This document shows positions 1-64,000 of a stretch of DNA of 64,000 nucleotides, piece after piece; position 1 is the stretch's first letter, and every line of letters begins with the position of its first letter. The stretch lies in assembly GCF_003334765.1 (NCBI RefSeq), contig NZ_QOWT01000010.1. One strand, written 5' to 3'. The position numbers were made by a program, and so were the translations under genes. Source of the DNA: Escherichia coli. Its GTDB lineage: Bacteria > Pseudomonadota > Gammaproteobacteria > Enterobacterales > Enterobacteriaceae. Below the pieces are notes generated by a model, which did no database searches, was not told the origin of the DNA, and saw only the letters and a list, made by a program, of their open reading frames with translations.

Positions 1-1627
1 ACCCTTGGGCAAACAGAATTTCACTTTGCTGGATTAAACTCCACAAAGCGTAGTGCCAGACATCGTGCTGGCGTGCCATCTGTTCGGTTTGCTGCATTAG
101 CGCCAGTGAGCGGGTCAATTCGCCTTTGCAGTGCAGCACTTCACCCAGCACCGAGGTTGCCACAATGCGGCTATAGAACCAGCCCGGCGGCAGCTCTTCC
201 AGTGCCAGTTTTGCCAGCCGTTCCGCTTCATCCGGATTACCATCGTTAATCGCCACCTGGGCGCGCAGAGCGTTAAATTCTGCGTGCATGGTGTCTTCTC
301 TGATGTCCTTGATTTCATGTTCAGCACGGGCTAGCAGGGTGTTAACTTCGCCGTAGCGATGTTGGCTTTGCATCAGCCACGCCTGCAATAACACCAACTG
401 CGGATTTTCCAGCAAGCTGTCCCACGGCAGGGCCTTAAGCGACTCTTCCAGCAGCGACAGTTCGCTATGGTTGAACAGACTCCAGGCGTGATTAAGCAGA
501 ATATCGCGCAGCATCAGCGCATCGCCTGCCGCCAGCGCATGATGAATCGCTTCGCTGGGAAATCCCTGGGCCATCCAGCTTTCTGCGGCGGCACGGTGGA
601 TTTCCGGCAGCTCCGCCGCCAGTTCCCACTGGCAGCGCTGGCGCAGGAAGTTACCAAACAGCGGGTGATAGCAGAACCACTCGCCGGTATCATCCATCCG
701 CTGTAAAAACAGCCCCTGACGCTCAATCTCTTCGAGGCGCATTTGCCCGTTTTCTTCGCCGGTCACACGGGTGATGAGGGCATCGTTCATTGAGCGCAAA
801 ATGGCGCTTTTCAACAGAAAATGGCGCGTTGCGAGATCGACGTTATCCAAAACCTCATCGACCAGATAATCCGAAAGATGGCTGGCATTGATTCCCGCCA
901 GGCGGCGTGCCGACTTATGGGCTGAGTGGGTATTCTGCCGGGCGGAGAGGGCGATTAGCTGTAGTGCCGTCGCCCAACCGGAAACGTCATCGCAAATCCG
1001 ACTGCTTTCTGCGGCTTCAATCGGCGATGACAGACGGCAATCAAAAAACTGCTTCGCTTCCTGATGGGTAAATGCCAGTTGCTGACTGCCAATTTCCAGC
1101 AGTTGATCACGAACACGCAGATTGGCAATGCCCAGTTGCGGAAGGTTGCGTGACAACACCACCAGGGTGAGATTTTCTGGTTGATGGCGAATAAAGAAGC
1201 GCATTGACTCGTGGATCACTGGATTAGTGATCAGATGATAGTCATCGATGACCAGATAAAGTGGGCTATGCCATTCCGCCAGCTCAATGAAAAGCTGGGC
1301 GAAGAGTGACGTCAGGCTGGCATATTGCCGTTTTTGCGCCATCGTCTCACATATCGCACAGTGACCGTTGGTTGCCTGCTGCACGGCGGCAATGAGATAG
1401 CTGGCGAAACGCTCTTGCTGGTTATCACCTTCATCCAGCGAGTACCAGCCGATATCGTTTTTGCCTGCCGCCCACTGGGAAATGAGGGTGGTCTTTCCGT
1501 AGCCCGCAGGACTCGTGATCAGCGCCAGCCGGAAGTTGTTCGCGCCGGAAAGTTTAGCCAGCAGGCGCTCACGAACCACGGTATGGTCGAGTCGAACCGG
1601 ACGACTTAGTTTTGACGGAATCAGCAT
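1..1627 (-). CDS. malT: MalT, maltose regulon transcriptional activator (5' portion only; gene continues beyond window start)
   Basis: Reverse complement of ~1590-1627 translates [12 protein letters not shown], the MalT N-terminus; reading frame stays open to the window edge; divergent from malP as in K-12. Not in the ORF track because it is truncated by the window. Confidence 0.88.
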
Positions 1628-2120
1628 AGTTAATCACTTCACTGTGGAAAATGAGGAAATATTATTTTTTTTGCGCTTCGTAATTAATGGTTATAAGGTC
1701 GGCCAGAAACCTTTCTAATGCAAGCGATGACGTTTTTTTATGTGTCTGAATTTGCACTGTGTCACAATTCCAAATCTTTATTAACAACTCACCTAAAACG
1801 ACGCTGATCCAGCGTGAATACTGGTTTCCCTTATGTTCATCAGATTCATTTAAGCAAGGGTTTCTTCTTCATTCCTGATGAAAGTGCCATCTAAAAAGAT
1901 GATCTTAATAAATCTATTAAGAATGAGATGGAGCACACTGGATATTTTACTTATGAAACTGTTTCACTCCTTTACTTAATTTATAGAGTTACCTTCCGCT
2001 TTTTGAAAATACGCAACGGCCATTTTTTGCACTTAGATACAGATTTTCTGCGCTGTATTGCATTGATTTGATGCTAATCCTGTGGTTTGCACTAGCTTTA
2101 AGTGGTTGAGATCACATTTC

Positions 2121-2170
2121 CTTGCTCATCCCCGCAACTCCTCCCTGCCTAATCCCCCGCAGGATGAGGA
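2121..2170 (+). promoter_or_regulatory. malP promoter region with two inverted MalT-box hexamers (GGATGA / TCATCC)
   Basis: tcatcc at ~2126-2131 and ggatga at ~2162-2167, about 70-110 bp upstream of the malP ATG. MalT box consensus GGA(T/G)GA is from established knowledge; exact site boundaries not verified. Confidence 0.55.
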
Positions 2171-2214
2171 AGGTCAACATCGAGCCTGGCAAACTAGCGA
2201 TAACGTTGTGTTGA

Positions 2215-4632
<2,418 letters not shown>

Positions 4633-4641
4633 GGAAGCTCG

Positions 4642-6726
4642 ATGGAAAGCAAACGTCTGGATAATGCCGCGCTGGCGGCGGGGATTAGCCCCAATTACAT
4701 CAATGCCCACGGTAAACCGCAGTCGATTAGCGCCGAAACCAAACGGCGTTTGCTTGACGCGATGCATCAACGTACCGCCACGAAAGTGGCGGTAACGCCA
4801 GTCCCGAATGTCATGGTTTATACCAGCGGCAAAAAAATGCCGATGGTGGTGGAGGGCAGCGGCGAATATAGCTGGCTGCTGACCACCGAAGAAGGAACGC
4901 AGTACAAAGGCCATGTAACGGGGGGCAAAGCGTTCAATCTACCGACGAAGCTGCCGGAAGGTTATCACACGCTGACACTCACCCAGGACGACCAGCGCGC
5001 GCATTGCCGGGTGATTGTCGCCCCGAAACGCTGTTACGAACCGCAGGCGTTGCTGAATAAACAAAAGCTGTGGGGTGCCTGCGTTCAGCTTTATACGCTG
5101 CGATCGGAAAAAAACTGGGGTATTGGGGATTTTGGCGATCTCAAAGCGATGCTGGTGGATGTGGCAAAACGTGGCGGGTCGTTCATTGGCCTGAACCCGA
5201 TTCATGCGCTCTATCCGGCAAATCCGGAGAGCGCCAGCCCATACAGCCCGTCTTCTCGCCGTTGGCTGAATGTGATTTATATCGACGTTAACGCCGTTGA
5301 AGATTTCCATCTTAGCGAAGAGGCTCAGGCCTGGTGGCAGTTGCCGACCACGCAACAGACGCTGCAACAGGCGCGCGATGCCGACTGGGTCGATTACTCC
5401 ACGGTTACCGCCCTAAAAATGACAGCATTACGAATGGCGTGGAAAGGTTTCGCGCAACGTGATGATGAGCAGATGGCCGCGTTTCGCCAGTTTGTTGCAG
5501 AGCAGGGCGACAGCCTGTTCTGGCAGGCAGCCTTTGATGCGCTACATGCCCAGCAAGTGAAAGAGGACGAAATGCGCTGGGGCTGGCCTGCATGGCCAGA
5601 GATGTATCAGAACGTGGATTCACCAGAAGTGCGTCAGTTCTGCGAAGAACATCGTGATGACGTCGATTTTTATCTCTGGTTGCAGTGGCTGGCTTACAGC
5701 CAGTTTGCCGCCTGCTGGGAGATAAGCCAGGGCTATGAAATGCCGATTGGCTTGTATCGTGATCTGGCGGTTGGCGTAGCGGAAGGTGGGGCGGAAACCT
5801 GGTGTGACCGTGAACTATATTGCCTGAAAGCATCGGTTGGCGCGCCGCCGGATATCCTCGGCCCGTTGGGGCAGAACTGGGGATTACCGCCAATGGACCC
5901 GCATATCATCACCGCGCGTGCCTATGAACCGTTTATCGAGCTGTTGCGTGCCAATATGCAAAACTGCGGCGCATTACGAATTGACCATGTGATGTCGATG
6001 CTGCGTTTGTGGTGGATACCGTATGGCGAGACGGCAGATCAGGGCGCGTATGTTCACTATCCGGTGGATGATCTGCTCTCGATTCTGGCACTCGAAAGTA
6101 AACGTCATCGCTGTATGGTGATTGGTGAAGATCTCGGTACCGTACCGGTAGAGATTGTCGGTAAGCTGCGCAGCAGCGGTGTGTACTCTTACAAAGTGCT
6201 CTATTTCGAAAACGACCACGAGAAGACGTTCCGTGCACCGAAAGCGTATCCGGAGCAGTCGATGGCGGTTGCGGCGACACATGACCTGCCAACGCTGCGC
6301 GGTTACTGGGAGAGCGGGGATCTAACGCTGGGCAAAACCCTGGGGCTGTATCCGGATGAAGTGGTACTGCGCGGTCTGTATCAGGATCGCGAACTGGCGA
6401 AGCAAGGGCTGCTGGATGCACTGCATAAATATGGTTGTCTGCCGAAACGTGCCGGGCATAAGGCATCGTTGATGTCGATGACGCCGACGCTGAACCGTGG
6501 TTTGCAGCGCTACATTGCCGACAGTAACAGTGCTCTGTTAGGACTACAGCCGGAAGACTGGCTGGATATGGCCGAACCGGTGAATATTCCTGGCACCAGT
6601 TACCAGTATAAAAACTGGCGACGCAAGCTTTCCGCAACGCTTGAGTCGATGTTTGCCGATGATGGCGTGAACAAGTTGCTGAAGGATTTGGACAGACGGC
6701 GCAGAGCTGCAGCGAAGAAGAAGTAG
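4642..6726 (+). CDS. malQ: 4-alpha-glucanotransferase (amylomaltase)
   Basis: 694-aa ORF starting 10 bp after malP stop; MESKRLDNAALAAGISPNYINAHGKPQ recognised. Confidence 0.97.
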   Translation: MESKRLDNAALAAGISPNYINAHGKPQSISAETKRRLLDAMHQRTATKVAVTPVPNVMVYTSGKKMPMVVEGSGEYSWLLTTEEGTQYKGHVTGGKAFNLPTKLPEGYHTLTLTQDDQRAHCRVIVAPKRCYEPQALLNKQKLWGACVQLYTLRSEKNWGIGDFGDLKAMLVDVAKRGGSFIGLNPIHALYPANPESASPYSPSSRRWLNVIYIDVNAVEDFHLSEEAQAWWQLPTTQQTLQQARDADWVDYSTVTALKMTALRMAWKGFAQRDDEQMAAFRQFVAEQGDSLFWQAAFDALHAQQVKEDEMRWGWPAWPEMYQNVDSPEVRQFCEEHRDDVDFYLWLQWLAYSQFAACWEISQGYEMPIGLYRDLAVGVAEGGAETWCDRELYCLKASVGAPPDILGPLGQNWGLPPMDPHIITARAYEPFIELLRANMQNCGALRIDHVMSMLRLWWIPYGETADQGAYVHYPVDDLLSILALESKRHRCMVIGEDLGTVPVEIVGKLRSSGVYSYKVLYFENDHEKTFRAPKAYPEQSMAVAATHDLPTLRGYWESGDLTLGKTLGLYPDEVVLRGLYQDRELAKQGLLDALHKYGCLPKRAGHKASLMSMTPTLNRGLQRYIADSNSALLGLQPEDWLDMAEPVNIPGTSYQYKNWRRKLSATLESMFADDGVNKLLKDLDRRRRAAAKKK

Positions 6727-6734
6727 AGTGCGGT

Positions 6735-6830
6735 TGATGCCGGATGCGATGCTTGACGCGTCTTATCCGGCCTACTAATTCATCCCGAATCGTAGGCCGG
6801 ATAAGGCGGTCACGCCGCATCCGGCAGTCA
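6735..6830. repeat. BIME: two REP palindromic units in inverted orientation
   Basis: gccggatgcg...gcgtcttatccggcctac followed by gtaggccggataaggcg...cgccgcatccggc, between convergent malQ and gntT. Confidence 0.8.
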
Positions 6831-6836
6831 GTGTTA

Positions 6837-8153
6837 TCAAATCACCATATTCAGCAGCAGACAGCCTACCAGACCGCACACCGAGATAATGGTTTCCAGC
6901 ATCGACCAGGATTTGATGGTCTCGCCGATAGTCAGGTTAAAGTACTCTTTGAACAGCCAGAAGCCCGGATCGTTCACATGAGAGAAAATCACACTACCGG
7001 AACCAACCGCAATAACCATCAGCTCCGGGCTAACACCCGTCGTTGCAATCAGCGGTGCCGCGATACCACCCGCAGTGATTGCCGCAACGGTTGCGGAACC
7101 CAGCGCGATACGCAGTACGGCAGCAATCGACCAGGCCATCAGCAGCGGAGAAATGTTGGTTTCGTGCATCATGGAAGCAATGTATTTGTCCACGCCGCTG
7201 TCTACCAGCACCTGCTTGAACGCACCGCCACCACCGATGATCAACAGCATCATCGCAATGATTTTGATGGAAGAAACCAGCGTGTCGTTAATCTGATCCA
7301 TTGAACGACCACGGTTTAGACCAAAGGTGAACATCGCAATCAGCACGGCAATCAGCGTTGCCATTACCGGGTCACCGAGGAACTCCGCTACCGGCAGGAA
7401 AGCGTGACCTTTCGGCAGGATCATTTCGGCAATCGCACGCATCGCCATCAGTACTACCGGCACCAGAGAGGTCCAGACGCTGACGCCAAAGCTCGGCATC
7501 TCTTCTTCGCTGAAGGTTTTCGCGCTGTAGAGACCTTCCGGAATTGGCTTATCGATACCTTTCAACACGCGAGCGTAAACCGGACCGGCGAGAATCACGG
7601 TCGGGATTGCCAGAATAGTACCGTACAGCAGGGTTTTACCCATATCGGCATTGAAAATGGTGGCAATCGCAGTCGGACCCGGATGCGGTGGCAGGAAGCC
7701 GTGGGTCACAGACAGTGCAGCCGCCATTGGTACACCAACATACAGCAGTGGAATATTCGCAGAAGCCGCGATGGTAAACACCAGCGGCAGCATCAGCACA
7801 AAGCCCACTTCATAGAACAGGGCAAAACCAACGGTAAAACCGGTCAGTACCACCGCCCACTGGATGTGTTTTTTACCAAATTTGGCAATCAGCGTGGTGG
7901 CGATACGTTGTGCGCCACCGCAGTCTGCCAGCATTTTGCCCAGCATTGCGCCAAAACCCATGATCAGGGCAAGGCTACCGAGCGTCCCGCCGACACCGGC
8001 TTTGATGGAGCCAATAACTTTATCCAGCGGCATTCCTTGCATTAATCCAACAGCAAGCGCCACGAGGACGAGAGCGATGAAGCCGTTCATTTTGAAGCGG
8101 ATCATCAGGAGCAACAACAAGATTACACCGATAGCAACAATGACTAATGGCAT
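6837..8153 (-). CDS. gntT: High-affinity gluconate:H+ symporter
   Basis: 438-aa ORF; MPLVIVAIGVILLLLLMIRFKMNGFIALVLVALAVGLMQGMPLDKV recognised; GntP family. Confidence 0.95.
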   Translation of the reverse strand: MPLVIVAIGVILLLLLMIRFKMNGFIALVLVALAVGLMQGMPLDKVIGSIKAGVGGTLGSLALIMGFGAMLGKMLADCGGAQRIATTLIAKFGKKHIQWAVVLTGFTVGFALFYEVGFVLMLPLVFTIAASANIPLLYVGVPMAAALSVTHGFLPPHPGPTAIATIFNADMGKTLLYGTILAIPTVILAGPVYARVLKGIDKPIPEGLYSAKTFSEEEMPSFGVSVWTSLVPVVLMAMRAIAEMILPKGHAFLPVAEFLGDPVMATLIAVLIAMFTFGLNRGRSMDQINDTLVSSIKIIAMMLLIIGGGGAFKQVLVDSGVDKYIASMMHETNISPLLMAWSIAAVLRIALGSATVAAITAGGIAAPLIATTGVSPELMVIAVGSGSVIFSHVNDPGFWLFKEYFNLTIGETIKSWSMLETIISVCGLVGCLLLNMVI

Positions 8154-8172
8154 GATTTACCTGGCCTTTCAT

Positions 8173-8189
8173 TTGTTATGGGTAACGTC
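8173..8189. promoter_or_regulatory. Candidate GntR operator (gntT-proximal)
   Basis: ttgttatgggtaacgtc, an imperfect palindrome TGTTA-N-TAAC about 20 bp upstream of the gntT start codon. Confidence 0.45.
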
Positions 8190-8313
8190 AATTTTCTGAC
8201 GACAAACTCTAATTATCCCAATCGGGAACAGAGATATTGCGGCACCACGACTGATACCCACTAAAACTAATTATTGTAGTCAGATGTCAGGAGTATGTTT
8301 GGTACCCATGTGA

Positions 8314-8329
8314 ATGATACGGGTAACAT
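8314..8329. promoter_or_regulatory. Candidate GntR operator (gntT-distal)
   Basis: atgatacgggtaacat (reverse complement atgttacccgtatcat); shares the GGGTAAC core with the proximal site. Confidence 0.45.
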
Positions 8330-8456
8330 CTGGCGTTTGAGAATCACCAGAGCGGGGTAAATTTAAATTATGAGAGGTTGGTCATATTATCGCGGGGAAA
8401 CGAACCGAGGATTTGACAAAGCAATGCTGCGCCAACGTCTGGCACATGTTCAACGT

Positions 8457-8512
<56 letters not shown>

Positions 8513-9088
8513 TTAGTAGTAGGAGTGTTCGCCGCGCTGGTGTTCGGTGAGATCGCGCACACCTTTCAGCTCCGGGAATTCGTTCAGCAGCTGCTTCTCG
8601 ATCCCTTCTTTCAGCGTCACATCGACCATGGAACAACCGTTACAGCCGCCGCCAAATTGCAGAATGGCGTAACCGTCTTCGGTGATTTCCATCAGCGAAA
8701 CGCGACCACCGTGACCAGCAAGCTGTGGGTTGATCTGCGACTGCAGCATATACTCCACGCGCTCCATCAGCGGTGCATCGTCTGCCACTTTACGCATTTT
8801 GGCGTTCGGGGCTTTCAGCGTTAACTGGGAACCCAACTGGTCGGTAACAAAATCGATCTCTGCATCTTCCAGGTATGGTGCGCTTAACTCATCAACATAC
8901 GCGGTCAGCAGGTCAAATTTCAGGGCTGTGTCGGTGGCTTCCACAGCGTCCGGCGGACAATAAGAAACGCCACATTCAGCGTTAGGCGTGCCAGGGTTAA
9001 TCACAAATACGCGGATTTGTGTCCCTTCTTCCTGATTTGCCAGCAGTTTGGCAAAGTGCGCTTGTGCAGCATCGGAAATACGGATCAT
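8513..9088 (-). CDS. nfuA: Fe-S cluster carrier protein NfuA
   Basis: 191-aa ORF; [16 protein letters not shown]...; C-terminal CxxC ([17 protein letters not shown]) visible. Confidence 0.95.
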
Positions 9089-9146
9089 AGTAATGGCCTA
9101 ATAGTTGACTATTTTAGTTGGTTATAATACGCCCATCATCGAGGCT

Positions 9147-10638
<1,492 letters not shown>

Positions 10639-10666
10639 GTGGCTTTTGAAATGGCGAGACAGAACT

Positions 10667-11545
10667 TTACTGACTCGCCGCAGCCAACTCTTCTTCTGAC
10701 AGCCCGGTAAAGCGCATGATGTCTGCAAGAGGAACTCCGGATTCAAGCATTATTTTGGCTATATGCAGGGCTTTGGATTGTTCCCCCTCCTGCCGCAATC
10801 TTTCCGCAATAGTCATTAAACTCTCCTTGTGTTTCGGTGAACGTTCGGCAACGCCGTCGATAAAATCGTTAAAACGTACAGCGTCGCCAGTTTGCAGTAT
10901 GTAATTAAACAGCCCTTTGATTTGTCTGTCATTAGCGTATCCACTACTTAATAAGCAGGCCATTTGCTCTACCAGCCCCATCAGGTCGCGTTGACGAATA
11001 TGTTTTTGAATTAACTCCAGCAGCGCCATACGTCGGTGCTGCATGATTTCATCATCAGGCATGACGGTGACATCAATCAGCGGAAATGCGGAGGCATAAA
11101 GCTGCCTTGCCAGTTTGGGATCGGCGAAACAATCCAGCCAACACAGCGAATAGGGATAGGGGCTTTCAATACCGTGGTAAAACAACAATGGCACCACCAT
11201 CGGCAACGTTTTGTATCCAGCATCAAGGTGATTTTGCATTGCGGCAATAGCGTAACGCATCATGCGAAATGCGATCAGTTTGTTTGAGGTGCTTTGATGT
11301 TCAATCAGACAATAGATGTATCCTGGTCCTTGTTCCGTTTTCACCGACCACAGCACATCGGAATAGCTTTCACGCAGATCGTCATCAATAAAGCTGCTCG
11401 ACTCCAGCTTGAGGGTTTTCATATCACAAAGCGCGTGAATGGGTGCCGGTAAATGAAACGCAAGAAAATCACGAGCCGTGTCCGGTTGGCGTAAAAAGAG
11501 TTTGAACAGCGCATCGTGTGGGGTGGAACTCTGCTTTTTGCTCAT
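10667..11545 (-). CDS. rpnA: Recombination-promoting nuclease RpnA (YhgA), transposase_31 / PD-(D/E)XK family
   Basis: 292-aa ORF; [33 protein letters not shown] recognised as YhgA; no flanking inverted repeats seen. Confidence 0.88.
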
Positions 11546-11688
11546 GGCGTTCCTTCACCTGTTGTTTGAATGCCGCGACTCTACGCGCCACTCCACACCT
11601 GTGTATTAGCGAGTTTTCATCCCTGCGAGATGCTTTCAAAGGAACTTACGCCGTGCTGCAAGAGTTGCATTTTTATGGAAAGCCGCAC

Positions 11689-11723
11689 GCAAAAAAGCCC
11701 GGATGCAGACGCATACCGGGCTT
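11689..11723 (-). terminator. Rho-independent terminator downstream of feoC
   Basis: On the minus strand AAGCCCGG-13 nt loop-CCGGGCTT followed by TTTTTT; lies 25-60 bp after the feoC stop. Confidence 0.7.
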
Positions 11724-11747
11724 TCCAAAACAGGCGATGGAGTAAGG

Positions 11748-11984
11748 TTAACGCAGCGCCCACCACTCGCGCAGACAGGCTTTTCCTTCCGGGCAGCTTT
11801 TACAACTGCCAGAGAGGCAGCCGTCAGGTTCTTCCTGAATCCGCACGGCTTTGCCCATACTTTCCAGTTGTTGCAGCATGGCGTTAATCATTGGCTGTGG
11901 AGTGTTCAATGTCTGGCTTATCTGGGCCGCTTCCATACGGCCCCGTAACGCCAGCAAATCGCGCACCTGAATAAGTGAAGCCAT
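11748..11984 (-). CDS. feoC: FeoC, ferrous iron transport transcriptional regulator-like protein
   Basis: 78 aa from ATG at 11984 ([17 protein letters not shown]...); ORF track extends 3 codons upstream via a non-ATG start; start overlaps feoB stop as TAATG. Confidence 0.88.
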
Positions 11985-14305
11985 TAATGGCAATCACCGG
12001 TGGTGCTGGCTGCGCAGCAACTGCTTACCGACTTGCGGGTTGCCAGCAGTTCGATATCCACCCGGCTACGCGCGCGGCGCAGCAGACCGATAACCACGAT
12101 GTTAAACAGGATAACCGCCAGAATGCACACCAGGCTGTAAGTTGGATGCTGACTGTAGCTGGCGACCTGATAGAACAATGTTGCCAGTGAGTAAGCGATA
12201 TTCAGCCCCCACAGGATGGAGAAGCCCATCCAGCCACGGCTTGATTCACGGGCGATAGCCCCCATCACCGAGATACATGGTACATACAGCAGGACGAAAA
12301 TCAGGTAGCTGTAAGCTGCTGCTGCGCTACCGAATTTCTGATCCATCACGCCCATCGCCCCGGTACCCATTTCGCCGTCGCCTTTGCTGGCTTCAATGGG
12401 GTTCATCAGTACGCTAAGGCTGAAGGTGTCTTTCAGGCTCTGCCAGGTTTCATCTATCGCACTGAACAGCTCTTCACCGAGGTTAAATTCTGCCGGATTG
12501 AACTCTTCGTCCTGAATATTTTCTGCGGTGTAGAGGGTGTTGAGCGTACCCACTACCACTTCTTTCGCCATGGCACCTGTAAACAGGCCAACCGTTGCCT
12601 GCCAGTTATCTTCATGCACGCCAATTGGCTTGAAGACCGGGGTGATCACCCGGCTGACGGACGCCAGCGCCGAGTCGTTGATGTTATCGACGATTTTCCC
12701 GCTCAGCGAGAAGCTGTTGAAAGCGCTCAGGAAAATGCTGACGATGATGATCACTTTACCAGCACGCAGAACGAAGCCTTTCAGACGCTGCCAGGTCTGG
12801 ATAATCAGGCTTTTAACGTGTGGTACATGATAGACCGGCAACTCCATGACAAACGGCGTCGCTTCACCGCGCATGATGGTGTACTTGAGCATCAGGCCAG
12901 TCAGCACCGCCATCACAATACCCAGCATATACAGCGAGAAGACCGCCAGCGCACCGTTCTGCCCGAAGAAGGCAGCCGCGAATACTGCGAAGATAGCCAG
13001 ACGCGCGCCGCAGGACATAAACGGTGCCATCATGATGGTCATCAGACGTTCACGCGGTGCATCAAGCGTACGTGCACCCATTACCGACGGTACGTTACAA
13101 CCGAAACCGACGATCAGCGGCACAAAGGATTTCCCCGGCAAGCCCAGCGCCTGCATCAGACGGTCCATCACAAACGCCGCACGCGCCATATACCCGGAGT
13201 CCTCAAGGAAGGAGAGGAACAGGTACATCATGCCAATCTGCGGCACCAGTGGCAGCACGGTGTTAATGCCGCCACCCAGGCCCTGGGCGAGGAAGATAGT
13301 CAGCCAGTCCGGGAAGTGGAGCGTGTAGCCAATCCATTGAATACCATGCACAAATAGCGCCACGGAGCCGACGTCAAACAGCGGCTGTAACGCCCCGCCG
13401 ATGTTGATAGCCAGCAGGAACATCAGGTACATCACAAAGAGGAAAATCGGCAGACCGAGGAAACGGTTGAGCACGATTTTATCTACCGCAGTGGTGAAAC
13501 GGCTGGGTTCTGCCGTCAGGGTGTTGCTTACCACATCACAGATGGCAGCAATGCACTGGTAACGCGCATCGGCAATGTGCAGCGCCGGATCGTCCATCTC
13601 ATTACGCAGACGGGCGAGGGCGGCATCCAGATGCTGCGACGCTTCACCGGCGTAGGCGCGGCTGTAGATATCGCCTTCCAGCATTTGCAGGCCCAGCCAG
13701 CGACGTTGTTTCAGCGGGATGTCGGAAGGCATCACTTTTGCCAGTGAATCTGCTTCGTTGAGCAGCGGCTGTGCGTAATGCACCAGTTCCACATTCTCGT
13801 TAGCTTTATAGCGATCAATCGCCAGCTTGAGCGCTTCAATACCGCGACCACGGGTTGAAACCAGCGGGATCACCGGACAGCCCAGACGCGCCGACAGAGC
13901 ATCAATTTCAATACGAATATTTTGCTTCTCGGCAATGTCGAGCATGTTCAGTGCCACAATGCAGGGAATGCCGAGTTCCAGCAGTTGTAGCGTCAGGTAC
14001 AGGTTACGCTCAAGGTTAGACGCATCCACCACGTTAATCAGCAGGTCGGCGTCGCCACTCAAAATGTAGTGACAGGCGATTTGCTCATCGAGCGAGGTCT
14101 GCGATGAGATGGTGGTCAGAGAATAGGTGCCGGGCAGGTCCACCAGCGTGACCTGATGATCGGTGGTGGAGAATTGCCCTTCTTTACGTTCGACGGTAAC
14201 GCCAGCCCAGTTACCTACACGCTGACGTGAGCCAGTGAGCTGGTTAAATAACGTTGTCTTGCCAGAATTTGGATTACCAATTAAGCCAATGGTTAATTTT
14301 TTCAT
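11984..14305 (-). CDS. feoB: Ferrous iron transporter FeoB (GTPase + permease)
   Basis: 773 aa from ATG at 14305 ([26 protein letters not shown]1 motif GNPNSGKT); ORF track adds 4 upstream codons. Confidence 0.95.
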
Positions 14306-14321
14306 TGTTGTTATCACCGTA

Positions 14322-14549
14322 TTAACAGGAAACCGCTTCCACTTCTAATAAGGCCAGATCTTTTTTGCGTAATACCAGGCTCACACGACGGGTTTCGATA
14401 TGAATGGGGTCGCCGAGTGGAGCGACGCGCACCACATTAAAAGAGGAGCCAGGTAACATGCCAAGAGAAAGCAGTTTTTGGCGATATGCCGGGCTGATTT
14501 CACGGGAAAAGCCAGTGATTTTCCACGCAGTATCTGGAGTGTATTGCAT
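14322..14549 (-). CDS. feoA: FeoA
   Basis: 75-aa [40 protein letters not shown]...; 16 bp upstream of feoB. Confidence 0.95.
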
Positions 14550-14654
14550 AGGTGCCTACTTGTTTCTCATTAACTGGATAACTACCTCATGGGGCGTTTG
14601 ACAGCGACATGAGACCAGATGATTTGCCAACAAAGGAGAGATTAAATAATCAAC

Positions 14655-14680
14655 AACACAATGATAATGAGAATGGTTTC
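14655..14680. promoter_or_regulatory. Candidate Fur box upstream of feoA
   Basis: aatgataatgagaatgg resembles the Fur consensus GATAATGATAATCATTATC; about 110 bp upstream of the feoA ATG. Confidence 0.5.
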
Positions 14681-14738
14681 TATCAGCAATACTTAAAATG
14701 TGTGCGAATGTTGGTTTGAATAATAATCTGACTCAATG

Positions 14739-14752
14739 TTGATGTGGCTCAA
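14739..14752. promoter_or_regulatory. Candidate FNR site upstream of feoA
   Basis: ttgatgtggctcaa = TTGAT-N4-cTCAA, one mismatch to TTGAT-N4-ATCAA. Confidence 0.5.
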
Positions 14753-14880
14753 GGTTATATCGCAGCGAAAATATAATTCGAATAGTGAATTACCCGGACT
14801 GGCTAATGTTTAATTAAGGTTTCAGTTGTTAATGAAATGATAAATATTGCCGGAATATATTATGAGTTTGGCTGTGGAAT

Positions 14881-14913
14881 AAAAATGCCGGAGATATTCT
14901 CCGGCACTTTTAT
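14881..14913 (-). terminator. Rho-independent terminator downstream of tex/yhgF
   Basis: tgccggag-atatt-ctccggca hairpin flanked by an A-run on plus (T-run on minus). Confidence 0.65.
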
Positions 14914-14930
14914 GTCAGGCAAGGCGTTCG

Positions 14931-15004
14931 TTGCCAGATGCGGCGTGAACGCCTTATCTGCCCTACGATTTCGTGCAAATTCGAACCGTAGGCCAGTACG
15001 GGCG
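14931..15004. repeat. REP palindromic element(s)
   Basis: gccagatgcggcgtgaacgccttatctgccctacg ... cgtaggccagtacgggcg immediately after the tex stop. Confidence 0.7.
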
Positions 15005-15005
15005 T

Positions 15006-17327
15006 TTAACGTTTTTTGCCCATTGCCGCCGCCAGCGCATCCATCATCGCGCTATTACCGGCAGGCTGCGCTTCACGACCGCGTGGTTTGGCTGCCGGGC
15101 GGTTGTTTTGCGGGCGTTCATTACCGCCGCCGCGACGAGCGTTGGTTTCGCCAGGCTGCTCATCCAGGCGCATAGTCAGGGCGATACGTTTACGCTGAAG
15201 ATCCACTTCCAGCACTTTCACCTTCACAATGTCGCCCGCTTTCACCACGGTATGCGGATCTTCCACAAACTTGTTCGACAATGAAGAGATGTGAACCAGG
15301 CCGTCCTGATGCACGCCAATATCGACAAACGCGCCAAAGTTGGTGACGTTGGTCACTGCGCCTTCGAGGATCATACCCGGTTGCAGGTCGTTCATTGTCT
15401 CGACGCCATCGGCAAACTGAGCGGTTTTAAATTCCGGACGCGGATCGCGACCCGGTTTTTCCAGCTCTTTGATGATGTCGGTTACCGTCGGCACACCGAA
15501 TTTCTCATCAGTAAAGTCAGACGCTTTCAGGTTACGCAGTTCGCTGCTGTTACCCATCAGATCTTTCAGTGCCTGCTGTGTTGCTGCCAGAATGCGTTCC
15601 ACCACCGGATAGGCTTCCGGGTGAACGGTAGACGCGTCCAGCGGGTTATCACCGTGGTTAATGCGCAAGAAGCCCGCGCACTGCTCGAAGGCTTTCGGCC
15701 CCAGACGGCTCACTTTTAACAGTTGCTGACGGTTCTGGAACTGACCGTTCTCATCGCGCCAGGCAACGATGTTTTGCGCCATCATGCGCGTCAGGCCCGC
15801 CACGCGGGTTAACAGCGGAACAGAAGCAGTGTTGAGATCGACGCCAACGGCGTTTACGCAGTCTTCTACTACTGCGTCCAGTTTGCGGGCCAGTTGCGTC
15901 TGGCTGACGTCATGCTGATACTGACCTACGCCGATAGATTTCGGATCGATTTTCACCAGCTCCGCCAGCGGATCCTGCAAACGGCGGGCGATAGACACCG
16001 CGCCACGCAGCGAAACGTCGAGATCCGGGAACTCCTGTGCAGCCAGCTCGGAAGCCGAGTAAACCGACGCGCCTGCTTCGCTGACGATTACTTTCTGCGC
16101 GGTCACTTTCGGGAACTGCTTCTGCACATCGAGATAGAAACGCTCAGTTTCGCGGGAAGCTGTACCGTTACCGATCGCTACCAGTTCAACGTTATGTTTT
16201 TCACACAGCGCAGCAACGGTCATCGCTGCTTTTGCGGCCTGTCCGGTGTGCGGGTAAATGGTGTCGGTCGCCACCAGTTTGCCAGTGGCATCGACCACCG
16301 CCACTTTTACCCCAGTACGCAGACCCGGATCGAGGCCCATCGTTGCACGCAGTCCGGCAGGGGCCGCCATCAGCAGATCGTGCAGGTTACGGGCAAAGAC
16401 GTTGATTGCTTCATCTTCCGCACGTTCGCGCACGGTGCCCATCAGTTCGGTTTCCAGATGCATCAGCACCTTGATGCGCCACGTCCAGCTCACCACGCCT
16501 TTGCGCCAGCTATCCGCCGGGGCATTGTTCAGGCGCAGGCCAAGGTGATCCATGATGATTTGCTCGCAATAGCTCTCTTTGGGCGGCTCATCGAACTGTG
16601 GATCGGCATTCAGCGAAAGCTGAAGTACGCCTTCGTTACGCCCACGGAACATCGCCAGCGCGCGGTGAGAAGGCACCGTGGACAACGGTTCGTGATGATC
16701 GAAATAGTCGCGGAATTTCGCCCCTTCCTCTTCTTTACCGCTCACCACCGTAGAAACCAAATGCGCGTTCTTCCACAGATAATCACGCACTTTCGCCAGC
16801 AGCGCGGCATCTTCGGCAAACCGTTCCATCAGGATATAGCGCGCGCCATCCAGCGCGGCTTTGGTATCTGCCACGCCTTTATCGGCATCAACATATTGTG
16901 CAGCGGCGACTTCTGGCGTGTGTGACGGATCGCTCCACAGCAGGTCAGCCAACGGCTCAAGCCCTGCTTCAATGGCGATTTGCCCGCGGGTGCGGCGTTT
17001 AGGTTTGTAGGGCAGGTAGAGGTCTTCGAGTTCGGTTTTGCTTAGGGTGGCGTTGATGGCCTTCGCCAGATCATCGGTGAGTTTGCCTTGCTCGGAAATG
17101 GACTTGAGGATCGCCTGACGTCTCTCTTCCAGCTCGCGCAGATAGCTCAGACGCGTTTCCAGATTACGCAGCTGCGTGTCATCCAGACCGCCGGTGATTT
17201 CCTTACGATAACGTGCGATAAACGGCACGGTATTCCCTTCGTCAAGCAGGCGAACGGCAGCGTCAACCTGTTCCGGGCGCGCCTGAATTTCACCCGCAAT
17301 AATGCGGCAGAACGAATCATTCATCAT
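15006..17327 (-). CDS. tex: Tex-like transcription accessory protein with S1 domain (YhgF)
   Basis: 773-aa ORF; [43 protein letters not shown] (Tex N-terminus); C-terminal S1-like region and basic tail. Confidence 0.93.
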
Positions 17328-17423
17328 GGTTTGAGTTCATCTTTTCGGATCAAAAATCAGGGGATAGTTATACGGACTGGCTGGCAAAAATGCCAGCCAT
17401 CGGCAGGAGGTTAAGACTCTTCC

Positions 17424-17900
17424 TTACGGTTTCACGTACTCGATAGCATTAACATACCAGCTCGCTTCCCCGGCAGGGGTATTCACCACCGCCAGATCGC
17501 CGACTTCTTTTTTCAGCAATGCGCGGGCCATCGGGGAATCGATAGAGATGTAATCTTTACGGCCAAAAATTTCATCGTAGCCGACAATACGGAAACGGTG
17601 AGTCACGCCATCGTCGTTTTCAATCTCCACCCACGCGCCAAAAAAGACTTTGCCTTCCTGCTGAGGGGAGTAATCGACGATTTTGAGATTTTCCAGGCAT
17701 TTAGTGAGATAGCGCACGCGACGGTCGATTTCACGCAGACGCTTTTTATTATACTGATAGTCAGCATTTTCGCTGCGGTCGCCCAGACTTGCGGCCCAGG
17801 TCACCTTTTTTGTGACCTCCGGGCGTTCTTCACGCCAGAGATAATTAAGCTCTTGTTTGAGTTTTTCATACCCTTCCCGGGTAACCAGGGGCGTTTTCAT
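17424..17900 (-). CDS. greB: Transcription elongation factor GreB
   Basis: 158 aa from internal ATG at 17900 (MKTPLVTREGYEKLKQELNYLW); ORF track has a 12-codon upstream extension. Confidence 0.92.
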   Translation of the reverse strand: MKTPLVTREGYEKLKQELNYLWREERPEVTKKVTWAASLGDRSENADYQYNKKRLREIDRRVRYLTKCLENLKIVDYSPQQEGKVFFGAWVEIENDDGVTHRFRIVGYDEIFGRKDYISIDSPMARALLKKEVGDLAVVNTPAGEASWYVNAIEYVKP

Positions 17901-18127
17901 CTCGTTGATTCCCTTTGTCTGTTTGATAATGCGCACATTGGGTATAACGTGATCATATCAACAGAATCAATAATGTTTCGCCGAATAAATTGTATACTTA
18001 AGCTGCTGTTTAATATGCTTTGTAACAATTTAGGCTGAAATTCATACCAGATTTAGCTGGTGACGAACGTGAGCTTTTTTAAGAATACACGCTTACAAAT
18101 TGTTGCGAACCTTTGGGAGTACAAACA

Positions 18128-20196
<2,069 letters not shown>

Positions 20197-20197
20197 A

Positions 20198-20233
20198 TAA
20201 ACGGGAGGCGAAGGTGCCTCCCGTTTTGCTTTC
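20198..20233. terminator. Bidirectional rho-independent terminator between envZ and pck
   Basis: acgggaggc-gaaggt-gcctcccgt hairpin with T-run on plus and A-run upstream (T-run on minus). Confidence 0.7.
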
Positions 20234-20271
20234 TATAAGATACTGGATAGATATTCTCCAGCTTCAAATCA

Positions 20272-21894
20272 TTACAGTTTCGGACCAGCCGCTACCAGCG
20301 CGGCACCCGCAGGGGTGTCGGTGTATTTATCGAAGTTGTCGATAAACAGTTTCGCCAGGGTTTCGGCTTTTTCCTGCCACTGTTCCGGAGAAGCGTAGGT
20401 GTTACGCGGATCGAGAATCTTCGTGTCTACGCCCGGCAGTTCGGTTGGGATCGCCAGGTTAAACATCGGCAGAGTGAAGGTTTCTGCATTATCCAGCGAA
20501 CCGTTGAGGATGGCGTCGATAATGGCGCGGGTATCTTTAATCGAGATACGTTTGCCAGTGCCGTTCCAGCCAGTGTTAACCAGATAAGCCTGCGCGCCCG
20601 CCGCCTGCATACGTTTCACCAGCACTTCTGCGTACTGAGTCGGGTGCAGCGACAGGAATGCCGCGCCGAAGCAAGCGGAGAAGGTTGGCGTCGGTTCGGT
20701 GATGCCACGCTCAGTACCGGCCAGTTTGGCGGTGAAGCCAGAGAGGAAGTGATACTGGGTTTGATCGGCAGTCAGGCGAGAAACCGGCGGCAACACGCCG
20801 AAAGCATCAGCAGTCAGGAAGATAACCTTAGTCGCGTGGCCCGCTTTGGAAACCGGCTTAACAATGTTATCGATGTGATAGATCGGATAAGAAACGCGGG
20901 TGTTCTCGGTTTTTGAACCATCATCAAAGTCGATAGTGCCATCTTCACGCACGGTGACGTTTTCCAGCAACGCATCACGACGGATAGCGTTGTAGATTTC
21001 AGGTTCCGCTTCTTTCGACAGCTTGATAGTTTTTGCGTAGCAGCCGCCTTCGAAGTTAAACACGCCGTCATCGTCCCAGCCGTGTTCGTCATCGCCAATC
21101 AGGCGACGTTTCGGGTCGGTGGAAAGGGTGGTTTTACCGGTGCCGGAAAGGCCGAAGAACACCGCAACATCGCCTTTCTCACCAACGTTGGCGGAGCAGT
21201 GCATAGAAGCGATACCTTTCAGCGGCAGCAGGTAGTTCATCATCGAGAACATCCCTTTCTTCATTTCGCCGCCGTACCAGGTGCCGCCAATCAGCTGCAT
21301 GCGCTCGGTCAGGTTAAACGCCACGAAGTTTTCGGAGTTGAGACCCTGTTCTTTCCACTGCGGGTTAGTGCACTTCGCGCCGTTCATAACGATAAAGTCT
21401 GGTTTGAAACCTGCCAGTTCTTCATCGCTCGGGCGAATAAACATGTTTTTGACAAAATGCGCCTGCCAGGCCACTTCGGTGATGAAACGGACGGAAAGAC
21501 GAGTATCCGGGTTCGCACCACAGAAAGCGTCGACAACGAACAGACGTTTGCCGGAAAGCTGCCTGGTCACCAGGCCTTTCAGATGCTGCCAGGTTTCCGG
21601 AGAGAGAGGTTTGTTGTCGTTCTTACCTTTGCCTTTGTCTGCCCACCAGAAAGTATCGCGAGTGGTATCGTCACGGACGATATACTTATCTTTTGGTGAA
21701 CGACCGGTGAAGATCCCGGTATCGACGGCAACGGCACCCAGATTAGTTAACACCCCGCGCTCATAACCTGTCAGGCTCGGATCGAGCTCTTCCTGATACA
21801 GCAGGTCGTAGCTTGGGTTGTAAACGATATCATGTACGTCACTGATACCATAAGCCTCGAGTTCTTGCGGGGTCAAACCATTGTTAACGCGCAT
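20272..21894 (-). CDS. pck: Phosphoenolpyruvate carboxykinase (ATP)
   Basis: 540 aa from internal ATG at 21894 ([34 protein letters not shown]); kinase P-loop GLSGTGKTT; ORF track has a 23-codon extension. Confidence 0.95.
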
Positions 21895-22012
21895 TTCACT
21901 GCTCCTTAGCCAATATGTATTGCCTGAATAGTAAAGTCTTTTTGGGGGTGTTAACCGCGACAAGGCTCATAGATTTACGTATCTGGAGAAATTCATATTT
22001 GACAAAAAACTC

Positions 22013-22028
22013 CGTGATTCCTGTCACG
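22013..22028. promoter_or_regulatory. Candidate CRP site upstream of pck
   Basis: cGTGAttcctgTCACg (GTGA-N6-TCAC), about 120-135 bp upstream of the pck ATG. Confidence 0.5.
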
Positions 22029-22272
22029 AAACGGTTGCTATTATCGCAGAAATAGCATTTTAGGTGTGGAAAATGTTCTCAAAAGGTTAAATCTTGGTTT
22101 ATATGGCGGGAATATTGTGAGTGGAATCGCATTCCTGAATGAAATTGATGCAAATTCAACCGGTAAAGTATCGATTCACCACGCTAACTTTTTTTGATTA
22201 TTTTCTGAAAAAAGCAAAATACTACTGCCCGGATGCGATAATTAACCCACCTTTTGATTCTGGATAACCAAC

Positions 22273-23997
22273 ATGGATAACGTTGAACTTTCACCCGCAA
22301 CACGCTGGGGGATGATTGCTACCGGATTACTTCAGGGTCTGGTTTGCTACCTGCTGATCGCCTGGCTTTCCGGAAAAAATCACAGTTGGATTGTTTATGG
22401 CGTGCCTGCGACCGTCGCGTTTTCATCCGTTTTACTCTTCTCCGTGATCTCTTTTAAACAGAAGCGCCTTTGGGGATGGCTGGCGCTAGTGTTTATTGCC
22501 ACGCTGGGGATGAGCGGCTGGCTGAAGTGGCAAACTGATGGCATGAACCCCTGGAGAGCTGAAAAGGCGCTTTGGGATTTTGGTTGCTATCTGCTGTTGA
22601 TGGCAATGTTGTTGCTACCGTGGATACAACAAAGCCTTCGCATCCGCAATGACAGTAGCCGCTATCGCTATTTTTACCAGTCAGTATGGCATAACGTACT
22701 TATATTACTGGTGATTTTTCTCGCCAATGGCTTGACGTGGCTGGTGCTTTTACTGTGGAGTGAGTTGTTTAAACTTGTTGGCATCACGTTTTTCAATACG
22801 CTCTTTTTTGCAACCGACTGGTTTATTTATCTCACGTTAGGTCTGGTTACCGCGCTGGCGGTGATCCTCGCGCGAACACAGTCACGTTTAATCGACTCTA
22901 TTCAAAAGTTGTTCACGTTAATCGCCACGGGGTTGCTGCCGTTAGTATCATTGCTAACCCTGATGTTTATCATCACCCTGCCGTTTACGGGCCTGAGCGC
23001 GATTTCTCGCCACATCTCCGCCGCCGGGTTGCTGTTGACGCTGGCCTTTTTGCAATTGATCTTAATGGCTATTGTCCGCGATCCGCAAAAAGCGTCACTT
23101 CCCTGGACAGGGCCGTTGCGTTGCCTGATTAAAACCGCTTTGCTGGTTGCTCCGCTGTATGTGTTCGTCGCCGCCTGGGCGTTATGGCTGCGGGTCGCTC
23201 AGTACGGCTGGACTGTCGACCGCTTGCAGGGCGTGCTGGCGGTGCTGGTGTTACTGGTGTGGTCGCTGGGGTATTTTGTCAGCATCGTCTGGCGTAAAGG
23301 GCAAAATCCCGTTGTTCTTCAGGGCAAAGTGAACCTTGCGGTTTCGTTATTGGTGTTGGTGATACTGGTGCTTCTTAATTCGCCGGTGCTGGACAGTATG
23401 CGCATTAGCGTGAACAGCCATATGGCGCGTTATCAGAGCGGCAAAAACACGTCAGACCAGGTAACTATCTACATGCTCGAGCAGAGCGGTCGCTATGGAC
23501 GTGCTGCGCTTGAGTCGCTGAAAAGCGATGCCGGGTTTATGAAAGACCCGAAACGCGCGCGGGATCTGCTGATGGCGTTAGATGGAGAGCAACATCTTCA
23601 GCAACAGGTATCGGAAAAAGTATTAGCCGATAATGTGTTAATTGCCCCTGGTTCTGTTAAACCTGATGCGACATTCTGGTCGGCCTTAATCCAGGATCGC
23701 TATAACGTGATGACCTGTATTGAAAAAGACGCCTGCGTCCTGGTCGAGCAAGATCTGAATAGTGATGGTCAGGCGGAGCGGATCCTGTTTGCTTTTAATG
23801 ATGACAGAGTCATTGTCTATGGCTTTGACTCAGACAGAAAAGAATGGGACGCGCTTGATATGAGTTTACTTCCGAACGAAATAACGAAAGAAAAATTACT
23901 CACAGCTGCGAAGGATGGAAAACTGGGGACGAAGCCTAAAGCGTGGCGCGATCTTGTAGTGGATGGTGAAAGGCTGAATGTGAATCTGAATGAGTGA
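22273..23997 (+). CDS. yhgE: Inner membrane protein YhgE (multi-pass, function unknown)
   Basis: 574-aa ORF; [35 protein letters not shown]; many hydrophobic segments. Confidence 0.85.
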
Positions 23998-24059
23998 CAA
24001 AGCGCATCAGGTGTATTAGTCGTAAAATCCGGCAGAGCCCTCTCTGCCGGACATACTCA

Positions 24060-24938
24060 TTAATGAACTTGCGGATCTGCCGGAGACGCGTTGTTGCGGA
24101 TTTCAGCAATATCCATCGCATTGAACAGATAGTGGTTACCGCAGTAATCACAATGCATGTCAATTTCGCCATCTTCCGCCAGGATGCTATCAACTTCTTC
24201 ATCAGGCAGCGTTTTCAGCGCATCGGCGCAACGTTCACGCGAGCAGGTGCATTTGAACTCCACATCCTGCGGATCGTAAACCGTCACCTCTTCTTCGTGA
24301 TACAAACGCCACAACACTTCGTTTGCCGGTAAGGTCAGCAGTTCTTCGGTTTTGATGGTTTCGGTTAGCGTCGCCAGGTGGTCAAAGTCGTCCTGCTGGG
24401 CATTTTGCGCAGGCATTACCTGCAACAACATACCGCCTGCAGCCGGTTTGCCGTCTACGTCGCCGGTGCGAATAAACAGGCGCGTCGGCAGCTGTTCAGA
24501 ACGCATAAAGTAATCTTCCAGGCAGGCCGCCAGGGTATCACCTTCCAGACCAACTACGCCCTGATAGCGTTCGCCTTCGCTCGGGGTAATGGTGATCACC
24601 ACGTAACCATTGCCGACCAGCGTTTTCAGGTCGGCATTTTCTGGAATTTCGCCCTGCACGCGCGCCACACCGCGCATCTGCTGGTTATTGTTACCGTTAA
24701 TAACCGCCAGATTCATCGGACCGTCGCCCTGCAGCTGTACGGTGATATCACCATCAAACTTCAGCGTAGCGGTTAACAGGCTGGTCGCAACCAGCAGTTC
24801 TGCCAGCACGTTTTTAACGGGCTGCGGATAATCGTGGTTCTCAAGGATCTGTTGCAGGGTTTCCGAAACGGTTACCAGTTCGCCGCGCACGGCAAAGTTT
24901 TCAAACAGATAGCGATGTAATTGGTCATGTTGCGGCAT
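24060..24938 (-). CDS. hslO: Redox-regulated chaperone Hsp33
   Basis: [22 protein letters not shown]...; C-terminal Zn-binding CxC...CxxC (KCTCSRERC ... HCDYCGNHY); start taken as the second ATG (292 aa), ORF track gives MIMPQ (294 aa). Confidence 0.92.
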
Positions 24939-24962
24939 AATCATCTCTCTTGCAGGTGACAG

Positions 24963-25364
24963 TTATTCACTGTCGCCGTGTTTAAATCGTAACAGGTCGC
25001 GGCGCTCTTTTTTGTCCGGGCGTCGGTCCGGGTGCGGCATGGTTAAGGCATTAAGTTTACGTGCCAGCGCCATTTTTTCGCGTTTCTCTACACTTTCCGC
25101 AGTCTCTTCATACAGCAAGGCTGCCTCGCTGGCGGGGCGACGCTGTTCAGTAATCGCCTTTACAATCACCGTGCGTTCGTCATTTCCCTGGCGCAGAGTG
25201 AGCGTGGCATTCAGCTCGACGATTTTGCTCGGCTTGCTGCGCTGCCCGTTGTAATGCACCTTACCGCCTTCAATCATTTCACGGGCCAGCGCGCGGGTTT
25301 TATAAAAACGGGCAGCCCATAGCCATTTATCCAGTCGAACCTCAACAGCAGGTTTCTCTTTCAT
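24963..25364 (-). CDS. hslR: Heat shock protein Hsp15 (ribosome-associated, S4-like RNA-binding)
   Basis: 133-aa ORF MKEKPAVEVRLDKWLWAARFYKTRALAREMIEGGKVHYNG. Confidence 0.93.
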   Translation of the reverse strand: MKEKPAVEVRLDKWLWAARFYKTRALAREMIEGGKVHYNGQRSKPSKIVELNATLTLRQGNDERTVIVKAITEQRRPASEAALLYEETAESVEKREKMALARKLNALTMPHPDRRPDKKERRDLLRFKHGDSE

Positions 25365-25374
25365 GGCGTCTCCT

Positions 25375-26043
25375 TCACATTAGCGAGGGGATCAGGCGGC
25401 GGTAGTCATTCAGTGACGGATGGCGTTGATACTGTTTCTCGGCAATCCCGGAATCAGGATTAGTCACGCCGAGGCAGTAACGAATACCAAATTGCGCGGC
25501 AGCATCGAGAATCGCTTCGCTGTCATCAATAAACAGCGTTCTTTCAGCTTTCAGACCCGTAGCTTCGGCCACCGCATGCCATAACCGCTGATCCTCTTTC
25601 GGATAACCAAATGTGTGGGTGGAAAGTAATAAATCAAGGTGTGCGTCCAGACCGGTATGCTCAAGTTTTACCGCCAGGTTGTGCGGATGCGCATTGGTGA
25701 GCAAAATTCGCTGCTTACCGCTGGCTTTCAGTGCCTCAAGAAACGGAATGGTATCTTCACGCAGTACGGCACGCGGTCCCATCTCGGTGGTCATCGCACA
25801 GATATCCAGACCCAGTTGCTCACTCCAGTAATCAAGACAGTACCAGTTTAGCGTATGCTGTACGTCGTGATATTGCTGGCGCATATATTCCATCGCTTCC
25901 TGTGGCGTAACCCCGTTTTTCGCGCCCCATGTTTCAGGCACCAGCTTTTGCCAGAAATAGTTATCGAAGGCGAGGTCGAGCAACGTGCCGTCCATATCCA
26001 GCAGAACGGTATCTACGTCCTGCCAGGCAATGTTGATATGCAT
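25375..26043 (-). CDS. yrfG: HAD-family purine nucleotidase YrfG
   Basis: 222 aa from internal ATG at 26043 (MHINIAWQDVDTVLLDMDGTLLD, HAD motif I DxDGT); ORF track has a 15-codon extension. Confidence 0.9.
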   Translation of the reverse strand: MHINIAWQDVDTVLLDMDGTLLDLAFDNYFWQKLVPETWGAKNGVTPQEAMEYMRQQYHDVQHTLNWYCLDYWSEQLGLDICAMTTEMGPRAVLREDTIPFLEALKASGKQRILLTNAHPHNLAVKLEHTGLDAHLDLLLSTHTFGYPKEDQRLWHAVAEATGLKAERTLFIDDSEAILDAAAQFGIRYCLGVTNPDSGIAEKQYQRHPSLNDYRRLIPSLM

Positions 26044-26107
26044 GAGGGAAATCTCCAGAGTGAAGCAATTTGCGCGACAGGGTAGCATAACCTGCCGCGC
26101 AAACGTG

Positions 26108-28243
26108 TTATTCGATAAGGCTTTCTGAAGGGGTGATCAGTTGCGGGTTCAGGCAGCTTTCATAATAGGCCTGAATCTCCATCATGCGAGTGCGATGACG
26201 CTGGTAACGACGCCAGGCCTGTACGCCATTGTAAATGGCGCTACCCAGCATCGTCAGTAGCAGCAATGTGGTGCTGAGATAGCGCCACAGGCCGGAACGA
26301 TCCGGGATCGGATGAAGGCCAATATGCTGCGTACCATTGGCGTCAGTGAAGATTTTTGTGACGATACCCTCGGCGTTAAACGGCGTATGCATCAGCATTT
26401 GTGCCAGTTTCTGGAAAGCGTTCCACTGTTCTTGCGGCGGGTAGTCGTAAAGTGATGCCGAAGGCCAGGGCTGATCAACAAAATCGCTGCCTTCGTCGCT
26501 GACAATCAGGAATCCGCCGGGGGCCGGACTGTTTAGTGATTGTGCCGCTCGCGCCGTTTCATGCGTGATAAACGGCGCGGTGGAGGTTGCCACCAGGTTA
26601 TCCAGCGATTCCGCACTCACCGGGCGTAATAACACATTCACGCCATCGAGCTTCCCGGCGTTGGCGCGTTTTACCAGCGCGTCCCAGTCTTTACTGTTGC
26701 CGAGATTGACCAGCGCATTTTTCAGTCGCACACAGTCATCTTTGGCAGAACATAAATCCGCTGTCTTCAGTACAATGTCGCCAAAATCATCAAGCAATAC
26801 CATGCCGGATTTTTGAATTGCTGAACGTAATGAGGCACTGACGCGAGATTCATCTTCCGGTTTAGGGTGCAGCTGGCGATTAACTGCTTCAGTCAATGCC
26901 GTCGCTTTGTTGACCAGTTCAGATTCTGGTAATGGCAATGAGCGGGCGTCGTTCCAGATGATCTGCGAGCAGTCAAACGGTAAAAAAGGTGAATTGGTTT
27001 TCGCGCTCCAGGTTCCGGAAGTTCGAATATTACACATTCCCGTACCGCTAATACGCAATGTATCGCCTACCCGCACGCCAGCGTCAGCCAGTTGTTTTAC
27101 GCTGGTGGCTTCAATGGTCTGCGCGCCTTTCATCCATGAGAGAGTGAATTTCAGCGGCATATCCAGCGGGATCCAGAATAACAGCATAAACAGCACCAGC
27201 AGCGAGCCCGCAGCGATAATCGTACTGCGCAGCCAGTGCTGTAACGGAAAGTTTTTTACTTCATCATGCAGCGAAAGATATCGTCCCTGACGCACTACAT
27301 GGCGGTCGAGATAGATATCGATATCGGTTTGTTGACCGAGATCCTGAGCAATGTATGGCTGCCAGTGTGCGGGATAGACCAGGTCGATAATACCGAGTGA
27401 AATATTGTTGATCTGTTCCTGATCGTTTTCGCCAAACAATCCCCAACGACGGGGTGTACCGCGCAGACAATGAATTTCCCGCAGGGAGGATTTTGCCGGG
27501 GGCGCGAATAGCCCCCACAGACCTGCGCCCAGCAGCAGTAACGCGCCGCCTGCCAGCCACGGAACAAATACATCCGGGGTAATCAGGCAGAAAAAGAACA
27601 TCAGGAAGGAGGCGACGATCAGCAACGCTTCACGCAGCCCGCGCGGACGACTCAGCGCATATTCTTCATGCGTTTCTTTGCGAATATTGAGTAGCTCGAT
27701 TTGCTCACTCTCTTCCCCGCGAATCGACGCCTGCGTTGACGGAACAGGTTGCAAGGCATAGCTGCGAGTTTCCTGCATGTACTCCTGCAGCGTATGACCG
27801 TTGAGTGAAATAACCAGCGGCAGCGAATCGGTATGAATCAGTTCAACGGTATTCTCATCGTTGATGTACTGTTCCCAGAAAGGGGGCAGGTGGACTTCTA
27901 CCGAATCGAGGTAGTAACGCCATTTATTCGGATCGTCGGTAGAGATGCCGTAACGCGTGATAGCGTGTGTCAGCATCATGACGTTGTTGCTTTCGGCATT
28001 CAGCGCCAGAGAGATCGGTGCCGCGCTGGCTCCCGTTGGGCCAGGCACCTGTAATACCTGCGTCAGGCTCTCAAGATAATTTTCAACGGCGCTACGTTCT
28101 TCAGGTGTGAGTTTACGCGTTTGCGCATCCGCGAAGGCGTTGGTCCAGGGCAGCTGACGCCGTCTGGATCGCACTTTTATCAGCCATCCCGCAAGTAGTG
28201 AGCAGGCCAGCAAAGCAGCTAAAAAAATCACAATGGTGCTCAT
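26108..28243 (-). CDS. igaA: IgaA/YrfF inner membrane regulator of the Rcs phosphorelay
   Basis: 711-aa ORF MSTIVIFLAALLACSLLAGWLIKVRSRRRQLPWTNAFADAQTRKL. Confidence 0.93.
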   Translation of the reverse strand: MSTIVIFLAALLACSLLAGWLIKVRSRRRQLPWTNAFADAQTRKLTPEERSAVENYLESLTQVLQVPGPTGASAAPISLALNAESNNVMMLTHAITRYGISTDDPNKWRYYLDSVEVHLPPFWEQYINDENTVELIHTDSLPLVISLNGHTLQEYMQETRSYALQPVPSTQASIRGEESEQIELLNIRKETHEEYALSRPRGLREALLIVASFLMFFFCLITPDVFVPWLAGGALLLLGAGLWGLFAPPAKSSLREIHCLRGTPRRWGLFGENDQEQINNISLGIIDLVYPAHWQPYIAQDLGQQTDIDIYLDRHVVRQGRYLSLHDEVKNFPLQHWLRSTIIAAGSLLVLFMLLFWIPLDMPLKFTLSWMKGAQTIEATSVKQLADAGVRVGDTLRISGTGMCNIRTSGTWSAKTNSPFLPFDCSQIIWNDARSLPLPESELVNKATALTEAVNRQLHPKPEDESRVSASLRSAIQKSGMVLLDDFGDIVLKTADLCSAKDDCVRLKNALVNLGNSKDWDALVKRANAGKLDGVNVLLRPVSAESLDNLVATSTAPFITHETARAAQSLNSPAPGGFLIVSDEGSDFVDQPWPSASLYDYPPQEQWNAFQKLAQMLMHTPFNAEGIVTKIFTDANGTQHIGLHPIPDRSGLWRYLSTTLLLLTMLGSAIYNGVQAWRRYQRHRTRMMEIQAYYESCLNPQLITPSESLIE

Positions 28244-28562
28244 GCTTTCCCCATCTTACTTAGTCTGTCAGGCGTGGTCAGTCGCACCGGACACAATACA
28301 TGATTCTGCGGTTGGCTATCGGCAAGCGTGGAGTTTAACTTGAGCATCATTAAGCACATCACAGTAACCGCTGATCATAGCAAACCCTCTGAAGGCGGAA
28401 TATCAGCAAATTCCTGGAGTTATTTCAACCTATTGACTTTTAATTTGATTTGAGGACGATTATTTATTAAGTTACATAAATGTAAATAACATGCAATTCA
28501 CATTGCCGAAAGCGTGTCCGATATCGCACAATAACCGCTGATTTCACAGCATAGATCCCACG

Positions 28563-29123
28563 ATGAGCAAATCATTACAAAAACCCACCATTCTGAATGT
28601 TGAAACTGTAGCCCGTTCCCGACTGTTTACCGTCGAGAGCGTGGATCTGGAGTTCAGCAATGGCGTGCGGCGTGTTTATGAACGAATGCGTCCAACCAAC
28701 CGGGAAGCAGTGATGATTGTGCCGATTGTGGACGATCACCTGATCCTGATCCGCGAATACGCAGTGGGAACTGAATCCTACGAATTAGGTTTTTCGAAAG
28801 GATTAATTGATCCGGGTGAAAGCGTCTACGAAGCCGCTAACCGCGAGCTAAAAGAAGAGGTTGGATTTGGAGCGAACGATCTGACTTTTTTGAAGAAGCT
28901 CAGCATGGCACCGTCTTACTTTTCCAGCAAAATGAATATCGTGGTAGCGCAAGATCTCTACCCGGAATCACTGGAAGGCGATGAGCCAGAGCCGCTACCA
29001 CAGGTGCGCTGGCCGCTGGCGCATATGATGGATTTGCTGGAAGACCCTGACTTCAATGAAGCGCGCAATGTCAGTGCGCTGTTCCTCGTGCGCGAATGGT
29101 TGAAAGGGCAGGGGCGAGTGTAA
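28563..29123 (+). CDS. nudE: ADP compounds hydrolase NudE (Nudix)
   Basis: 186-aa ORF; Nudix box GLIDPGESVYEAANRELKEEVG. Confidence 0.93.
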   Translation: MSKSLQKPTILNVETVARSRLFTVESVDLEFSNGVRRVYERMRPTNREAVMIVPIVDDHLILIREYAVGTESYELGFSKGLIDPGESVYEAANRELKEEVGFGANDLTFLKKLSMAPSYFSSKMNIVVAQDLYPESLEGDEPEPLPQVRWPLAHMMDLLEDPDFNEARNVSALFLVREWLKGQGRV

Positions 29124-29204
29124 ATGCGTGAAGTTTGCCTGATGCACAATGTTTATCAGGCTTATGGGGTTTCTGCAATTTATTGAGTTTTCACGATTTT
29201 GTTA

Positions 29205-29234
29205 GCCGGATAACGCGTTCACGCCGTATCCGGC
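29205..29234. repeat. REP palindromic unit
   Basis: gccggataacgcgttcacgccgtatccggc between convergent nudE and mrcA. Confidence 0.7.
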
Positions 29235-29263
29235 ATAAACAAGTGCACTTTGTCAGCAAACTG

Positions 29264-29287
29264 AAAAGGCGCCGAAGCGCCTTTTTA
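29264..29287. terminator. Bidirectional rho-independent terminator (nudE / mrcA)
   Basis: aaaa-GGCGC-cgaa-GCGCC-ttttt immediately before the mrcA stop codon. Confidence 0.7.
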
Positions 29288-29288
29288 A

Positions 29289-31841
29289 TCAGAACAATTC
29301 CTGTGCCTCGCCATTATCGATAATGGTCGTTCCCACCTCGTGCACTGCCTGTTGTGTCGGCTGCGTACCTTCGATGAAATACTCTTCGCGGCTGTTGCCA
29401 CCATTAGCTAACTGCCCGGTGCTGCGATCGATATTCACCGTCACAATACCCGGTGGCGGCGTCAGCGGCTGCTCCGGCACACCTTCAAGAACGGCTTTCA
29501 TATAAGCGTCCCATGCAGGCTGGGCACTCTTGGCACCGCCTTCGTAACCTGAGATCTGATCTTTAATCGCTCCGGAAGCCGTTGTATGACCGAGATTACG
29601 ACGGTGATCATCAAAGCCAATCCAGACCGAGGTCACAACGCCCGGACCGTAACCCGAGAACCACGCATCTTTCGAACTGTTAGTGGTCCCGGTTTTCCCG
29701 CCGATATCGCGACGCTGCAAATCACGACCTGCACGCCAGCCAGTACCCTGCCAGCCTGGCTCACCAAAGATATTGGTGTTCAAAGCACTCTTAATCAGGA
29801 ATGCCAGCGGAGTGTTGATGACGTGCGGTGCGTACTCCTGCGCGCCAGTCTTCGCCACTAACGCCTGATTTGCCTGCTCCAGCTGCGGCATTGGTACAGA
29901 AACATTCTGCTGCTCGCGGGAGATAGCGACATCTTCAACATCGTTATTTTCCAGCACGTTCGATTTCTGCGTATCACCGTAAATCACCGGAATATCGCAT
30001 TCCGGGCAGGCTACTTTCGGTTTCGCTTCGAAAATCACGCCGCCCTGATCGTTTTCAATTTTGCTGATAAACCACGGGTCCACCAGGAAGCCGCCGTTCG
30101 CCATGACCGCGTAGCCGCGCGCCACCTGCATTGGGGTGAAGGACGCTGAACCCAGCGCCAGCGATTCGGTGTGGACAATGTTTTGTGCCGGGAAGCCGAA
30201 GCGTTGCAGATATTCTGCAGCGTAGTCGACGCCCATCGCCCGCATTGCGCGTACCATCACCACGTTTTTCGACTGACCCAGCCCCTGACGTAAGCGAATT
30301 GGACCAGCATACTGCGGTGGTGAGTTCTTCGGCTGCCAGTCAGAACCGGCACTTGCATCCCAGCGAGAAATTGGCACATCGTTCAACATACTTGCCAGCG
30401 TCAGACCTTTATCCATCGCCGCGGTGTAGAGGAACGGTTTGATGTTGGAACCCACCTGACGCAGTGCCTGGGTGGCGCGGTTAAACTTGCTCTGATTGAA
30501 ATCAAAGCCACCGACCAGCGCCATAACGGCACCGTTTTGCGGATTGATCGACACCAGCGCCGAGTTCACTTCCGGCACTTGTGCCAGCCACCATGCATCG
30601 CCAACCTGACGAACCCAGATTTGCTGACCCGTTTGCAGAACATCGGTCACTTTACGCGGCGTCGGTCCTTGCTGAGTATCCGAACGGTAAGGACGCGCCC
30701 AGCGAACGCCTTCCATACTCAATGCGACGGTCGACCCGTCCGCCAGCATCGCCGTCGCTTGCTGAGGATTGGCGCTGGTGACTGCGGCAGGCAGCAGCGG
30801 ACCATAGGTTGGCAGCGCCTTCAGCGTATCGGTAATCTTGTTGTTATCCCACGCCGACTCGCCCACTTTCCACAGCACATTTGCCGGGCCGCGATAGCCG
30901 TGGCGCATGTCGTAGTCCAGCACGTTATTACGTACCGCCTGCTGCGCGGCCTGCTGCACTTTGCGGGTGATGGTGGTGTAAATGCGATAACCGTCTTCAT
31001 AGGCACTTTCGCCATAACGGTTATACATCTCCTGGCGCACCATTTCGCTCAGGTACGGCGCAGAGAAAGCAATCTCCGGCGCGTGATAGTTAGCGTTAAT
31101 CGCCTCAGTGCGTGTCTGATCGAACTGTTGTTGGGTGATATACCCTTCATCCAGCATCCGCGACAGCACGACGTTACGCCGCGCGACGGCACGATCCATC
31201 GAGTAGAGCGGGTTGAAGGTGGAAGGCGCTTTCGGCAGCCCGGCTATCACCGCCATTTCGTTCAGCGTCAGTTGGTCGACCGTTTTTCCGAAATAGACTT
31301 GTGCCGCAGCACCGACACCATAGGCGCGGTAACCAAGGTAAATCTTGTTCAGATAAAGCTCGAGGATCTCGTCTTTCGTCAGCAGCTGTTCAATGCGAAT
31401 CGCGAGGAAGACTTCCTTAATCTTACGCATCAGCGTGCGTTCTGGACTGAGGAAGAAGTTTCTCGCCAGCTGCTGGGTAATGGTACTTGCCCCTTGTGAC
31501 GCGTGACCGGAGAACAGCGCCACGCTTGCTGCACGGAAGATCCCCACCGGGTCAACGCCGTGATGCTCGTAGAAGCGGCTGTCTTCTGTCGCGATAAAGG
31601 CTTTCACCATCTCCGGTGGGATTTGATCCAACGTAACCGGAATACGACGTTTCTCACCGTATTGAGCAATCAGCTCGCCATCGGCGCTGTAAATCTGCAT
31701 CGGAATTTGCAGGCGAACATCTTTTAATGTCGCCACATCCGGCAGTTGTGGCTCGATGTAGCGGTATAGGCCATAAATCGAGCCTGCTCCCAGCAGAATG
31801 CAACAGACTGCAAGGATCAAAAAATACTTTACGAACTTCAC
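29289..31841 (-). CDS. mrcA: Penicillin-binding protein 1A (bifunctional transglycosylase/transpeptidase)
   Basis: ORF track gives 858 aa from ATG at 31865 (MKLNGKFPVKFVKYFL...); I chose the internal GTG at 31841 (MKFVKYFLILAVCC..., 850 aa) on recalled K-12 length; transpeptidase motifs SxxK, KTG present. The upstream ATG at 31865 is a real alternative. Confidence 0.9.
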   Translation of the reverse strand: MKFVKYFLILAVCCILLGAGSIYGLYRYIEPQLPDVATLKDVRLQIPMQIYSADGELIAQYGEKRRIPVTLDQIPPEMVKAFIATEDSRFYEHHGVDPVGIFRAASVALFSGHASQGASTITQQLARNFFLSPERTLMRKIKEVFLAIRIEQLLTKDEILELYLNKIYLGYRAYGVGAAAQVYFGKTVDQLTLNEMAVIAGLPKAPSTFNPLYSMDRAVARRNVVLSRMLDEGYITQQQFDQTRTEAINANYHAPEIAFSAPYLSEMVRQEMYNRYGESAYEDGYRIYTTITRKVQQAAQQAVRNNVLDYDMRHGYRGPANVLWKVGESAWDNNKITDTLKALPTYGPLLPAAVTSANPQQATAMLADGSTVALSMEGVRWARPYRSDTQQGPTPRKVTDVLQTGQQIWVRQVGDAWWLAQVPEVNSALVSINPQNGAVMALVGGFDFNQSKFNRATQALRQVGSNIKPFLYTAAMDKGLTLASMLNDVPISRWDASAGSDWQPKNSPPQYAGPIRLRQGLGQSKNVVMVRAMRAMGVDYAAEYLQRFGFPAQNIVHTESLALGSASFTPMQVARGYAVMANGGFLVDPWFISKIENDQGGVIFEAKPKVACPECDIPVIYGDTQKSNVLENNDVEDVAISREQQNVSVPMPQLEQANQALVAKTGAQEYAPHVINTPLAFLIKSALNTNIFGEPGWQGTGWRAGRDLQRRDIGGKTGTTNSSKDAWFSGYGPGVVTSVWIGFDDHRRNLGHTTASGAIKDQISGYEGGAKSAQPAWDAYMKAVLEGVPEQPLTPPPGIVTVNIDRSTGQLANGGNSREEYFIEGTQPTQQAVHEVGTTIIDNGEAQELF

Positions 31842-31960
31842 TGGAAATTTCCCATTTAGTTTCATTTGGGCAGTTTATAAACAAACGCGCGGTAGTATAA
31901 AGGCAAGCCAGACGCATTGATATACCCGTCAGAGTGACGGGTGATAAGGAGATCATCACA

Positions 31961-32740
31961 ATGGCATTTAAGATCTGGCAAATTGGTTTGCATTTACAAC
32001 AGCAAGAAGCGGTAGCGGTTGCGATCGTGCGGGGCGCAAAAGAATGCTTTTTGCAACGCTGGTGGCGGTTGCCGCTGGAGAACGACATTATCAAAGATGG
32101 GCGGATTGTTGATGCGCAGCAGCTGGCTAAAACGTTGTTACCGTGGAGTCGCGAACTGCCGCAGCGTCATCACATTATGTTGGCGTTTCCCGCCAGTCGC
32201 ACATTACAGCGGTCATTTCCGCGCCCGTCGATGTCCCTTGGTGAGCGGGAGCAAACGGCCTGGCTGTCAGGGACGATGGCCCGCGAGCTGGATATGGATC
32301 CGGACTCCCTGCGCTTCGATTACAGCGAAGACTCACTCAGTCCCGCCTATAACGTGACTGCCGCGCAAAGCAAAGAGCTGGCAACGCTGCTTACTCTGGC
32401 AGAAAGGTTGCGTGTTCATGTGAGCGCGATCACCCCGGATGCCAGTGCATTACAGCGATTCCTGCCTTTTTTACCTTCTCATCAGCAATGTCTGGCCTGG
32501 CGTGATAACGAACAGTGGCTGTGGGCGACGCGCTATAGCTGGGGGCGCAAACTGGCGGTGGGGATGACTAGCGCGAAGGAGCTGGCGGCAGCGTTATCCG
32601 TTGATCCCGAAAGCGTCGCGATATGTGGCGAAGGCGGATTTGATCCCTGGGAGGCCGTTTCTGTTCGTCAGCCGCCGCTACCGCCGCCAGGTGGAGACTT
32701 TGCCATCGCGCTGGGGCTGGCGCTTGGGAAGGCGTACTGA
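31961..32740 (+). CDS. hofM: HofM, PilM-like type IV pilus/DNA-uptake assembly protein
   Basis: 259 aa from ATG at 31961 (MAFKIWQIGLHLQQQEAVAVAIVRG); divergent from mrcA. Confidence 0.85.
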   Translation: MAFKIWQIGLHLQQQEAVAVAIVRGAKECFLQRWWRLPLENDIIKDGRIVDAQQLAKTLLPWSRELPQRHHIMLAFPASRTLQRSFPRPSMSLGEREQTAWLSGTMARELDMDPDSLRFDYSEDSLSPAYNVTAAQSKELATLLTLAERLRVHVSAITPDASALQRFLPFLPSHQQCLAWRDNEQWLWATRYSWGRKLAVGMTSAKELAAALSVDPESVAICGEGGFDPWEAVSVRQPPLPPPGGDFAIALGLALGKAY

Positions 32741-33279
32741 TGAACCCGCCAATTAATTTTTTGCCCTGGCGACAGCAACGCCGGACCGCTTTTCTGCGTT
32801 TCTGGTTGCTGATGTTCGTTGCGCCTCTGCTGCTGGCCGTCGGGATAACGCTAATACTGCGTCTGACAGGCAGCGCCGAAGCGCGCATAGACGCAGTTTT
32901 GCTTCAGGCGGAACAACAACTCGCCCGCAGCTTACAGATAACGAAGCCACGTTTGCTGGAGCAACAGCAGTTACGCGAACAGCGTTCGCAACGGCAGCGC
33001 CAGCGACAATTTACCCGCGACTGGCAATCTGCGCTGGAAGCACTGGCGGCGCTTTTACCCGAGCACGCCTGGCTGACAACGATAAGCTGGCAGCAGGGAA
33101 CGCTGGAGATCAAGGGGCTGACAACAAGCATTACCGCGTTAAACGCACTAGAAACGTCACTCCGCCAGGATGCATCTTTTCATCTCAATCAGCGGGGAGC
33201 CACGCAGCAGGATGCGCAGGGACGCTGGCAATTTGAGTATCAGTTAACAAGGAAGGTTAGCGATGAACATGTTCTTTGA
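32740..33279 (+). CDS. hofN: HofN, PilN-like protein
   Basis: 179-aa ORF MNPPINFLPWRQQRRTAFLRFWLLMFVAPLLLAV; start overlaps hofM stop. Confidence 0.85.
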   Translation: MNPPINFLPWRQQRRTAFLRFWLLMFVAPLLLAVGITLILRLTGSAEARIDAVLLQAEQQLARSLQITKPRLLEQQQLREQRSQRQRQRQFTRDWQSALEALAALLPEHAWLTTISWQQGTLEIKGLTTSITALNALETSLRQDASFHLNQRGATQQDAQGRWQFEYQLTRKVSDEHVL

Positions 33280-33703
33280 CTGGTGGTTCGCCACATCACC
33301 CCGCCTCCGCCAGCTTTGCTGGGCATTCTGGTTGCTGATGTTAGTTACGCTCATTTTTCTGTCATCGACACACCATGAAGAGCGCGACGCATTAATTCGA
33401 CTACGGGCAAGTCATCACCAGCAGTGGGCCGCACTGTATCGCCTGGTAGACACCACTCCCTTCAGCGAGGAAAAAACGCTGCCCTTTTCGCCACTGGATT
33501 TTCAGTTATCCGGCGCGCAACTGGTTTCCTGGCATCCATCCGCGCAGGGAGGCGAGTTGGCGTTGAAAACGCTGTGGGAAGCAGTGCCGTCGGCATTTAC
33601 ACGGCTGGCAGAGCGCAACGTCAGCGTGAGCCGTTTTTCGTTAAGCGTGGAAGGTGATGATCTTTTGTTCACGCTACAACTGGAGACGCCGCATGAGGGT
33701 TAA
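33263..33703 (+). CDS. hofO: HofO, PilO-like protein
   Basis: 146-aa ORF MNMFFDWWFATSPRLRQLCWAFWLLMLVTLIFL; 17-nt overlap with hofN. Confidence 0.82.
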   Translation: MNMFFDWWFATSPRLRQLCWAFWLLMLVTLIFLSSTHHEERDALIRLRASHHQQWAALYRLVDTTPFSEEKTLPFSPLDFQLSGAQLVSWHPSAQGGELALKTLWEAVPSAFTRLAERNVSVSRFSLSVEGDDLLFTLQLETPHEG

Positions 33704-34097
33704 ACGCTGGTTGTTGGCAGGTATTGCATTGTGCCTTTTAACCGGTATGCGTGACCCTTTTAAACCGCCGGAAGATCTATGCCGGATTAGCGAACTTAGC
33801 CAGTGGCGCTATCAGGGGATGGTAGGGCGAGGCGAGCGCATCATCGGTGTAATAAAAGACGGGCAAAAGAAATGGCGACGGGTGCAGCAAAACGATGTGC
33901 TGGAAAACGGCTGGACAATTTTACAGCTGACGCCAGACGTACTAACGCTGGGTACCGGGACAAACTGCGAACCGCCACAATGGTTGTGGCAACGGCAAGG
34001 AGATACAAATGAAGCAATGGATAGCCGCACTACTGTTGATGCTGATACCCGGCGTACAGGCGGCAAAGCCGCAAAAAGTGACGCTGATGGTGGATGA
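33693..34097 (+). CDS. hofP: HofP, PilP-like lipoprotein
   Basis: 134 aa from internal ATG (MRVKRWLLAGIALCLLTGMRDPF); ORF track starts 13 codons earlier. Confidence 0.78.
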   Translation: MRVKRWLLAGIALCLLTGMRDPFKPPEDLCRISELSQWRYQGMVGRGERIIGVIKDGQKKWRRVQQNDVLENGWTILQLTPDVLTLGTGTNCEPPQWLWQRQGDTNEAMDSRTTVDADTRRTGGKAAKSDADGG

Positions 34098-35247
34098 CGT
34101 TCCGGTAGCTCAGGTGTTGCAGGCGCTGGCTGAACAGGAGAAGTTGAACCTGGTCGTGTCGCCAGACGTCAGCGGTACGGTGTCGTTACATCTAACAGAT
34201 GTTCCCTGGAAGCAGGCACTACAAACTGTAGTGAAAAGCGCCGGACTGATAACGCGGCAGGAAGGCAACATTCTCTCAGTGCATTCCATTGCCTGGCAGA
34301 ATAACAATATCGCCCGCCAGGAGGCGGAGCAGGCGCGGGCGCAGGCAAATCTGCCGCTGGAAAATCGCAGTATAACCCTGCAATACGCCGACGCGGGAGA
34401 ACTGGCGAAAGCGGGGGAGAAGCTACTGAGTGCCAAAGGGAGTATGACCGTCGATAAACGCACCAATCGCCTTTTGCTACGAGATAACAAAACGGCGTTA
34501 AGCGCGCTTGAACAGTGGGTAGCGCAAATGGATCTGCCGGTCGGGCAGGTTGAGCTGTCGGCGCATATTGTCACCATTAATGAAAAAAGTTTGCGTGAGT
34601 TAGGCGTGAAATGGACGCTGGCCGATGCGCAACACGCTGGTGGCGTTGGGCAAGTCACCACGCTTGGTAGCGACCTCTCCGTAGCGACGGCGACAACGCA
34701 TGTCGGTTTTAACATTGGGCGCATCAACGGACGCTTGCTGGATCTTGAGCTTTCCGCGCTCGAACAAAAACAGCAGCTGGATATTATCGCCAGTCCGCGT
34801 CTGCTGGCCTCACATCTTCAGCCTGCCAGCATTAAACAGGGGAGCGAAATTCCATATCAGGTTTCCAGCGGGGAAAGTGGCGCGACGTCGGTGGAATTTA
34901 AAGAGGCCGTCCTGGGGATGGAGGTCACGCCCACGGTGTTACAAAAAGGTCGCATCCGGCTGAAATTACACATCAGCCAGAACGTTCCGGGGCAGGTGCT
35001 ACAGCAGGCCGATGGCGAAGTGCTGGCGATTGATAAGCAGGAGATCGAAACGCAGGTCGAGGTCAAAAGCGGAGAAACGTTGGCGCTGGGCGGCATTTTT
35101 ACCCGTAAAAATAAATCGGGTCAGGATAGCGTACCGTTGCTTGGCGACATTCCCTGGTTCGGGCAATTATTTCGTCATGACGGAAAAGAAGATGAACGAC
35201 GCGAGTTAGTGGTGTTTATCACGCCACGACTGGTTTCCAGTGAGTAA
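34009..35247 (+). CDS. hofQ: HofQ, secretin (PilQ/ComE-like outer membrane channel)
   Basis: 412-aa ORF MKQWIAALLLMLIPGVQAAKPQKVTLMVDDVPVAQVLQAL; secretin C-terminal domain; begins inside the hofP reading frame. Confidence 0.9.
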   Translation: MKQWIAALLLMLIPGVQAAKPQKVTLMVDDVPVAQVLQALAEQEKLNLVVSPDVSGTVSLHLTDVPWKQALQTVVKSAGLITRQEGNILSVHSIAWQNNNIARQEAEQARAQANLPLENRSITLQYADAGELAKAGEKLLSAKGSMTVDKRTNRLLLRDNKTALSALEQWVAQMDLPVGQVELSAHIVTINEKSLRELGVKWTLADAQHAGGVGQVTTLGSDLSVATATTHVGFNIGRINGRLLDLELSALEQKQQLDIIASPRLLASHLQPASIKQGSEIPYQVSSGESGATSVEFKEAVLGMEVTPTVLQKGRIRLKLHISQNVPGQVLQQADGEVLAIDKQEIETQVEVKSGETLALGGIFTRKNKSGQDSVPLLGDIPWFGQLFRHDGKEDERRELVVFITPRLVSSE

Positions 35248-35647
35248 ACAGCCGTAAAAGCGGTAATGTTTTTACGCTGAACGTGTTTCATCTATTTGAC
35301 GCGCGCAGGTATTTAGCATACAAGGAGTACCGATTTGAGAGTTGGTGCTCTTCGCTGCCTGCGTTCCATGATGATGATTTATCATTCAGGCGGCATTTTG
35401 CTGTCTTTTTTACGCTAATCTTACCCGGTGATTTATCGCCAGAGCGGTGGTAGCAAGGCAGCGCGCTTGCAGCGACCAGATATGCAGAGGGATGGGTGAT
35501 TTATTCAGTTGCCAAACCCGCTGGAGTATTGAGATAATTTTCAGTCTGACTCTCGCAATATCTTATGAGGTTTCAGTTCATGTCCTGCGGCGCTCTCTGA
35601 GCGAAGCGGGTTTATCATTAACGAATAGTCTTAGTAGTACCGAAAAA

Positions 35648-36169
35648 ATGGCAGAGAAACGCAATATCTTTCTGGTTGGGCCTATGGGTGCCGGAAAAAG
35701 CACTATTGGGCGCCAGTTAGCTCAACAACTCAATATGGAATTTTACGATTCCGATCAAGAGATTGAGAAACGAACCGGAGCTGATGTGGGCTGGGTTTTC
35801 GATTTAGAAGGCGAAGAAGGCTTCCGCGATCGCGAAGAAAAGGTCATCAATGAGTTGACCGAGAAACAGGGTATTGTGCTGGCTACTGGCGGCGGCTCTG
35901 TGAAATCCCGTGAAACGCGTAACCGTCTTTCCGCTCGTGGCGTTGTCGTTTATCTTGAAACGACCATCGAAAAGCAACTTGCACGCACGCAGCGTGATAA
36001 AAAACGCCCGTTGCTGCACGTTGAAACACCGCCGCGTGAAGTTCTGGAAGCGTTGGCCAATGAACGCAATCCGCTGTATGAAGAGATTGCCGACGTGACC
36101 ATTCGTACTGATGATCAAAGCGCTAAAGTGGTTGCAAACCAGATTATTCACATGCTGGAAAGCAACTAA
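35648..36169 (+). CDS. aroK: Shikimate kinase I
   Basis: 173 aa from ATG at 35648 ([26 protein letters not shown]-loop); ORF track's 240-aa version starts at an upstream alternative codon. Confidence 0.95.
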
Positions 36170-36225
36170 TTCTGGCTTTATATACACTCGTCTGCGGGTA
36201 CAGTAATTAAGGTGGATGTCGCGTT

Positions 36226-37314
36226 ATGGAGAGGATTGTCGTTACTCTCGGGGAACGTAGTTACCCAATTACCATCGCATCTGGTTTGTTTAATGAACCA
36301 GCTTCATTCTTACCGCTGAAATCGGGCGAGCAGGTCATGTTGGTCACCAACGAAACCCTGGCTCCTCTGTATCTCGATAAGGTCCGCGGCGTACTTGAAC
36401 AGGCGGGTGTTAACGTCGATAGCGTTATCCTCCCTGACGGCGAGCAGTATAAAAGCCTGGCTGTACTCGATACCGTCTTTACGGCGTTGTTACAAAAACC
36501 GCATGGTCGCGATACTACGCTGGTGGCGCTTGGCGGCGGCGTAGTGGGCGATCTGACCGGCTTCGCGGCGGCGAGTTATCAGCGCGGTGTCCGTTTCATT
36601 CAAGTCCCGACGACGTTACTGTCGCAGGTCGATTCCTCCGTTGGCGGCAAAACTGCGGTCAACCATCCCCTCGGTAAAAACATGATTGGCGCGTTCTACC
36701 AACCTGCTTCAGTGGTGGTGGATCTCGACTGTCTGAAAACGCTTCCCCCGCGTGAGTTAGCGTCGGGGCTGGCAGAAGTCATCAAATACGGCATTATTCT
36801 TGACGGTGCGTTTTTTAACTGGCTGGAAGAGAATCTGGATGCGTTGTTGCGTCTGGACGGTCCGGCAATGGCGTACTGTATTCGCCGTTGTTGTGAACTG
36901 AAGGCAGAAGTTGTCGCCGCCGACGAGCGCGAAACCGGGTTACGTGCTTTACTGAATCTGGGACACACCTTTGGTCATGCCATTGAAGCTGAAATGGGGT
37001 ATGGCAATTGGTTACATGGTGAAGCGGTCGCTGCGGGTATGGTGATGGCGGCGCGGACGTCGGAACGTCTCGGGCAGTTTAGTTCTGCCGAAACGCAGCG
37101 TATTATAACCCTGCTCAAGCGGGCTGGGTTACCGGTCAATGGGCCGCGCGAAATGTCCGCGCAGGCGTATTTACCGCATATGCTGCGTGACAAGAAAGTC
37201 CTTGCGGGAGAGATGCGCTTAATTCTTCCGTTGGCAATTGGTAAGAGTGAAGTTCGCAGCGGCGTTTCGCACGAGCTTGTTCTTAACGCCATTGCCGATT
37301 GTCAATCAGCGTAA
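36226..37314 (+). CDS. aroB: 3-dehydroquinate synthase
   Basis: 362-aa [31 protein letters not shown]. Confidence 0.95.
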
Positions 37315-37405
37315 CAACAAGAAAGGTCAGGCCGCTTATCAAGCGGTCTATTAGCTTCAGGTTAATTGCAACGTGGTAAGCATTAACCTTTTAGTGGGGT
37401 GTTAA

Positions 37406-38692
37406 ATGGATGAATTCAAACCAGAAGACGAGCTGAAACCCGATCCCAGCGATCGTCGTACTGGTCGTTCTCGTCAATCTTCTGAACGTTCTGAGCGTAC
37501 TGAACGTGGCGAACCGCAGATCAATTTTGATGATATTGAACTTGATGACACTGACGATCGCCGTCCGACTCGTGCGCAAAAAGAGCGCAATGAGGAACCG
37601 GAAATCGAAGAAGAAATTGACGAATCCGAAGATGAAACCGTGGATGAAGAGCGCGTAGAGCGTCGTCCGCGTAAGCGCAAAAAAGCAGCCAGTAAACCCG
37701 CTTCTCGTCAGTATATGATGATGGGCGTCGGCATTCTGGTTCTACTGCTGTTGATCATCGGTATCGGTTCTGCGCTAAAAGCCCCCTCGACCACTTCCAG
37801 CGATCAAACCGCGTCTGGCGAGAAGAGTATTGATCTTGCTGGCAATGCGACCGATCAGGCGAATGGCGTGCAGCCAGCGCCGGGAACCACGTCTGCGGAA
37901 AATACTCAGCAGGATGTTTCTCTGCCACCGATCTCTTCTACGCCGACTCAAGGGCAAACCCCGGTGGCAACGGATGGTCAACAACGTGTTGAAGTGCAGG
38001 GTGACCTGAACAATGCGCTGACCCAGCCACAAAATCAGCAACAGCTGAACAATGTGGCGGTCAATTCCACGTTGCCGACTGAACCCGCAACGGTTGCGCC
38101 TGTTCGCAATGGCAATGCATCGCGTGACACGGCGAAAACGCAAACCGCTGAACGTCCGTCCACTACGCGCCCAGCTCGTCAGCAGGCGGTGATTGAACCG
38201 AAAAAACCGCAAGCAACCGTGAAAACGGAGCCGAAGCCGGTAGCACAGACGCCGAAGCGTACTGAACCAGCTGCCCCTGTGGCGAGCACGAAGGCACCGG
38301 CTGCGACTTCTACGCCAGCACCAAAAGAGACGGCGACTACGGCTCCAGTACAGACGGCATCCCCGGCGCAAACCACGGCAACACCCGCTGCTGGGGCGAA
38401 GACCGCAGGTAATGTTGGTTCGTTGAAATCGGCACCGTCCAGCCATTACACTCTGCAGCTGAGCAGTTCCTCTAACTACGACAACCTGAACGGTTGGGCG
38501 AAGAAAGAGAATCTGAAAAACTACGTTGTCTATGAAACGACGCGTAATGGTCAGCCGTGGTATGTCCTGGTTTCTGGCGTGTACGCTTCGAAAGAAGAGG
38601 CGAAAAAAGCGGTATCTACATTGCCAGCAGATGTCCAGGCCAAAAACCCGTGGGCGAAACCGCTGCGTCAGGTACAGGCCGATCTGAAGTAA
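37406..38692 (+). CDS. damX: DamX, cell division protein with C-terminal SPOR domain
   Basis: 428-aa [27 protein letters not shown]...; acidic N-terminus, one TM segment, long P/T/A/Q-rich linker, C-terminal SPOR-like region. Confidence 0.93.
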
Positions 38693-38798
38693 TCAAGGTT
38701 ATCTCCCGCAATGGTTTATCGTTGCGGGAGTTGCCTGAAGCGCTGGATGCTGTCGGAGCTTTCTCCACAGCCGGAGAAGGTGTAATTAGTTAGTCAGC

Positions 38799-39635
38799 AT
38801 GAAGAAAAATCGCGCTTTTTTGAAGTGGGCAGGGGGCAAGTATCCCCTGCTTGATGATATTAAACGGCATTTGCCCAAGGGCGAATGTCTGGTTGAGCCT
38901 TTTGTAGGTGCCGGGTCGGTGTTTCTCAACACCGACTTTTCTCGTTATATCCTTGCCGATATCAATAGCGACCTGATCAGTCTCTATAACATTGTGAAGA
39001 TGCGTACTGATGAGTACGTACAGGCCGCACGCGAGCTGTTTGTTCCCGAAACAAATTGCGCCGAGGTTTACTATCAGTTCCGCGAAGAGTTCAACAAAAG
39101 CCAGGATCCGTTCCGTCGGGCGGTACTGTTTTTATATTTGAACCGCTACGGTTACAACGGCCTGTGTCGTTACAATCTGCGCGGTGAGTTTAACGTGCCG
39201 TTCGGCCGCTACAAAAAACCCTATTTCCCGGAAGCAGAGTTGTATCACTTCGCTGAAAAAGCGCAGAATGCCTTTTTCTATTGTGAGTCTTACGCCGATA
39301 GCATGGCGCGCGCAGATGATGCATCCGTCGTCTATTGCGATCCGCCTTATGCACCGCTGTCTGCGACCGCCAACTTTACGGCGTATCACACAAACAGTTT
39401 TACGCTTGAACAACAAGCGCATCTGGCGGAGATCGCCGAAGGTCTGGTTGAGCGCCATATTCCAGTGCTGATCTCCAATCACGATACGATGTTAACGCGT
39501 GAGTGGTATCAGCGCGCAAAATTGCATGTCGTCAAAGTTCGACGCAGTATAAGCAGCAACGGCGGCACACGTAAAAAGGTGGACGAACTGCTGGCTTTGT
39601 ACAAACCAGGAGTCGTTTCACCCGCGAAAAAATAA
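38799..39635 (+). CDS. dam: DNA adenine methyltransferase (GATC)
   Basis: 278-aa [29 protein letters not shown]; catalytic DPPY motif (VYCDPPYAP). Confidence 0.96.
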
Positions 39636-39652
39636 TTCTCAAGGAGAAGCGG

Positions 39653-40330
39653 ATGAAACAGTATTTGATTGCCCCCTCAATTCTGTCGGCTGATTTTGCC
39701 CGCCTGGGTGAAGATACCGCAAAAGCCCTGGCAGCTGGCGCTGATGTCGTGCATTTTGACGTCATGGATAACCACTATGTTCCCAATCTGACGATTGGGC
39801 CAATGGTGCTGAAATCCTTGCGTAACTATGGCATTACCGCCCCTATCGACGTACACCTGATGGTGAAACCCGTCGATCGCATTGTGCCTGATTTCGCTGC
39901 CGCTGGTGCCAGCATCATTACCTTTCATCCAGAAGCCTCCGAGCATGTTGACCGCACGCTGCAACTGATTAAAGAAAATGGCTGTAAAGCGGGTCTGGTA
40001 TTTAACCCGGCGACACCTCTGAGCTATCTGGATTACGTGATGGATAAGCTGGATGTGATCCTGCTGATGTCCGTCAACCCTGGTTTCGGCGGTCAGTCTT
40101 TCATTCCTCAAACACTGGATAAACTGCGCGAAGTACGTCGCCGTATCGACGAGTCTGGCTTTGACATTCGACTAGAAGTGGACGGTGGCGTGAAGGTGAA
40201 CAACATTGGCGAAATCGCTGCGGCGGGCGCGGATATGTTCGTCGCCGGTTCGGCAATCTTCGACCAGCCAGACTACAAAAAAGTCATTGATGAAATGCGC
40301 AGTGAACTGGCAAAGGTAAGTCATGAATAA
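39653..40330 (+). CDS. rpe: Ribulose-5-phosphate 3-epimerase
   Basis: 225-aa [25 protein letters not shown]. Confidence 0.95.
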
Positions 40331-41081
40331 GTTTGAAGATATTCGCGGCGTCGCTTTTGATCTTGATGGTACGCTGGTCGACAGTGCTCCTGGTCTTGCT
40401 GCTGCGGTAGATATGGCGCTGTATGCGCTGGAGTTGCCCGTCGCAGGTGAAGAACGCGTTATTACCTGGATTGGTAACGGCGCAGATGTTCTGATGGAGC
40501 GCGCATTGACCTGGGCGCGTCAGGAACGTGCGACTCAGCGTAAAACAATGGGTAAACCGCCCGTTGATGACGACATTCCGGCAGAAGAACAGGTACGTAT
40601 TCTGCGTAAACTGTTCGATCGCTACTATGGCGAGGTTGCCGAAGAGGGGACGTTTTTGTTCCCGCACGTTGCCGATACGTTGGGCGCGTTGCAGGCTAAA
40701 GGCCTGCCGCTAGGCCTGGTCACCAACAAACCGACGCCGTTCGTCGCGCCGCTGCTCGAAGCCTTAGATATCGCCAAATACTTCAGCGTGGTGATTGGTG
40801 GTGATGATGTGCAAAACAAAAAACCGCATCCGGACCCGCTGTTACTGGTGGCTGAGCGGATGGGAATTGCCCCACAACAGATGCTGTTTGTCGGCGACTC
40901 ACGCAATGATATTCAGGCGGCAAAAGCGGCAGGTTGCCCATCAGTTGGCTTAACCTACGGATATAACTACGGCGAGGCTATCGATCTCAGCCAGCCTGAT
41001 GTAATTTATCAGTCTATAAATGACCTTCTGCCCGCATTAGGGCTTCCGCATAGCGAAAATCAGGAATCGAAAAATGACTAA
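40323..41081 (+). CDS. gph: Phosphoglycolate phosphatase (HAD family)
   Basis: 252-aa [33 protein letters not shown]; HAD motif DLDGT; 8-nt overlap with rpe. Confidence 0.93.
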
Positions 41082-42078
41082 GCCCATCGTTTTTAGTGGC
41101 GCACAGCCCTCAGGTGAATTGACCATTGGTAACTACATGGGTGCGCTGCGTCAGTGGGTAAACATGCAGGATGACTACCATTGCATTTACTGTATCGTTG
41201 ACCAACACGCGATCACCGTGCGCCAGGATGCACAGAAGCTGCGTAAAGCGACGCTGGATACGCTGGCCTTGTATCTGGCTTGTGGTATCGATCCTGAGAA
41301 AAGCACCATTTTTGTTCAGTCCCACGTGCCGGAACATGCACAGTTAGGCTGGGCACTGAACTGCTATACCTACTTCGGCGAACTGAGTCGCATGACGCAG
41401 TTTAAAGATAAATCTGCGCGTTATGCCGAGAACATCAACGCTGGTCTGTTTGACTATCCGGTGCTGATGGCAGCGGACATCCTGCTGTATCAAACTAATC
41501 TGGTACCGGTGGGTGAAGACCAGAAACAGCACCTCGAACTGAGCCGCGATATTGCCCAGCGTTTCAACGCGCTGTATGGCGAGATCTTTAAGGTGCCGGA
41601 GCCGTTTATTCCGAAATCTGGCGCGCGCGTAATGTCGCTGCTGGAGCCGACCAAGAAGATGTCCAAGTCTGACGATAATCGCAATAACGTTATCGGCCTG
41701 CTGGAAGATCCGAAATCGGTAGTGAAGAAAATCAAACGTGCGGTCACTGACTCCGACGAGCCGCCGGTAGTTCGCTACGATGTGCAGAACAAAGCGGGCG
41801 TTTCCAACCTGTTGGATATCCTTTCAGCGGTAACGGGCCAGAGCATCCCAGAACTGGAAAAACAGTTCGAAGGCAAGATGTATGGTCATCTGAAAGGTGA
41901 AGTGGCTGATGCCGTTTCCGGTATGCTGACTGAATTGCAGGAACGCTATCACCGTTTCCGCAACGATGAAGCCTTCCTGCAACAGGTGATGAAAGATGGC
42001 GCGGAAAAAGCCAGCGCGCACGCTTCCCGTACGCTAAAAGCGGTGTACGAAGCGATTGGTTTTGTGGCGAAGCCGTAA
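41074..42078 (+). CDS. trpS: Tryptophan--tRNA ligase
   Basis: 334-aa [28 protein letters not shown]; class I KMSKS motif (KKMSKSDD); 8-nt overlap with gph. Confidence 0.96.
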
Positions 42079-42111
42079 TTCACTATTGCTGGCAAATTGC
42101 GCTTTGTTCAT

Positions 42112-42200
42112 GCCGGATGCGGCGTGAACGCCTTATCCGGCCTACAAAGTAATGCACATATTGCAAGGAAATGTAGGCCTGATAAGCGTAGCGCATCAGG
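42112..42200. repeat. BIME: two REP units in inverted orientation
   Basis: gccggatgcggcgtgaacgccttatccggcctac ... gtaggcctgataagcgtagcgcatcaggc downstream of trpS. Confidence 0.8.
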
Positions 42201-42225
42201 CAATTTTGCTTTTATCATCACTCTG

Positions 42226-42250
42226 AAACCGGGGAAACCCGGTTTTTTTA
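42226..42250 (+). terminator. Rho-independent terminator ending the aroK...trpS transcription unit
   Basis: accggg-gaaa-cccggt followed by ttttttt. Confidence 0.75.
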
Positions 42251-42367
42251 TCCTCATTTGCAATAATCCGAAAAAATGTGAAGTGCCTCGCCGTTTCCAC
42301 ATCTCGCTGTTGCGCCTTATCTTCAAATTCCTGAAGATATAAATATTCAATTTACTGAAAATTTATT

Positions 42368-43273
42368 ATGCGTCGAACGTTTATCAAAAAAGAAGGCGTC
42401 GTCATCACGACGCTGGCCCGTTATTTGTTGGGTGAAAAGTGCGGTAATCGATTGAAAACCATAGATGAGCTGGCAAATGAATGCCGTTCATCCGTTGGCC
42501 TGACGCAGGCCGCGTTGAAAACGCTGGAATCAAGCGGAGCGATACGGATTGAACGCCGTGGGCGCAATGGCAGTTATCTGGTCGAGATGGATAACAAAGC
42601 ATTGCTGACTCATGTGGATATCAACAACGTGGTATGTGCAATGCCCTTGCCCTATACCCGTTTGTACGAAGGCCTGGCGAGCGGATTGAAAGCCCAGTTT
42701 GATGGCATTCCTTTTTACTATGCGCACATGCGTGGCGCGGATATTCGCGTGGAGTGTCTGCTTAATGGCGTGTATGACATGGCGGTGGTTTCGCGACTAG
42801 CGGCGGAAAGTTATCTCACGCAAAAAGGCTTATGCCTCGCGCTGGAGTTGGGGCCGCACACCTACGTTGGCGAGCACCAGTTGATTTGCCGTAAAGGCGA
42901 GTCCGCAAACGTGAAGCGCGTGGGGCTGGATAACCGTTCGGCGGATCAGAAAATCATGACCGATGTTTTTTTTGGCGGTAGTGATGTGGAACGAGTCGAT
43001 CTCTCTTATCACGAGAGTTTACAACGCATTGTTAAAGGCGATGTCGATGCGGTGATCTGGAACGTGGTGGCGGAAAACGAACTGACCATGCTGGGATTAG
43101 AGGCGACGCCGCTCACAGACGATCCGCGATTTTTACAGGCCACCGAAGCCGTGGTCCTGACGCGAGTCGATGATTACCCAATGCAACAACTGCTGCGTGC
43201 CGTTGTAGATAAACACGCCCTGCTCGCCCATCAACAACGGGTAGTGAGTGGGGAACAGGAACCGAGTTATTAA
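42368..43273 (+). CDS. yhfZ: YhfZ, putative DNA-binding transcriptional regulator
   Basis: 301-aa ORF MRRTFIKKEGVVITTLARYLLGEKCGNRLKTIDELANECRSSVGLTQ; N-terminal HTH-like segment. Confidence 0.83.
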   Translation: MRRTFIKKEGVVITTLARYLLGEKCGNRLKTIDELANECRSSVGLTQAALKTLESSGAIRIERRGRNGSYLVEMDNKALLTHVDINNVVCAMPLPYTRLYEGLASGLKAQFDGIPFYYAHMRGADIRVECLLNGVYDMAVVSRLAAESYLTQKGLCLALELGPHTYVGEHQLICRKGESANVKRVGLDNRSADQKIMTDVFFGGSDVERVDLSYHESLQRIVKGDVDAVIWNVVAENELTMLGLEATPLTDDPRFLQATEAVVLTRVDDYPMQQLLRAVVDKHALLAHQQRVVSGEQEPSY

Positions 43274-43289
43274 ACGAAAGGCATCTGAT

Positions 43290-43652
43290 ATGGAAACCAG
43301 ACTCAACCTGCTTTGCGAGGCAGGCGTTATTGATAAGGACATCTGCAAAGGCATGATGCAGGTCGTCAACGTACTGGAAACAGAGTGCCATCTGCCGGTG
43401 CGCAGTGAGCAAGGAACGATGGCGATGACACATATGGCGAGTGCACTGATGCGCAGTCGCCGTGGTGAAGAAATAGAGCCGCTGGATAACGAGTTGCTGG
43501 CAGAACTGGCGCAATCCAGCCACTGGCAAGCCGTTGTGCAATTGCATCAGGTGTTGTTGAAGGAATTCGCACTGGAAGTTAACCCGTGTGAAGAAGGCTA
43601 TTTGCTGGCCAACCTTTATGGATTATGGATGGCTGCTAACGAAGAGGTTTGA
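43290..43652 (+). CDS. yhfY: YhfY, small PRD-like protein
   Basis: 120 aa from internal ATG at 43290 (METRLNLLCEAGVIDKDICKGMMQ); ORF track has a 14-codon extension overlapping yhfZ. Confidence 0.78.
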   Translation: METRLNLLCEAGVIDKDICKGMMQVVNVLETECHLPVRSEQGTMAMTHMASALMRSRRGEEIEPLDNELLAELAQSSHWQAVVQLHQVLLKEFALEVNPCEEGYLLANLYGLWMAANEEV

Positions 43653-43730
43653 AGCTCCCGACAAATCCACGTCGCACAACCTAAATATTCAAAAAAATGA
43701 ATATTTAAGGAACAGAAACGAGGCAACAAG

Positions 43731-44894
43731 ATGTTTGTAGAAGCATTGAAACGCCAGAACCCGGCGCTGATTTCCGCCGCACTAAGCCTGTGGCAGCAGG
43801 GCAAGATCGCCCCGGACAGCTGGGTGATCGACGTGGATCAGATACTGGAAAACGGTAAGCGGCTGATTGAGACGGCGCGGCTTTACGGCATTGAACTGTA
43901 TCTGATGACCAAGCAGTTTGGTCGTAATCCGTGGCTGGCGGAAAAATTGCTGGCATTAGGCTACAGCGGCATTGTGGCGGTGGATTACAAAGAGGCGCGA
44001 GTCATGCGCCGCGCTGGTTTGCCTGTGGCGCATCAGGGGCATCTGGTACAAATCCCTTGTCATCAGGTTGCTGACGCCGTTGAACAGGGCACCGACGTCA
44101 TCACCGTGTTTACTCTCGACAAAGCGCGGGAAGTTTCTGCGGCGGCGGTGAAGGCCGGGCGAATCCAGTCTGTGCTGCTTAAAGTTTATAGCGACGATGA
44201 TTTTCTTTATCCGGGCCAGGAGAGCGGTTTTGCCCTCAAGGTGTTGCCGGAGATTGTCGCCGAAATCCAGAATCTGCCAGGGCTGCATTTAGCCGGACTT
44301 ACCCATTTCCCTTGCCTGCTTTGGGATGAGGCTGTCGGAAAAGTTTTGCCGACACCGAATCTTCACACGCTGATACAGGCACGGGATCAACTGGCGAAAT
44401 CTGGTATTGCACTTGAGCAACTGAACGCGCCTTCAGCGACCAGCTGCACTTCGCTGCCATTACTGGCGCAATACGGTGTGACTCATGCCGAACCCGGTCA
44501 TGCGCTGACGGGCACTATTCCGGCAAACCAGCAGGGCGATCAGCCTGAACGTATCGCGATGCTCTGGTTAAGTGAAATCTCCCATCATTTCCGTGGCGAC
44601 AGCTACTGCTACGGCGGCGGTTACTATCGTCGTGGTCATGCGCAACATGCGTTGGTGTTTACGCCAGAAAATCAAAAGATTACTGAAACCAATCTCAAAA
44701 CTGTGGATGACAGCAGTATCGACTACACCCTGCCGCTGGCAGGCGAGTTTCCGGTAAGCAGTGCAGTGGTGCTCTGTTTTCGCACGCAGATTTTTGTCAC
44801 CCGTAGCGATGTGGTGCTGGTGTCCGGTATTCATCGTGGCGAACCGGAAATCGTCGGTCGTTATGACAGTCTTGGAAACTCTCTGGGGGCGTAA
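43731..44894 (+). CDS. yhfX: YhfX, putative PLP-dependent racemase-like (alanine racemase fold) protein
   Basis: 387-aa [46 protein letters not shown]. Confidence 0.83.
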
Positions 44895-46120
44895 TGGCGC
44901 GATTTGTGGTGTTAGTGATTGATAGCTTTGGCGTAGGGGCAATGAAAGATGTCACGCTGGTGCGTCCGCAAGATGCGGGAGCGAATACATGTGGTCACAT
45001 CCTGAGCCAGTTGCCGCATTTGCAGCTACCAACGCTGGAGAAGCTGGGGCTAATCAACGCATTGGGTTATGCGCCAGGCGATATGCAGCCGTCAGATTCC
45101 GCAACCTGGGGCGTGGCAGAGCTGCAACATGAAGGTGGCGATACCTTTATGGGGCATCAGGAAATTTTAGGCACGCGCCCGTTACCGCCGCTGCGGATGC
45201 CTTTTCGCGATGTGATTGACCGTGTTGAGCAGGCATTAGTTTCCGCTGGCTGGCAGGTGGAGCGCCGTGGCGATGATCTGCAATTTCTGTGGGTCAATCA
45301 GGCGGTTGCGATTGGCGATAATCTCGAGGCGGATTTAGGCCAGGTCTATAACATTACCGCCAATCTCTCTGTGATCTCTTTTGACGACGCAATCAAAATT
45401 GGTCGTATCGTGCGTGAGCAGGTACAGGTCGGTCGGGTCATTACATTTGGTGGCCTGTTAACCGACAGTCAACGCATTCTCGATGCCGCAGAAAGCAAAG
45501 AAGGGCGCTTTATTGGTATCAATGCGCCGCGTTCTGGCGCTTATGACAACGGTTTCCAAGTCGTGCATATGGGCTATGGCGTCGATGAAAAAGTGCAGGT
45601 GCCACAAAAACTGTATGAAGCAGGCGTGCCAACCGTGCTGGTGGGTAAGGTGGCAGATATCGTCAACAATCCTTATGGCGTGAGCTGGCAAAATCTGGTG
45701 GATAGCCAGCGGATTATGGATATCACCCTCAACGAATTTAACACCCATCCGACGGCGTTTATTTGCACCAACATTCAGGAAACCGACCTCGCTGGTCATG
45801 CAGAAGACGTCGCACGTTATGCCGAACGTTTGCAGGTCGTTGACCGTAACCTTGCCCGGCTTGTTGAGGCGATGCAGCCAGATGATTGCCTGGTCGTGAT
45901 GGCGGATCACGGCAACGATCCGACCATTGGTCACAGCCACCATACCCGCGAAGTGGTGCCAGTGCTGGTTTATCAGCAAGGGATGATCGCTACGCAGCTC
46001 GGTGTGCGCACCACGCTTTCTGATGTGGGGGCTACCGTGTGTGAATTTTTCCGCGCGCCACCGCCACAAAATGGTCGCTCTTTTCTTTCCTCCCTCCGGT
46101 TTGCAGGAGACACCCTATGA
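44894..46120 (+). CDS. yhfW: YhfW, putative phosphopentomutase-like metalloenzyme
   Basis: 408-aa [23 protein letters not shown]; start overlaps yhfX stop; C-terminal ADHGNDPT motif typical of the alkaline-phosphatase-like mutase superfamily. Confidence 0.83.
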
Positions 46121-46995
46121 GTTTTGATCCGACGGGTTACACCCTCGCCCATGAGCATCTGCATATTGATCTCTCCGGCTTTAAAAACAACGTGGACTGC
46201 CGCCTTGATCAGTATGCGTTCATTTGCCAGGAGATGAACGACCTGATGACCCGGGGCGTGCGTAATGTGATTGAGATGACCAACCGTTACATGGGGCGCA
46301 ATGCGCAATTTATGCTTGATGTAATGCGCGAGACGGGGATCAACGTGGTGGCCTGTACCGGTTATTACCAGGACGCGTTTTTCCCGGAACATGTGGCGAC
46401 CCGCAGCGTGCAGGAACTGGCGCAGGAGATGGTCGATGAAATTGAACAGGGTATCGATGGCACGGAGCTGAAAGCCGGGATCATCGCGGAGATCGGCACC
46501 AGCGAAGGAAAGATTACGCCGCTGGAAGAGAAGGTATTTATTGCCGCTGCGCTGGCGCATAACCAGACCGGACGCCCGATCTCCACGCATACGTCGTTCA
46601 GCACGATGGGGCTGGAGCAACTGGCGTTGCTACAAGCCCACGGGGTTGATCTTTCGCGCGTCACCGTTGGTCACTGCGATCTGAAAGACAACCTCGACAA
46701 CATTTTGAAGATGATCGATCTCGGCGCGTACGTGCAGTTCGACACCATCGGCAAGAACAGTTACTACCCGGACGAAAAGCGTATTGCGATGCTTCATGCG
46801 CTACGCGACCGTGGGTTGCTGAACCGCGTCATGCTGTCGATGGATATTACGCGCCGCTCCCATTTAAAAGCCAACGGTGGTTATGGCTATGACTATTTAC
46901 TAACCACCTTTATTCCGCAATTGCGCCAGTCAGGATTCAGTCAGGCCGATGTGGATGTGATGTTACGTGAAAATCCCTCTCAATTTTTCCAATAA
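46117..46995 (+). CDS. php: Phosphotriesterase homology protein (amidohydrolase superfamily)
   Basis: 292-aa [25 protein letters not shown] (HxH metal-binding motif); 4-nt overlap with yhfW. Confidence 0.9.
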
Positions 46996-47005
46996 GGACA
47001 GACTC

Positions 47006-47359
47006 ATGAAAAAGATTGGCGTTGCAGGCTTACAGCGTGAGCAGATTAAAAAAACTATTGAAGCGACGGCTCCTGGCTGTTTTGAAGTTTTCATTCACAA
47101 CGACATGGAAGCGGCAATGAAGGTGAAATCCGGGCAACTGGATTATTACATCGGCGCGTGTAATACCGGTGCGGGCGCGGCATTGTCGATTGCCATCGCG
47201 GTGATAGGCTATAACAAAAGTTGCACCATTGCCAAACCAGGCATTAAAGCGAAAGACGAGCATATCGCCAAAATGATCGCTGAAGGAAAAGTGGCGTTTG
47301 GCCTTTCCGTTGAGCACGTCGAACACGCGATTCCGATGCTGATTAACCATCTGAAATAA
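47006..47359 (+). CDS. yhfU: YhfU, DUF2620-family protein
   Basis: 117 aa from internal ATG at 47006 (MKKIGVAGLQREQIKKTIEATAPG); ORF track extension overlaps the php 3' end. Confidence 0.78.
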   Translation: MKKIGVAGLQREQIKKTIEATAPGCFEVFIHNDMEAAMKVKSGQLDYYIGACNTGAGAALSIAIAVIGYNKSCTIAKPGIKAKDEHIAKMIAEGKVAFGLSVEHVEHAIPMLINHLK

Positions 47360-47370
47360 AAGGCACGACT

Positions 47371-48675
47371 ATGGATCTGTATATTCAGATTATCGTGGTG
47401 GCGTGCCTGACGGGTATGACATCGCTTCTGGCGCATCGCTCGGCGGCTGTTTTTCATGACGGCATCCGCCCGATCCTGCCGCAACTGATTGAAGGCTATA
47501 TGAACCGTCGCGAGGCGGGGAGTATCGCTTTTGGTCTGAGCATTGGTTTTGTGGCCTCGGTGGGGATCTCTTTTACCCTGAAAACCGGGCTGCTCAACGC
47601 ATGGTTACTCTTTCTTCCTACCGATATCCTCGGCGTCCTGGCGATAAACAGCCTGATGGCGTTTGGTCTTGGCGCTATCTGGGGCGTGTTGATCCTTACT
47701 TGCCTGTTGCCAGTAAACCAGCTGCTGACCGCGCTGCCGGTGGATGTATTAGGTAGCCTGGGGGAATTAAGCTCGCCGGTGGTTTCAGCTTTTGCACTGT
47801 TCCCGCTGGTGGCGATTTTCTACCAGTTTGGCTGGAAGCAAAGTCTGATCGCCGCCGTGGTGGTACTGATGACCCGTGTGGTAGTCGTGCGCTATTTCCC
47901 ACATCTTAACCCTGAATCCATCGAAATCTTTATTGGCATGGTGATGCTGCTGGGGATCGCGATAACTCACGACCTGCGTCATCGTGATGAAAATGACATT
48001 GATGCCAGCGGGCTTTCGGTGTTTGAAGAACGCACGTCACGGATTATCAAAAACTTACCCTATATCGCCATCGTGGGAGCATTGATTGCCGCCGTTGCCA
48101 GCATGAAGATTTTTGCTGGCAGTGAAGTGTCGATCTTCACACTGGAGAAAGCATATTCCGCAGGCGTAACGCCGGAACAATCGCAAACGCTGATTAATCA
48201 GGCGGCTCTGGCAGAATTTATGCGCGGACTGGGGTTTGTGCCGTTGATTGCCACCACCGCGTTAGCAACGGGTGTGTATGCAGTTGCGGGCTTTACCTTT
48301 GTTTATGCGGTGGGCTATCTCTCGCCGAATCCGATGGTTGCAGCGGTATTAGGCGCAGTGGTTATTTCGGCGGAAGTCTTGCTGCTTCGTTCGATCGGCA
48401 AATGGCTGGGACGCTACCCGTCGGTGCGTAATGCGTCGGATAACATCCGTAACGCCATGAATATGCTGATGGAAGTGGCGCTGCTGGTCGGTTCGATTTT
48501 CGCAGCAATTAAGATGGCGGGTTATACCGGATTCTCTATCGCGGTTGCCATTTACTTCCTCAACGAATCCCTGGGCCGTCCGGTACAGAAAATGGCGGCA
48601 CCGGTCGTGGCAGTAATGATCACCGGTATTCTGCTGAATGTTCTTTACTGGCTTGGCCTGTTCGTTCCGGCTTAA
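47371..48675 (+). CDS. yhfT: YhfT, polytopic inner membrane protein (putative transporter)
   Basis: 434-aa ORF MDLYIQIIVVACLTGMTSLLAH; strongly hydrophobic throughout. Confidence 0.85.
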   Translation: MDLYIQIIVVACLTGMTSLLAHRSAAVFHDGIRPILPQLIEGYMNRREAGSIAFGLSIGFVASVGISFTLKTGLLNAWLLFLPTDILGVLAINSLMAFGLGAIWGVLILTCLLPVNQLLTALPVDVLGSLGELSSPVVSAFALFPLVAIFYQFGWKQSLIAAVVVLMTRVVVVRYFPHLNPESIEIFIGMVMLLGIAITHDLRHRDENDIDASGLSVFEERTSRIIKNLPYIAIVGALIAAVASMKIFAGSEVSIFTLEKAYSAGVTPEQSQTLINQAALAEFMRGLGFVPLIATTALATGVYAVAGFTFVYAVGYLSPNPMVAAVLGAVVISAEVLLLRSIGKWLGRYPSVRNASDNIRNAMNMLMEVALLVGSIFAAIKMAGYTGFSIAVAIYFLNESLGRPVQKMAAPVVAVMITGILLNVLYWLGLFVPA

Positions 48676-48686
48676 GGAAGGCACCT

Positions 48687-49772
48687 ATGAAGACGTTTCC
48701 TCTGCAAAGCCTGACGATTATTGAGGCGCAGCAAAAGCAGTTTGCGCTGGTGGATAGCATTTGTCGCCATTTCCCCGGCAGCGAGTTTCTTACTGGCGGT
48801 GATTTAGGCTTAACGCCAGGACTGAATCAACCGCGCGTTACCCAGCGTGTGGAACAGGTGCTGGCTGATGCATTTCACGCACAGGCTGCGGCGCTGGTGC
48901 AGGGCGCGGGGACTGGCGCGATTCGCGCCGGGCTGGCGGCTTTGCTCAAACCGGGGCAGCGTCTTCTGGTGCATGACGCGCCTGTTTACCCGACGACACG
49001 GGTTATTATTGAGCAGATGGGGCTGACGCTTATTACTGTTGATTTCAATGACCTGTCGGCACTGAAGCAGGTCGTCGACGAGCAACAACCGGATGCGGCG
49101 CTGGTGCAGCATACGCGCCAGCAGCCGCAGGACAGCTACGTGCTGGCAGATGTGCTGGCAACGTTGCGCGCGGCAGGTGTTCCAGCGTTAACCGATGACA
49201 ACTATGCGGTGATGAAGGTGGCTCGAATCGGCTGTGAATGCGGCGCGAATGTCTCGACATTTTCCTGCTTCAAGCTATTTGGGCCAGAGGGTGTTGGTGC
49301 AGTGGTCGGCGATGCTGATGTTATCAACCGTATTCGCGCCACGCTTTACTCCGGCGGTAGCCAGATCCAGGGCGCACAGGCGCTGGAAGTATTGCGTGGT
49401 CTGGTGTTTGCGCCAGTGATGCACGCGGTGCAGGCAGGGGTATCTGAACGGTTGCTGGCTTTGCTTAACGGTGGTGCGGTGCCGGAAGTGAAAAGCGCGG
49501 TGATTGCTAATGCGCAGTCGAAGGTGTTGATTGTCGAGTTTCATCAGCCGATTGCCGCCAGAGTGCTGGAAGAGGCGCAAAAGCGCGGTGCCTTGCCTTA
49601 CCCGGTGGGTGCAGAGTCGAAATATGAAATCCCGCCGCTCTTTTATCGCCTTTCCGGAACGTTTCGCCAGGCGAATCCACAATCAGAACATTGTGCGATT
49701 CGCATTAACCCGAATCGCAGCGGTGAAGAGACGGTGCTGCGGATTTTGCGTGAGAGTATTGCCAGTATTTAA
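48687..49772 (+). CDS. yhfS: YhfS, putative PLP-dependent enzyme (aminotransferase-like fold)
   Basis: 361-aa ORF MKTFPLQSLTIIEAQQKQFALVDSICRHFPGSEFLTGG. Confidence 0.83.
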   Translation: MKTFPLQSLTIIEAQQKQFALVDSICRHFPGSEFLTGGDLGLTPGLNQPRVTQRVEQVLADAFHAQAAALVQGAGTGAIRAGLAALLKPGQRLLVHDAPVYPTTRVIIEQMGLTLITVDFNDLSALKQVVDEQQPDAALVQHTRQQPQDSYVLADVLATLRAAGVPALTDDNYAVMKVARIGCECGANVSTFSCFKLFGPEGVGAVVGDADVINRIRATLYSGGSQIQGAQALEVLRGLVFAPVMHAVQAGVSERLLALLNGGAVPEVKSAVIANAQSKVLIVEFHQPIAARVLEEAQKRGALPYPVGAESKYEIPPLFYRLSGTFRQANPQSEHCAIRINPNRSGEETVLRILRESIASI

Positions 49773-49807
49773 TGCTGGATAGCACCGTCAAGCTAAATTC
49801 CGTACTG

Positions 49808-49860
49808 AACGGTCCCCTCGCCCCTTTGGGGAGAGGGTTAGGGTGAGGGGAACGTACGGG
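49808..49860. repeat. GC-rich imperfect palindrome (REP-related intergenic repeat, family uncertain)
   Basis: ccgtactgaacggtcccctcgcccctttggggagagggttagggtgaggggaacgtacgg; outer arms ccgtac/gtacgg and inner C-rich/G-rich arms. Confidence 0.55.
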
Positions 49861-49885
49861 ATGTAAAATTCAACGCGCCAGCATC

Positions 49886-49922
49886 GCCGGATGCGATGCT
49901 GGCGCATCTTATCCGGCCTACG
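49886..49922. repeat. REP palindromic unit
   Basis: gccggatgcgatgctggcgcatcttatccggcctacg immediately downstream of frlR. Confidence 0.75.
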
Positions 49923-49923
49923 G

Positions 49924-50655
49924 TTAATGTCTTTTATTATCAATAGTTAAGGTGATGCGATTGGCGCGGCAGAAGAGTTCGGAGACGTGCACCGGTTTGT
50001 CATTCTGATCAAAGGCGATTTTGCTGATGCGAAACAACGGTTCGCCCAGTTCGCATTTCAGCCATTTTGCCTGCGGGCGGGTGGCGGCAAAGATATCGAT
50101 GGTCTTTTTGTCGCTGACCACTCGCGTGTCAAAACGCTCCTGAAATAACTGATAGGTGGAGCTTCCTTCGACGTAAATCTCATCAAAGTCAGGATAACGC
50201 GACAGCGGGATCCATGAACTATCAATAAACAGCGGCTCTTGATCGAGATACATCACCCGGCAGAGATGGAACACTTCGCTGTTTCCGGGGATGTTCAGCT
50301 TTTCGCAAAACGGCGCGGCGCTGACCCGTTCCTGTTCGATCACTTTCTCTTTCGTCGCCTTGCCTTGTGAGACGCCAAAATCGGTAAAACCACTGACAGT
50401 AAGCAGGGCGTTTTCAACTTTCTGGCTTTGTACAAAGGTGCCTTTTCCCTGCCAGCGGATCAGTACGCCGTCTGCCACTAAGTCGCTGATGGCTTTGCGA
50501 ATGGTAATGCGGCTGACGTTATATTGTGTACAAAGCTCGTTTTCGGTAGGGATCTGTTGCCCGGCCTGGTAAACCCCCTGCGCGATATCATCCAGCAGTC
50601 GCTGGCGGACGGTAGCGTAGAGGAGTTGATGAGAGTAGCGGTCCGTAGCTGACAT
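49924..50655 (-). CDS. frlR: FrlR, GntR-family repressor of the fructoselysine operon
   Basis: 243 aa from internal ATG at 50655 (MSATDRYSHQLLYATVRQRLLDDIAQGVYQ); HTH NVSRITIRKAISDL; ORF track has a 22-codon extension. Confidence 0.87.
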   Translation of the reverse strand: MSATDRYSHQLLYATVRQRLLDDIAQGVYQAGQQIPTENELCTQYNVSRITIRKAISDLVADGVLIRWQGKGTFVQSQKVENALLTVSGFTDFGVSQGKATKEKVIEQERVSAAPFCEKLNIPGNSEVFHLCRVMYLDQEPLFIDSSWIPLSRYPDFDEIYVEGSSTYQLFQERFDTRVVSDKKTIDIFAATRPQAKWLKCELGEPLFRISKIAFDQNDKPVHVSELFCRANRITLTIDNKRH

Positions 50656-50754
50656 AATCGACCCTGAAATAAAGAATGAATTACTCGGATTATAGGGTCG
50701 TTTTCCGGCAAGTAACAGCACGTTGGCGTGAAGATGCTCACGCCAACGTTATAC

Positions 50755-51540
50755 CTACCAGGCACCGTGGTACTGAATGGTTTTCGCCGCGCACGCCGTT
50801 CCCTGCGCTATCGCCTGCGGTAATGTCATCCCCGCAGACCAGCCGCAAAGGAATCCGGCAATGAACGAATCTCCGGCACCCATGGTGTCGATAACCGTCA
50901 CCGGTTCAGGAGCCTGACGCCAGAACTGCGCGCCATCCCAGGCAATGCTGCCGTTTTCACCCAGCGTGACAATCACTGTTCCTGCGCCACGGGCAACAAT
51001 CGCTTTCATCTTCAGACGCAGCGTTTCGTCTTCTTGCGGTGCGGAGGCAAAGGCAAAATCGAGATGCGGCACCAGTGTCTGCCAGAGCGGGCTGTCCCAC
51101 TTGTCGGAGAAGTCGAAAGCGGTAAGTTTGCCCGCAGCGTGCAGCTGTGGGAATGCGTCTTCCGCATGTCCCCAGATTGCCGCGTGCACAATGTCATACT
51201 GCGCCAGCCAGGCGTAATCCTCTTCACTCAGGGCAAAGTCGGCCATCACGCCTTCGGTGTAGTCGCCAAAAACGCGATCATTGTCGTGCAGTTCCACCTG
51301 AGTTTGTGCGGTAACGCCGTGTTTCGTATGGACATGGCTGATATCGACGCCCATGCGGGCGAGATCCTGCTTCAGCTTTGTGCCGTAGTCATCGTCACCC
51401 ACCCAGGTAATGCATCCCGGCTGTATGCCGTAGCGAGTGCAGTACACCGCCACATTGACCGCATTACCGCCAGAAAACGCTTTATTCAGTTGCGGGTAGA
51501 TATCGACGCAGTTATCGCCGATTGTCGCCAGGGTTTTCAT
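50755..51540 (-). CDS. frlD: Fructoselysine 6-kinase
   Basis: 261-aa [32 protein letters not shown]; PfkB-family motifs. Confidence 0.9.
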
Positions 51541-52367
51541 CTCTCATCCTCCGGCAGCAGCGCGCGAAAGCGTTCCAGCGCCTGGCGGGCATAGAGTCTG
51601 GGCTCGTTCATATACATCGTCACCAGCTCCACCGTACAGTAACCTTCATAGCCCCGCTCAATAATATCGCGCATCAGTTCCCGCAGCGGCATTTTGCCTT
51701 CTCCAGGAATGTAATGCGTGTCGCTGGCCCCGTCGCTGTCGACAATATGCAGATGACGTAATTTATCGCCCAGTTTGTCGAAATAACTCATCACCGGTTC
51801 CGCCTGGACATACGGCGCGCAAATGTCGACCATGCTGAACAGGCGCGGCGAAGGCACCAGCGCCAGCGCATGAAGCACATCATTAGCATTACACACGACG
51901 TTCGATTCATACGGCGTTAACGGTTCGAGGATTAGATCCATGCCGATGTTTTCCGCGTACTCACACAGTTCGCTTAGGTTCTCTGCCAGCCGTCCCCAGA
52001 TAACATTAGGTGGCGTGAGATAGCCCGCGTGGGCCGCGGAAATCAGCGTATAACCCGCGTTCATCTCTTTTGCCATATCCATCGCCAGCTTGATCATGTC
52101 GAGGCTTTCGCGACGCATATGTTCATCGCCCAGCATCATGTTATACGGATAGCCGTTGGTTTCTGGCGTATAGCCGATAATCGGCATCTGATACGTCTGC
52201 GCCAGCGCCTTGATTTGTTTGATGCCGCCCGCTTTTAAGTCCGGCGCGAACGCGTGCGGGCGACCGCCCCAAATTTCGATGCCGTCGTAACCCAGCTCGC
52301 TTGCATCACGAAATGCGTGTTCAATAGGCAGCCGCTGGTGGCCGCAGGTAAACATACCTGTTTTCAT
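51537..52367 (-). CDS. frlC: Fructoselysine 3-epimerase
   Basis: 276 aa from internal ATG at 52367 ([35 protein letters not shown]); ORF track has a 29-codon extension; 4-nt overlap with frlD. Confidence 0.85.
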
Positions 52368-52416
52368 CGGGTAACTCCTTGCGTAAATCCGGCCCGTTGC
52401 CGGGCCGGGAGAGGGA

Positions 52417-53439
52417 TTAATATTCCACCAGACCACCGTAATAGCGGCGTTCATCCGGGTTGTGATCTTTGTAAATAGACAGGTAGTAGCAGAGCCACTC
52501 CATTGGCACGAACATCAGGAACGGTGCCAGCCACGGGTGCAGCCCTTGCGAAATTTCGGCGTAATCGATGACGATCACGTTGTCAGTACGCTGTTTAACA
52601 AAGTTAATGGCGCGTTCGGTGGTGTGGCGACTTTCATCATTGCCGAGCAGGAACAGGAACGGAACGCCCGGTTCGACAATCTCCAGCGGGCCATGGCGGA
52701 ACTCTCCGCTCTCAATCACGCAGCCGTGCGTCCAGGTAAATTCCATCAGCGTTACAATGCCTTCTTTGTAACCCAGCGGACGCAGCGGACCCGCAGCAAC
52801 GGTATAAATCATCGGCCACTGGCTGGCCAGTTCACCAAGCTGGCGGCCTTTTTCTTCCCAGGTGCGTACCAGATGACCGAGCGCATTCGGCAACTGCTTG
52901 AGATCGTTTTTGATCTTGCCGATTTCCGCGTTCGGCGCGAGGCGGGTGATCATCTCCAGCACCACGCTGTAGCAGAGCAGCAGGTGAATTTCCCAGATAC
53001 AGTCGGCCTGATAATCAATGCTAAATTCCGCCGCCGAGGTAATCGGGCTATCCGCGCGTTTGGTGAACGCCGCAGTGAGTGCGCCGCAGGCCCGGCCCAG
53101 CTCCAGCGCTTTGATTACCTCTTCGGTTTTACCGTAGTCAGAAACGCCAATTACTGCGCAACGATCGTCGAGGCGATACGGGGTGTTATCGCAGAACTCC
53201 CAGCCGGAAATGGCGTAGACCTGAAGATCGGAAAAGCGATCCGCCAGATGTTTCGCCGTTTGCGCCGCGTTGAGTGGCGATCCGCAGGCAACGAAATAAA
53301 TACGATCAATGTCGCGCTTCACCATCTCTTCCACGATGGCGTGCACCAGCGGAACGTCATGGCTGAGAACTTTTTCCACTTCCTGAACCATATTTTCGGT
53401 GACCAGAAAGTCCACGGTGCTTTTATCAATATCCAACAT
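52417..53439 (-). CDS. frlB: Fructoselysine-6-phosphate deglycase (SIS domain)
   Basis: 340 aa from internal ATG at 53439 ([21 protein letters not shown]); ORF track has 7 extra codons. Confidence 0.87.
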
Positions 53440-53459
53440 TTTATTTTCTCCAGATAACA

Positions 53460-54848
<1,389 letters not shown>

Positions 54849-55014
54849 TTAAAAGGTAACATGACAATGCATGATGAATATAACAACATATGATGTTATG
54901 TAATGTGGAGGAAGATCACAAAATTTCGCACAGGATCGCGCTGTGGCTAATGGATGTAGTTATCAAATTGAATTTAAAGTGAAAATATTTTTACGGGCGG
55001 GGGCAAGAAGGACA

Positions 55015-55050
55015 TAGAAACAAATACGCCCTCGGAAAATCCAGAGGGCG
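55015..55050 (-). terminator. Probable rho-independent terminator downstream of yhfL
   Basis: On minus: cgccctc-tggattttcc-gagggcg followed by a T-rich stretch. Confidence 0.5.
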
Positions 55051-55091
55051 TCGGGCAATTAAACCGGTGTTAGCCGATTTCTGTCAGAGAC

Positions 55092-55259
55092 TTACTGTGC
55101 AGTAGGACCGCAACCGCCAATGATTTTAGAAATAGAAATTGCCGGGTGCAGCAGGTAGTCGTAAGAGCAGTTCTTATCACGGTTTTCAATATGACCAGTA
55201 CATGCAGTTAACGTAGCCAGTACTGCACCTACCAGTGCAACTTTAATAAATTTGTTCAT
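55092..55259 (-). CDS. yhfL: YhfL, small lipoprotein (55 aa)
   Basis: Hand translation of the reverse complement gives MNKFIKVALVGAVLATLTACTGHIENRDKNCSYDYLLHPAISISKIIGGCGPTAQ with a lipobox (LTAC). Below the 60-aa cutoff, so absent from the ORF track. Confidence 0.75.
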   Translation of the reverse strand: MNKFIKVALVGAVLATLTACTGHIENRDKNCSYDYLLHPAISISKIIGGCGPTAQ

Positions 55260-55505
55260 TTACATTCCCTATGTATTATATATTAATTAATATTCATTGA
55301 TTATATGAATATAAGCAGACTGCTCGTTAAGAACGATACAGGAATATTTAATTGGCGTCAGTGAGCGAATGACTTAATTTTGTAAGTCGCTGTAACGGTG
55401 AATATAACCCATTAGCAGATAATATTTATTAAGGGGCTATGTTTTATTTGCTGAATATATAAAAAGAGTCATTAAGAAGGCCAGAATTCTCTGGCCCGGG
55501 TTAAA

Positions 55506-56879
55506 TTAATGGTTGGAGAACCAGTTCAGTTTATCGCGCAGGCCAACAACCCGACCAATAATAATTAGCGATGGACTGTTCATTTGCTGCGCCAGTTCTC
55601 CCAGCTGTGTGAGCGTACCGTCAATCACGCGCTGCGTGACTGCCGTACCGTTTTCGACAATTGCCACCGGCATTTCGCCTGGCATTCCGTGTTCAATCAG
55701 CTTTTGCTGAATAGTCGCGGCCTGATTCAACCCCATATAGAACACCAGCGTCTGTTTTTCTGCCGCCAGGTTTTCCCAGTCCAGCTCGCCACCGGTTTTT
55801 AAGTGTCCGGTAATTAAGCGTACGCTCTGGGCATAATCGCGATGCGTGAGTGGAATACCCGAATAGGCAGAGCAACCAGAAGCTGCGGTAATACCCGGAA
55901 CCACCGAGAACGGAATACCCGCGTTGCACAGTGTTTCCAGCTCTTCGCCACCACGGCCAAAAATAAACGGATCGCCACCTTTCAGCCGCACCACGCGTTT
56001 GCCTTTTTGCGCTTCCCGCAGCAGGATCTGGTTAATCTCTTCCTGGGGTACGCAGTGGTATCCCGCGCGTTTGCCGACGAAAACACGGTCCGCATCGCGG
56101 CGTACCAGATTCATAATATCGTCAGAAACCAGACGGTCGTAGACCACCACATCTGCCTGCTGAATTTGTTGCAGTCCTTTCAGTGTCAGCAGCCCGGCAT
56201 CGCCCGGACCTGCACCAACCAGCACCACTTCACCGCGATGGTCGAGCGGTTCGTTGATTAACTGTTCGGTCGTTTCAGTAATGGCTTTCTGATCGTTGTT
56301 TGCCAGCGACTGCGCCAGGCGGTCGTTAACGAACAATTTCTCCCAGAAACGGCGACGCTCACCCATCGTGGCGAACTGTTGTTTCACTCGCCCGCGTAAT
56401 TGCCCGGCGTATTTCGCTACCTGGCCCAGATGTAACGGCAGCAGTGATTCAAGTTTTTCGCGCAACAGGCGTGCCAGAACCGGAGAGGTGCCGCCAGAGG
56501 AGACCGCTACCATGAGCGGTGAGCGGTCAATAATCGACGGCATAATAAAGCTGGCGGCTTTCGGCGCATCGACCACGTTACAGAAGATGCGACGAGCTTC
56601 AGCGGCTTCGCTGACGCGCTGGTTAAGCGCGTCATCATCCGTCGCTGCAATCGCCAGCCAGCAGGTGTCGAGAAGGCTTTCATCAAATGGCCCTTCGACG
56701 AGGGTTAACATGCCTGCATCTGCCCATGCGGTGAACTGTGGAATAAACGCTAATGCATTCACCGTTAAGCGAGCGCCTGCGTCTAACAGCAACCTTGCTT
56801 TGCGTTCCGCGACATCACCACCGCCGACAATCAGACAGTCGCGATCGCGTAATTGGCAAAATATAGGCAAATGATCCAC
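55506..56879 (-). CDS. cysG: Siroheme synthase (multifunctional)
   Basis: 457-aa [45 protein letters not shown]. Confidence 0.96.
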
Positions 56880-56897
56880 GTAAAAACCCCTTAGTAA

Positions 56898-57704
56898 TTA
56901 ACCGGCAGCCGTTTCAGTTTGATTAAATTTGTCCGCAACCGGACGATTCGCTTTCGGCGTAGCATACCAATAACCCAATCCCATGAATACGGCACCTGAT
57001 AAAGTATTACCCAGCGTCACCCACAGCAGGTTATGACCAATACCCGCCAGCGTGTAGGCTTCGCTGTGGTTGCCGAACCAGGAGAGCGCGAACAGCGTCA
57101 TGTTAGCGATAGAGTGCTCGTAGCCGGACGCGATAAATGCCAGCAGACACCACCAGATAGCGATAAATTTCGCCGCCCCTTCAGTGCGCAGCGCCATCCA
57201 GATTGCCAGGCAAACCAGCCAGTTACACAATGCACCTTTGAAGAAGAGTACCATTGCCGGTGCAGTGGTTTTAGCCAGCGCGACGGAGTGAACGATGCTG
57301 GTATCTACCGGCAGCAGGCTACCGCCGCCCCAGCTATAGAGCATGGCAACGAAGACGGAACCGACCAGGTTACCCAGCCAGGTTTGCGGCAGGATTGCCC
57401 ACATTTGCCCGTGGCTGATGCTGCCCGCTTTTACCCCAAAGGTGAGGAACATGGTGTGTCCGGTGAACAGTTCAGAACCGGCGATAATCACCAGCGTTAA
57501 GGCGATACCAAAGGTCGCGCCCATCACCAAAGGGCGTACGGATGGATCGAGCAAATTACCGAGCGTGAAAATCAGGATGATCCCAAGACCCACATACGCG
57601 CCCGCCATGGCGGAGCTGACCCAAAAGCCGAGCGGGTTATTTGCCGACAGGCGTGCAATGCGCGCAGCGTTAGCCGCACACTTATTAATAGTGTCTGTAA
57701 ACAT
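56898..57704 (-). CDS. nirC: Nitrite transporter NirC (FNT family)
   Basis: 268-aa ORF MFTDTINKCAANAARIARLSANNPLGFWVSSAMAGAYVGLG. Confidence 0.95.
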   Translation of the reverse strand: MFTDTINKCAANAARIARLSANNPLGFWVSSAMAGAYVGLGIILIFTLGNLLDPSVRPLVMGATFGIALTLVIIAGSELFTGHTMFLTFGVKAGSISHGQMWAILPQTWLGNLVGSVFVAMLYSWGGGSLLPVDTSIVHSVALAKTTAPAMVLFFKGALCNWLVCLAIWMALRTEGAAKFIAIWWCLLAFIASGYEHSIANMTLFALSWFGNHSEAYTLAGIGHNLLWVTLGNTLSGAVFMGLGYWYATPKANRPVADKFNQTETAAG

Positions 57705-57751
57705 TTGATTATCCTTTAAAAAATAAAAACAAAAAATAAAACAAAAAGTTT

Positions 57752-57820
57752 AAAAAATGTCCTGCAATATACCGAAGATTATTACAGGACCATGCAAAAA
57801 GGGGAGGCATTGCGCCTCCC
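57752..57820 (-). terminator. Two tandem hairpins with T-runs in the nirD-nirC spacer (possible intra-operon attenuator)
   Basis: On minus: GGGAGGC-gcaat-GCCTCCC + CTTTTT (57796-57820), then GTCCTG-20 nt-CAGGAC + ATTTTTT (57752-57790). Confidence 0.45.
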
Positions 57821-57829
57821 GTTAAAACA

Positions 57830-58156
57830 TTAACCGCGCAGCTGCACCACGCCGTCTTTCACTCGCGCTTCGTAATGTTTGACGGAAAACTGTTCGTCTT
57901 CCATGCACAAGCCGTCGCTTAAGCGAAAACGCTGTTTTTTCAGCGGGCTGGCGACCCACAGCTCGCCCTGGTGTTCCGCAATCAGTCCGCGTGACAGCAC
58001 GCTGGACTCGAAGAACGGGTCGATGTTGCTGATCGCAAACACCTGATCGCTGTGATACGGGCGGAAAATCGCGACCTGCTCGTCACCTAACAGCGCGCAG
58101 ACGCCGGTTTCAGGCAGGATGTCATCGATTTTGCAGATGTCTTTCCACTGGCTCAT
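57830..58156 (-). CDS. nirD: Nitrite reductase small subunit
   Basis: 108-aa ORF MSQWKDICKIDDILPETGVCALLGDEQVAIFRPY; 4-nt overlap with nirB. Confidence 0.95.
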   Translation of the reverse strand: MSQWKDICKIDDILPETGVCALLGDEQVAIFRPYHSDQVFAISNIDPFFESSVLSRGLIAEHQGELWVASPLKKQRFRLSDGLCMEDEQFSVKHYEARVKDGVVQLRG

Positions 58157-60696
58157 GCGTTGTCCTCCACCAGAGTTACTGGGATACGTTCATACGGCGT
58201 TGCCGGACGGTGCTGTTCGCGCTCTGGCACCATCTGCACGTTCGGGTCACGCTTGTCGCTGTTGATGAAGTGTTTGAAGCGAGTCTGCGCAGACGGCGTA
58301 TTGACCGTTTCAGTCCACTCACACAGTACCGCTTCACGCAGGCGCGCCATCTCTTCTTCCAGATGTGCGTTCAGCCCCAGTTTGTCGTCAATGATCACTG
58401 CTTTCAGGTAATCGATGCCGCCTTCGAGGTTTTCTAACCACGGTGCGGTACGCGTCAGTTTGTCGGCAGTACGGATGTAGAACATCATGAAGCGGTCGAG
58501 ATATTTGATCAGCGTTTCGCGATCGATATCCGCCGCCAGCAGATCCGCATGACGCGGTTTCATGCCGCCGTTACCGCAAACATACAGGTTCCAGCCTTTT
58601 TCAGTGGCGATAATACCCACGTCTTTACCCTGAGCTTCTGAACATTCACGGGTACAGCCGGAGACACCGAACTTCATTTTGTGCGGCGTACGGATGCCTT
58701 TGTAGCGGTTTTCCAGTTCCACGCCGAGGCCGACGCTGTCGCCAACGCCGTAGCGGCACCAGGTGCTACCCACGCAGGTTTTCGCCATACGCAGTGCTTT
58801 CGCATAGGCATGACCGGTTTCGAAGCCGGCTTCAATCAGCTGACGCCAGATCTCCGGCAGATCGTCTTTCTGTGCGCCAAACATCGCCAGACGCTGGGAG
58901 CCAGTGATCTTGGTGTAGAGATTAAATTCACGCGCGATACGACCTACCGCCATCAGCCCTTCCGGGGTGATTTCACCGCCCGGAGAACGCGGGATCACCG
59001 AGTAGGTGCCGTCTTTCTGGATGTTAGCGAGGAAGTTGTCGTTAGAATCCTGCAGCGGAGTATGTTCCGGCTTCAGAATGTATTCGTTCCAGCAGGAGGC
59101 CAGCAGCGAACCGACGGTTGGTTTACAAACTTCACAACCGTAGCCTTTGCCGTGTTTCGCCAGCAGTTCTTCGAAGGTTTTAATGCCTTCAACGCGGATC
59201 AAATGGAACAGTTCCTGACGCGAATAAGCAAAGTGTTCGCACAGGTTGTTGTTAACTTCGATGCCCTGTTTCGCCAGTTCCGCGTTCAGTACCTGAGTGA
59301 CCAGCGGGATACAGCCACCGCAGCCAGTACCCGCTTTGGTTTCAGCTTTCAGCGCCGCAACTGTGTGGCAGCCTTTGTTGATGGCAGCAATCAGATCACC
59401 TTTGGTGACGTCGAAGCAGGAGCAGATTTGCGCGCTGTCCGGCAGTTTATCAACACCGATAGACGGCTTGCCGCTACCCGAGTGTGCTGGCAGGATCAGG
59501 GAATCCGGGTTTTCCGGCAGTTCGATAGCGTTCAGCACCAGTTGCAGCAGGTTACCGTAGTCGCTGGTATCGCCCACCAGTACCGCACCGAGCAGGGTTT
59601 TGTTGTCTTCGCTGACAATCAGGCGTTTGTAGATCTCTTTACTTTCGTCGAGGTAAACGTAGCTACGTGCGCCAGGCGTGCGACCGTGCGCATCACCAAT
59701 ACCGCCTACGTCTACGCCCAGCAGTTTCAGCTTGGCGCTAAGGTCAGCACCTTCAAAGGCGTTTTCGCTACCGAGAATATGGTCAACGGCGACCTGCGCC
59801 ATTTTGTAGCCAGGTGCTACCAGACCAAATACACGGTTGTTCCAGCTTGCGCATTCACCGATGGCGTAGATATCCGGATCGGAAGTCTGGCAGGAATCAT
59901 TAATGACAATACCCCCACGCGGAGCAACGTCCAGACCACACTGGGTTGCCAGCTTATCGCGCGGACGGATACCGGTAGAGAAGACGATAAAGTCGACTTC
60001 CAGTTCGCTGCCGTCGGCAAAACGCATGGTTTTACGCGCTTCAACACCTTCCTGCACAATCTCAAGGGTGTTTTTGCTGGTGTGAACGCGCACGCCCATA
60101 CTTTCGATTTTGCGACGCAGCTGCTCGCCGCCCATCTGATCAAGCTGTTCTGCCATCAGCATAGGGGCAAATTCGATAACGTGGGTTTCAATACCTAAGT
60201 TTTTCAGCGCGCCTGCGGCTTCCAGACCTAACAGGCCGCCACCAACAACGGCACCGCGTTTGCTGCGACGGGCGCAGGATTCAATGGCGTTGAGGTCTTC
60301 AATAGTGCGATAGACAAAGCAGTCCTGAGTATCAGAACCTTTGATTGGCGGGATCCACGGGTAGGAACCGGTTGCCATGATCAGCTTGTCATAAAAAACG
60401 GTACGTCCGGCGCTGGAGTGAATCACCTTCTCCTGACGGTTGATGGTGATAGCGCGTTCGCCGACCAGAACTTTGATGCCGTGTTTCTCGTAGAAGCCTT
60501 CGCGCACCAGCGACAGCTCTTCGGCGGTGTGGTGAGAGAAGTAAGACGAGAGGTGTACGCGGTCATAAGCGATGCGCGGTTCTTCACAGAAAACGGTAAT
60601 ATCAAAGTTGGCCGCATCAGATTTATCAAGAAGATCTTCGATAAAGCGATGGCCGACCATACCGTTACCGATAATTGCGAGTCTGACTTTGCTCAT
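58153..60696 (-). CDS. nirB: NADH-dependent nitrite reductase large subunit
   Basis: 847-aa ORF MSKVRLAIIGNGMVGHRFIEDLLD (FAD/NAD Rossmann motif GNGMVG). Confidence 0.97.
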   Translation of the reverse strand: MSKVRLAIIGNGMVGHRFIEDLLDKSDAANFDITVFCEEPRIAYDRVHLSSYFSHHTAEELSLVREGFYEKHGIKVLVGERAITINRQEKVIHSSAGRTVFYDKLIMATGSYPWIPPIKGSDTQDCFVYRTIEDLNAIESCARRSKRGAVVGGGLLGLEAAGALKNLGIETHVIEFAPMLMAEQLDQMGGEQLRRKIESMGVRVHTSKNTLEIVQEGVEARKTMRFADGSELEVDFIVFSTGIRPRDKLATQCGLDVAPRGGIVINDSCQTSDPDIYAIGECASWNNRVFGLVAPGYKMAQVAVDHILGSENAFEGADLSAKLKLLGVDVGGIGDAHGRTPGARSYVYLDESKEIYKRLIVSEDNKTLLGAVLVGDTSDYGNLLQLVLNAIELPENPDSLILPAHSGSGKPSIGVDKLPDSAQICSCFDVTKGDLIAAINKGCHTVAALKAETKAGTGCGGCIPLVTQVLNAELAKQGIEVNNNLCEHFAYSRQELFHLIRVEGIKTFEELLAKHGKGYGCEVCKPTVGSLLASCWNEYILKPEHTPLQDSNDNFLANIQKDGTYSVIPRSPGGEITPEGLMAVGRIAREFNLYTKITGSQRLAMFGAQKDDLPEIWRQLIEAGFETGHAYAKALRMAKTCVGSTWCRYGVGDSVGLGVELENRYKGIRTPHKMKFGVSGCTRECSEAQGKDVGIIATEKGWNLYVCGNGGMKPRHADLLAADIDRETLIKYLDRFMMFYIRTADKLTRTAPWLENLEGGIDYLKAVIIDDKLGLNAHLEEEMARLREAVLCEWTETVNTPSAQTRFKHFINSDKRDPNVQMVPEREQHRPATPYERIPVTLVEDNA

Positions 60697-60754
60697 TTTT
60701 GCCTCGATTTCTTTTCTATTACCGCCTACCTTAACGATTCAGCAACCCCGCTTA

Positions 60755-60768
60755 TTGATGTAAATCAA
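60755..60768. promoter_or_regulatory. FNR site of the nirB promoter
   Basis: ttgatgtaaatcaa = TTGAT-N4-ATCAA, perfect half-sites, about 60-70 bp upstream of the nirB ATG; the surrounding sequence matches the nirB promoter as I recall it. Confidence 0.8.
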
Positions 60769-60781
60769 ATTCACCTTTATA

Positions 60782-60797
60782 TACTCCTTAATGGGTA
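60782..60797. promoter_or_regulatory. NarL/NarP 7-2-7 site of the nirB promoter
   Basis: tactccttaatgggta (minus-strand TACCCATTAAGGAGTA), inverted heptamers, about 28 bp upstream of the FNR site. Confidence 0.7.
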
Positions 60798-60915
60798 TAT
60801 TGCTGATTTGTATAAATTTTCTTAAGTCACGGAATTGTCTGATATTTCATGTTTGTGCAAAAAATAGACAAAATGAGCGGGTTTATAGAAATAGATGCAC
60901 GTAGCGGGGGAAGAG

Positions 60916-60949
60916 AGGAAAAGGCCGGACGACGATAGTGCCGTCCGGC
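60916..60949 (-). terminator. Probable terminator downstream of tsgA
   Basis: GCCGGACG-10 nt loop-CGTCCGGC followed on minus by a T/C-rich stretch. Confidence 0.5.
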
Positions 60950-60957
60950 ATGAGCAA

Positions 60958-62139
60958 TTAATGAGAGGTCAGGGTGTTATGCTGACGGTGACGGCTGACG
61001 AAACCTAACAGGAAGCACATCACAAAGACGACAGCGTACAGACCGTTTGCTGTAAGCAGTGCCGCCTGCGGACCGCTATGTTCAACGATCGGGCCGGTAA
61101 CCACAAAGGTCAACATAGTACCGATGGTTCCGCAGGTCAGGACAAAGTTAACCAGTTTTGGCGACGGTACTTTGGTCTGCTGTGAACCCAGGGTGATGAT
61201 GGTGGTATAGATCGCGCTGGAGAAGAAGCCCAGAGCGAGAATTGACCACGCCATATGTGCTGGTGTTCCGGTGTTAAAGACGTACATCAGAATCGCAGCC
61301 AGACCAGCCAGTACGGTCAGAATGCGTTGCAAATCAAAGAAGCGAAGAATAAAGCTGAACGCCCACATGCCGACCATGTATGACATCCAGAAGTTACTCA
61401 CCAGCGTGCCCGCGTCGTTCAGGCTCATGCCCAGGCCTTTGGCATACTCAGGCACCCAGGAGATAAAACCTAACTGACCGAGGATGTAGCACAACGCCGC
61501 AACAGAGAGAAACAGTACGCCGATCCCCCACTTTTCTTTCTCTACCGGAGCATCCGTTTTTGGCGCATGTTTGCCCAGCGCCGGGAACTCACAGCCGAAG
61601 GTCAGAATAAAAATAGCGACATACACCAGCCCGATGCAGGCATAAACCCAGTACCACTCAATGCTGCGCGCCAGTAGAAACGCGGCGATCATTGGGAAAA
61701 TCATCCCAGCCATACTGAAGAAGGAGTCGGTAAATAACAGGCGGGAACCGCGCTGACGCCCTTCATACATTTGTGTTACCAGGAATGTACCAATCGACAT
61801 GGTGATGCCGCTGACCACCCCGAGAATGAACATCGCCGCCGAGAACAGCGCCAGGCTGTGGCTGAACATCAAACCGGCAACCGCCAGCACCATCAGGAGA
61901 AAGCCAAAACGTAACTGCGTTTTCAACGGGACGATTTCCATCAGCCAGGCGTTGAGGAAGATAGAGATTAAAATGCCGGCGTTGAGGAAGGTGAAGGTAT
62001 TACTCATACTGGAAACAGGCAGATTGAAATAATCGGCGATATTTCCCATCACCATCCCGGTGACAATAACCAACGCACCAGTCAGTGCGTAGGAGAGAAA
62101 GCTAATCCATGTGAGCTTGATGCGATTGCTGTTAGTCAT
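60958..62139 (-). CDS. tsgA: TsgA, MFS-family transporter
   Basis: 393-aa [41 protein letters not shown]. Confidence 0.9.
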
Positions 62140-62262
62140 GATTGGCCTGCGTTCAAAAATAAAATGGCATAGCGGGATATGCCGCGAGCGGGCGATTTTA
62201 GGTGATTTTGTGATCTGTTTAAATGTTTTATTGCAATCGGTTGCTAAATTGCATTTTAAGAG

Positions 62263-62276
62263 GTGATTTTGATCAC
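62263..62276. promoter_or_regulatory. Candidate CRP site in the tsgA-ppiA divergent region
   Basis: GTGAttttgaTCAC (GTGA-N6-TCAC) about 135 bp upstream of ppiA; a second weaker gtgattttgtgatc at ~62202-62215. Confidence 0.5.
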
Positions 62277-62400
62277 GGAATAAAAAGTGATCGTCAGGTT
62301 ACATATATTTCAGATACGTAAAATTAGGTAAAGGGATGGCCTTGTTCTTGAAGGCTATTTAGAATCTCTTCACTTGCTTTTTTTCTGCTCTGTTTGTTAA

Positions 62401-62982
<582 letters not shown>

Positions 62983-62991
62983 TGATTTCTC

Positions 62992-63020
62992 GCGCGGGCA
63001 ATCTTGCCCGCGCTTCTGCT
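62992..63020 (+). terminator. Terminator hairpin downstream of ppiA
   Basis: gcgcgggca-atct-tgcccgcgc (9-bp GC stem) followed by ttctgct. Confidence 0.6.
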
Positions 63021-63086
63021 CTCCCGGCGTAACCCGGATTTGCCGCTTATACTTGTGGCAAATGGACACGTTCAGGGAGGCATCAA

Positions 63087-63254
63087 GTGAAGAAACTCAC
63101 CGATAAGCAAAAGTCCCGTCTCTGGGAGCTTCAGCGTAATCGTAATTTTCAGGCCAGTCGCCGTCTTGAAGGCGTCGAGATGCCTTTAGTCACTCTTACT
63201 GCCGCAGAGGCTTTAGCGCGCCTTGAAGAGCTGAGGAGTCACTATGAGCGATAA
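63087..63254 (+). CDS. yhfG: YhfG / FicA-type antitoxin-like small protein (55 aa)
   Basis: Hand translation from GTG at 63087 (gggagg SD 8 nt upstream): [55 protein letters not shown]; contains SxxxEG (S24...E28-G29); overlaps the fic start by 11 nt. Below the ORF-track size cutoff. Confidence 0.72.
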
Positions 63255-63846
63255 ATTCGGCGAAGGGCGCGATCCGTATCTTTATCCAGGCCTTGATATC
63301 ATGCGTAACCGGCTGAACATCCGCCAGCAGCAGCGGCTGGAACAGGCCGCTTACGAAATGACGGCGCTGCGTGCTGCGACCATTGAGCTTGGTCCGCTGG
63401 TGCGCGGTTTACCGCATTTGCGAACTATCCATCGCCAGCTGTATCAGGATATTTTCGACTGGGCAGGGCAACTGCGTGAAGTTGATATTTATCAGGGTGA
63501 TACGCCGTTCTGCCACTTTGCTTATATCGAAAAAGAGGGCAATGCCCTGATGCAGGATCTGGAGGAAGAAGGTTATCTGGTTGGCCTGGAGAAAGCGAAG
63601 TTCGTCGAGCGGCTGGCGCATTACTATTGTGAAATCAACGTGCTGCATCCCTTCCGGGTGGGAAGTGGTCTGGCACAGCGGATCTTCTTCGAGCAACTGG
63701 CGATTCATGCCGGATATCAACTGAGCTGGCAGGGTATCGAAAAAGAGGCCTGGAATCAGGCAAATCAGAGTGGGGCAATGGGGGATCTCACCGCACTGCA
63801 GATGATATTTAGCAAAGTGGTAAGCGAAGCCGGGGAATCTGAGTAA
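63244..63846 (+). CDS. fic: Fic (FIC-domain protein, class I FicT-like)
   Basis: 200-aa [28 protein letters not shown]; FIC-motif position reads [12 protein letters not shown]. Confidence 0.92.
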
Positions 63847-63877
63847 AATAGCGCGGTTCTTTTGTACCGGAGCCGCC

Positions 63878-64000
63878 ATGATCCTGCTTATAGATAACTA
63901 CGATTCTTTTACCTGGAACCTCTACCAGTACTTTTGTGAACTGGGGGCGGATGTGCTGGTTAAGCGCAACGATGCGTTGACGCTGGCGGATATCGACGCC
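63878..64000 (+). CDS. pabA: Aminodeoxychorismate synthase component II (5' end only; continues beyond window)
   Basis: Hand translation from ATG at 63878: [41 protein letters not shown], the glutamine amidotransferase N-terminus. Confidence 0.85.

Follow-up and report, generated by a model that had tools for sequence, protein, structure and literature searches.

The stretch upstream of feoA is the promoter region of the known feoABC ferrous-iron transport operon of E. coli K-12, a reading to which we give a probability of about 0.9, and the Fur/FNR dual control of this operon is already known; it has been textbook knowledge since 1993, with the exact sites held in genome-scale datasets, so the discovery value is small. 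Positions 11700..15010 of the window, by which is meant the whole 64,000-nucleotide stretch of DNA that was analysed, show 100% identity with E. coli K-12 MG1655 as well as with many further strains, and the feo stretch is found in all 5426 complete E. coli genomes. The operon is coded on the minus strand, with feoA at 14322..14549 (75 aa), feoB at 11984..14305 (773 aa, annotated ATG at 14305, the stop TAA at 11986..11984 included) and feoC at 11748..11984 (78 aa), each given both by its open reading frame and by RefSeq, in the case of feoA by the annotation of the identical MG1655 sequence. The upstream neighbour is yhgF (tex), with its end at 15006, and the intergenic region of 456 bp between yhgF and feoA starts with a REP element (14926..14963) and the hairpin terminator of yhgF (14886..14906, no strand assigned, found by a terminator scan), which together stand between yhgF and the feo control region. 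The terminator constitutes the upstream limit of this control region, which is therefore placed at about 14550..14880. The REP element shows a sub-threshold match to the REP-derived naRNA4, with 32 bits vs a gathering score of 59.5, and an Rfam search of 11600..15100 gave nothing at the gathering score, only REP-related and other weak matches.

The window was joined to the published maps by the relation x = 3552734 - v2, where x is the window position and v2 the U00096.2 coordinate, set by the ArcA site of Park 2013 (3537888-3537908 = 14826..14846). The relation reproduces two independent values, namely the start of the FNR motif of Myers 2013 (3537982, window 14752) and the feoA ATG, which falls at 3538185 (3540163 in version 3), and as a by-product there is now one coordinate map on which the promoter and its transcription start stand together with the binding sites for ArcA, OmpR/RstA and FNR and with both Fur boxes. 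In Table S6 of Park 2013 the ArcA site has an offset of -191..-171 relative to a transcription start that was determined by experiment (taken from EcoCyc or Kim 2012), and from this offset the start of feoAp is derived, indirectly, as 3538079, which is window 14655 on the minus strand. The derived start fits a conserved TATCAT 6 nt upstream of it (14661..14666, minus strand), the putative -10 hexamer, which is nearly invariant across genera, and this is preceded after a 17-bp spacer by a putative -35 hexamer TTGCTG (14684..14689, minus strand), read from the sequence, the TTG of which is conserved in the alignment. A consensus promoter scan did not report the feoA promoter, which was below its threshold with a -35 region matching at 3/6 positions; it was read by eye, and is backed by conservation and by the start obtained from Park 2013.

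This core promoter, TTGCTG-17-TATCAT, is covered by Fur. The Fur ChIP-exo peak P104 of MG1655 (3538047-3538080, PMC10164565), found in iron-replete cells only, corresponds to window 14687..14654, and the footprint and the proximal Fur box cluster within it (14654..14687, minus strand) extend from -32 to +2 of the indirectly derived start, overlapping the -35 region, the spacer, the -10 region and the start site. The hexamer array spans 14657..14687 and reads GATAAT GAGAAT... from 14663, this being the GATAAT repeat that the first-pass annotation had described as Fur-box-like. Three 19-mers in 6-bp phase, at 14657, 14663 and 14669, agree with the consensus GATAATGATAATCATTATC at 13/19, 13/19 and 12/19 positions, respectively. 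Single matches of 13/19 are unremarkable, with 16 of them in the window and with 20% of shuffles of the region attaining 13/19, and taken alone they would suit the view that both the Fur-like and the FNR-like string match only by chance in intergenic DNA that is AT-rich. Plain matching to the 19-mer consensus was dropped as non-discriminating on its own, and a 6-bp-phased statistic was used instead, by which the triple is the best of the window and is attained by 0.9% of shuffles of this AT-rich region. The triple coincides both with the ChIP-exo footprint and with Fur sites given by Chen 2007 (PMC2189734), with 13.4 bits at 3538065 (window 14669) and 10.9 bits at 3538059 (window 14675), so that the Fur-box-like reading of the repeat holds. 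The same paper, for which no Fur DNase footprint at feo was available, has a second Fur cluster with 10.5 bits at 3538006 (window 14728), and according to its treatment of feo the pair of Fur boxes marked in Kammler 1993 is covered by the two clusters, one box by each. The second cluster corresponds to a predicted distal Fur box (14719..14737, minus strand, centred at -73), with 11/19 consensus matches in our count and no separate ChIP-exo peak listed, and as this box abuts the FNR site, competition between Fur and FNR is raised as a possibility.

Two other Fur-related positions were seen in the window. The best single Fur match is found at 44193..44211 (GATAAAGAAAATCATCGTC, 15/19) and is probably due to chance, since it is located inside a 387-aa ORF (43731..44894). 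A further MG1655 Fur ChIP-exo peak, P103 ('ompR, intergenic'), corresponds to about 17962..17995 in the greB-ompR intergenic region, over GAATCAATAATGTTTC, and is of some interest in that OmpR in turn activates feo (Gerken 2020).

The FNR site TTGAGCCACATCAA is located at 14739..14752 on the minus strand, which is the feoA-sense strand (the plus strand reads TTGATgtggCTCAA), at -203..-190 from the feoA ATG and centred at about -90.5 from the transcription start. A position weight matrix (PWM) trained on the 62 ChIP-bound sites of Myers 2013 Table S6, with feoA left out, gives the site 15.7 bits, a score that stands at the median of the training sites, and ranks it second in the 64-kb window behind the one at nirB (60755..60768); dinucleotide shuffling of the 456-bp intergenic region attains this score in 0.7% of cases. 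In TTGAGccacATCAA, 9/10 core positions agree with the inverted repeat TTGAT-N4-ATCAA. The sequence TTGAGCCACATCAA upstream of feoA is itself listed in Myers 2013 (PMC3688515, Table S6), with 14.6 bits and under an FNR ChIP-seq peak. The FNR-like motif of the first-pass annotation is hence present and bound in vivo, the comparison with published binding maps puts the FNR ChIP-seq and Fur ChIP-exo signals on the very motifs it had pointed out, and its estimate that the Fur array is some 60 bp nearer to the gene than the FNR site corresponds to 55 bp from edge to edge and about 73 bp from centre to centre. Published in vivo occupancy at both sites, shuffle frequencies of 0.007 for the FNR score and 0.009 for the phased Fur triple, and deep conservation all speak against chance matches as the origin of the two strings; the ChIP data together with the conservation refute this reading, and we regard it as having practically no chance of being right. 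The nirB FNR site, TTGATTTACATCAA, is of consensus quality, and a further site, GTGATCAAAATCAC, belonging to ppiA/tsgA, is found at 62263..62276; both are present in Myers 2013 Table S6, and the distance from the nirB site to the feoA site is 5 bp shorter in the window than by the published coordinates.

Conservation was followed in a scan with one genome per species, comprising 80 Enterobacteriaceae feo loci, for 73 of which the region upstream of feoA was extracted. The best FNR-type match per locus has a median of 14.9 bits (n=73), and in the alignment conservation is highest in the block aTTGatGATAaAAACCATTCTCATTATCATtg, which contains the -35 hexamer, the Fur array and the -10 hexamer. 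In 71 of the 73 species the FNR motif is separated from this promoter block by 78-79 bp, six apparent outliers being cases where the anchor pattern had matched 6 nt further downstream. This spacing is kept despite diverged flanks and a leader length that varies from about 31 to 109 nt, and it argues for a defined geometry in which FNR site and feo promoter work together, and for face-of-helix-dependent activation from about -90. Class II activators are centred at -41.5, and most FNR-activated promoters are of class II, while spacing studies of FNR and CRP have shown that activation is possible from about -61, -71, -82 and -92. A class II geometry was rejected for feo, where no -10-like hexamer is located 22 bp downstream of the site. 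The position near -90.5 is close to the class I position at -92, and we infer that FNR acts on feo from a far-upstream position of class I type, although activation from one FNR site near -90 would be unusual.

Further upstream, the ArcA box TTGTTAATGAAATGATAAATA of the Park 2013 supplements (14826..14846, plus strand, 17.6 bits) and the upstream OmpR/RstA-like motif TTATCAtttcaTTAACA of Gerken 2020 are one conserved element. The motifs of Gerken 2020 are located at -294..-278 and -165..-150 from the ATG, that is at window 14843..14827 and 14714..14699, and the second of these is the RstA/OmpR-like motif CCAACAttcgCACACA (14699..14714, minus strand), at about -59..-44 from the transcription start. 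In that study OmpR shifted only the fragment with the upstream motif, the fragment with the 14699..14714 motif alone being unshifted, and a strong activation of feo by OmpR was found in envZ R397L. Park 2013 reported an ArcA ChIP peak at the ArcA box and found feoABC to be 3.7-fold lower when arcA is deleted. The sequence ACCTTAATTAAACATTA (14805..14825) adjoins the ArcA box and is conserved to the same degree in genera ranging from Escherichia to Klebsiella and Kluyvera; no factor is assigned to it in the published work on feo regulation cited here. The alignment shows the ArcA/OmpR box together with ACCTTAATTAAACATTA, and also the ACATTC..CACA of the 14699..14714 motif, to be conserved in many genera. 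The distal Fur box, the ArcA/OmpR box and the RstA/OmpR-like box, all of them published, were absent from the first-pass annotation.

Anaerobic induction together with iron repression, as proposed from the two motifs, is backed by binding and reporter data that were published for these very sequences. Several papers credit Kammler 1993 with Fnr activation and Fur repression of feo. In a fur deletion the feoA and feoB transcripts and a feo::lacZ fusion are up, and a published feoA-lacZ fusion shows Fur repression only anaerobically, which its authors explain by activation through ArcA and FNR. In Myers 2013 (PMC3688515) feoA has a ratio of 0.136 in the aerobic-vs-anaerobic table, alongside nirB and nikA, and in iron-replete glucose medium (Table S9) there is an FNR peak at feoA with no FNR-dependent expression change, the missing effect being attributed by the authors to masking by Fur; their main text gives feoA as FNR-activated in nitrate, from another study. 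Binding with no change in expression indicates that the contribution of FNR is conditional, and much of the anaerobic induction of feo may be carried by ArcA. It might even be that the induction is mainly due to ArcA, possibly with a factor of OmpR/RstA type on the upstream box, and that the FNR site is occupied with a minor or ArcA-dependent role. The strong ArcA box with its ChIP peak, the fall of feoABC in the arcA deletion, the OmpR shift of the upstream-box fragment with the envZ R397L effect, and the FNR binding with no FNR-dependent change under the Myers 2013 conditions are all in line with this. However, an FNR motif kept with its 78-79 bp spacing in 71/73 species is hard to explain for a bystander, and the papers that cite Kammler 1993 for Fnr activation, like the nitrate activation listed in Myers 2013, also speak for FNR, and an induction led by ArcA is in our judgement unlikely.

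With FNR and Fur both acting on feo, as preferred here, a σ70 promoter TTGCTG-17 bp-TATCAT would start transcription at about 14655. In iron-replete cells Fe2+-Fur binds the overlapping boxes (-32..+2) and blocks RNA polymerase, as seen from published ChIP-exo and reporter data, and a second predicted Fur box is located beside the FNR site. When oxygen is missing, [4Fe-4S]-FNR binds TTGAGCCACATCAA at about -90.5, as seen by ChIP-seq, and would activate transcription from a class-I-type position, with the alpha C-terminal domain of the polymerase as the probable contact. A contribution also comes from ArcA at -191..-171, OmpR binds a fragment with the same upstream box and RstA has been reported in Salmonella. 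The net outcome is that feo is high only with oxygen absent and iron low.

Transcription from this start should give feoA a 5' untranslated leader of about 105 nt (14550..14654, minus strand), with a Shine-Dalgarno sequence AGTAGG at 14560..14555 and a stem-loop at 14618..14574, the inner arms of which are CUCAUG/CAUGAG. The leader is only about 31 nt in Enterobacter, Leclercia, Lelliottia and Pseudescherichia, where about 70 nt are missing, and up to 109 nt elsewhere. The E. coli leader does not exceed its own shuffles in stability (z = +0.76), RNAalifold over 35 leaders gave no consensus structure, and the leader has no match to an Rfam family. A hand-drawn structure is 65% paired vs 33-43% for slid controls, the structure itself being derived from E. 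coli, and the covariance model R1 recovers only the leaders of Escherichia, Citrobacter and Salmonella. In other genera hairpins of different sequence are found at the same position of the leader, with a mean per-species z of -0.9; support for a structure conserved between genera is weak.

At the feoB-feoC junction the feoB stop (11986..11984) and the feoC ATG (11984..11982) share the A at 11984 in a TAATG overlap (11982..11986, minus strand; context ...TGC CAT TAATG GCT...), in agreement with RefSeq. The one-base overlap from which translational coupling had been proposed is real, but it is located 2.5 kb outside the interval 14550..14836 under which it had been entered. The junction is polymorphic in E. 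coli, with TAATG in 4595 of the 5426 complete genomes (85%) and a spacer in the other 831 (15%), as in O83:H1 NRG 857C, where the annotation leaves 10 nt between feoB and feoC and the junction reads TAAGGACACGACAATG. Among 77 species representatives with a readable junction TAATG is present in only three, an Escherichia sp. near E. coli (L004), Superficieibacter electus (L058) and Enterobacteriaceae UBA5654 (L042), and in nearly all the remaining species, E. albertii and E. whittamii among them, the two genes are separated by 6-13 nt, rarely more, a spacer with GGA or GGAG directly after the stop. The close juxtaposition of feoB and feoC is conserved in these 77 representatives and the overlap itself is not.

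The junctions compared in detail were the window (11982..11986, minus strand), L083 (351..366), L005, L003, L042 and L058. Their alignment gives an 11-nt deletion and a synonymous change from CAC to CAT, so that CAC TAA GGACACGACA ATG becomes CAT TAATG, and judged by this alignment TAATG is the derived state, generated by an 11-nt deletion that took out the ancestral spacer (10 nt in the E. coli genomes that keep it) with its Shine-Dalgarno sequence (AAGGA). After the deletion only a weak GGUGA is left at -14..-10, 9 nt upstream of the feoC ATG, which could permit independent initiation of feoC. By the same comparison TAATG arose independently in two other enterobacterial lineages (Superficieibacter electus and UBA5654), three times in all, and this threefold origin, together with its commonness in E. 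coli, suggests that re-initiation after the feoB stop suffices for FeoC and favours the idea of translational coupling. With the ancestral Shine-Dalgarno spacer deleted, feoC is most likely translated by ribosomes that end at the feoB stop and then re-initiate, and a feoB-feoC coupling is plausible; a literature search found no experiment on it. FeoA, FeoB and FeoC are reported to form a 1:1:1 complex in V. cholerae, and FeoC is reported to affect the stability or function of FeoB in some species.

It might also be that the overlap is a scar left by a neutral deletion and plays no part in coupling, with FeoC made by initiation at GGUGA or with an output that hardly matters in E. coli. This would agree with the spacer and its GGA/GGAG being retained in 831 of the 5426 E. 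coli genomes, in E. albertii, in E. whittamii and in some 70 further species, and with a role of FeoC that is debated, the protein being dispensable in some species. A scar explains less well that the spacer was lost three times independently, always with the same in-register TAATG, and that this form has reached 85% in E. coli, and stop/start overlaps of one or four bases are known to couple genes by termination-reinitiation. We consider a neutral scar possible but doubtful. TAATG is a segregating deletion allele and not a conserved design, and the two forms constitute a natural allele pair for the study of coupling and FeoC dosage. As a tentative extension, which is rather improbable as it stands, FeoC would in the deletion allele be strictly dependent on re-initiation, so that the alleles would differ in their FeoC:FeoB ratio and possibly in the oxygen response of ferrous-iron uptake; separately, the feoA leader of about 105 nt would carry a hairpin that is variable between lineages and conserved in position.

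The locus is the same as feoAp of E. coli K-12 (Kammler, Schoen and Hantke 1993; Chen 2007; Myers 2013; Park 2013; Seo 2014 / Gao 2023; Beauchene 2015; Gerken 2020), with 100% identity, and the FNR, ArcA and OmpR motifs and the two Fur boxes are located at the published coordinates with no difference, the additions made here being the cross-mapped coordinates and the conservation figures. Like class I CRP/FNR promoters, in which the activator contacts the alpha C-terminal domain, feo has a single FNR dimer site far upstream of -35, at about -90.5, the activation from there being putative. It differs in this position from nirB in the same window (60755..60768), which is of class II with its site at -41.5, and in having ArcA and response-regulator sites near the FNR site. 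The feoABC operon of Yersinia pestis has two promoters with a putative Fnr site inside P1, and as at feo of E. coli a Fur site lies over the gene-proximal promoter with an Fnr-like site upstream; however, mutations in fnr, arcA and rstAB are without effect there, there is no aerobic iron repression, and the promoter region has no DNA similarity to that of E. coli. Like other stop/start overlap pairs (ATGA, TGATG, TAATG), feoB-feoC has a one-base overlap with no strong Shine-Dalgarno sequence left, but here the overlap is a recent deletion still segregating within the species, and the coupling is putative. The Fur promoters of fepA-entD, fhuA and ryhB resemble feo in having boxes phased by 6 bp over the core promoter and occupied in iron-replete cells only. 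The siderophore systems are more repressed anaerobically, whereas feo, the ferrous system, is anaerobically induced via FNR and ArcA.

Follow-up and report, generated by a model that had tools for sequence, protein, structure and literature searches.

The 89 nt shared by hofP and hofQ in E. coli are, judged from sequence comparison, a genuine dual-coding region: both frames are conserved among relatives, and selection on the second frame is visible at sites that are synonymous for hofQ. The overlap was studied in a 64,000-nt stretch of E. coli DNA (the window). Our overall explanation, to which we assign a probability of roughly 0.8, is that hofMNOPQ represents a PilMNOPQ/ComABCDE-type module in which selection has shaped the hofP/hofQ overlap so as to leave HofP with a harmless, Cys-free tail. 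The operon itself is the already annotated DNA-uptake operon of E. coli, the identity, induction and uptake role of which were previously known. Everything claimed for it can be found in existing annotation or literature, with the exception of the signature of selection in the overlap.

Table 1. Coordinates of hofMNOPQ and associated features within the window
Feature	Position	Strand	Remarks
Published yrfD (hofM) promoter fragment	31685..31810	+	EMSA primers of PMC1635313 map to 31685-31704 and 31789-31810
mrcA	29289-31841	-	Divergent from hofMNOPQ
hofM leader hairpin	31924..31942	+	Perfect 8 bp, ACCCGTCA-GAG-TGACGGGT; just 5′ of the ribosome-binding site
hofM Shine-Dalgarno, AAGGAG	31946..31951	+	Inside the GATAAGGAGATC box
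hofM	31961-32740	+	259 aa; divergent, short PilM-like protein (ORF list and RefSeq annotation)
hofN	32740-33279	+	179 aa; PilN-like; first base is the last base of the hofM stop
hofO	33263-33703	+	146 aa; occupies the PilO position; 17 nt in common with hofN
hofP	33693-34097	+	134 aa; 11 nt in common with hofO
hofQ Shine-Dalgarno, AAGGAG	33997..34002	+	6 nt 5′ of the ATG; the hofP frame here reads the end of the core (QRQGD)
hofQ	34009-35247	+	412 aa; PilQ-family outer-membrane secretin
Dual-coding stretch	34009..34097	+	89 nt; runs from hofQ codon 1 through the second base of codon 30
hofP stop, TGA	34095..34097	+	Last base of hofQ D29 (GAT) and first two of D30 (GAC)

The initial annotation described five co-directional genes that overlap at each junction, which is correct to the base and matches the RefSeq K-12 annotation; the coordinates are exactly those assigned by RefSeq/PGAP to an MG1655 derivative, and the region is 100% identical. 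From the ORF list and the sequence, the successive overlaps are 1 nt (TGATG), 17 nt, 11 nt, and 89 nt. Among relatives the hofM/hofN overlap is 1 or 4 nt in most cases, 17 nt is the most frequent hofN/hofO length, and the 11-nt hofO/hofP overlap is nearly universal. These three short overlaps probably couple translation, this being the usual arrangement for translational coupling. The synteny reported earlier, with mrcA divergent and aroK-aroB-damX-dam-rpe-gph-trpS downstream, likewise agrees with the annotation. The operon was found in all 5,426 of the 5,426 complete E. coli genomes searched.

hofMNOPQ may be regarded as the E. coli version of the type IVa pilus/competence alignment-plus-secretin module (PilMNOPQ, ComABCDE). 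It shares gene order and a five-part logic with PilMNOPQ of Pseudomonas aeruginosa, Neisseria, and Myxococcus. HofQ scores 855.2 bits against the NCBIfam HofQ model NF007851 (cut-off 598) and also passes the PilQ model (TIGR02515; 449.4 bits, cut-off 284.35). HofN, which shows a hydrophobic stretch at residues 20-41 of its translation, matches Pfam PilN (PF05137; E = 3.1e-9, residues 99-166), and the predicted structure of the HofP core has the PilP β-domain fold. The Hof proteins are, however, far shorter and more divergent than their Pil counterparts. HofM falls well below the PilM cut-off (TIGR01175; 16.1 bits, cut-off 133), with weak Pfam matches to PilM_2 (E = 0.047) and T2SS-L (E = 0.0024); HofM orthologues of distant relatives carry a precomputed PF11104 PilM_2 match. 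HofO and HofP form Pfam families of their own, namely the HofO EspM-like domain (PF25319; E = 2.2e-25) and HofP (PF10748; E = 3.7e-80). Pfam returned no PilO profile match for HofO and no PilP profile match for HofP, which has no family in NCBIfam either. The operon position and N-terminal membrane segment of HofO are compatible with PilO. HofQ is much shorter than the PilQ of P. aeruginosa and is not known to carry the AMIN domains of the latter. PilP is a lipoprotein, whereas none of 73 HofP-family sequences contains a lipobox ([LVI][ASTVI][GAS]C) within its first 28 residues, and E. coli HofP C14 is a non-conserved residue. The earlier description of the operon as PilMNOPQ-like stands, with two reservations: the HofM match to PilM is weak and sub-threshold, and HofP, unlike PilP, lacks a lipobox.

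HofP consists of a signal peptide, a β domain resembling PilP and GspC-HR (approximately residues 30-100), and a 29-residue tail encoded inside hofQ. Two cysteines, C30 and C92, are invariant among family sequences. AlphaFold2 modeled the core with a pLDDT of 89-95, and the best Foldseek matches of the predicted core are PilP (3jc8_Pa, E = 6e-4; 2ivw; 2lc4; 2y4x/2y4y) and the GspC HR domain (3oss_C; target-normalised TM 0.73, rmsd 2.7 Å), with probabilities of 0.98-1.00 for all except PilP chain 2y4y_A (0.85). The β domain of PilP and GspC binds the N0 domain of the secretin. HofP would share with GspC of the type II secretion pair GspC-GspD the logic of a connector from inner-membrane platform to secretin, although machine and cargo differ and GspC possesses additional PDZ or coiled-coil domains where HofP has only its tail. 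The latter is predicted to be disordered: the pLDDT is below 50 for residues 109-128, and 10-residue block means are 41-49 from residue 111 to the end.

The hofQ ribosome-binding site, its start codon, and the entire region coding for its signal peptide all lie within the 3′ end of hofP. In the hofQ frame the overlap reads as the signal peptide MKQWIAALLLMLIPGVQA followed by AKPQKVTLMVD; shifted to -1, it encodes the HofP tail EAMDSRTTVDADTRRTGGKAAKSDADGG. Relative to hofP, hofQ is displaced by +1 (hofP codons run from 34008, hofQ codons from 34009), such that each hofP codon opens with a hofQ wobble base and takes its second and third bases from the first and second positions of a hofQ codon. 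The hofP stop falls in a conserved VDD/VDE motif at the start of the mature N-terminal domain of HofQ, where the codon equivalent to D29 is GAT in 71 of 77 species (null 0.66).

That hofQ begins inside hofP, as initially annotated, is borne out by several lines of evidence, and no plausible downstream start exists. Position 34009 is the earliest start codon of the open reading frame and the only one that provides a signal peptide, which by inspection is of the Sec type (MK, a hydrophobic core, VQA then AK); the same pattern is seen in 77 orthologues. Long overlaps of this type invite the suspicion of an annotation artefact, in which hofQ would start downstream of hofP or hofP itself would be mis-annotated, and a survey judged all 715 co-directional overlaps of >60 bp to be artefacts (PMC2478687). 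Here that explanation is exceedingly improbable. Starts at M11 or M27 yield no signal peptide and a secretin must be exported; the start at 34009 has AAGGAG 6 nt upstream, and the start and its Shine-Dalgarno sequence are conserved in 77 species, a GGAG/AGGA motif being found 5′ of hofQ in all relatives inspected. Furthermore, the position of a stop codon cannot be mis-called, and the HofP orthologues are equal in length.

The conservation of the arrangement was assessed in about 80 related species, with 79 loci (MG1655 control included) in which both genes were called; the 77 of these with a complete hofQ were used for overlap-length and codon counts. An overlap of exactly 89 nt occurs at 37 of the 79 loci. 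Compared in both frames across Enterobacteriaceae, the arrangement is kept: the overlap measures 77-140 nt in 65 of 77 species (77-98 nt in 62, 122-140 nt in three), and the frame relation is identical at all loci except two. Even relatives at 25-28% HofP identity have overlaps of 134, 77, and 74 nt, values which hold with hofQ started at an ATG having a Shine-Dalgarno sequence and a signal peptide. Ten species have short overlaps (4-62 nt); Leclercia-type loci, where the gene upstream of hofQ stops at its ATG, number only two in the sample; and one metagenomic relative carries an in-frame HofP-HofQ fusion of 511 aa without an internal signal peptide. The ten short-overlap species and the fused relative indicate that the full HofP tail is not essential. 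Its sequence is variable, and its amino acids are no more conserved than hofQ imposes.

These last observations, together with the predicted disorder, would suit an incidental read-through, in which hofP lost its stop, the frame stayed open owing to few stop opportunities, and the tail is neutral and free of selection. In E. coli alone an open frame of 89 nt is indeed unsurprising, because the HofQ signal peptide has two synonymous-T stop sites; the expected probability of the hofP frame staying open to the VDD motif is ~0.87 in the Escherichia group. Across the comparison set, 66 of 77 species keep the frame open to VDD, where 38.9 would be expected; for roughly independent groups the corresponding figures are 22.8 of 29 observed and 13.6 expected (z = 3.7), although nominal statistics on these phylogenetically related species overstate their independence, which clustering into 26-29 groups reduces but does not remove. 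Stops in the hofP frame before VDD number 12, where 48.5 are expected. Neutrality further predicts normal wobble usage in hofQ, whereas T is depleted 3-5-fold in every 4-codon bin and the depletion breaks off at the hofP stop, Cys-making T is absent, and all long-overlap species fall below expectation, as set out below. Incidental read-through is thus distinctly unlikely.

T occupies 6% of hofQ third positions in codons 2-28 compared with 18-20% elsewhere, an observed/expected ratio of 0.35. The ratio in control segments is 0.79-1.6: 0.93 for the HofP signal peptide, 0.79-0.87 for N-terminal and membrane segments of hofN and hofO, and 0.95-1.6 for the N-termini of hofM, aroK, aroB, and mrcA. 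By 4-codon bins it remains at 0.20-0.42 throughout the overlap and rises to 1.16-1.36 directly after the hofP stop. T-ending codons in the overlap are below expectation in 65 of 65 long-overlap species (mean 1.09 vs 4.45 expected), while for a downstream stretch of equal length the same species split 36 to 29; in E. coli K-12, codons 2-28 contain none. The depletion depends upon the residue that the T would create in HofP: Cys 0 observed vs 83.2 expected, Tyr 5 vs 40.7, Trp 1 vs 8.1, Leu 2 vs 9.7, Phe 7 vs 14.6, and, mildly, Ser 56 vs 83.6. Downstream of the overlap all residue classes are near 1 (Cys-making T, 86 vs 98), and in short-overlap species Cys-making T returns past their own hofP stop (4 vs 4.6 expected). 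When 26 representative species are recoded synonymously, 32.1 ± 4.7 Cys are predicted, of which none is observed. At sites where T would give a stop, the HofP tail favours Lys and Gly.

Selection on the hofQ mRNA itself, through initiation, rare signal-peptide codons, or RNA stability, could also produce biased codons near a start. Codons 2-10 of hofQ are rich in A (33% A3), as fits a translation-initiation region, and synonymous diversity is at its lowest there (0.28); some of the bias in these codons may target the mRNA. Moreover, rare codons (ATA, CTA, CCC) occur in the overlap in E. coli. As the explanation of the whole pattern this is very unlikely. The depletion is uniform up to codon 28, and its limit coincides with the hofP stop rather than with the boundary of the initiation region or signal peptide; it tracks which amino acid the T would create in HofP (Cys 0.00, Tyr 0.12, Ser 0.67); it is absent from the HofP signal peptide, the hofN/hofO membrane segments, and four other N-termini; and RNA folding at the hofP/hofQ junction is no better than in shuffles (z = 0.15).

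The remaining alternative, a programmed +1 frameshift yielding a HofP-HofQ fusion protein, has the right geometry, with hofQ +1 relative to hofP, and the metagenomic fusion proves that such a protein can exist. It is nevertheless scarcely credible in E. coli, where the sequence after the Shine-Dalgarno shows no shift-prone site accompanied by an in-frame stop or a rare codon, and no RNA structure is present at the junction; the fixed position of the hofP stop and the avoidance of Cys along the whole tail imply that translation of hofP ordinarily continues in its own frame to the end.

The hofP frame, which the initial annotation took to be translated, carries a clear codon-bias signature of translation. 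Its further statement that the overlap constrains both proteins needs amending: the amino acids of HofQ are not measurably constrained, and the cost falls on the synonymous third positions of hofQ. On the HofP side the constraint is one of composition, since the tail sequence is no better conserved than hofQ dictates, and the overlap loses only ~20% of the synonymous diversity found elsewhere (0.39 vs 0.49).

The dual-coding explanation that we favor would operate as follows. hofP has no stop of its own after the PilP-like domain, its -1-frame reading ending at the TGA of the HofQ VDD/VDE codons (GAT-GAN). Read in the hofP phase, the hydrophobic signal-peptide codons (Leu, Ala, Val, Ile, Gly, Pro) yield a tail that is small and polar, with abundant Gly, Ala, Arg, Lys, Asp, and Thr, in which stops, Cys, Tyr, Trp, and Phe can arise only with T at a hofQ wobble position. 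Selection would purge T from those positions. The outcome would be an intact HofQ protein sequence, a harmless, disordered, Cys-free HofP tail of ~29 residues, and a frame that closes at a fixed place. We surmise that this tail is synthesised and reaches the periplasm, since in that compartment harm would be expected from an additional, third Cys next to the invariant C30/C92 pair. It probably forms a flexible spacer adjoining the N-terminal domain of HofQ rather than a sequence-specific motif.

Whether the constraint goes beyond this is a matter of degree, and it may be purely an avoidance of harm. Possibly, though we consider it somewhat doubtful, the tail is useful in its own right, either as a flexible, slightly basic spacer that positions the PilP-like domain on the N-terminal ring of HofQ or contacts incoming DNA, or through translation of hofP across the hofQ start setting the HofP:HofQ ratio. 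The 3-4-fold rarity of stops, the Lys and Gly at stop-prone sites, the prevalence of GAT, and the one in-frame fusion favor usefulness.

With regard to expression, yrfD (hofM) is induced 16-fold by Sxy in a crp-dependent manner, its promoter fragment contains two predicted CRP-S sites with a weak CRP bandshift, and expression of the operon in laboratory culture is very low (PMC1635313). The fragment falls inside the coding sequence of the divergent mrcA, at its 5′ end, and our CRP-S consensus scan of it yielded at best 3-mismatch matches (31696-31711 and 31777-31792). A weak CRP-S/Sxy-dependent promoter inside mrcA would transcribe hofMNOPQ. In the leader, the GATAAGGAGATC box is conserved in nearly all relatives, and the hairpin is kept in part, with paired changes in Citrobacter and Enterobacter. 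Cameron and Redfield described ComABCDE of Haemophilus influenzae as orthologous, yrfD being the comA orthologue; CRP-S/Sxy control and outer-membrane DNA uptake are common to hofMNOPQ and the γ-proteobacterial CRP-S regulon, although the promoter has two predicted CRP-S sites in Enterobacteriaceae and one in Pasteurellaceae (PMC1635313). Sxy-dependent DNA uptake in E. coli requires hofQ, and growth on DNA, i.e., DNA as nutrient, depends on competence-gene homologues; uptake is seen only when sxy is artificially expressed, and no natural transformation has been observed (PMC3330819).

A published enterobacterial same-strand overlap is also conserved across genera and, like hofP/hofQ, places the C-terminus of the upstream protein and the N-terminus of the downstream one on common DNA. 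With 89 nt in E. coli and 74-140 nt in relatives, the hofP/hofQ overlap is the longer of the two; it exceeds the 60-bp limit which the paper on that overlap proposed as a rule for flagging errors, and is validated by a codon-bias signature rather than by sequence conservation of both proteins. What is new here is an 89-base overlap in which both frames appear to be in use and selection to have acted, where the survey held no same-strand overlap of that length to be real. If the tail is useful, a core enterobacterial operon would contain a conserved, functional same-strand overlap of ~90 nt, contrary to the published >60 bp rule.

The hof genes are co-directional and overlap at each junction, by 1, 17, 11 and 89 nt, with mrcA divergent and upstream and aroK-aroB-damX-dam-rpe-gph-trpS downstream; the arrangement described in the initial annotation is borne out by the RefSeq annotation and, for the overlaps, also by the ORF list and the sequence itself. 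The segment 31866-35300 is 100% identical to MG1655-type chromosomes, the window being E. coli K-12-like, and was found in every complete E. coli genome searched (5,426 of 5,426). Neither the operon nor its annotation or regulation is new, and the annotation is unchanged by the present analysis.

Features of the hof region (window positions)
Feature	Coordinates	Orientation or location	Basis or remark
hofM (yrfD)	31961-32740	co-directional	RefSeq annotation, ORF list, sequence
hofN	32740-33279	co-directional	RefSeq annotation, ORF list, sequence
hofO	33263-33703	co-directional	RefSeq annotation, ORF list, sequence
hofP	33693-34097	co-directional	RefSeq annotation, ORF list, sequence
hofQ	34009-35247	co-directional	RefSeq annotation, ORF list, sequence
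HofQ D29 codon	34093-34095	within hofQ	supplies T of hofP stop
Bandshift fragment	31685-31810	wholly within opposite-strand mrcA coding sequence	PMC1635313
hofM SD box	31919-31951	span takes in the box around hofM SD and the leader hairpin	box near-invariant across genera
Leader hairpin	31924-31942	upstream of hofM SD box	perfect 8 bp in E. coli
Weak terminator-like hairpins with T runs	35251-35264, 35388-35406	between hofQ and aroK	counts at chance level
Promoter-like site	35509-35538	before aroK	counts at chance level

The reading frame of hofQ lies +1 relative to that of hofP. Its start had been placed inside hofP, and this placement is sound: no start codon precedes the ATG at 34009 in the ORF, AAGGAG stands 6 nt upstream of it, and translation from it begins with a canonical signal peptide (MKQWIAALLLMLIPGVQA, followed by AK). 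Initiation at Met codon 11 or 27, further in, would provide no signal peptide, and both are rejected as starts. A scan of one genome per species yielded 80 Enterobacteriaceae loci with HofQ 67-98% identical, and the start and its SD are kept in all 77 of those with complete genes. Since the hofQ start is thus firm, and the position of the hofP stop is not open to mis-calling, the overlap is real at the level of the ORFs.

Compared across the Enterobacteriaceae, the long hofP/hofQ overlap is retained in most loci with a complete hofQ. Indels in hofP upstream of hofQ required the use of codon alignments together with alignment-free codon indexing at the junction. The overlap is exactly 89 nt in 37 of the 79 loci in which both genes were called (MG1655 control included); among the 77 with a complete hofQ it measures 77-98 nt in 62, 122-140 nt in three and 38-62 nt in eight, and two, a Leclercia MAG and a Proteobacteria MAG, have a 4-nt ATGA overlap with another frame relation. 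HofP relatives at 25-28% identity share the mrcA-hof-aroK context and possess overlaps of 134, 77 and 74 nt, as measured from the hofQ ATG having an SD and a signal peptide. At the other junctions the 11-nt hofO/hofP overlap is almost universal among relatives, that of hofN/hofO is mostly 17 nt, and that of hofM/hofN is 1 or 4 nt. The hofP stop is nearly always formed by the T of GAT (HofQ D29) and the GA that opens the Asp or Glu codon after it, in the conserved VDD/VDE motif which begins the mature N-terminal domain. Of the 77 species, 71 encode D29 with GAT (usage 0.66), and no other synonymous site in the 5′ part of hofQ is as constrained (comparison of 29 of the first 32 codons), whereas GAT and GAC alternate freely at the Asp which follows. 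Three of the six species with GAC at D29 extend the hofP frame to 122-140 nt.

In this phase each hofP codon consists of a hofQ wobble base and the first two bases of the next hofQ codon, and a stop in the hofP frame requires a wobble T with AA, AG or GA after it. The next hofQ codons which permit this specify Lys, Asn, Ser (AGY), Arg (AGR), Asp and Glu, and such codons are scarce in signal peptides. E. coli has just two stop-prone places before VDD, A19 and V28, so an open frame is unsurprising in a single genome (expected 0.87). Across species the frame is open up to VDD in 66 of 77, where 38.9 would be expected from context-matched codon usage, and with the species clustered into 29 groups it is open in 22.8, against 13.6 expected (z = 3.7).

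Hereafter the 29-residue C-terminal extension of HofP encoded inside hofQ is termed the tail. Codons 2-28 of hofQ carry T at the third position in only 6% of cases, compared with 18-20% in the remainder of the gene; E. coli K-12 has no T-ending codon here and uses the rare ATA, CTA and CCC. Avoidance of stops does not by itself account for this signal, as T-ending codons occur at 0.25 of expectation where a stop would form and also at 0.36 where none is possible. A general codon effect of N-termini, signal peptides or membrane segments is likewise rejected, for there was no such depletion in seven control segments from the same genomes (the HofP signal peptide, the N-terminal and membrane segments of hofN and hofO, and the N-termini of hofM, aroK, aroB and mrcA), with ratios of 0.79-1.6. 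With the hofP stop as the reference point, each four-codon bin within the overlap has a ratio of 0.20-0.42, which climbs to 1.16-1.36 in the first bins past the stop. All 65 of 65 long-overlap species lie below expectation in the overlap (mean 1.09 T-ending codons versus 4.45), while over an equal-length downstream stretch they split 36 to 29.

Because T is depleted at non-stop sites as well, the analysis was redone according to the HofP residue which the T would create. Cys was not observed at all (83.2 expected), and Tyr (5 versus 40.7), Trp (1 versus 8.1), Leu (2 versus 9.7), Phe (7 versus 14.6) and Ser (56 versus 83.6) were each below expectation; downstream of the overlap the same contexts are at expectation, with 86 Cys-making T against 98. 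When HofQ was recoded synonymously in 26 representative species, 32.1 +/- 4.7 Cys were predicted, where none is observed, and the comparison reveals an excess of Lys, Gly and Ala in the tail; at stop-prone sites the bases that yield Lys (A) and Gly (G) each occur at about twice the expected frequency. In short-overlap species the Cys-making T is back after their own hofP stop (4 versus 4.6 expected). Only three Cys are present in the 2,708 residues lying past the second conserved Cys in 73 family members. The bias falls at sites synonymous in hofQ, keeps to the phase of hofP, ends at the hofP stop and varies with the HofP residue produced; without translation of the tail it would be hard to account for. 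The earlier suggestion that the overlap constrains both proteins is only half right, the amino-acid sequence of HofQ not being measurably constrained. From these comparisons of coding sequence we put at about 80% the probability of the tail being both translated and subject to selection. Total exclusion of Cys would be sensible for a periplasmic protein with a single invariant Cys pair.

HofQ scores above the curated cut-offs of both the HofQ (855 bits) and PilQ (449 bits) models and HofN carries the Pfam PilN domain, while HofO and HofP are each assigned to their own Pfam family and the match of HofM to PilM/T2SS-L is sub-threshold. The label "PilMNOPQ-like" is therefore fair for how the system works, but strict family membership is restricted to HofQ and HofN. 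An AlphaFold2 model of HofP built from 73 family members contains a confident beta domain at residues 30-100 (pLDDT 89-95), the best solved-structure matches being PilP (Myxococcus, Neisseria and Pseudomonas) and the GspC HR domain. R20, P22, F23, C30, G42 and C92 are invariant. No family member examined has a lipobox, which indicates that HofP is PilP-like by fold, yet not a lipoprotein.

The tail exhibits no sequence conservation beyond that imposed by hofQ; its "NEAMDS" motif arises from hofQ ATG-AAG-CAA-TGG-ATA when the reading is moved one base back. The overlap has a synonymous diversity only about 20% under that of the rest of the gene (0.39 versus 0.49). The AlphaFold2 model predicts disorder, residues 109-128 having pLDDT <50 and blocks of 10 residues averaging 41-49 from residue 111 to the end of HofP. 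RNA structure at the junction was considered as a coupling device and rejected, the fold of 33970-34130 having a z of 0.15 with the SD and ATG unpaired. The best reading is that the tail would be a compositionally policed, flexible extension adjoining the domain that docks on the N0 ring of the secretin; such docking is a feature of PilP and GspC, and is carried to the HofP domain by analogy. Avoidance of stops, a preference for Lys and Gly and the fixed position of the stop speak for some benefit of the tail, whereas the truncated lineages argue against its being necessary; that it has a positive function appears to us somewhat doubtful.

Several loci deserve separate mention. In L086 (3001-4536; metagenome contig NODE_178, 25 kb, two samples) hofP and hofQ form a single 511-aa ORF (P0116) in the order HofP core, linker of about 35 residues and secretin domains, within the same mrcA-hofMNO-...-aroK-aroB context; no frame of this locus contains a separate hofQ start or signal peptide. 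From its sequence it looks like a natural PilP-like/secretin fusion rather than a 1-nt assembly error, and it fits with the ends of HofP and HofQ adjoining in the assembled machine. The hofP of Escherichia albertii NBRC 107761 (L004:3185-3586) has an in-frame stop at codon 34 (RIS*LTQW), the remainder and tail being intact, and is probably a recent pseudogene in that strain. In Citrobacter koseri NCTC10786 (L040) hofQ is apparently frameshifted near residue 75 (approximately 3460-3620), the N-terminal part (VVDDVPVVQVLQ...) being in another frame than the remainder, and for hofM and hofN there are only partial matches. An assembly titled Chryseobacterium sp. 18061 (L065), probably mislabelled or contaminated, contains a hof locus of typical enterobacterial form whose HofQ is 72% identical to that of E. 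coli; P0058, a HofP 70% identical and labelled Acinetobacter baumannii, is a similar case.

For the promoter of yrfD (hofM), Cameron and Redfield predicted two CRP-S sites; CRP binding there is weak but specific, and Sxy induces yrfD 16-fold in a crp-dependent manner (PMC1635313). Their bandshift fragment lies inside mrcA, so the leader of the hof operon must exceed 150 nt. The divergent transcription overlaps the first 30-155 nt of mrcA (approximately its first 50 codons). A CRP-S consensus scan of the window was uninformative (289 matches versus 341 expected by chance), and a scan of 31600-35700 for Sigma-70 promoters and terminators gave chance-level results. The GATAAGGAGATC box is near-invariant in the matching region of L002-L081; the adjacent ATATA(C/G)CCGT... 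hairpin displays paired changes in Citrobacter and Enterobacter. These could represent a leader regulatory element or a promoter-proximal motif. Sinha and Redfield found hofQ to be required for Sxy-induced DNA uptake, natural transformation remaining undetected (PMC3330819); that paper also summarises work by Finkel in which competence-gene homologues were found to be needed for growth on DNA. The interpretation given in the initial annotation agrees with the literature and was already known, its one addition being the pointer to the 89-nt overlap.

A survey of 338 genomes accepted no co-directional overlap >60 bp as real, the longest genuine case, holD/rimI, being 32-56 bp (PMC2478687), whereas hofP/hofQ share 89 nt in E. 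coli. The pair yrfA/hofQ is absent from the supplementary lists of that survey, and although the overlap is present in databases, no discussion of it was found in the literature searched. Set against the 60-bp rule, the evidence makes hofP/hofQ a documented exception, in E. coli K-12 itself; it is not claimed to be the sole one. It is a counter-example to the rule, proposed for annotation clean-up, that same-strand overlaps >60 bp are annotation errors. What is added here is comparative evidence, from sequence, pointing to true dual coding and a simple account of how the overlap is tolerated. The freedom of the second frame falls wholly on the wobble bases of the first, with some 90 nt common to two proteins; a signal peptide read out of frame is an intrinsically polar, disordered peptide; and removal of T alone suffices to eliminate stops, Cys and aromatic residues from the tail. 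The tail is amenable to simple hofQ-silent mutations, and its zero-Cys signature is an indirect sign that the product of a nearly silent operon is made and exported.

Follow-up and report, generated by a model that had tools for sequence, protein, structure and literature searches.

Gene content and conservation of the yhf cluster

The yhfZYXW-php-yhfUTS block occupied positions 42368-49772 of the window (the whole 64-kb stretch of Escherichia coli DNA analysed here) and consisted of eight co-directional genes, all on the + strand (Table 1). The counterpart locus in E. coli K-12 was 99.9% identical, and its RefSeq annotation and the ORF listing agreed on 8/8 genes; the coordinates, overlaps and spacers given in the first-pass annotation matched both. 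yhfX and yhfW have one base in common, yhfW and php overlap by 4 nt, and the spacers measured 16 nt (yhfZ-yhfY), 78 nt (yhfY-yhfX), 10 nt (php-yhfU), 11 nt (yhfU-yhfT) and 11 nt (yhfT-yhfS). The annotated ATG starts of yhfY and yhfU sit within longer GTG-started ORFs. The trpS terminator marked the upstream limit of the unit; BIME/REP copies were present just 5' of it, at about 42100-42215.

Table 1. Window coordinates of the cluster genes, the upstream terminator and the candidate operators.
Feature	Position	Strand	Description
trpS intrinsic terminator	42225..42246	+	9-bp stem with 5 G-C pairs, then a T-run; upstream limit of the unit
Weaker palindrome ATCTTCA-N6-TGAAGAT	42316..42341	.	Putative second YhfZ operator 5' of yhfZ
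Palindrome TAAATATTCA-N6-TGAAAATTTA	42340..42365	.	Putative YhfZ operator directly 5' of the yhfZ start codon
yhfZ	42368-43273	+	Winged-helix regulator with a periplasmic-binding-protein-like ligand domain
yhfY	43290-43652	+	Stand-alone protein with a single PRD domain
Perfect palindrome TAAATATTCA-N6-TGAATATTTA	43682..43707	.	Putative YhfZ operator 5' of yhfX
yhfX	43731-44894	+	Fold-type III PLP enzyme, alanine-racemase-like, own family
yhfW	44894-46120	+	Phosphopentomutase-like Mn-metalloenzyme, alkaline-phosphatase superfamily
php	46117-46995	+	Binuclear-metal hydrolase, phosphotriesterase family
yhfU	47006-47359	+	DUF2620, RpiB/LacAB fold
yhfT	47371-48675	+	Polytopic membrane protein PF10797, presumed permease
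yhfS	48687-49772	+	Fold-type I PLP enzyme, lineage-specific accessory gene

At least 80% of the block was kept in 5060 of the 5426 complete E. coli genomes (93%). A seven-gene core (yhfZ, yhfY, yhfX, yhfW, php, yhfU and yhfT) co-occurred, with its order shuffled, in Enterobacterales, Vibrionaceae, Fusobacteria (Sebaldella), Clostridia (Clostridiales), Bacillales and high-GC metagenome contigs. Gene content was counted in 58 loci from different species, each represented by 17 kb or more: yhfU, yhfT and yhfX were present in all 58, yhfZ and php in 56, yhfW in 51, and yhfS in just 25, while yhfU adjoined yhfT in nearly all loci. Seven Yersinia species were devoid of yhfW, and three Enterovibrio loci of php, yhfZ and yhfY, so not all steps appear to be indispensable. 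The eight-gene unit proposed at first thus holds as a seven-gene core, conserved as a neighbourhood over at least five bacterial lineages in shuffled order; yhfS, judged by its distribution, is a lineage-specific extra outside that core. In Shimwellia, Pluralibacter and Enterobacter sp. BIGb0383, its position after yhfT was taken by periplasmic acid phosphatases (PhoC-like, 5'-nucleotidase e(P4)). On these comparisons of gene order, the clustering of yhf genes is far beyond chance, and shows the cluster to be an ancient, self-regulated, putative uptake and breakdown unit.

Candidate operators and protein families

YhfZ matched NF041241 with 373.6 bits (cut-off 260) and contained HTH_41 and YhfZ_C domains, with PDB 2OZZ spanning its residues 74-301. 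The top repeat family of an unbiased repeat search was a palindrome, AATATTCA-N6-TGAATATT, which had only two matches within the 64-kb window, upstream of yhfZ and of yhfX. The weaker palindrome before yhfZ showed 69% identity to the reference copy and lay 24 nt upstream of it, a two-site layout also found in loci L016, L031 and L043. The yhfX-side site was kept about 31 nt upstream of yhfX in Klebsiella, Enterobacter, Ewingella and Yersinia loci, equivalent palindromes preceded yhfZ in distant taxa, and a Firmicutes variant (ATATACA-N6-TGTATAT) was found at equivalent positions. Across 80 loci, 110 of the 147 palindrome matches fell between -150 and +10 of a cluster gene start, a zone representing 5.9% of the sequence. 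This palindrome, conserved across phyla, is likely the YhfZ operator. A RegulonDB-derived table assigns php, yhfS, yhfT, yhfU, yhfW and yhfX to one operon (PMC4448311). From this grouping and from where the putative operators lie, one regulator probably governs two transcription units, yhfZY and yhfXW-php-yhfUTS, rather than a single eight-gene transcript. The tightly packed single cluster described initially therefore gained a shared putative operator motif, but probably comprises two transcription units.

Profile, PDB-structure and residue comparisons bore out the protein classes originally stated for the eight products. YhfX (PDB 4KBX, deposited as 'uncharacterized') possessed an invariant K61, and its family profile matched alanine racemase and D-threonine aldolase no better than E about 1e-3. 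YhfW matched PRK12383 'phosphopentomutase' with 741.9 bits, the DeoB models scoring under their cut-offs, and retained the full metal-ligand set (D10, D298, H302, D338, H339 and H350, all invariant) as well as the Thr/Ser nucleophile (position 84). Php (PDB 1BF6, 4LEF) matched NF007373 with 655 bits, a phospho-furanose lactonase model with 102 bits and an organophosphate hydrolase (OPH) model with 100 bits, and its H12/H14/E125/H158/H186/D243 metal site was invariant among 16 orthologues. Its family includes phospho-sugar lactonases (NF045706) and the N-acetyltaurine amidase PTER (PMC11374699), with members hydrolysing homoserine lactones (PMC4323659) and N-acyl amines (PMC11374699). YhfS (PDB 4J8L) had an invariant K196, and its nearest named relatives were methionine gamma-lyase and O-succinylhomoserine sulfhydrylase (E 1e-4 to 1e-6).

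YhfY gave weak matches to the PRD model (E = 9e-4, 19.9 bits, positions 2-84 of 90), to TIGR03582 (28 bits, under the cut-off) and to GlcT, with His48, Ala52, Arg55 and Glu101 invariant in 19 orthologues. YhfU, first recorded as a DUF protein, is indeed DUF2620, but its class is now more precise, as an RpiB-fold protein (RpiB/LacAB) with a conserved Cys52-x-Thr/Ser-Gly-x-Gly loop. YhfT is presumed to be a permease; structure comparison returned no structural relative and no likeness to a known EIIC or other solved transporter. In two Fusobacteriales loci, Sebaldella L058 and the MAG L081, yhfT was followed by an amidase-signature-like gene, and the AlphaFold database contains one protein in which YhfT and an amidase are fused. 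The solved structures of cluster products are on deposit as 'uncharacterized'. The literature search found no functional study of the cluster, in keeping with the earlier statement that its substrate has not been established.

PTS association, proposed pathway and alternatives

Four unrelated lineages had HPr, Enzyme I or an HPr-EI fusion embedded among the cluster genes: PtsI (738 bits) was located directly 3' of yhfW in L071, HPr directly 3' of yhfW in L076 and, in L082-L084, between yhfW and yhfU, where the genes overlap by 4 nt, and an HPr-EI fusion within the cluster gene string of L097. Genes for NagB or a NagB-II/GlmS-like SIS protein were appended in two lineages, with NagB above the TIGR00502 cut-off directly 3' of the cluster in four Bacillales, and a two-SIS protein nearest NagB-II (158 bits) and the GlmS isomerase domain (137 bits) within the L097 cluster. 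In addition, a GH18 enzyme adjoined the L099 cluster and cellobiose/chitobiose-type PTS genes were found near the cluster in three Vibrionaceae. No conserved kinase gene was detected in any of the 24 mapped loci, and no canonical EIIA, EIIB or EIIC was recognisable in the cluster. The embedded PTS proteins and the absence of any kinase gene would imply phosphorylation, and the two PLP enzymes with the appended glucosamine-6-phosphate-deaminase-type genes an amine; the cluster is probably linked both to amino-sugar-type compounds and to the sugar phosphotransferase system. The genes have long been known in E. coli; added here are the shared regulation (a conserved palindrome before yhfZ and yhfX), the PTS link (PTS-protein genes embedded in distant clusters), the amino-sugar link (NagB-type genes appended to some of them), YhfY as a PRD protein of a single domain whose histidine is invariant, the lack of any structural relative for YhfT, and the YhfU fold, which keeps the Cys-x-Thr-Gly-x-Gly loop of the RpiB/LacAB family.

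From the gene content, its conservation, the shared palindrome, the folds and catalytic residues, and the association with PTS and deaminase genes, we infer the following reactions, their order and the substrate class. The cluster would be one regulon importing and degrading a single compound by a PTS-coupled route, with an amide- or lactone-bearing amino-sugar-type substrate, a reading to which we give a probability of roughly 40%. The favoured class would be an amino sugar or amino-aldonic acid in N-acylated, N-aminoacylated or lactonised form. YhfZ, with its ligand-binding domain, most likely binds the palindromes upstream of yhfZ and yhfX, and would so control yhfZY and yhfXW-php-yhfUTS. 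YhfT would import the compound, which may be phosphorylated, itself or as an intermediate, with phosphate from phosphoenolpyruvate via Enzyme I and HPr rather than by an ATP kinase. YhfY (invariant His48) and YhfU (Cys52 loop) may form the link between the general PTS proteins on one side and the permease and YhfZ on the other, either carrying phosphate themselves, as a non-canonical Enzyme II, or serving as sensors whose state depends on phosphorylation. Php would open a lactone, ester or amide bond, YhfW would shift the phosphate to the position needed by downstream enzymes, YhfX would perform PLP chemistry at the amine-bearing carbon (inversion or elimination), and YhfS, where present, a second PLP step. 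The exit product could be a hexosamine-6-phosphate-like or keto-sugar-phosphate intermediate, its last step being left to housekeeping NagB in E. coli and to cluster-encoded NagB or NagB-II-like proteins in other lineages. The conserved unit, shared motif, PTS genes, PLP enzymes and deaminase genes support the first-pass annotation in its suggestion that a small molecule bearing an amine, and possibly phosphorylated, is taken up and processed step by step.

Several observations count against a PTS-coupled amino-sugar route: canonical EII proteins are absent, YhfT is unlike any known EIIC, the PRD match of E. coli YhfY is weak, and yhfW, php, yhfZ or yhfY are missing from some Yersinia or Enterovibrio loci. 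Embedded PTS genes were confined to four lineages and NagB-type genes to two, accessory associations that can be coincidental, and YhfX and YhfS resemble enzymes of amino acids and not of sugars. It is conceivable, if rather doubtful, that a non-sugar amino-acid derivative is degraded instead (an amino-acid lactone, lactam or ester, or an N-methylated or N-acylated amino acid), which Php would open or deacylate, YhfX racemising the freed D- or L-amino acid and YhfS transaminating or cleaving it, with the PRD protein and HPr serving catabolite-type regulation only and YhfU acting as an enzyme. The only named relatives of YhfX (alanine racemase, D-threonine aldolase, ornithine racemase), those of YhfS (methionine gamma-lyase, cystathionine-type enzymes), the activity of phosphotriesterase-family (PTE) members on homoserine lactones and N-acyl amines (PMC4323659, PMC11374699) and the SBP_bac_5 ABC systems adjoining the module in L088 and L097 are consistent with such a compound, and the L091 variant cluster, where YhfX, YhfS, PRD, DUF2620 and YhfT stand with MttB-type methyltransferases and corrinoid proteins, points to methylated amines over sugars. 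The phosphopentomutase-like YhfW of the conserved core, the appended NagB and NagB-II-like genes and the dedicated EI and HPr genes among the enzyme genes are, however, left unexplained. YhfW, as the closest paralogue of DeoB-type phosphopentomutase with its catalytic set kept, would itself suit a pentose-phosphate, nucleoside-like or phospho-aldonolactone compound, on which its role would be that of a pentose 1,5-phosphomutase; YhfU would then interconvert aldose and ketose in the manner of RpiB, Php would be a phospho-furanose lactonase, and the PLP enzymes would deal with an attached amino group. The RpiB fold and Cys-x-Thr loop of YhfU, the 102 bits of Php against the lactonase model and the acid phosphatases replacing yhfS in Shimwellia, Pluralibacter and Enterobacter sp. 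BIGb0383 agree with this; we nevertheless consider it unlikely, as YhfU is about 30 residues short of RpiB with the first-strand Asp/His not conserved, Php is just as far from organophosphate hydrolase (100 bits), and no nucleoside phosphorylase or hydrolase was ever beside the cluster in the mapped loci.

Joint action with the adjacent frl operon on Amadori or Heyns products (glycated lysine and related compounds) is very improbable and largely refuted by synteny. The frlR-frlD-frlC-frlB-frlA genes are directly downstream and convergent in the window and in K-12, and the L097 SIS protein weakly matched fructoselysine-6-phosphate deglycase (26.8 bits), but it is far nearer NagB-II and GlmS, frl genes were absent from all distant clusters, and other genes, which we take from gene size and the E. 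coli map to be cysG, nirC, nirD and nirB, were found directly 3' of yhfS in another E. coli, Klebsiella spallanzanii and Buttiauxella. The Amadori compounds and lysine derivatives once listed as candidate substrates are disfavoured by this lack of co-conservation. There is hardly any likelihood that the genes are unrelated to one another, share no substrate and are cryptic or in decay: single genes are lost in some lineages and the literature searched reports no phenotype or substrate, yet this is contradicted by the conservation data, namely a gene set kept across phyla despite rearrangement and in most complete E. coli genomes (5060/5426 retaining at least 80% of the block), catalytic residues invariant in all four enzymes, and a putative operator common to the yhfZ and yhfX units. 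The conservation of the cluster and its probable PTS and amino-sugar ties offer concrete routes to identification of the substrate.

Comparison with known systems

YhfY shares with PRD regulators (BglG/LicT, MtlR/LicR) and the EF_0829/AHA_3910 stand-alone PRD family (TIGR03582) a conserved, phosphorylatable His in a His-x3-Ala-x2-Arg context. Unlike PRD regulators, it is a single PRD of 120 residues without an RNA-/DNA-binding or EIIA-/EIIB-like domain, its second His is absent in Gammaproteobacteria, and DNA binding would be carried by a separate protein, YhfZ. YhfU (117 aa) is about 30 residues shorter than the matched RpiB proteins (148-158 aa), missing the C-terminal part that holds the RpiB phosphate-binding residues, and is devoid of the conserved Asp/His at the first strand (alignment A2); its gene, in contrast to those of RpiB/LacAB isomerases, is always beside a transporter gene and a PRD protein gene and not among pentose-phosphate genes.

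The ula (sga) regulon of E. coli, with the L-ascorbate PTS UlaABC, the lactonase UlaG, a few enzymes leading to a central sugar phosphate and a dedicated repressor, offers a working analogy for PTS uptake and phosphorylation of a lactone-bearing non-glucose compound followed by a metal-dependent lactonase. It has recognisable EIIA, EIIB and EIIC, which the yhf cluster does not; UlaG has a metallo-beta-lactamase fold whereas Php is a TIM-barrel phosphotriesterase-family protein, and PLP enzymes and a phosphomutase are found only in the yhf cluster. Another working analogy, an amino-sugar acid phosphorylated by the PTS before amine removal by a PLP enzyme, is the Salmonella dga locus, which, in the work of Miller et al. 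in 2013, reportedly encodes a D-glucosaminate mannose-family PTS, DgaE, a PLP ammonia-lyase acting on D-glucosaminate-6-phosphate, and the aldolase DgaF. DgaE, however, is a SelA-like fold-type I enzyme (YhfS reached SelA at E about 1e-3, in one orthologue only), the dga permease is a canonical mannose-type EII, unlike that of the yhf cluster, and the phosphotriesterase-family hydrolase, mutase and DUF2620 of the yhf cluster are missing from dga.

The ong pathway for oxidised chitin (GlcNAc1A) comprises the deacetylase OngB, the fold-type III PLP deaminase OngC, distantly related to D-serine deaminase and D-threonine aldolase, and KdgK, and is an earlier example of an amino-aldonic acid being processed by an amidohydrolase together with a PLP deaminase (PMC9537276). 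Php and YhfX represent the same enzyme-class pairing, an amidohydrolase-superfamily deacylase followed by a fold-type III PLP enzyme, but YhfX is no nearer to the OngC clade than to alanine racemase. Transport in the ong pathway is by a sodium-solute symporter and phosphorylation, its last step, by an ATP kinase, in contrast to the proposed PTS-coupled yhf route; it also has no PRD protein, DUF2620, YhfT or mutase. Finally, the nag regulon (NagE PTS, NagA deacetylase, NagB deaminase) follows the logic proposed here, from PTS uptake through an amidohydrolase-superfamily deacylase to an amino-sugar-6-phosphate deaminase, and NagB itself adjoins the yhf cluster in four Bacillales. Beyond these steps, the yhf core encodes a phosphomutase and one or two PLP enzymes for which the nag pathway has no use, so the yhf substrate must differ from GlcNAc.

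Organisation of the yhf locus and its putative operators

The eight co-directional genes of the cluster occupied exactly the interval reported for them by the first-pass annotation (42368-49772), as shown both by the listed ORFs and by the RefSeq annotation of this locus in K-12. The tight junctions described there were also recovered: yhfX and yhfW share one base, yhfW and php overlap by 4 nt, and the spacers that follow measure 10-11 nt. In similarity searches, which agree with an E. coli origin of the window, the 8-kb stretch matched strain 98-3133 at 100% and K-12 at 99.9% identity, and at least 80% of it was found in 5060 of 5426 complete E. coli genomes.

Coordinates of the cluster genes in the window, and of acid phosphatase genes located in place of yhfS in other genomes (L-numbers designate individual loci with cluster relatives, from other genomes or metagenome contigs)
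Feature	Sequence	Coordinates	Strand	Source
yhfZ	window	42368-43273	+	ORF listing and RefSeq annotation of K-12 copy
yhfY	window	43290-43652	+	ORF listing and RefSeq annotation of K-12 copy
yhfX	window	43731-44894	+	ORF listing and RefSeq annotation of K-12 copy
yhfW	window	44894-46120	+	ORF listing and RefSeq annotation of K-12 copy
php	window	46117-46995	+	ORF listing and RefSeq annotation of K-12 copy
yhfU	window	47006-47359	+	ORF listing and RefSeq annotation of K-12 copy
yhfT	window	47371-48675	+	ORF listing and RefSeq annotation of K-12 copy
yhfS	window	48687-49772	+	ORF listing and RefSeq annotation of K-12 copy
acid phosphatase	L037, Enterobacter sp. BIGb0383	11341-13044		
acid phosphatase	L032, Pluralibacter gergoviae	11339-12154		
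acid phosphatase	L046, Shimwellia pseudoproteus	2887-3630		

Upstream of yhfZ lie trpS, a BIME/REP block and then a strong terminator (42225-42246). The block contained at least two REP/BIME copies (42100-42215), because of which each E. coli genome matched at about 38 places (median) in the similarity search, and from which a sub-threshold Rfam naRNA4 match also arose (42106-42142). A published survey lists yhfZ among the genes preceded by BIME 'attenuator' candidates (PMC2965389). Downstream of yhfS, REP-type repeats were followed by the convergent frlR-frlA operon. The yhfS-frlR intergenic region (49800-49921) held a G-rich palindromic element (cccctcgcccctttggggagagggttagggtgagggg) and one REP copy whose 14-nt end (CTTATCCGGCCTAC) is identical to that at 42132-42145, with naRNA4 matches, again sub-threshold, on both strands; it did not show a clear intrinsic terminator for yhfS. 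Across the region, these REP-derived matches were the only riboswitch or small RNA signals (Rfam, E ≤ 1), and the consensus scan gave internal terminator and promoter matches in numbers at or below chance, which makes them uninformative. The longest yhfY and yhfU ORFs begin at GTG codons, respectively 14 and 13 codons before the annotated ATG (43248-43289 and 46967-47005), the latter start implying a 29-nt overlap with the php end. In both cases the annotated start suits the family alignments better.

YhfZ matched the NCBIfam YhfZ equivalog and the Pfam models HTH_41 (E = 1e-18) and YhfZ_C, and its ligand domain corresponds to PDB 2OZZ. Reading of the intergenic DNA revealed a palindrome, AATATTCA-N6-TGAATATT, located 25 nt ahead of the yhfX start; a copy with one mismatch ends immediately before yhfZ begins. 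Allowing up to three mismatches, these were the only two matches in the 64-kb window (0.21 expected), of which only one is independent because the other defined the pattern. The pair also came out as the top direct and inverted family of an unbiased repeat search, which detected a third, weaker palindrome a further 24 nt upstream of yhfZ. In 80 loci, 110 of 147 palindrome matches fell between -150 and +10 relative to the start of a cluster gene, a zone covering 5.9% of the sequence, these counts not being independent since many of the loci are related. In Firmicutes, the variant ATATACA-N6-TGTATAT preceded yhfZ and the first structural gene. YhfZ combines, as a GntR-type regulator does, a winged-helix domain with palindromes at its own and its putative target (yhfX) promoters, conserved across taxa. 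Such an arrangement is what would be expected of a repressor or activator that also regulates its own gene, presumably YhfZ, and two units, yhfZY and yhfXW-php-yhfUTS, would be under its control. The operon table reproduced in PMC4448311 agrees with this two-unit layout. A candidate CRP site upstream of yhfZ was rejected, as its TGTGA...CACA pair is wrongly spaced.

Conservation of the cluster across genomes

A scan with the YhfT alignment, using one genome per species, detected YhfT relatives in 188 species, from which 80 loci were taken for comparison. Gene content was determined by tblastn and ORF clustering, with counts based on the 58 loci of at least 17 kb. A seven-gene core (yhfZ, yhfY, yhfX, yhfW, php, yhfU and yhfT) was kept, in varying order, in Enterobacterales and well beyond. 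Among these 58 loci, yhfU, yhfT and yhfX were always present, yhfZ and php occurred in 56, yhfW in 51 and yhfS in 25. Gene order was Z-Y-X-W-php-U-T(-S) in Enterobacterales, Z-Y-php-U-T-X-W in Vibrionaceae, Z-(Y)-U-T-php-(Y)-X-W in Clostridiales and Z-Y-U-T-php-S-W/X in Bacillales; Sebaldella and metagenome contigs of 61-76% G+C possessed the same core. Several short metagenome contigs were also looked at and yielded no further gene context. Being absent from Yersinia, Vibrionaceae and Clostridia, yhfS is an accessory gene.

Seven Yersinia species with the cluster lacked yhfW (L034, L036, L038, L040, L041, L044, L045), and three Enterovibrio loci (L057, L064, L067) contained only yhfU-yhfT-yhfX-yhfW, php, yhfZ and yhfY not being nearby. 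Such gaps could reflect ongoing gene loss or the dispensability of some steps. Fusions of YhfT with DUF2620 (the YhfU family), PTE or YhfS domains (P0002, P0005, P0012, P0109) were set aside, as they are probably frameshift or gene-calling artefacts in E. coli assemblies.

The adjacency of yhfS and the frl operon, which is devoted to Amadori compounds, was not conserved across loci. In another E. coli, Klebsiella spallanzanii and Buttiauxella (L002, L012, L016; ~12400-18100), the genes directly after yhfS are, by their size and the E. coli gene map, presumably cysG, nirC, nirD and nirB. Because genes of these sizes follow yhfS elsewhere, the frl operon represents an insertion or variable segment and no fixed neighbour. 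A functional tie between the two neighbouring systems is very improbable, the frl operon not being co-conserved with the cluster.

Enzyme classes encoded by the cluster

Profile and structure searches supported the enzyme classes initially read from the sequence, namely PLP enzymes for YhfX and YhfS, a phosphopentomutase-like YhfW and a metal-site Php. All deposited structures of YhfX, YhfS, YhfZ and Php are titled 'uncharacterized'. YhfX (PDB 4KBX), of PLP fold-type III, has an alanine-racemase-type N-terminal barrel and an invariant PLP-binding lysine (K61), and its orthologues carry PF01168 and PF21279. Its family profile matched alanine racemase and D-threonine aldolase at E ~1e-3 only, which places it outside every characterised subfamily. 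YhfS (PDB 4J8L) belongs to PLP fold-type I, its nearest relatives being enzymes of the methionine gamma-lyase type, and K196 is invariant.

YhfW scored above the cut-off solely for PRK12383, a YhfW-type model bearing the same product name 'phosphopentomutase', and remained under both DeoB equivalog cut-offs (TIGR01696, 145.8 bits for a cut-off of 341.2; NF003766, 183.9 for 256). Relative to the phosphopentomutase DeoB, it has kept the binuclear metal ligands (D10, D83, H88, D298, H302, D338, H339 and H350, all invariant) and the Thr/Ser nucleophile of the alkaline-phosphatase-type core, position 84 being occupied by Thr in 15 of the sequences and by Ser in 4.

Php, identical or nearly so to PDB 1BF6 and 4LEF, possesses a TIM-barrel binuclear metal site with the H-x-H motif, and H12, H14, E125, H158, H186 and D243 were invariant in 16 orthologues. 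An invariant Glu125 replaces Lys at the position that we take, from the 1BF6 structure, to be that of the bridging ligand. Although its structure dates from the 1990s, Php is still an orphan enzyme, and it is routinely cited as the nearest E. coli relative of organophosphate hydrolases. It belonged to none of the functionally defined subfamilies tested, with 100.5 bits against the organophosphate hydrolase model NF041153 (cut-off 500) and 102.4 bits against the phospho-furanose lactonase model NF045706 (cut-off 630), and is equally distant from both at ~100 bits each.

The cluster had been described as lacking an established substrate, and full-text searches of literature outside the subscription journals yielded no functional study. 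False leads discarded from these searches were a strain 'B3379', PF10797 as the highest Pfam index, and same-named B. subtilis genes. As the cluster genes are already known and annotated, this is no discovery of new sequence.

Possible PTS link, candidate substrates and the putative transport module

In four lineages unrelated to one another, genes for PTS proteins lie within the cluster or immediately next to it, which associates Enzyme I (EI, PtsI) and HPr genetically with it. PtsI directly followed yhfW in a Clostridiales locus (L071, 738 bits), and HPr with the motifs GLHARPA and KSILSVMS did so in another Firmicute (L076). In contigs of 76% G+C (L082-L084), the HPr gene, flanked by the homologues of yhfW and yhfU, showed 4-nt overlaps, and an HPr-EI fusion lay within the cluster gene string of L097. 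YhfY itself is a 120-residue single PRD domain (Pfam PRD, E = 9e-4, 84 of 90 model positions), and its orthologues in metagenome contigs have precomputed PF00874 matches. Its His48 was invariant in 19 orthologues, in a conserved T-H-L-A-x-A-x-x-R context typical of phosphorylatable PRD histidines, and a second His was confined to Clostridia and a single locus from Bacillales (Pullulanibacillus, L080). No conserved kinase gene was found in any of the 24 mapped loci, and several cluster enzymes belong to families acting on phosphorylated substrates. Together, His48, the embedded PTS proteins and the lack of a kinase despite these families suggest that phosphate comes from PEP via EI and HPr.

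Accessory genes provided clues to the substrate. A bona fide NagB followed the cluster in four Bacillales (TIGR00502, 293.6 bits, cut-off 236.9), the L097 cluster included a protein with two SIS domains whose nearest relatives are NagB-II and the isomerase domain of GlmS, a GH18 enzyme flanked the cluster in L099, and cellobiose/chitobiose-type PTS genes were found nearby in three Vibrionaceae; these genes point to amino-sugar phosphates. An amide bond is indicated by amidase-signature-like genes right after yhfT in Sebaldella (L058, 11347-12378) and a Fusobacteriales MAG (L081, 1410-2447), and by a Clostridium citroniae protein in which a membrane domain resembling YhfT is fused with an amidase domain (AFDB G5HJH7). 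In three Enterobacterales without yhfS, yhfT was followed by periplasmic (secreted) acid phosphatases, PhoC-like and/or 5'-nucleotidase lipoprotein e(P4).

In the proposed mechanism, which we infer as a whole, a ligand would release YhfZ from its putative operators and the compound would be imported by YhfT, with EI and HPr supplying phosphate or gating the permease via YhfY and/or YhfU. Php would then hydrolyse a lactone, ester or amide. Phospho-sugar lactonases are a precedent for this within the Php family. The N-acetyltaurine amidase PTER is another (PMC11374699). YhfW would relocate the phosphate, YhfX would catalyse an epimerisation or elimination at the amine-bearing carbon, YhfS could perform a second PLP step in some lineages, and NagB-type deaminases would finish the route. 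The pairing of Php with YhfX has a precedent in the ong-pathway deacetylase OngB and fold-type III PLP deaminase OngC, acting on 2-acetamido-2-deoxygluconate (PMC9537276).

The reading of the cluster as a PTS-connected catabolic unit for an amino-sugar-type substrate was given a probability of about 0.4. That the genes form one functional catabolic unit is probable and a PTS connection is slightly favoured, the amino-sugar nature of the substrate being a tentative assignment. Set beside the seven-gene core, a collection of genes without common function is hardly credible. A pathway for a non-sugar amino-acid derivative, in which the PTS input would be regulatory only, is rather unlikely. One metagenome contig (L091 1-7502, 43% G+C) associates YhfX-like, YhfS-like, PRD, DUF2620 and YhfT-like proteins with a methyltransferase of the MttB family and two proteins that bind corrinoids. 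This gene content suggests that the module can couple to demethylation of a methylated amine, and warns that it may have been recruited for other amines. A pathway for a pentose-phosphate, nucleoside-like or phospho-aldonolactone compound is quite improbable. Under the preferred amino-sugar reading, the comparative evidence shifts the substrate search to amino sugars and amino-aldonic acids with an amide or lactone, away from Amadori compounds. Once assigned, the pathway would fill one of the larger gaps that remain in our picture of E. coli K-12 metabolism.

Concerning the transport genes, DUF2620 is rare (133 clusters at 50% identity among 1.84 billion representatives). YhfU has the RpiB fold, and its family alignment showed conserved D33, G50, G55 and a G-A-C-x-T/S-G-x-G motif, the consensus G-A-C-x-T-G-x-G-G-A-L aligning with the Cys and Thr of the RpiB catalytic C-G-T-G-x-G loop. 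RpiB has an N-terminal Asp-His pair, and its C-terminal His/Arg bind phosphate. YhfU ends at residue 117, compared with 148-158 residues in the matched RpiB chains (~30 shorter), and no conserved Asp or His was found after strand 1 in the family alignment; it therefore has the RpiB fold and catalytic loop with an incomplete active site. Its assignment as a TIGR03577-type small glycine-rich protein of the EF_0829 cluster was rejected, with no NCBIfam match even at E = 10. YhfT showed no homology to known EIIC families.

It is possible, if unlikely, that YhfT, YhfU and YhfY constitute an unrecognised type of PTS permease feeding a new catabolic route for amino-sugar conjugates. YhfT would then be an EIIC of new fold and YhfU, with its origin in the fold of the RpiB isomerases, an EIIB-like phosphocarrier acting through cysteine; YhfY would relay HPr phosphate and also signal transport activity to the DNA-binding YhfZ. 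If true, this new PTS family would give Php, YhfW, YhfX and YhfS their substrates, and would be relevant to transport and carbon-catabolite signalling far beyond E. coli. Among known systems, YhfY weakly matches the stand-alone PRD family EF_0829/AHA_3910 (TIGR03582), and the combination of YhfT, an RpiB-fold YhfU, a single-PRD YhfY and a separate YhfZ is a module without a characterised counterpart.

Follow-up and report, generated by a model that had tools for sequence, protein, structure and literature searches.

What is the GC-rich palindrome in the short gap between the convergent genes yhfS and frlR, and do the palindrome and the REP unit beside it do anything for either gene? The DNA analysed is a 64,000-nucleotide stretch of Escherichia coli (hereafter “the window”), in which an earlier note had described this gap as composite, made up of a palindrome that it could not assign to a named family and a REP. 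Judged by its sequence identity with published members, the palindrome is certainly BoxC, a long-known and already described intergenic repeat of E. coli that also goes by the names of PIT, TMECO and HPG1. The explanation that we favour, with moderate confidence, is that two unrelated, described repeats adjoin here, that BoxC is a structure-prone repeat that has been propagated or retained, and that any local effects of the pair are incidental; we infer that they were not selected for the regulation of yhfS or frlR.

The yhfS/frlR gap

By the ORF list and the RefSeq annotation, the gap measures 151 bp (window 49773-49923). The yhfS CDS precedes it at 48687-49772 on the + strand (an ORF of the window, also present in the RefSeq annotation of the identical locus), and the frlR CDS follows at 49924-50655 on the − strand (RefSeq annotation, MG1655 3504052-3504783; a window position x equals 3554707 minus the MG1655 coordinate). 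BoxC with its flanks matches a K-12 MG1655 assembly at 100% identity, and the DNA of the window is K-12-like E. coli. The gap contains two structured repeats, mutually unrelated, first BoxC and then the REP, which with their stems included fill about 116 of the 151 bp; the earlier description of a gap that is almost entirely repeat, and composite, is thus borne out. The G-rich strand of BoxC falls in the 3′ UTR of yhfS, and the C-rich strand lies downstream in the frlR transcript.

A 51-codon minus-strand ORF at 49788-49943 spans both BoxC and the REP and contains “PLTLTLSPKGRGD”; it should not count as a gene, and the label for the gap should be BoxC plus REP. For the window, the main value of the analysis lies in this kind of annotation hygiene. 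The MG1655 RefSeq table lists no repeat features in the gap, but it lists none for the trpS BIME either, and is thus uninformative on repeat annotation. The promoter scan of the locus returned a single weak match (minus strand, 49791-49764), at the level of shuffled sequence. A CRISPR-like or tandem array was rejected, as the repeat search found no direct repeats within the gap and the BoxC family is dispersed.

Identity of the palindrome

The first element had been described from the letters of the window as an imperfect palindrome of about 55 bp, with nested C-rich and G-rich arms and distinct from REP. The repeat search confirms this description, and the family is BoxC. The reverse complement of window 49803-49854 (52 nt, − strand) equals, base for base, eco:14_BoxC, one of the members in the supplementary FASTA (supplement 69) given for the E. 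coli “BoxC” family by Petrillo et al. 2008 (PMC2267715). On the + strand, the 36 nt at 49815-49850 are TMECO no. 15 of Table 1 in Holder et al. 2015 (PMC4666352), placed there at MG1655 3504892-3504857 and classed as TTA-loop type A-mm, that is, type A with one mismatch. The TMECO pattern taken from the same paper, CCCTCNCCC N3-6 GGGNGAGGG N3 GGGNGAGGG, matches by regular expression at a sole place in the window, 49815-49849 (+), with 49850 being the optional last base of the pattern beyond the span matched. The same 36 nt include the 21-nt HPG1 motif GGGAGAGGGTTAGGGTGAGGG, and the frlR/yhfS copy appears as HPGQ no. 38, a quadruplex motif, in the HPG1 list of Kaplan et al. 2016 (Table 1, PMC5100583), whose authors were apparently unaware of BoxC. 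At the level of the element, there is no difference between the copy described here and BoxC/PIT/TMECO/HPG1: the sequence is identical, the three-block layout and the type-A (TTA loop) one-mismatch variant are the same, and the element is intergenic and multicopy.

BoxC was reportedly first described downstream of envM/fabI. A copy of the family at fabI/ycjD in the published tables (PMC5100583, PMC4666352) supports this indirectly. The naming history leads from BoxC in the 1990s to PIT elements (Hoyne/Maher 2000) and then TMECO (Holder et al. 2015, PMC4666352); with HPG1, BoxC has received four names in thirty years and still lacks an agreed function. In the summary of the Maher laboratory's work given in PMC4666352, BoxC elements block DNA polymerase in vitro; that summary gives promoter and terminator activity as absent, RNA polymerase as unaffected and an effect in vivo as likewise absent. 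Tallying the published coordinates, we found no bias of orientation relative to the transcription of tandem neighbours (three sense, six antisense and several in inverted pairs) or relative to replication (13 leading, 10 lagging).

Architecture and folding of BoxC

The whole palindrome, including its outer stem (TTCCGTAC ... GTACGGGA), extends over 49798-49866 (+), as seen both in the inverted repeats and in the minimum-energy fold. The repeat search resolves it into 26-nt arms at 49798-49823 and 49841-49866, which are 73% complementary, and an outer stem pair at 49794-49805 and 49854-49865. The core, CCCCTCGCCCC-TTT-GGGGAGAGGG-TTA-GGGTGAGGGG at 49814-49850, has a three-block layout on the + strand: a C-arm (CCCCTCGCCCC, 49814-49824) followed by two near-identical G-arms, the first at 49828-49837 (GGGGAGAGGG, fitting the TMECO pattern) and the second at 49841-49850 (GGGTGAGGGG). 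Because the C-arm precedes two near-identical G-arms, a single strand of BoxC can fold back on itself. Pairing of the C-arm with G-arm 1 leaves one G-A mismatch (predicted at −16.7 kcal/mol), and pairing with G-arm 2 leaves one G-T/G-U wobble (predicted at −20.3 kcal/mol). Together, the two G-arms supply four G3 tracts spaced by 3-nt loops. They thereby fit the canonical definition of a G-quadruplex motif (at least 3 G in each of four runs, loops of 1-7 nt) and read GGGG-AGA-GGG-TTA-GGG-TGA-GGGG at 49828-49850.

Three structures are open to BoxC as DNA, namely hairpin, intrastrand purine triplex and G-quadruplex, and in vitro it does form them; as RNA it can form a long hairpin that includes G-U pairs. 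The RNA of the + strand folds at −34.2 kcal/mol (z = −3.5) and that of the − strand at −27.3 kcal/mol (z = −3.4), with 0 of 200 shuffles as good in either case. The + strand fold is stabilised by G-U pairs, as the note had foreseen for the RNA stem. The predicted energies are −12.6 kcal/mol for a quadruplex of the G-part alone vs −23.7 kcal/mol for the best hairpin fold of the core; by this calculation, the hairpin should dominate in RNA unless the C-arm is occupied, and the G-quadruplex was rejected as the dominant RNA fold. A permissive Rfam scan of 49600-50100 assigned no family to BoxC; its miRNA and frameshift-element matches were at chance level (E > 1).

A rival reading, the proposal by Kaplan et al., is that BoxC is a selected switch at the level of DNA, in which transitions between duplex, hairpin, triplex and G-quadruplex would control the transcription of neighbouring genes. 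The canonical quadruplex motif on the G-rich strand fits this proposal, as do the conservation of loop sequences between copies, the ion-dependent CD changes of oligonucleotides, for which a quadruplex-hairpin-duplex switch was proposed (Kaplan et al. 2016, PMC5100583), and the intrastrand triplex found to be stable in vitro by NMR (Holder et al. 2015, PMC4666352). The published CD and NMR data include type A-mm oligonucleotides, and the control oligonucleotide, as printed, departs from the 36-mer of TMECO no. 15 by G-to-C changes alone. When the complementary strand is present, the duplex forms (Holder et al. 2015, PMC4666352). Against the switch, DMS probing in vivo showed no protection and no stable non-B DNA (same study). 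TMECO elements were found to be unbiased in strand, gene class and distance to genes in the same study, and in the published surveys as a whole, the elements show no link with the class, distance or orientation of genes, and promoter and terminator activity were not found. The yhfS/frlR copy, moreover, sits between two 3′ ends, away from a promoter, and its C-arm is present, so the hairpin is predicted to beat the quadruplex by the energies given above. A selected DNA switch is thus, in our judgement, improbable.

Copies across E. coli

In the window, the 37-mer core of BoxC occurs once (with 0 matches in 100 shuffles), which taken alone would fit a GC-rich inverted repeat that arose by chance and belongs to no family. 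The count of copies that had been proposed in the note was made genome-wide with blastn and a 73-nt query, and it shows that the palindrome is not a single-copy sequence: BoxC is present in all 5,426 complete E. coli genomes, with a median of 19 places per genome and a range of 2 to 35; a K-12 MG1655 assembly has 20. The family had been expected to be dispersed, at about 20-35 copies per E. coli genome, and these figures are as expected. With 96,160 places in the 5,426 genomes, with members published verbatim and with 0 of 200 shuffles folding as well, the chance palindrome is hardly conceivable and was rejected.

Five further copies were fetched, from ypfG/tktB, mrcB/hrpB, zntA/tusA, tldD/aaeR and fepB/entC. 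All six copies examined, the one in yhfS/frlR and these five between unrelated gene pairs, are intergenic, and the five have in common an invariant core of about 42 bp and a conserved left flank. BoxC copies are also found in tandem, divergent and intra-operon gaps (table of Kaplan et al. 2016, PMC5100583). Two sites, zntA/tusA and tldD/aaeR, count as fixed, with BoxC in 5,411 or more of the 5,426 genomes. The adk/hemH site is dimorphic, being K-12-like in 2,917 of the 5,426 genomes; no clean empty site was found at adk/hemH, where the BoxC-containing stretch is replaced and not simply absent. At pstA/pstB, a 92-bp BoxC-containing segment, flanked by an 8-bp direct repeat (AACCGTGT), is either present or absent.

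The locus among strains

The K-12 arrangement of the yhfS/frlR locus is found in only 2,953 of the 5,426 genomes. O157:H7 is without a 7.7-kb block from yhfZ to yhfS (window ~42079-49805), and the junction coincides with the left edge of BoxC, so that BoxC and the REP there lie 11 nt downstream of trpS. In ST131 and M18, a 5.2-kb block (49774-55015) comprising BoxC, the REP and frlRDCBA is replaced by 31 nt, with the junction directly after the yhfS stop codon. A further isolate has lost the BoxC core through a 52-bp deletion but keeps ACGGTCCCC and the REP. The block junctions in O157:H7 and in ST131/M18, together with the 52-bp deletion, place BoxC exactly at the seam where two strain-variable gene blocks meet. 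This position agrees with the excess of rearrangement published for TMECO elements, around which sequence change in 56 strains was greater than at control intergenic sites (Holder et al. 2015, PMC4666352).

A rival reading is mobility: BoxC would then be an active or recently active element of the kind of REP doublets or MITEs, mobilised in trans by an enzyme, and the yhfS/frlR copy would have ridden along with the frl block. In favour are the variation in copy number among E. coli genomes, between 2 and 35 places, the dimorphic sites at adk/hemH and pstA/pstB, and the inverted A/B pairs of E. coli, which resemble REP doublets. Likewise, in other phyla, the core is embedded in differing, lineage-specific longer repeats, and a Gracilibacteria lepA gene has two inverted units that are missing from orthologues 94% identical elsewhere. 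The likeness to REPINs and MITEs extends to the distance within inverted BoxC pairs, which is below 50 bp in E. coli, in other proteobacterial assemblies and in the Gracilibacteria lepA, and to the dimorphism of some BoxC sites.

The yhfS/frlR BoxC is, however, a singleton, and terminal inverted repeats, target duplications and a cognate enzyme were not found for it. At this locus, the search for a target duplication and for a clean empty site yielded only block indels and the 52-bp internal deletion, and at the lepA site, terminal inverted repeats and a clear target duplication were not seen either. The direct repeat at pst could as well mean a deletion between direct repeats, and fixation, in 5,411 or more of the 5,426 genomes, is seen for several copies. 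A published BLAST search found no association of TMECO with transposons, phages or plasmids (PMC4666352), and in the genomes analysed here only 366 of the 96,160 places are plasmid-borne. To our knowledge, moreover, no candidate transposase exists for BoxC, which also counts against mobility. On balance, a mobile BoxC seems possible but doubtful.

The REP unit

The second element is a canonical REP in single copy at 49886-49921 (+), with the sequence GCCGGATGCGATGCTGGCGCATCTTATCCGGCCTAC, in which a head (GCCGGATGCG) and a tail (CTTATCCGGCCTAC) enclose a stem seen as an inverted repeat. Both head and tail fit the REP consensus (head GCC[G/T]GATGCG at 49886, tail CTTATC[C/A]GGCCTAC at 49908-49921), and both are common to four other REPs of the window, at 6739, 6792-6825(−), 42112 and 42173(−). 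The stem is imperfect, with 14-nt arms that the repeat search finds to be 86% complementary. Read on the − strand, the unit has the GTAG end that we take to be typical of REPs. The 13 nt upstream of the unit mirror its interior, so that a perfect 13+5+13 palindrome, GCGCCAGCATCGC CGGAT GCGATGCTGGCGC, is formed at 49875-49905. The note's label of a standard REP holds for the head and tail, but the unit is not quite plain, owing to this upstream mirror. As RNA, the palindrome has predicted folds of −31.3 and −33.4 kcal/mol, with z about −5.2 to −5.6, and none of the 200 shuffles folds as well. All four folds, those of BoxC and of the REP palindrome in both orientations, thus beat 200 of 200 shuffles.

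In its head, its stem, its GGCCTAC tail and its intergenic position 3′ of genes, the gap REP is like other members of the REP/BIME class. It differs in being a single unit, not a BIME pair, and in the extension of its 5′ side into the perfect 13-bp palindrome; the gap has one REP, and the mirrored 13 nt upstream are not a second one. Against the Rfam family naRNA4, the REP scores 31.7 bits, below the gathering score of 59.5, and this match reflects only general REP similarity. BoxC and the REP have no sequence in common. We know of no RAYT-type transposase for BoxC.

Transcript ends and Rho

The note had also suggested a look at mapped 3′ ends for yhfS and frlR termination. The curated Term-seq data report no 3′ end within the gap under the published conditions (Adams et al. 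2021), probably because both operons are poorly expressed, but the same study places a Rho-dependent termination region nearby. Its peak, MG1655 3504972 (+), has a Rho score of 3.64 (p = 1.3e-6; supplementary file 2) and corresponds to window 49735 on the − strand, 80 nt beyond BoxC in the frlR-sense RNA; the position is approximate, as it derives from 800-nt comparison windows. In this RNA, C makes up 45-50% of the BoxC stretch and G 5-15%, and a second stretch with more C than G lies between BoxC and the peak. At convergent BoxC loci, with seven transcripts per orientation, Rho regions lie downstream in five of seven cases where BoxC is read in the C-rich sense vs two of seven in the G-rich sense; with so few loci, this difference is a trend and not significant.

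Outside the gap, one curated 3′ end falls at a BoxC copy. It is located downstream of ppiC, at MG1655 3959467(−), 4 nt past the hairpin of C-arm and G-arm 1, and the orientation of BoxC there is that of the yhfS/frlR copy in the yhfS mRNA. At the terminator hairpin neighbouring the ppiC copy, the 3′ end is likewise 4 nt past the foot. An end 4 nt past the BoxC hairpin is the signature of exonuclease trimming to a stable hairpin. REP and other 3′ hairpins are documented barriers to exonucleases after Rho termination, protecting mRNA 3′ ends. As the yhfS/frlR gap is without a curated Term-seq 3′ end, a barrier role for the copy there is argued by analogy with these cases.

Could the two elements have been selected together to stop transcription in both directions, and thus to insulate the convergent yhf and frl operons from each other? 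The hairpins are very stable on both strands, a short T-run follows the REP palindrome on the − strand, and the Rho termination region is found just beyond. Neither hairpin, however, has a proper U-tract. The scan for intrinsic terminators found none on the + strand; on the − strand, the 13+5+13 palindrome is followed by GTTGAATTTTAC, giving a weak terminator-like site for frlR (stem 49886-49871, tail AATTTTACAT), and this sole match is at the shuffle level (1 found vs 0.7 expected). Since the Rho peak is past both elements, frlR-sense transcription passes through BoxC and the REP. The same two repeats, moreover, stand after trpS in O157:H7, and BoxC is found in tandem, divergent and intra-operon gaps, so that a role specific to the yhfS/frlR pair is disfavoured. 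A selected stop between the two operons is very unlikely.

Local effects of the two repeats

If, as we prefer to think, BoxC and the REP are propagated repeats with incidental effects, these effects would differ between the two transcripts. In the yhfS-sense RNA, 3′-to-5′ exonucleases would be barred by two hairpins, that of BoxC followed by that of the REP, which would leave a stable 3′ end. In the frlR-sense RNA, for which a hairpin barrier at the mRNA 3′ end is likewise envisaged, the REP palindrome precedes BoxC, and BoxC would present a C-rich, G-poor tract that may help to load Rho, which would stop frlR-sense transcription about 80 nt past BoxC, within the antisense of yhfS. At the level of DNA, BoxC would mark a fragile seam between the strain-variable gene blocks.

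The propagated-repeat reading is favoured by the presence of BoxC in every complete E. coli genome, by its location between unrelated gene pairs and by the published lack of bias in strand, gene class and distance. Against it stand the earlier work summarised by Holder et al., in which terminator activity and an effect on RNA polymerase were absent, and the DMS probing in vivo. The main fact outside this propagated-repeat reading is the conservation of the BoxC core, both between copies and across phyla, which is tighter than would be expected of a purely neutral repeat and leaves room for a function or for an active spreading mechanism. Two points of the present locus, the position on the seam and the Rho peak 80 nt beyond, we did not find in the BoxC/PIT/TMECO/HPG1 papers. 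The seams of gene blocks, the RNA 3′ ends and Rho regions at or near copies, and the core outside Proteobacteria are three handles by which a function of BoxC could become testable.

The BoxC core in other bacteria

The spread of the BoxC core beyond Proteobacteria may be new; the TMECO pattern had been reported from 262 proteobacterial genomes (Holder et al. 2015, PMC4666352). An exact scan of 100,044 species genomes for GGGAGAGGGNNNGGGTGAGGG, in which the C-arm was not required, found at least 120 stretches in at least about 16 assembled genomes. That the BoxC/TMECO core is a three-block module found across bacteria and mobile now or until recently is, in our view, unlikely. If it were so, a widely shared process would have to spread or regenerate the exact structure, for example a template switch in replication or an enzyme with single-stranded hairpins as its substrate, and the E. 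coli BoxC might have orientation-dependent effects in RNA, as a hairpin barrier one way and a Rho loading tract the other. The occurrences across phyla and inside genes are the only part of the analysis that is possibly worth further work.

Among the matches listed, multicopy sets come from assemblies that carry the labels alpha-, gamma- and delta-Proteobacteria, Verrucomicrobia, Armatimonadota and Candidatus Gracilibacteria, whereas the one labelled Nitrospirales has a single copy. Of the 141 matches listed, 84 contain the strict TMECO pattern; most of the others listed have a C-arm with a longer loop, by visual inspection. The flanks of the core, again among the matches listed, are conserved within a genome and differ between genomes. 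Avoidance of long open frames by the units is the rule in most lineages (e.g., 5 of 30 units inside vs a fraction of 0.73 for random positions). A Gracilibacteria genome of 28% GC shows no such avoidance, with 12 of 20 units inside long open frames vs 0.53 at random.

This genome reads TGA as sense, with 20 in-frame TGA codons in its lepA, and it was translated with genetic code 25 (TGA = glycine). A candidate second insert, in the isoleucyl-tRNA synthetase gene of Gracilibacteria, aligned ambiguously with a solved structure, and the in-frame claim is limited to lepA. In that gene, two inverted BoxC-like units lie in frame between domains I and II. Comparison of the lepA site with the DNA of an unoccupied orthologue showed no clear target duplication; orthologues 94% identical elsewhere are without the segments SVPHPNPLPEGEGEYG and TLGRGAGGEG. 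For this one Gracilibacteria genome alone, there is a likeness to the Rickettsia palindromic elements (RPE), in that BoxC-like units are in frame in a housekeeping gene and at surface-loop positions; the E. coli BoxC, in contrast, is strictly intergenic, and the sequences are unrelated to RPEs. A solved LepA aligns on both sides of a 44-residue stretch of the Gracilibacteria protein, where the solved protein has 5 residues.

Strain variation at BoxC loci

The gap between yhfS and frlR is the meeting point of two strain-variable gene blocks (window 42079–49805 and 49774–55015; compared stretches L128, L129, and L130), and the arrangement of K-12, yhfS–BoxC–REP–frlR, is found in only 2,953 of the 5,426 complete E. 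coli genomes searched. O157:H7 lacks the 7.7 kb of yhfZ–yhfS (window 42079–49805), and the junction coincides with BoxC's left edge. In ST131 and M18 the missing stretch is 5.2 kb long (window 49774–55015) and comprises frlRDCBA, BoxC, and the REP; 31 nt stand in its place. The isolate NZ_CM182088.1 has lost the BoxC core (TCGCC...AAAAT) through a 52-bp deletion (L131, 701–807), beside which ACGGTCCCC and the REP are retained, and its upstream flank has an 8-bp insertion as well. Separately, in AST19, another strain, the 3′ part of yhfS carries an insertion of 44 bp, and the gene is annotated as frameshifted (L132, 501–1095).

Within the pst operon, a 92-bp BoxC-containing segment lies between pstA and pstB in K-12 and is absent from strain N61 (L134, 298–520, versus L137, 299–429). 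K-12 has three copies of the direct repeat AACCGTGT there and N61 has one, a pattern which, judged from the sequences, could reflect either target duplication or deletion between repeats.

The REP and a spurious reading frame

The 13-nt extension that completes a perfect REP palindrome (window 49875–49905) is particular to the yhfS/frlR locus. The palindrome stem of O157:H7 (L128) differs from that of the window by two substitutions, both of which keep G-T/G-U pairs on the plus strand; C-A mismatches are expected on the minus strand. Two BIME-like REP pairs lie elsewhere in the window, one near 6.7 kb (window 6739–6825) and one immediately after trpS, where the yhfZ–yhfS block has its other edge (window 42112–42200). 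The 51-codon ORF running over both repeats (window 49788–49943, minus strand) contains “PLTLTLSPKGRGD,” the translation of the C-rich strand of BoxC; as a repeat artefact, this ORF should not be annotated as a gene.

An RNA 3′ end at the ppiC copy

Downstream of ppiC, a Term-seq 3′ end, 3959467(−), falls within a BoxC copy (L140, MG1655 3959400–3959600; Adams et al., 2021), 4 nt past the hairpin formed by the C-arm and G-arm 1. BoxC RNA hairpins, as in this case, therefore set stable 3′ ends in vivo.

BoxC-like cores in other phyla

The TMECO/BoxC pattern has been described in published work from Proteobacteria only (PMC4666352). The exact core GGGAGAGGGNNNGGGTGAGGG occurs in at least about 16 genomes, the phylum names being the labels of assembled genomes. 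Among the matches listed (L008–L127), it is multicopy in alpha-, gamma-, and delta-Proteobacteria, Verrucomicrobia, Armatimonadota, and Gracilibacteria, and single copy in a Nitrospirales-labelled assembled genome; in most of these copies, the core is preceded by a CCCTC[T/G]CCC arm. The unclassified assembled genome GL140_5 holds 30 copies within 263 kb (L009–L036). They belong to a ~90-nt repeat unit with two subfamilies, which have the BoxC-like core in common and differ in their conserved flanks; by their sequence, these units look MITE-like.

One assembled genome labelled Candidatus Gracilibacteria, which has 28% GC and reads TGA as sense, carries BoxC-like units in frame within housekeeping genes (L094; also L088, L091, L093, L095, and L096), an arrangement that resembles the Rickettsia palindromic elements. 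Its lepA (L094, 1220–3167, minus strand; unoccupied orthologue, L139) contains two inverted units, translated as “SVPHPNPLPEGEGEYG” and “TLGRGAGGEG,” segments that are missing from orthologues otherwise 94% identical and likewise from solved LepA structures.

Follow-up and report, generated by a model that had tools for sequence, protein, structure and literature searches.

The spacer between nirD and nirC in Escherichia coli is very probably the ortholog of the Salmonella nirD-nirC regulatory region and, like it, uncouples nirBD from nirC(-cysG). It occupied the same position and carried a homologous hairpin in which sequence comparison pointed to compensatory substitutions, as would be expected of an orthologous module. 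The spacer is real and functional, and it is largely known biology: its logic, together with the internal terminator, the RNase E cut and NarS, was published for Salmonella. Literature searches recovered no experimental dissection of the E. coli element. For the latter, the present analysis established the sequence anatomy, the conservation and covariation of the first hairpin, the complementarity to NarS and the Escherichia-specific origin of the second hairpin.

Organization of the spacer

Among the genes of nirBDC-cysG, nirD and nirC were the only ones separated by a long untranslated gap, since nirB and nirD overlap by ATGA and nirC and cysG are 18 nt apart. All four genes were annotated in K-12 and in each of 5426 E. 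coli genomes (5426/5426). The structured spacer of 125 nt on the minus strand, described in an earlier note on this DNA, was recovered with exact coordinates between the nirD stop codon TAA (57832-57830) and the nirC ATG, and was identical to K-12 MG1655 3496878-3497002. Its components are listed below, with positions counted in the window, i.e. the whole 64-kb stretch of DNA that was analysed.

Features of the nirD-nirC spacer and its borders, in window coordinates
Feature	Position	Strand	Remarks and basis
nirD-nirC intercistronic spacer	57705..57829	-	125 nt; gene calls, K-12 comparison
Hairpin 1, GGGAGGC-GCAAU-GCCUCCC	57802..57820	-	-14.7 kcal/mol; scan, folds, covariation
U run CUUUUU behind hairpin 1	57796..57801	-	next bases GCAUG
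Hairpin 2, GUCCUGUAAUAAUC-UUC-GGU-A-UAUUGCAGGAC	57759..57790	-	-14.9 kcal/mol; folds, pair counts
U-rich tract	57718..57758	-	32 U in 41 nt; from the AUUUUUU tail of hairpin 2 to the Shine-Dalgarno
NarS pairing site AAAGGAUAAUCAAAU	57703..57717	-	perfect 15-nt complement of E. coli NarS (b4813)
nirC start codon	57702..57704	-	
Rho-termination region, best-scoring coordinate	57676	-	K-12 3497031, 28 nt inside nirC (PMC7815308)

Folding of the minus-strand transcript, proposed in the earlier note as a check, gave -40.6 kcal/mol for a 146-nt region, compared with -25.3 +/- 3.8 for dinucleotide shuffles (z = -4.1), and none of 200 shuffles was as good. A terminator scan of the same region found five matches where 2.6 +/- 1.6 were expected, which by itself is not significant. 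Rfam covariance models run on the whole 64-kb window returned no family at gathering threshold; the best match below it, sroE, scored 22 bits where 51 were required and was judged a chance hit. Likewise, REP, ERIC and BoxC motifs were searched in the E. coli spacer and none matched.

Hairpin 1 was the top terminator-like match of the scan and begins 9 nt past the nirD stop. As anticipated in the earlier note, it is a GC-rich 7-bp hairpin followed by CUUUUU: its stem, of the intrinsic-terminator type, comprises seven Watson-Crick pairs (eight with G-U), six of them G-C. The tail (CUUUUUGCAU) displays one C and five U before G/C resumes, compared with six to eight U in a typical intrinsic terminator; so short a U tail is weak and more in keeping with partial than with complete termination.

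Hairpin 2 was folded by RNAfold into a long, A-U-rich stem of about 14 bp that contains a single bulge, is closed by the 3-nt loop UUC and is directly followed by AUUUUUU. The second hairpin and its AUUUUUU had been noticed before, and only the proposed geometry (a 6-bp stem with a 20-nt loop) gave way to this longer helix.

The U-rich tract is the most T-rich part of the 64-kb window, in line with the long U-rich run that had been noted ahead of the nirC ribosome-binding site. When both strands were scanned for windows with at least 28 T per 40 nt, this locus was the only one found, with a maximal count of 32 against 23 on the other strand. The tract is a degenerate UUUUUR repeat whose length, depending on the strain, lies between 41 nt (K-12) and about 70 nt (strain A4). 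It is a candidate RNase E cleavage zone as well as a candidate Hfq/S1 binding platform.

The NarS pairing site spans the nirC Shine-Dalgarno, AAGGA at 57716-57712, and extends over the A and U of the start codon. An exact-complement search matched ATTTGATTATCCTTT to AAAGGATAATCAAAT at 57717-57703 over all 15 nt, once in the window, and NarS itself is annotated in K-12. RNAduplex predictions for full-length NarS against the whole spacer gave an end-to-end duplex that was no better than shuffles and is uninformative. The GGATAATCAA core was kept in the genera named as NarS carriers in PMC7038943. In Salmonella, the NarS-nirC interaction was analysed by reporter assays, seed mutants and footprinting, the footprint covering -12 to +1 of nirC, and E. 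coli RIL-seq data back the pairing according to Wang et al. (PMC7038943). NarS, the main trans-acting partner, and its pairing at the Shine-Dalgarno were absent from the earlier note.

Distribution of the hairpins in Enterobacteriaceae

The scan alone being insufficient, hairpin 1 stands above chance because it is conserved and covarying. In an alignment of 41 enterobacterial spacers, 90.8% of the cells were paired, compared with 49-68% in slid controls. Double changes occurred in four of nine pairs (36 cells in total), a score that none of 500 shuffles reached. Pair 14-32 was G-C in 24 of the 41 species and C-G in 11; pair 17-29 was A-U in 24 and G-C in 15. As far as aligned sequences can tell, this is evidence that hairpin 1 has been under structural selection across Enterobacteriaceae. 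The hairpin started 8-10 nt past the nirD stop in Escherichia, Salmonella diarizonae, Citrobacter, Klebsiella and others, and a T run followed it in nearly every species that retained it. It was near-identical in the spacer of Salmonella enterica subsp. diarizonae (GGGAGGCGCAACGCCUCCCCUUUUUU), the Salmonella sequence used for comparison here in place of S. Typhimurium.

Hairpin 2 was found in Escherichia only and was missing from the spacers of other genera. Short-spacer genera displayed an alignment gap of about 48 columns directly past the hairpin 1 U run, which E. coli fills with hairpin 2 and the beginning of the U tract. In each of the 5426 E. coli genomes examined (5426/5426) it occurred at one place per genome (median 1). 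As an insertion, hairpin 2 is single-copy and confined to Escherichia, and it occupies a slot that in other genera is filled by REP, ERIC or BoxC-like sequences, the equivalent spacers of Citrobacter, Cedecea, Buttiauxella and others being examples. This slot behind hairpin 1 has taken palindromic insertions repeatedly across genera. A present-day mobile repeat family was ruled out by the single copy per genome; a loose resemblance to REP (CCTG.TAA...CAGG) is the sole basis for a decayed-REP origin.

Among 12 Escherichia sequences the hairpin 2 helix was 90% paired, with changes from G-C to A-U and from U-G to C-G. Two divergent alleles were distinguished. Both fold into a stable stem, at -14.9 to -18.1 kcal/mol in one and -10.9 to -16.6 kcal/mol in the other, and they differ by a G-C to A-U change at the stem base; such covariation is weak evidence, the two alleles reflecting only one or two evolutionary events. 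Hairpin 2 probably acts as a second structural barrier, or caps the 5' end of the nirC-cysG RNA after processing, and it may also be a neutral insertion; a terminator role for it is putative.

The U tract was displaced in some genera. Its U-rich window ended 10-20 nt ahead of the ATG in most genera free of ERIC insertions, compared with 115-215 nt in ERIC-bearing spacers.

Transcript evidence and competing readings

In Salmonella, the hairpin and U track were described as terminating transcripts inside the operon and stabilising their 3' ends (Wang, Chao, Matera, Gao, Vogel 2020 NAR, PMC7038943). Deletion of the element (delta-sU) lowered nirBD, raised nirC-cysG and reduced NarS repression of nirC from about 30-fold to about 5-fold; northern blots displayed nirBD, nirC-cysG and cysG bands, the nirBD-sized one depending on the hairpin/U-track element (PMC7038943). 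According to 5' RACE, nirC 5' ends lay in the U-rich region and were processed only, none being primary, and the nirC-cysG species was lost in an rne-ts strain, indicating RNase E-dependent processing (PMC7038943). The U stretch was proposed as an Hfq site required for NarS repression (PMC7038943), which agrees with the RNA-protein binding platform suggested in the earlier note, while the Hfq CLIP peak looked for there was absent from the spacer in the aerobic data reported by Wang et al. (PMC7038943). The additional cysG promoter that the same note had placed inside nirC likewise agrees with the separate promoter published for cysG (PMC7038943).

The resemblance between both species covers the operon, the position right past the nirD stop, the hairpin GGGAGGCGCAAYGCCUCCC (about -14.8 kcal/mol; published Salmonella value -14.9 kcal/mol, PMC7038943), the U-rich region 3' of it, the NarS-complementary Shine-Dalgarno region and the separate cysG promoter. 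Yet, they differ in the U run past the hairpin (five U in E. coli, at least six in Salmonella) and in the additional Escherichia-specific hairpin that interrupts the U track. The geometry also differs and counts against simple transfer: the U track adjoins the NarS site in E. coli only, and lies some 200 nt upstream of it in Salmonella, a distance consistent with an ERIC-type insertion such as those seen here in Citrobacter.

In E. coli MG1655, DirectRNA-seq (Adams et al. 2021) recorded 586 reads upstream and 24 downstream of K-12 3497031 in untreated cells (PMC7815308), a 24-fold fall at the nirD-nirC junction (PMC7815308, supplementary file 2). Uniform coverage over this junction, which the earlier note had named as contradicting its reading, was thus not observed, and a partial terminator or attenuator setting the nirBD:nirC-cysG ratio is in agreement both with this profile and with the Salmonella deletion (PMC7038943, PMC7815308). 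Upon bicyclomycin treatment the counts were 920 and 149, leaving a fall of about 6-fold, and the coordinate obtained a Rho score of 3.95 (p = 6e-12, PMC7815308), meaning that the downstream/upstream coverage ratio rose about 4-fold; its position is of low resolution, the score being computed on 800-nt windows. Junction polarity in E. coli is partly Rho-dependent, and the remaining fall could reflect differential RNA stability instead of termination. The earlier note had not foreseen a Rho contribution. It had also expected transcript 3' ends at the hairpins; coverage was indeed non-uniform at the junction, but no curated Term-seq 3' end of Adams et al. fell within K-12 3496800-3497099 (aerobic LB or M63, basal expression). 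Basal aerobic expression may be the reason for this missing end. The data set of Yan 2018 held no nir entries.

Given these data, the hairpins could be stability elements only, serving nirBD as barriers to 3' exonucleases in the way of REP stabilisers and nirC-cysG as a 5' cap, with polarity resulting from Rho on the long untranslated RNA and from RNase E decay. This possibility is a minority one but deserves weight; it overlaps the terminator model and departs from it solely in whether RNA polymerase stops at hairpin 1. Stabilisation was allowed as an alternative by Wang et al. (PMC7038943) and would accommodate the missing Term-seq end, the significant Rho component, the short U5 tail and the occupation of the same slot elsewhere by REP, ERIC or BoxC-like palindromes, which are of the stabiliser type and free of directly adjoining U runs. 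It explains less well the 6-fold fall that survives bicyclomycin and the near-universal T run past the retained hairpin, needless for a pure stabiliser. Moreover, given the preference of Rho for rut sites, a U-rich, C-poor tract would be an untypical loading site. The U tract could also mainly control nirC translation in cis, as a putative S1 enhancer or, conversely, as a weak, fourU-like anti-Shine-Dalgarno whose U runs would pair with AAAGGAUAA. It does adjoin the Shine-Dalgarno, its composition is conserved across genera, and in the RNAfold prediction positions -14 to -5 are base-paired with -35 to -26, the mean unpaired probability at -14 to +3 (0.19) being the second lowest among 52 neighbouring K-12 genes. 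Opening of the site costs only 4.6 kcal/mol, however, an ordinary value below the median of these 52 genes, which leaves occlusion weak and led us to reject a strong one; and in ERIC-inserted spacers the tract is remote from the ATG although the Salmonella locus still works. A primarily translational role in cis is therefore unlikely.

Whether hairpin 2 has a function at all may be questioned, since it could be a palindromic insertion scar, possibly decayed and REP-like, in a permissive slot of an ancestral U track. Its restriction to Escherichia, the gap in short-spacer genera, the palindromes occupying the slot elsewhere and the degenerate T run of the E. albertii-type allele (CUUAUUUAG) all agree with such a scar. 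Its presence in every E. coli genome, the stable stem kept in each divergent allele in spite of the G-C to A-U change at its base, and its single copy outside any recognisable repeat family fit less easily, and we hold this interpretation to be tenable but not the probable one. The spacer also contains a 33-aa ORF (57810-57709) for a hydrophobic peptide, MPPLFAWSCNNLRYIAGHFLNFLFYFLFLFFKG, which we take to be probably the historical 'nirE' ORF. Its ATG lies 4 nt past GGAGG and it ends at a TAA inside the nirC Shine-Dalgarno region, but the Shine-Dalgarno (GGAGG) and ATG of the ORF itself are buried within hairpin 1. The frame was broken in O121 (+2 nt) and 2015C-3121 (+1 nt), reduced to 31 aa in E. 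whittamii and 6 aa in E. albertii, and deprived of its ATG where the loop is GCAAC (Salmonella, many Citrobacter, Klebsiella). With neither frame nor start codon conserved within Escherichia and among genera, a protein-coding 'nirE'-like ORF was rejected, and a coding role is extremely improbable. The nirE product was reportedly barely translated in the work of Harborne et al. in 1992; literature searches for nirE in E. coli gave nothing relevant. Action at the DNA level, the T tract being an internal nirC promoter or UP element, a nucleoid-protein site or curved DNA, is very unlikely as well. The tract is extremely AT-rich and the nirB promoter is a known target of nucleoid proteins, but a scan of the transcribed strand of the spacer disclosed no sigma-70-like promoter and the T runs, 5-7 nt apart, are out of helical phase. 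The Salmonella nirC 5' ends, processed only (PMC7038943), point in the same direction.

Proposed mechanism and related systems

By analogy, the Salmonella mechanism would presumably carry over to E. coli. Transcripts from the nirB promoter would reach hairpin 1 and its short U run, where a fraction would stop, and the hairpin would also shield the nirBD 3' end from exonucleases. RNase E would cut read-through RNA in the ribosome-free U-rich region, yielding nirBD and nirC-cysG species. Directly upstream of the Shine-Dalgarno, the single-stranded U tract would offer a binding platform; Hfq is the likeliest protein to use it, and S1 a possible one. NarS, produced from the narK 3' UTR during nitrate respiration, would pair over 15 nt with the Shine-Dalgarno/AUG region, block nirC translation and trigger decay. 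Untranslated nirC RNA would be exposed to Rho, adding to polarity, and cysG would escape through its own promoter within nirC.

Intercistronic partial terminators setting subunit ratios are known from the rplL-rpoB attenuator and the T1 terminator of rpsU-dnaG-rpoD. As in the nir spacer, a hairpin and U run lie between cistrons and a fraction of the transcripts passes; unlike them, the nir spacer is linked with RNase E cleavage and with an sRNA target in the cistron that follows. U-rich enhancers bound by S1 (atpE) and fourU RNA thermometers (Salmonella agsA) share with nirC the U runs right upstream of the Shine-Dalgarno, which are predicted to pair with AAGGA through U:A and U:G, but the nirC tract is far longer than a fourU and its opening energy is ordinary. 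REP/BIME, ERIC and BoxC palindromes act as mRNA stabilisers, e.g. in malE-malF. The nir spacer of E. coli differs from such repeats by the lack of a motif match and by the single copy of hairpin 2. Wang et al. also drew a comparison with iscR-iscSUA and RyhB (PMC7038943); in systems of the malE-malF or iscR-iscSUA type, as in nir, the upstream cistron ends in a stable stem-loop that results in differential stability. A further parallel cited is glmUS, where RNase E processing is followed by sRNA control (PMC7038943). There too, a polycistronic mRNA is cleaved around the upstream gene's stop codon, and the sRNA then acts on the fragment 3' of the cut; the outcome differs, since translation of glmS is activated by GlmZ and nirC is repressed by NarS.

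A bolder proposal, which we consider quite unlikely, is that Escherichia rebuilt the ancestral terminator/U-track as a distinct, tunable element, in which hairpin 2 would protect the 5' end of the nirC-cysG mRNA generated by RNase E or serve as a second pause/termination site, and in which the slippage-prone UUUUUR repeat has come to adjoin the Shine-Dalgarno. If true, repeat length would set strain-specific NirC output, responsiveness to NarS/Hfq or a weak fourU-like temperature dependence.

The value of these results lies in annotation and leaves the understanding of the system unchanged. They add for E. coli a precise map of the orthologous parts, structural selection on hairpin 1 as suggested by the alignments, and a slot accepting palindromes; minor new points are the Escherichia-specific hairpin 2, the length-polymorphic U repeat and the unconserved 'nirE'-like ORF. 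Nitrite is toxic; it is taken up through NirC and detoxified by NirBD, with CysG providing the sirohaem cofactor. By uncoupling transporter from reductase within one operon, enterobacteria avoid nitrite overload in nitrate respiration, for instance in the inflamed gut.

Organization of the nirD-nirC spacer

The nirD-nirC spacer occupied exactly positions 57705-57829 (125 nt, minus strand), was identical to K-12 3496878-3497002 and constituted the sole long untranslated gap of the nirBDC-cysG operon, where nirB runs into nirD through an ATGA overlap and 18 nt separate nirC from cysG. An 801-nt query around it matched 5426/5426 complete E. coli genomes, with nirB, nirD and nirC annotated under the match, and positions 49708-64000 matched the reverse-oriented K-12 MG1655 sequence at 99.97% identity. 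The length and structured parts claimed in the earlier note were recovered at exact coordinates.

Features of the nirBDC-cysG operon and its nirD-nirC spacer
Feature	Coordinates	Strand	Description
nirB	60696-58153	minus	
nirD	58156-57830	minus	
hairpin 1	57820-57802	minus	GGGAGGC-GCAAU-GCCUCCC; 9 nt past nirD stop, followed by CUUUUU
hairpin 2	57790-57759	minus	stem of ~14 bp with one bulge, UUC loop, -14.9 kcal/mol; followed by AUUUUUU
U tract	57758-57718	minus	32 U in 41 nt
nirC	57704-56898	minus	
cysG	56879-55506	minus	

Hairpin 1, the GC-rich stem with a CUUUUU run noticed just 3' of the nirD stop, was indeed the top terminator-like site of a local scan (fold of -14.7 kcal/mol). Hairpin 2 and its AUUUUUU run were also present, while the 6-bp stem and 20-nt loop first attributed to it gave way to the longer stem listed in the table. 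The minus-strand transcript was structured as proposed, the whole spacer region folding far better than shuffled sequences (z = -4.1). The initial observation thus held, apart from the geometry of hairpin 2, which needed correcting.

The unusually long U-rich run leading to the nirC ribosome-binding site stood alone: nowhere else in the 64-kb window, on either strand, did 40 nt contain 28 or more T. Tandem Repeats Finder resolved it into a degenerate repeat unit of 6 or 12 nt. Its length was polymorphic within E. coli: strain A4 (NZ_CP028770.1; positions 198-256 of locus L083, corresponding to 57718-57747) displayed 9.8 copies of TTTTTA in a 155-nt spacer, and the O121 and 2015C-3121 spacers carried one or two extra T relative to K-12. 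The tract is a hexamer repeat prone to slippage.

Conservation and genus-specific inserts

Eighty loci encoding NirC relatives were fetched from one-genome-per-species bacterial assemblies and yielded 78 nirD-nirC spacers (K-12 included), ranging from 30 nt (Serratia) to 432 nt. Since the 30-nt spacers of three Serratia loci (L072, L075 and L079, positions 1471-1500) had neither hairpin nor U tract, the terminator/U-track module appears, from these sequences, to be confined to Enterobacteriaceae. The Chimaeribacter spacer displayed a different GC hairpin followed by a T run.

Hairpin 1 and its T run directly followed the nirD stop in Escherichia, Citrobacter, Salmonella, Klebsiella and Leclercia, as well as in Silvania, Kosakonia, Phytobacter, Siccibacter and others. 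In an alignment of 41 species its helix was 90.8% paired, against only 49-68% for slid controls. Pair 14-32 was G-C in 24 sequences and C-G in 11, pair 17-29 was A-U in 24 and G-C in 15, and none of 500 shuffles reached the covariation score. Together, these results are good evidence that the structure is under selection, as RNA or single-stranded DNA. The U-rich window ended 10-20 nt upstream of the nirC ATG in most genera, including those in which hairpin 1 was lost, and lay 115-215 nt upstream where an ERIC element was located between tract and Shine-Dalgarno sequence; E. coli had the most extreme tract among the compared spacers.

The slot between hairpin 1 and the U tract was an insertion hot spot whose contents differed by genus and reflected independent acquisitions: REP copies in Citrobacter, ERIC copies in several Citrobacter, Phytobacter, Pseudescherichia and UBA3516, and arrays of BoxC-like palindromes in Cedecea, Buttiauxella and Superficieibacter. 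The longest insert-bearing spacer (loci L008-L069, upstream of position 1501) was that of L060, at 432 nt. Among the compared spacers, hairpin 2 occupied this slot in Escherichia alone, and it was found as a single copy in 5426/5426 E. coli genomes. When Salmonella diarizonae, Klebsiella, Huaxiibacter and Enterobacter, whose spacers are short, served as reference, the Escherichia sequence displayed one insertion of ~48 columns immediately 3' of the hairpin 1 U run.

Hairpin 2 existed as two alleles, K-12 type and E. albertii type, with different loops and a lower stem paired in both; two pairs of that stem differed between them, one by a G-C to A-U and the other by a U-G to C-G change. As this represents just one or two evolutionary events, it lends weak support to structural selection. 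The E. albertii-type allele had a degenerate T run 3' of the stem, an argument against conservation of a terminator role. Hairpin 2 may provide another barrier or pause site or may cap the 5' end of processed nirC-cysG RNA, or it may be a simply tolerated insertion.

Transcript data and alternative functions

On the nir strand, Adams et al. 2021, eLife (PMC7815308, supplementary file 2) report a region of Rho termination (Rho score 3.95, p = 6e-12), with its best coordinate at K-12 3497031, i.e. 57676, 28 nt into nirC. Upstream and downstream reads were 586 and 24 without bicyclomycin, and 920 and 149 with it, from which we computed a 24-fold coverage drop over the nirD-nirC junction, ~6-fold remaining under Rho inhibition. 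Coverage was therefore far from the uniformity that, together with absent 3' ends, the earlier note had regarded as contrary to attenuation. No 3' end within K-12 3496800-3497099 appears in that study's curated Term-seq tables; these derive from aerobic cultures with the operon at basal level, a setting that may account for the absence. Rho would not usually be expected to load on a U-rich spacer so poor in C (1 C in 41 nt), yet the Rho-dependent component maps to this junction (57705-57758, 57676), where Rho may engage in the spacer or early in nirC. The same file gives a second Rho region antisense to nirD (K-12 3496855 minus, ~57852 on the plus strand; 262/12 reads without and 405/66 with bicyclomycin), implying that an antisense transcript traverses nirC (56898-57704) and the spacer before ending at the 3' end of nirD. 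Positions 57203-57231 held the only sigma-70-like site nearby on that strand.

Other functions were considered. A 33-aa hydrophobic ORF (57810-57709, minus), probably the historical 'nirE', starts in the hairpin 1 loop, 4 nt downstream of a GGAGG, and its TAA lies inside the nirC Shine-Dalgarno region. It was rejected as a gene because interruptions of the frame already occur among Escherichia and the ATG is missing from genera whose loop reads GCAAC; O121 has an allele in which the frame stays open into nirC, with no intervening stop. The U tract was predicted to pair with the Shine-Dalgarno region, whose mean unpaired probability (0.19) was second lowest of 52 neighbouring genes; opening that region costs just 4.6 kcal/mol, below the median of these genes, so that a strong anti-Shine-Dalgarno or thermometer role was not indicated. 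Scanning revealed no promoter-like site on the transcribed strand of the spacer, and no Rfam family matched spacer or window. A sub-threshold resemblance to sroE (57751-57830, minus; 22 bits against a gathering score of 51, E = 0.04) probably reflects just the shared layout of two hairpins and a U run.

Relationship to the Salmonella module

The spacer is best read as the E. coli ortholog of the nirD-nirC module dissected in Salmonella by Wang et al. 2020 (NAR 48:2126, PMC7038943). There, nirBDC-cysG gives a 5.4-kb transcript and shorter nirBD (~2.8 kb), nirC-cysG (~2.5 kb) and cysG (~1.4 kb) species, the latter from its own promoter, in agreement with the separate cysG promoter invoked earlier. 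All nirC 5' ends are processed and lie in a uridine-rich region beginning at the nirD stop codon; RNase E inactivation abolishes the nirC-cysG species and full-length RNA builds up. Deletion of stem-loop and U track lowered nirBD, raised nirC-cysG and reduced NarS repression of nirC from ~30-fold to ~5-fold. NarS, an sRNA released by cleavage of the narK 3' UTR, base-pairs at the Shine-Dalgarno region of nirC (footprint -12 to +1); the authors suggested Hfq binding by the U stretch and reported E. coli RIL-seq support for NarS-nirC pairing (PMC7038943).

Anatomy, conservation and NarS complementarity were observed here for E. coli itself. The GGATAATCAA core upstream of the nirC ATG was kept in Escherichia, Citrobacter, Salmonella and relatives, and a direct pairing test showed that AAAGGAUAAUCAAAU at 57717-57703 is matched over all 15 nt by a perfectly complementary stretch of E. 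coli NarS (annotated in K-12 as b4813). The functional steps are those shown in Salmonella and are extended to E. coli by analogy; the coverage drop and the Rho contribution to it are E. coli observations. Hairpin 1 and its short U run would act as a weak terminator and would stabilise the 3' end of nirBD; the U-rich RNA, free of ribosomes, would serve as RNase E entry and cleavage zone and as a platform for Hfq, possibly S1 too. NarS would occlude the nirC Shine-Dalgarno/AUG, Rho would act additionally on untranslated nirC RNA, and cysG would escape via its own promoter.

Considering the Salmonella deletion data (PMC7038943) and the E. coli coverage drop (PMC7815308), the proposal of a partial terminator or attenuator setting the nirBD:nirC-cysG ratio, or of an RNA-protein platform, was essentially correct. 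The feature is real, conserved and functional; the region was already described for its Salmonella ortholog (PMC7038943) and NarS was already annotated in K-12. The present additions are modest: the corrected structure and Escherichia-specific origin of hairpin 2, the family-wide covariation of hairpin 1, the hot spot behind it, the repeat polymorphism of the U tract and partial Rho dependence in E. coli.
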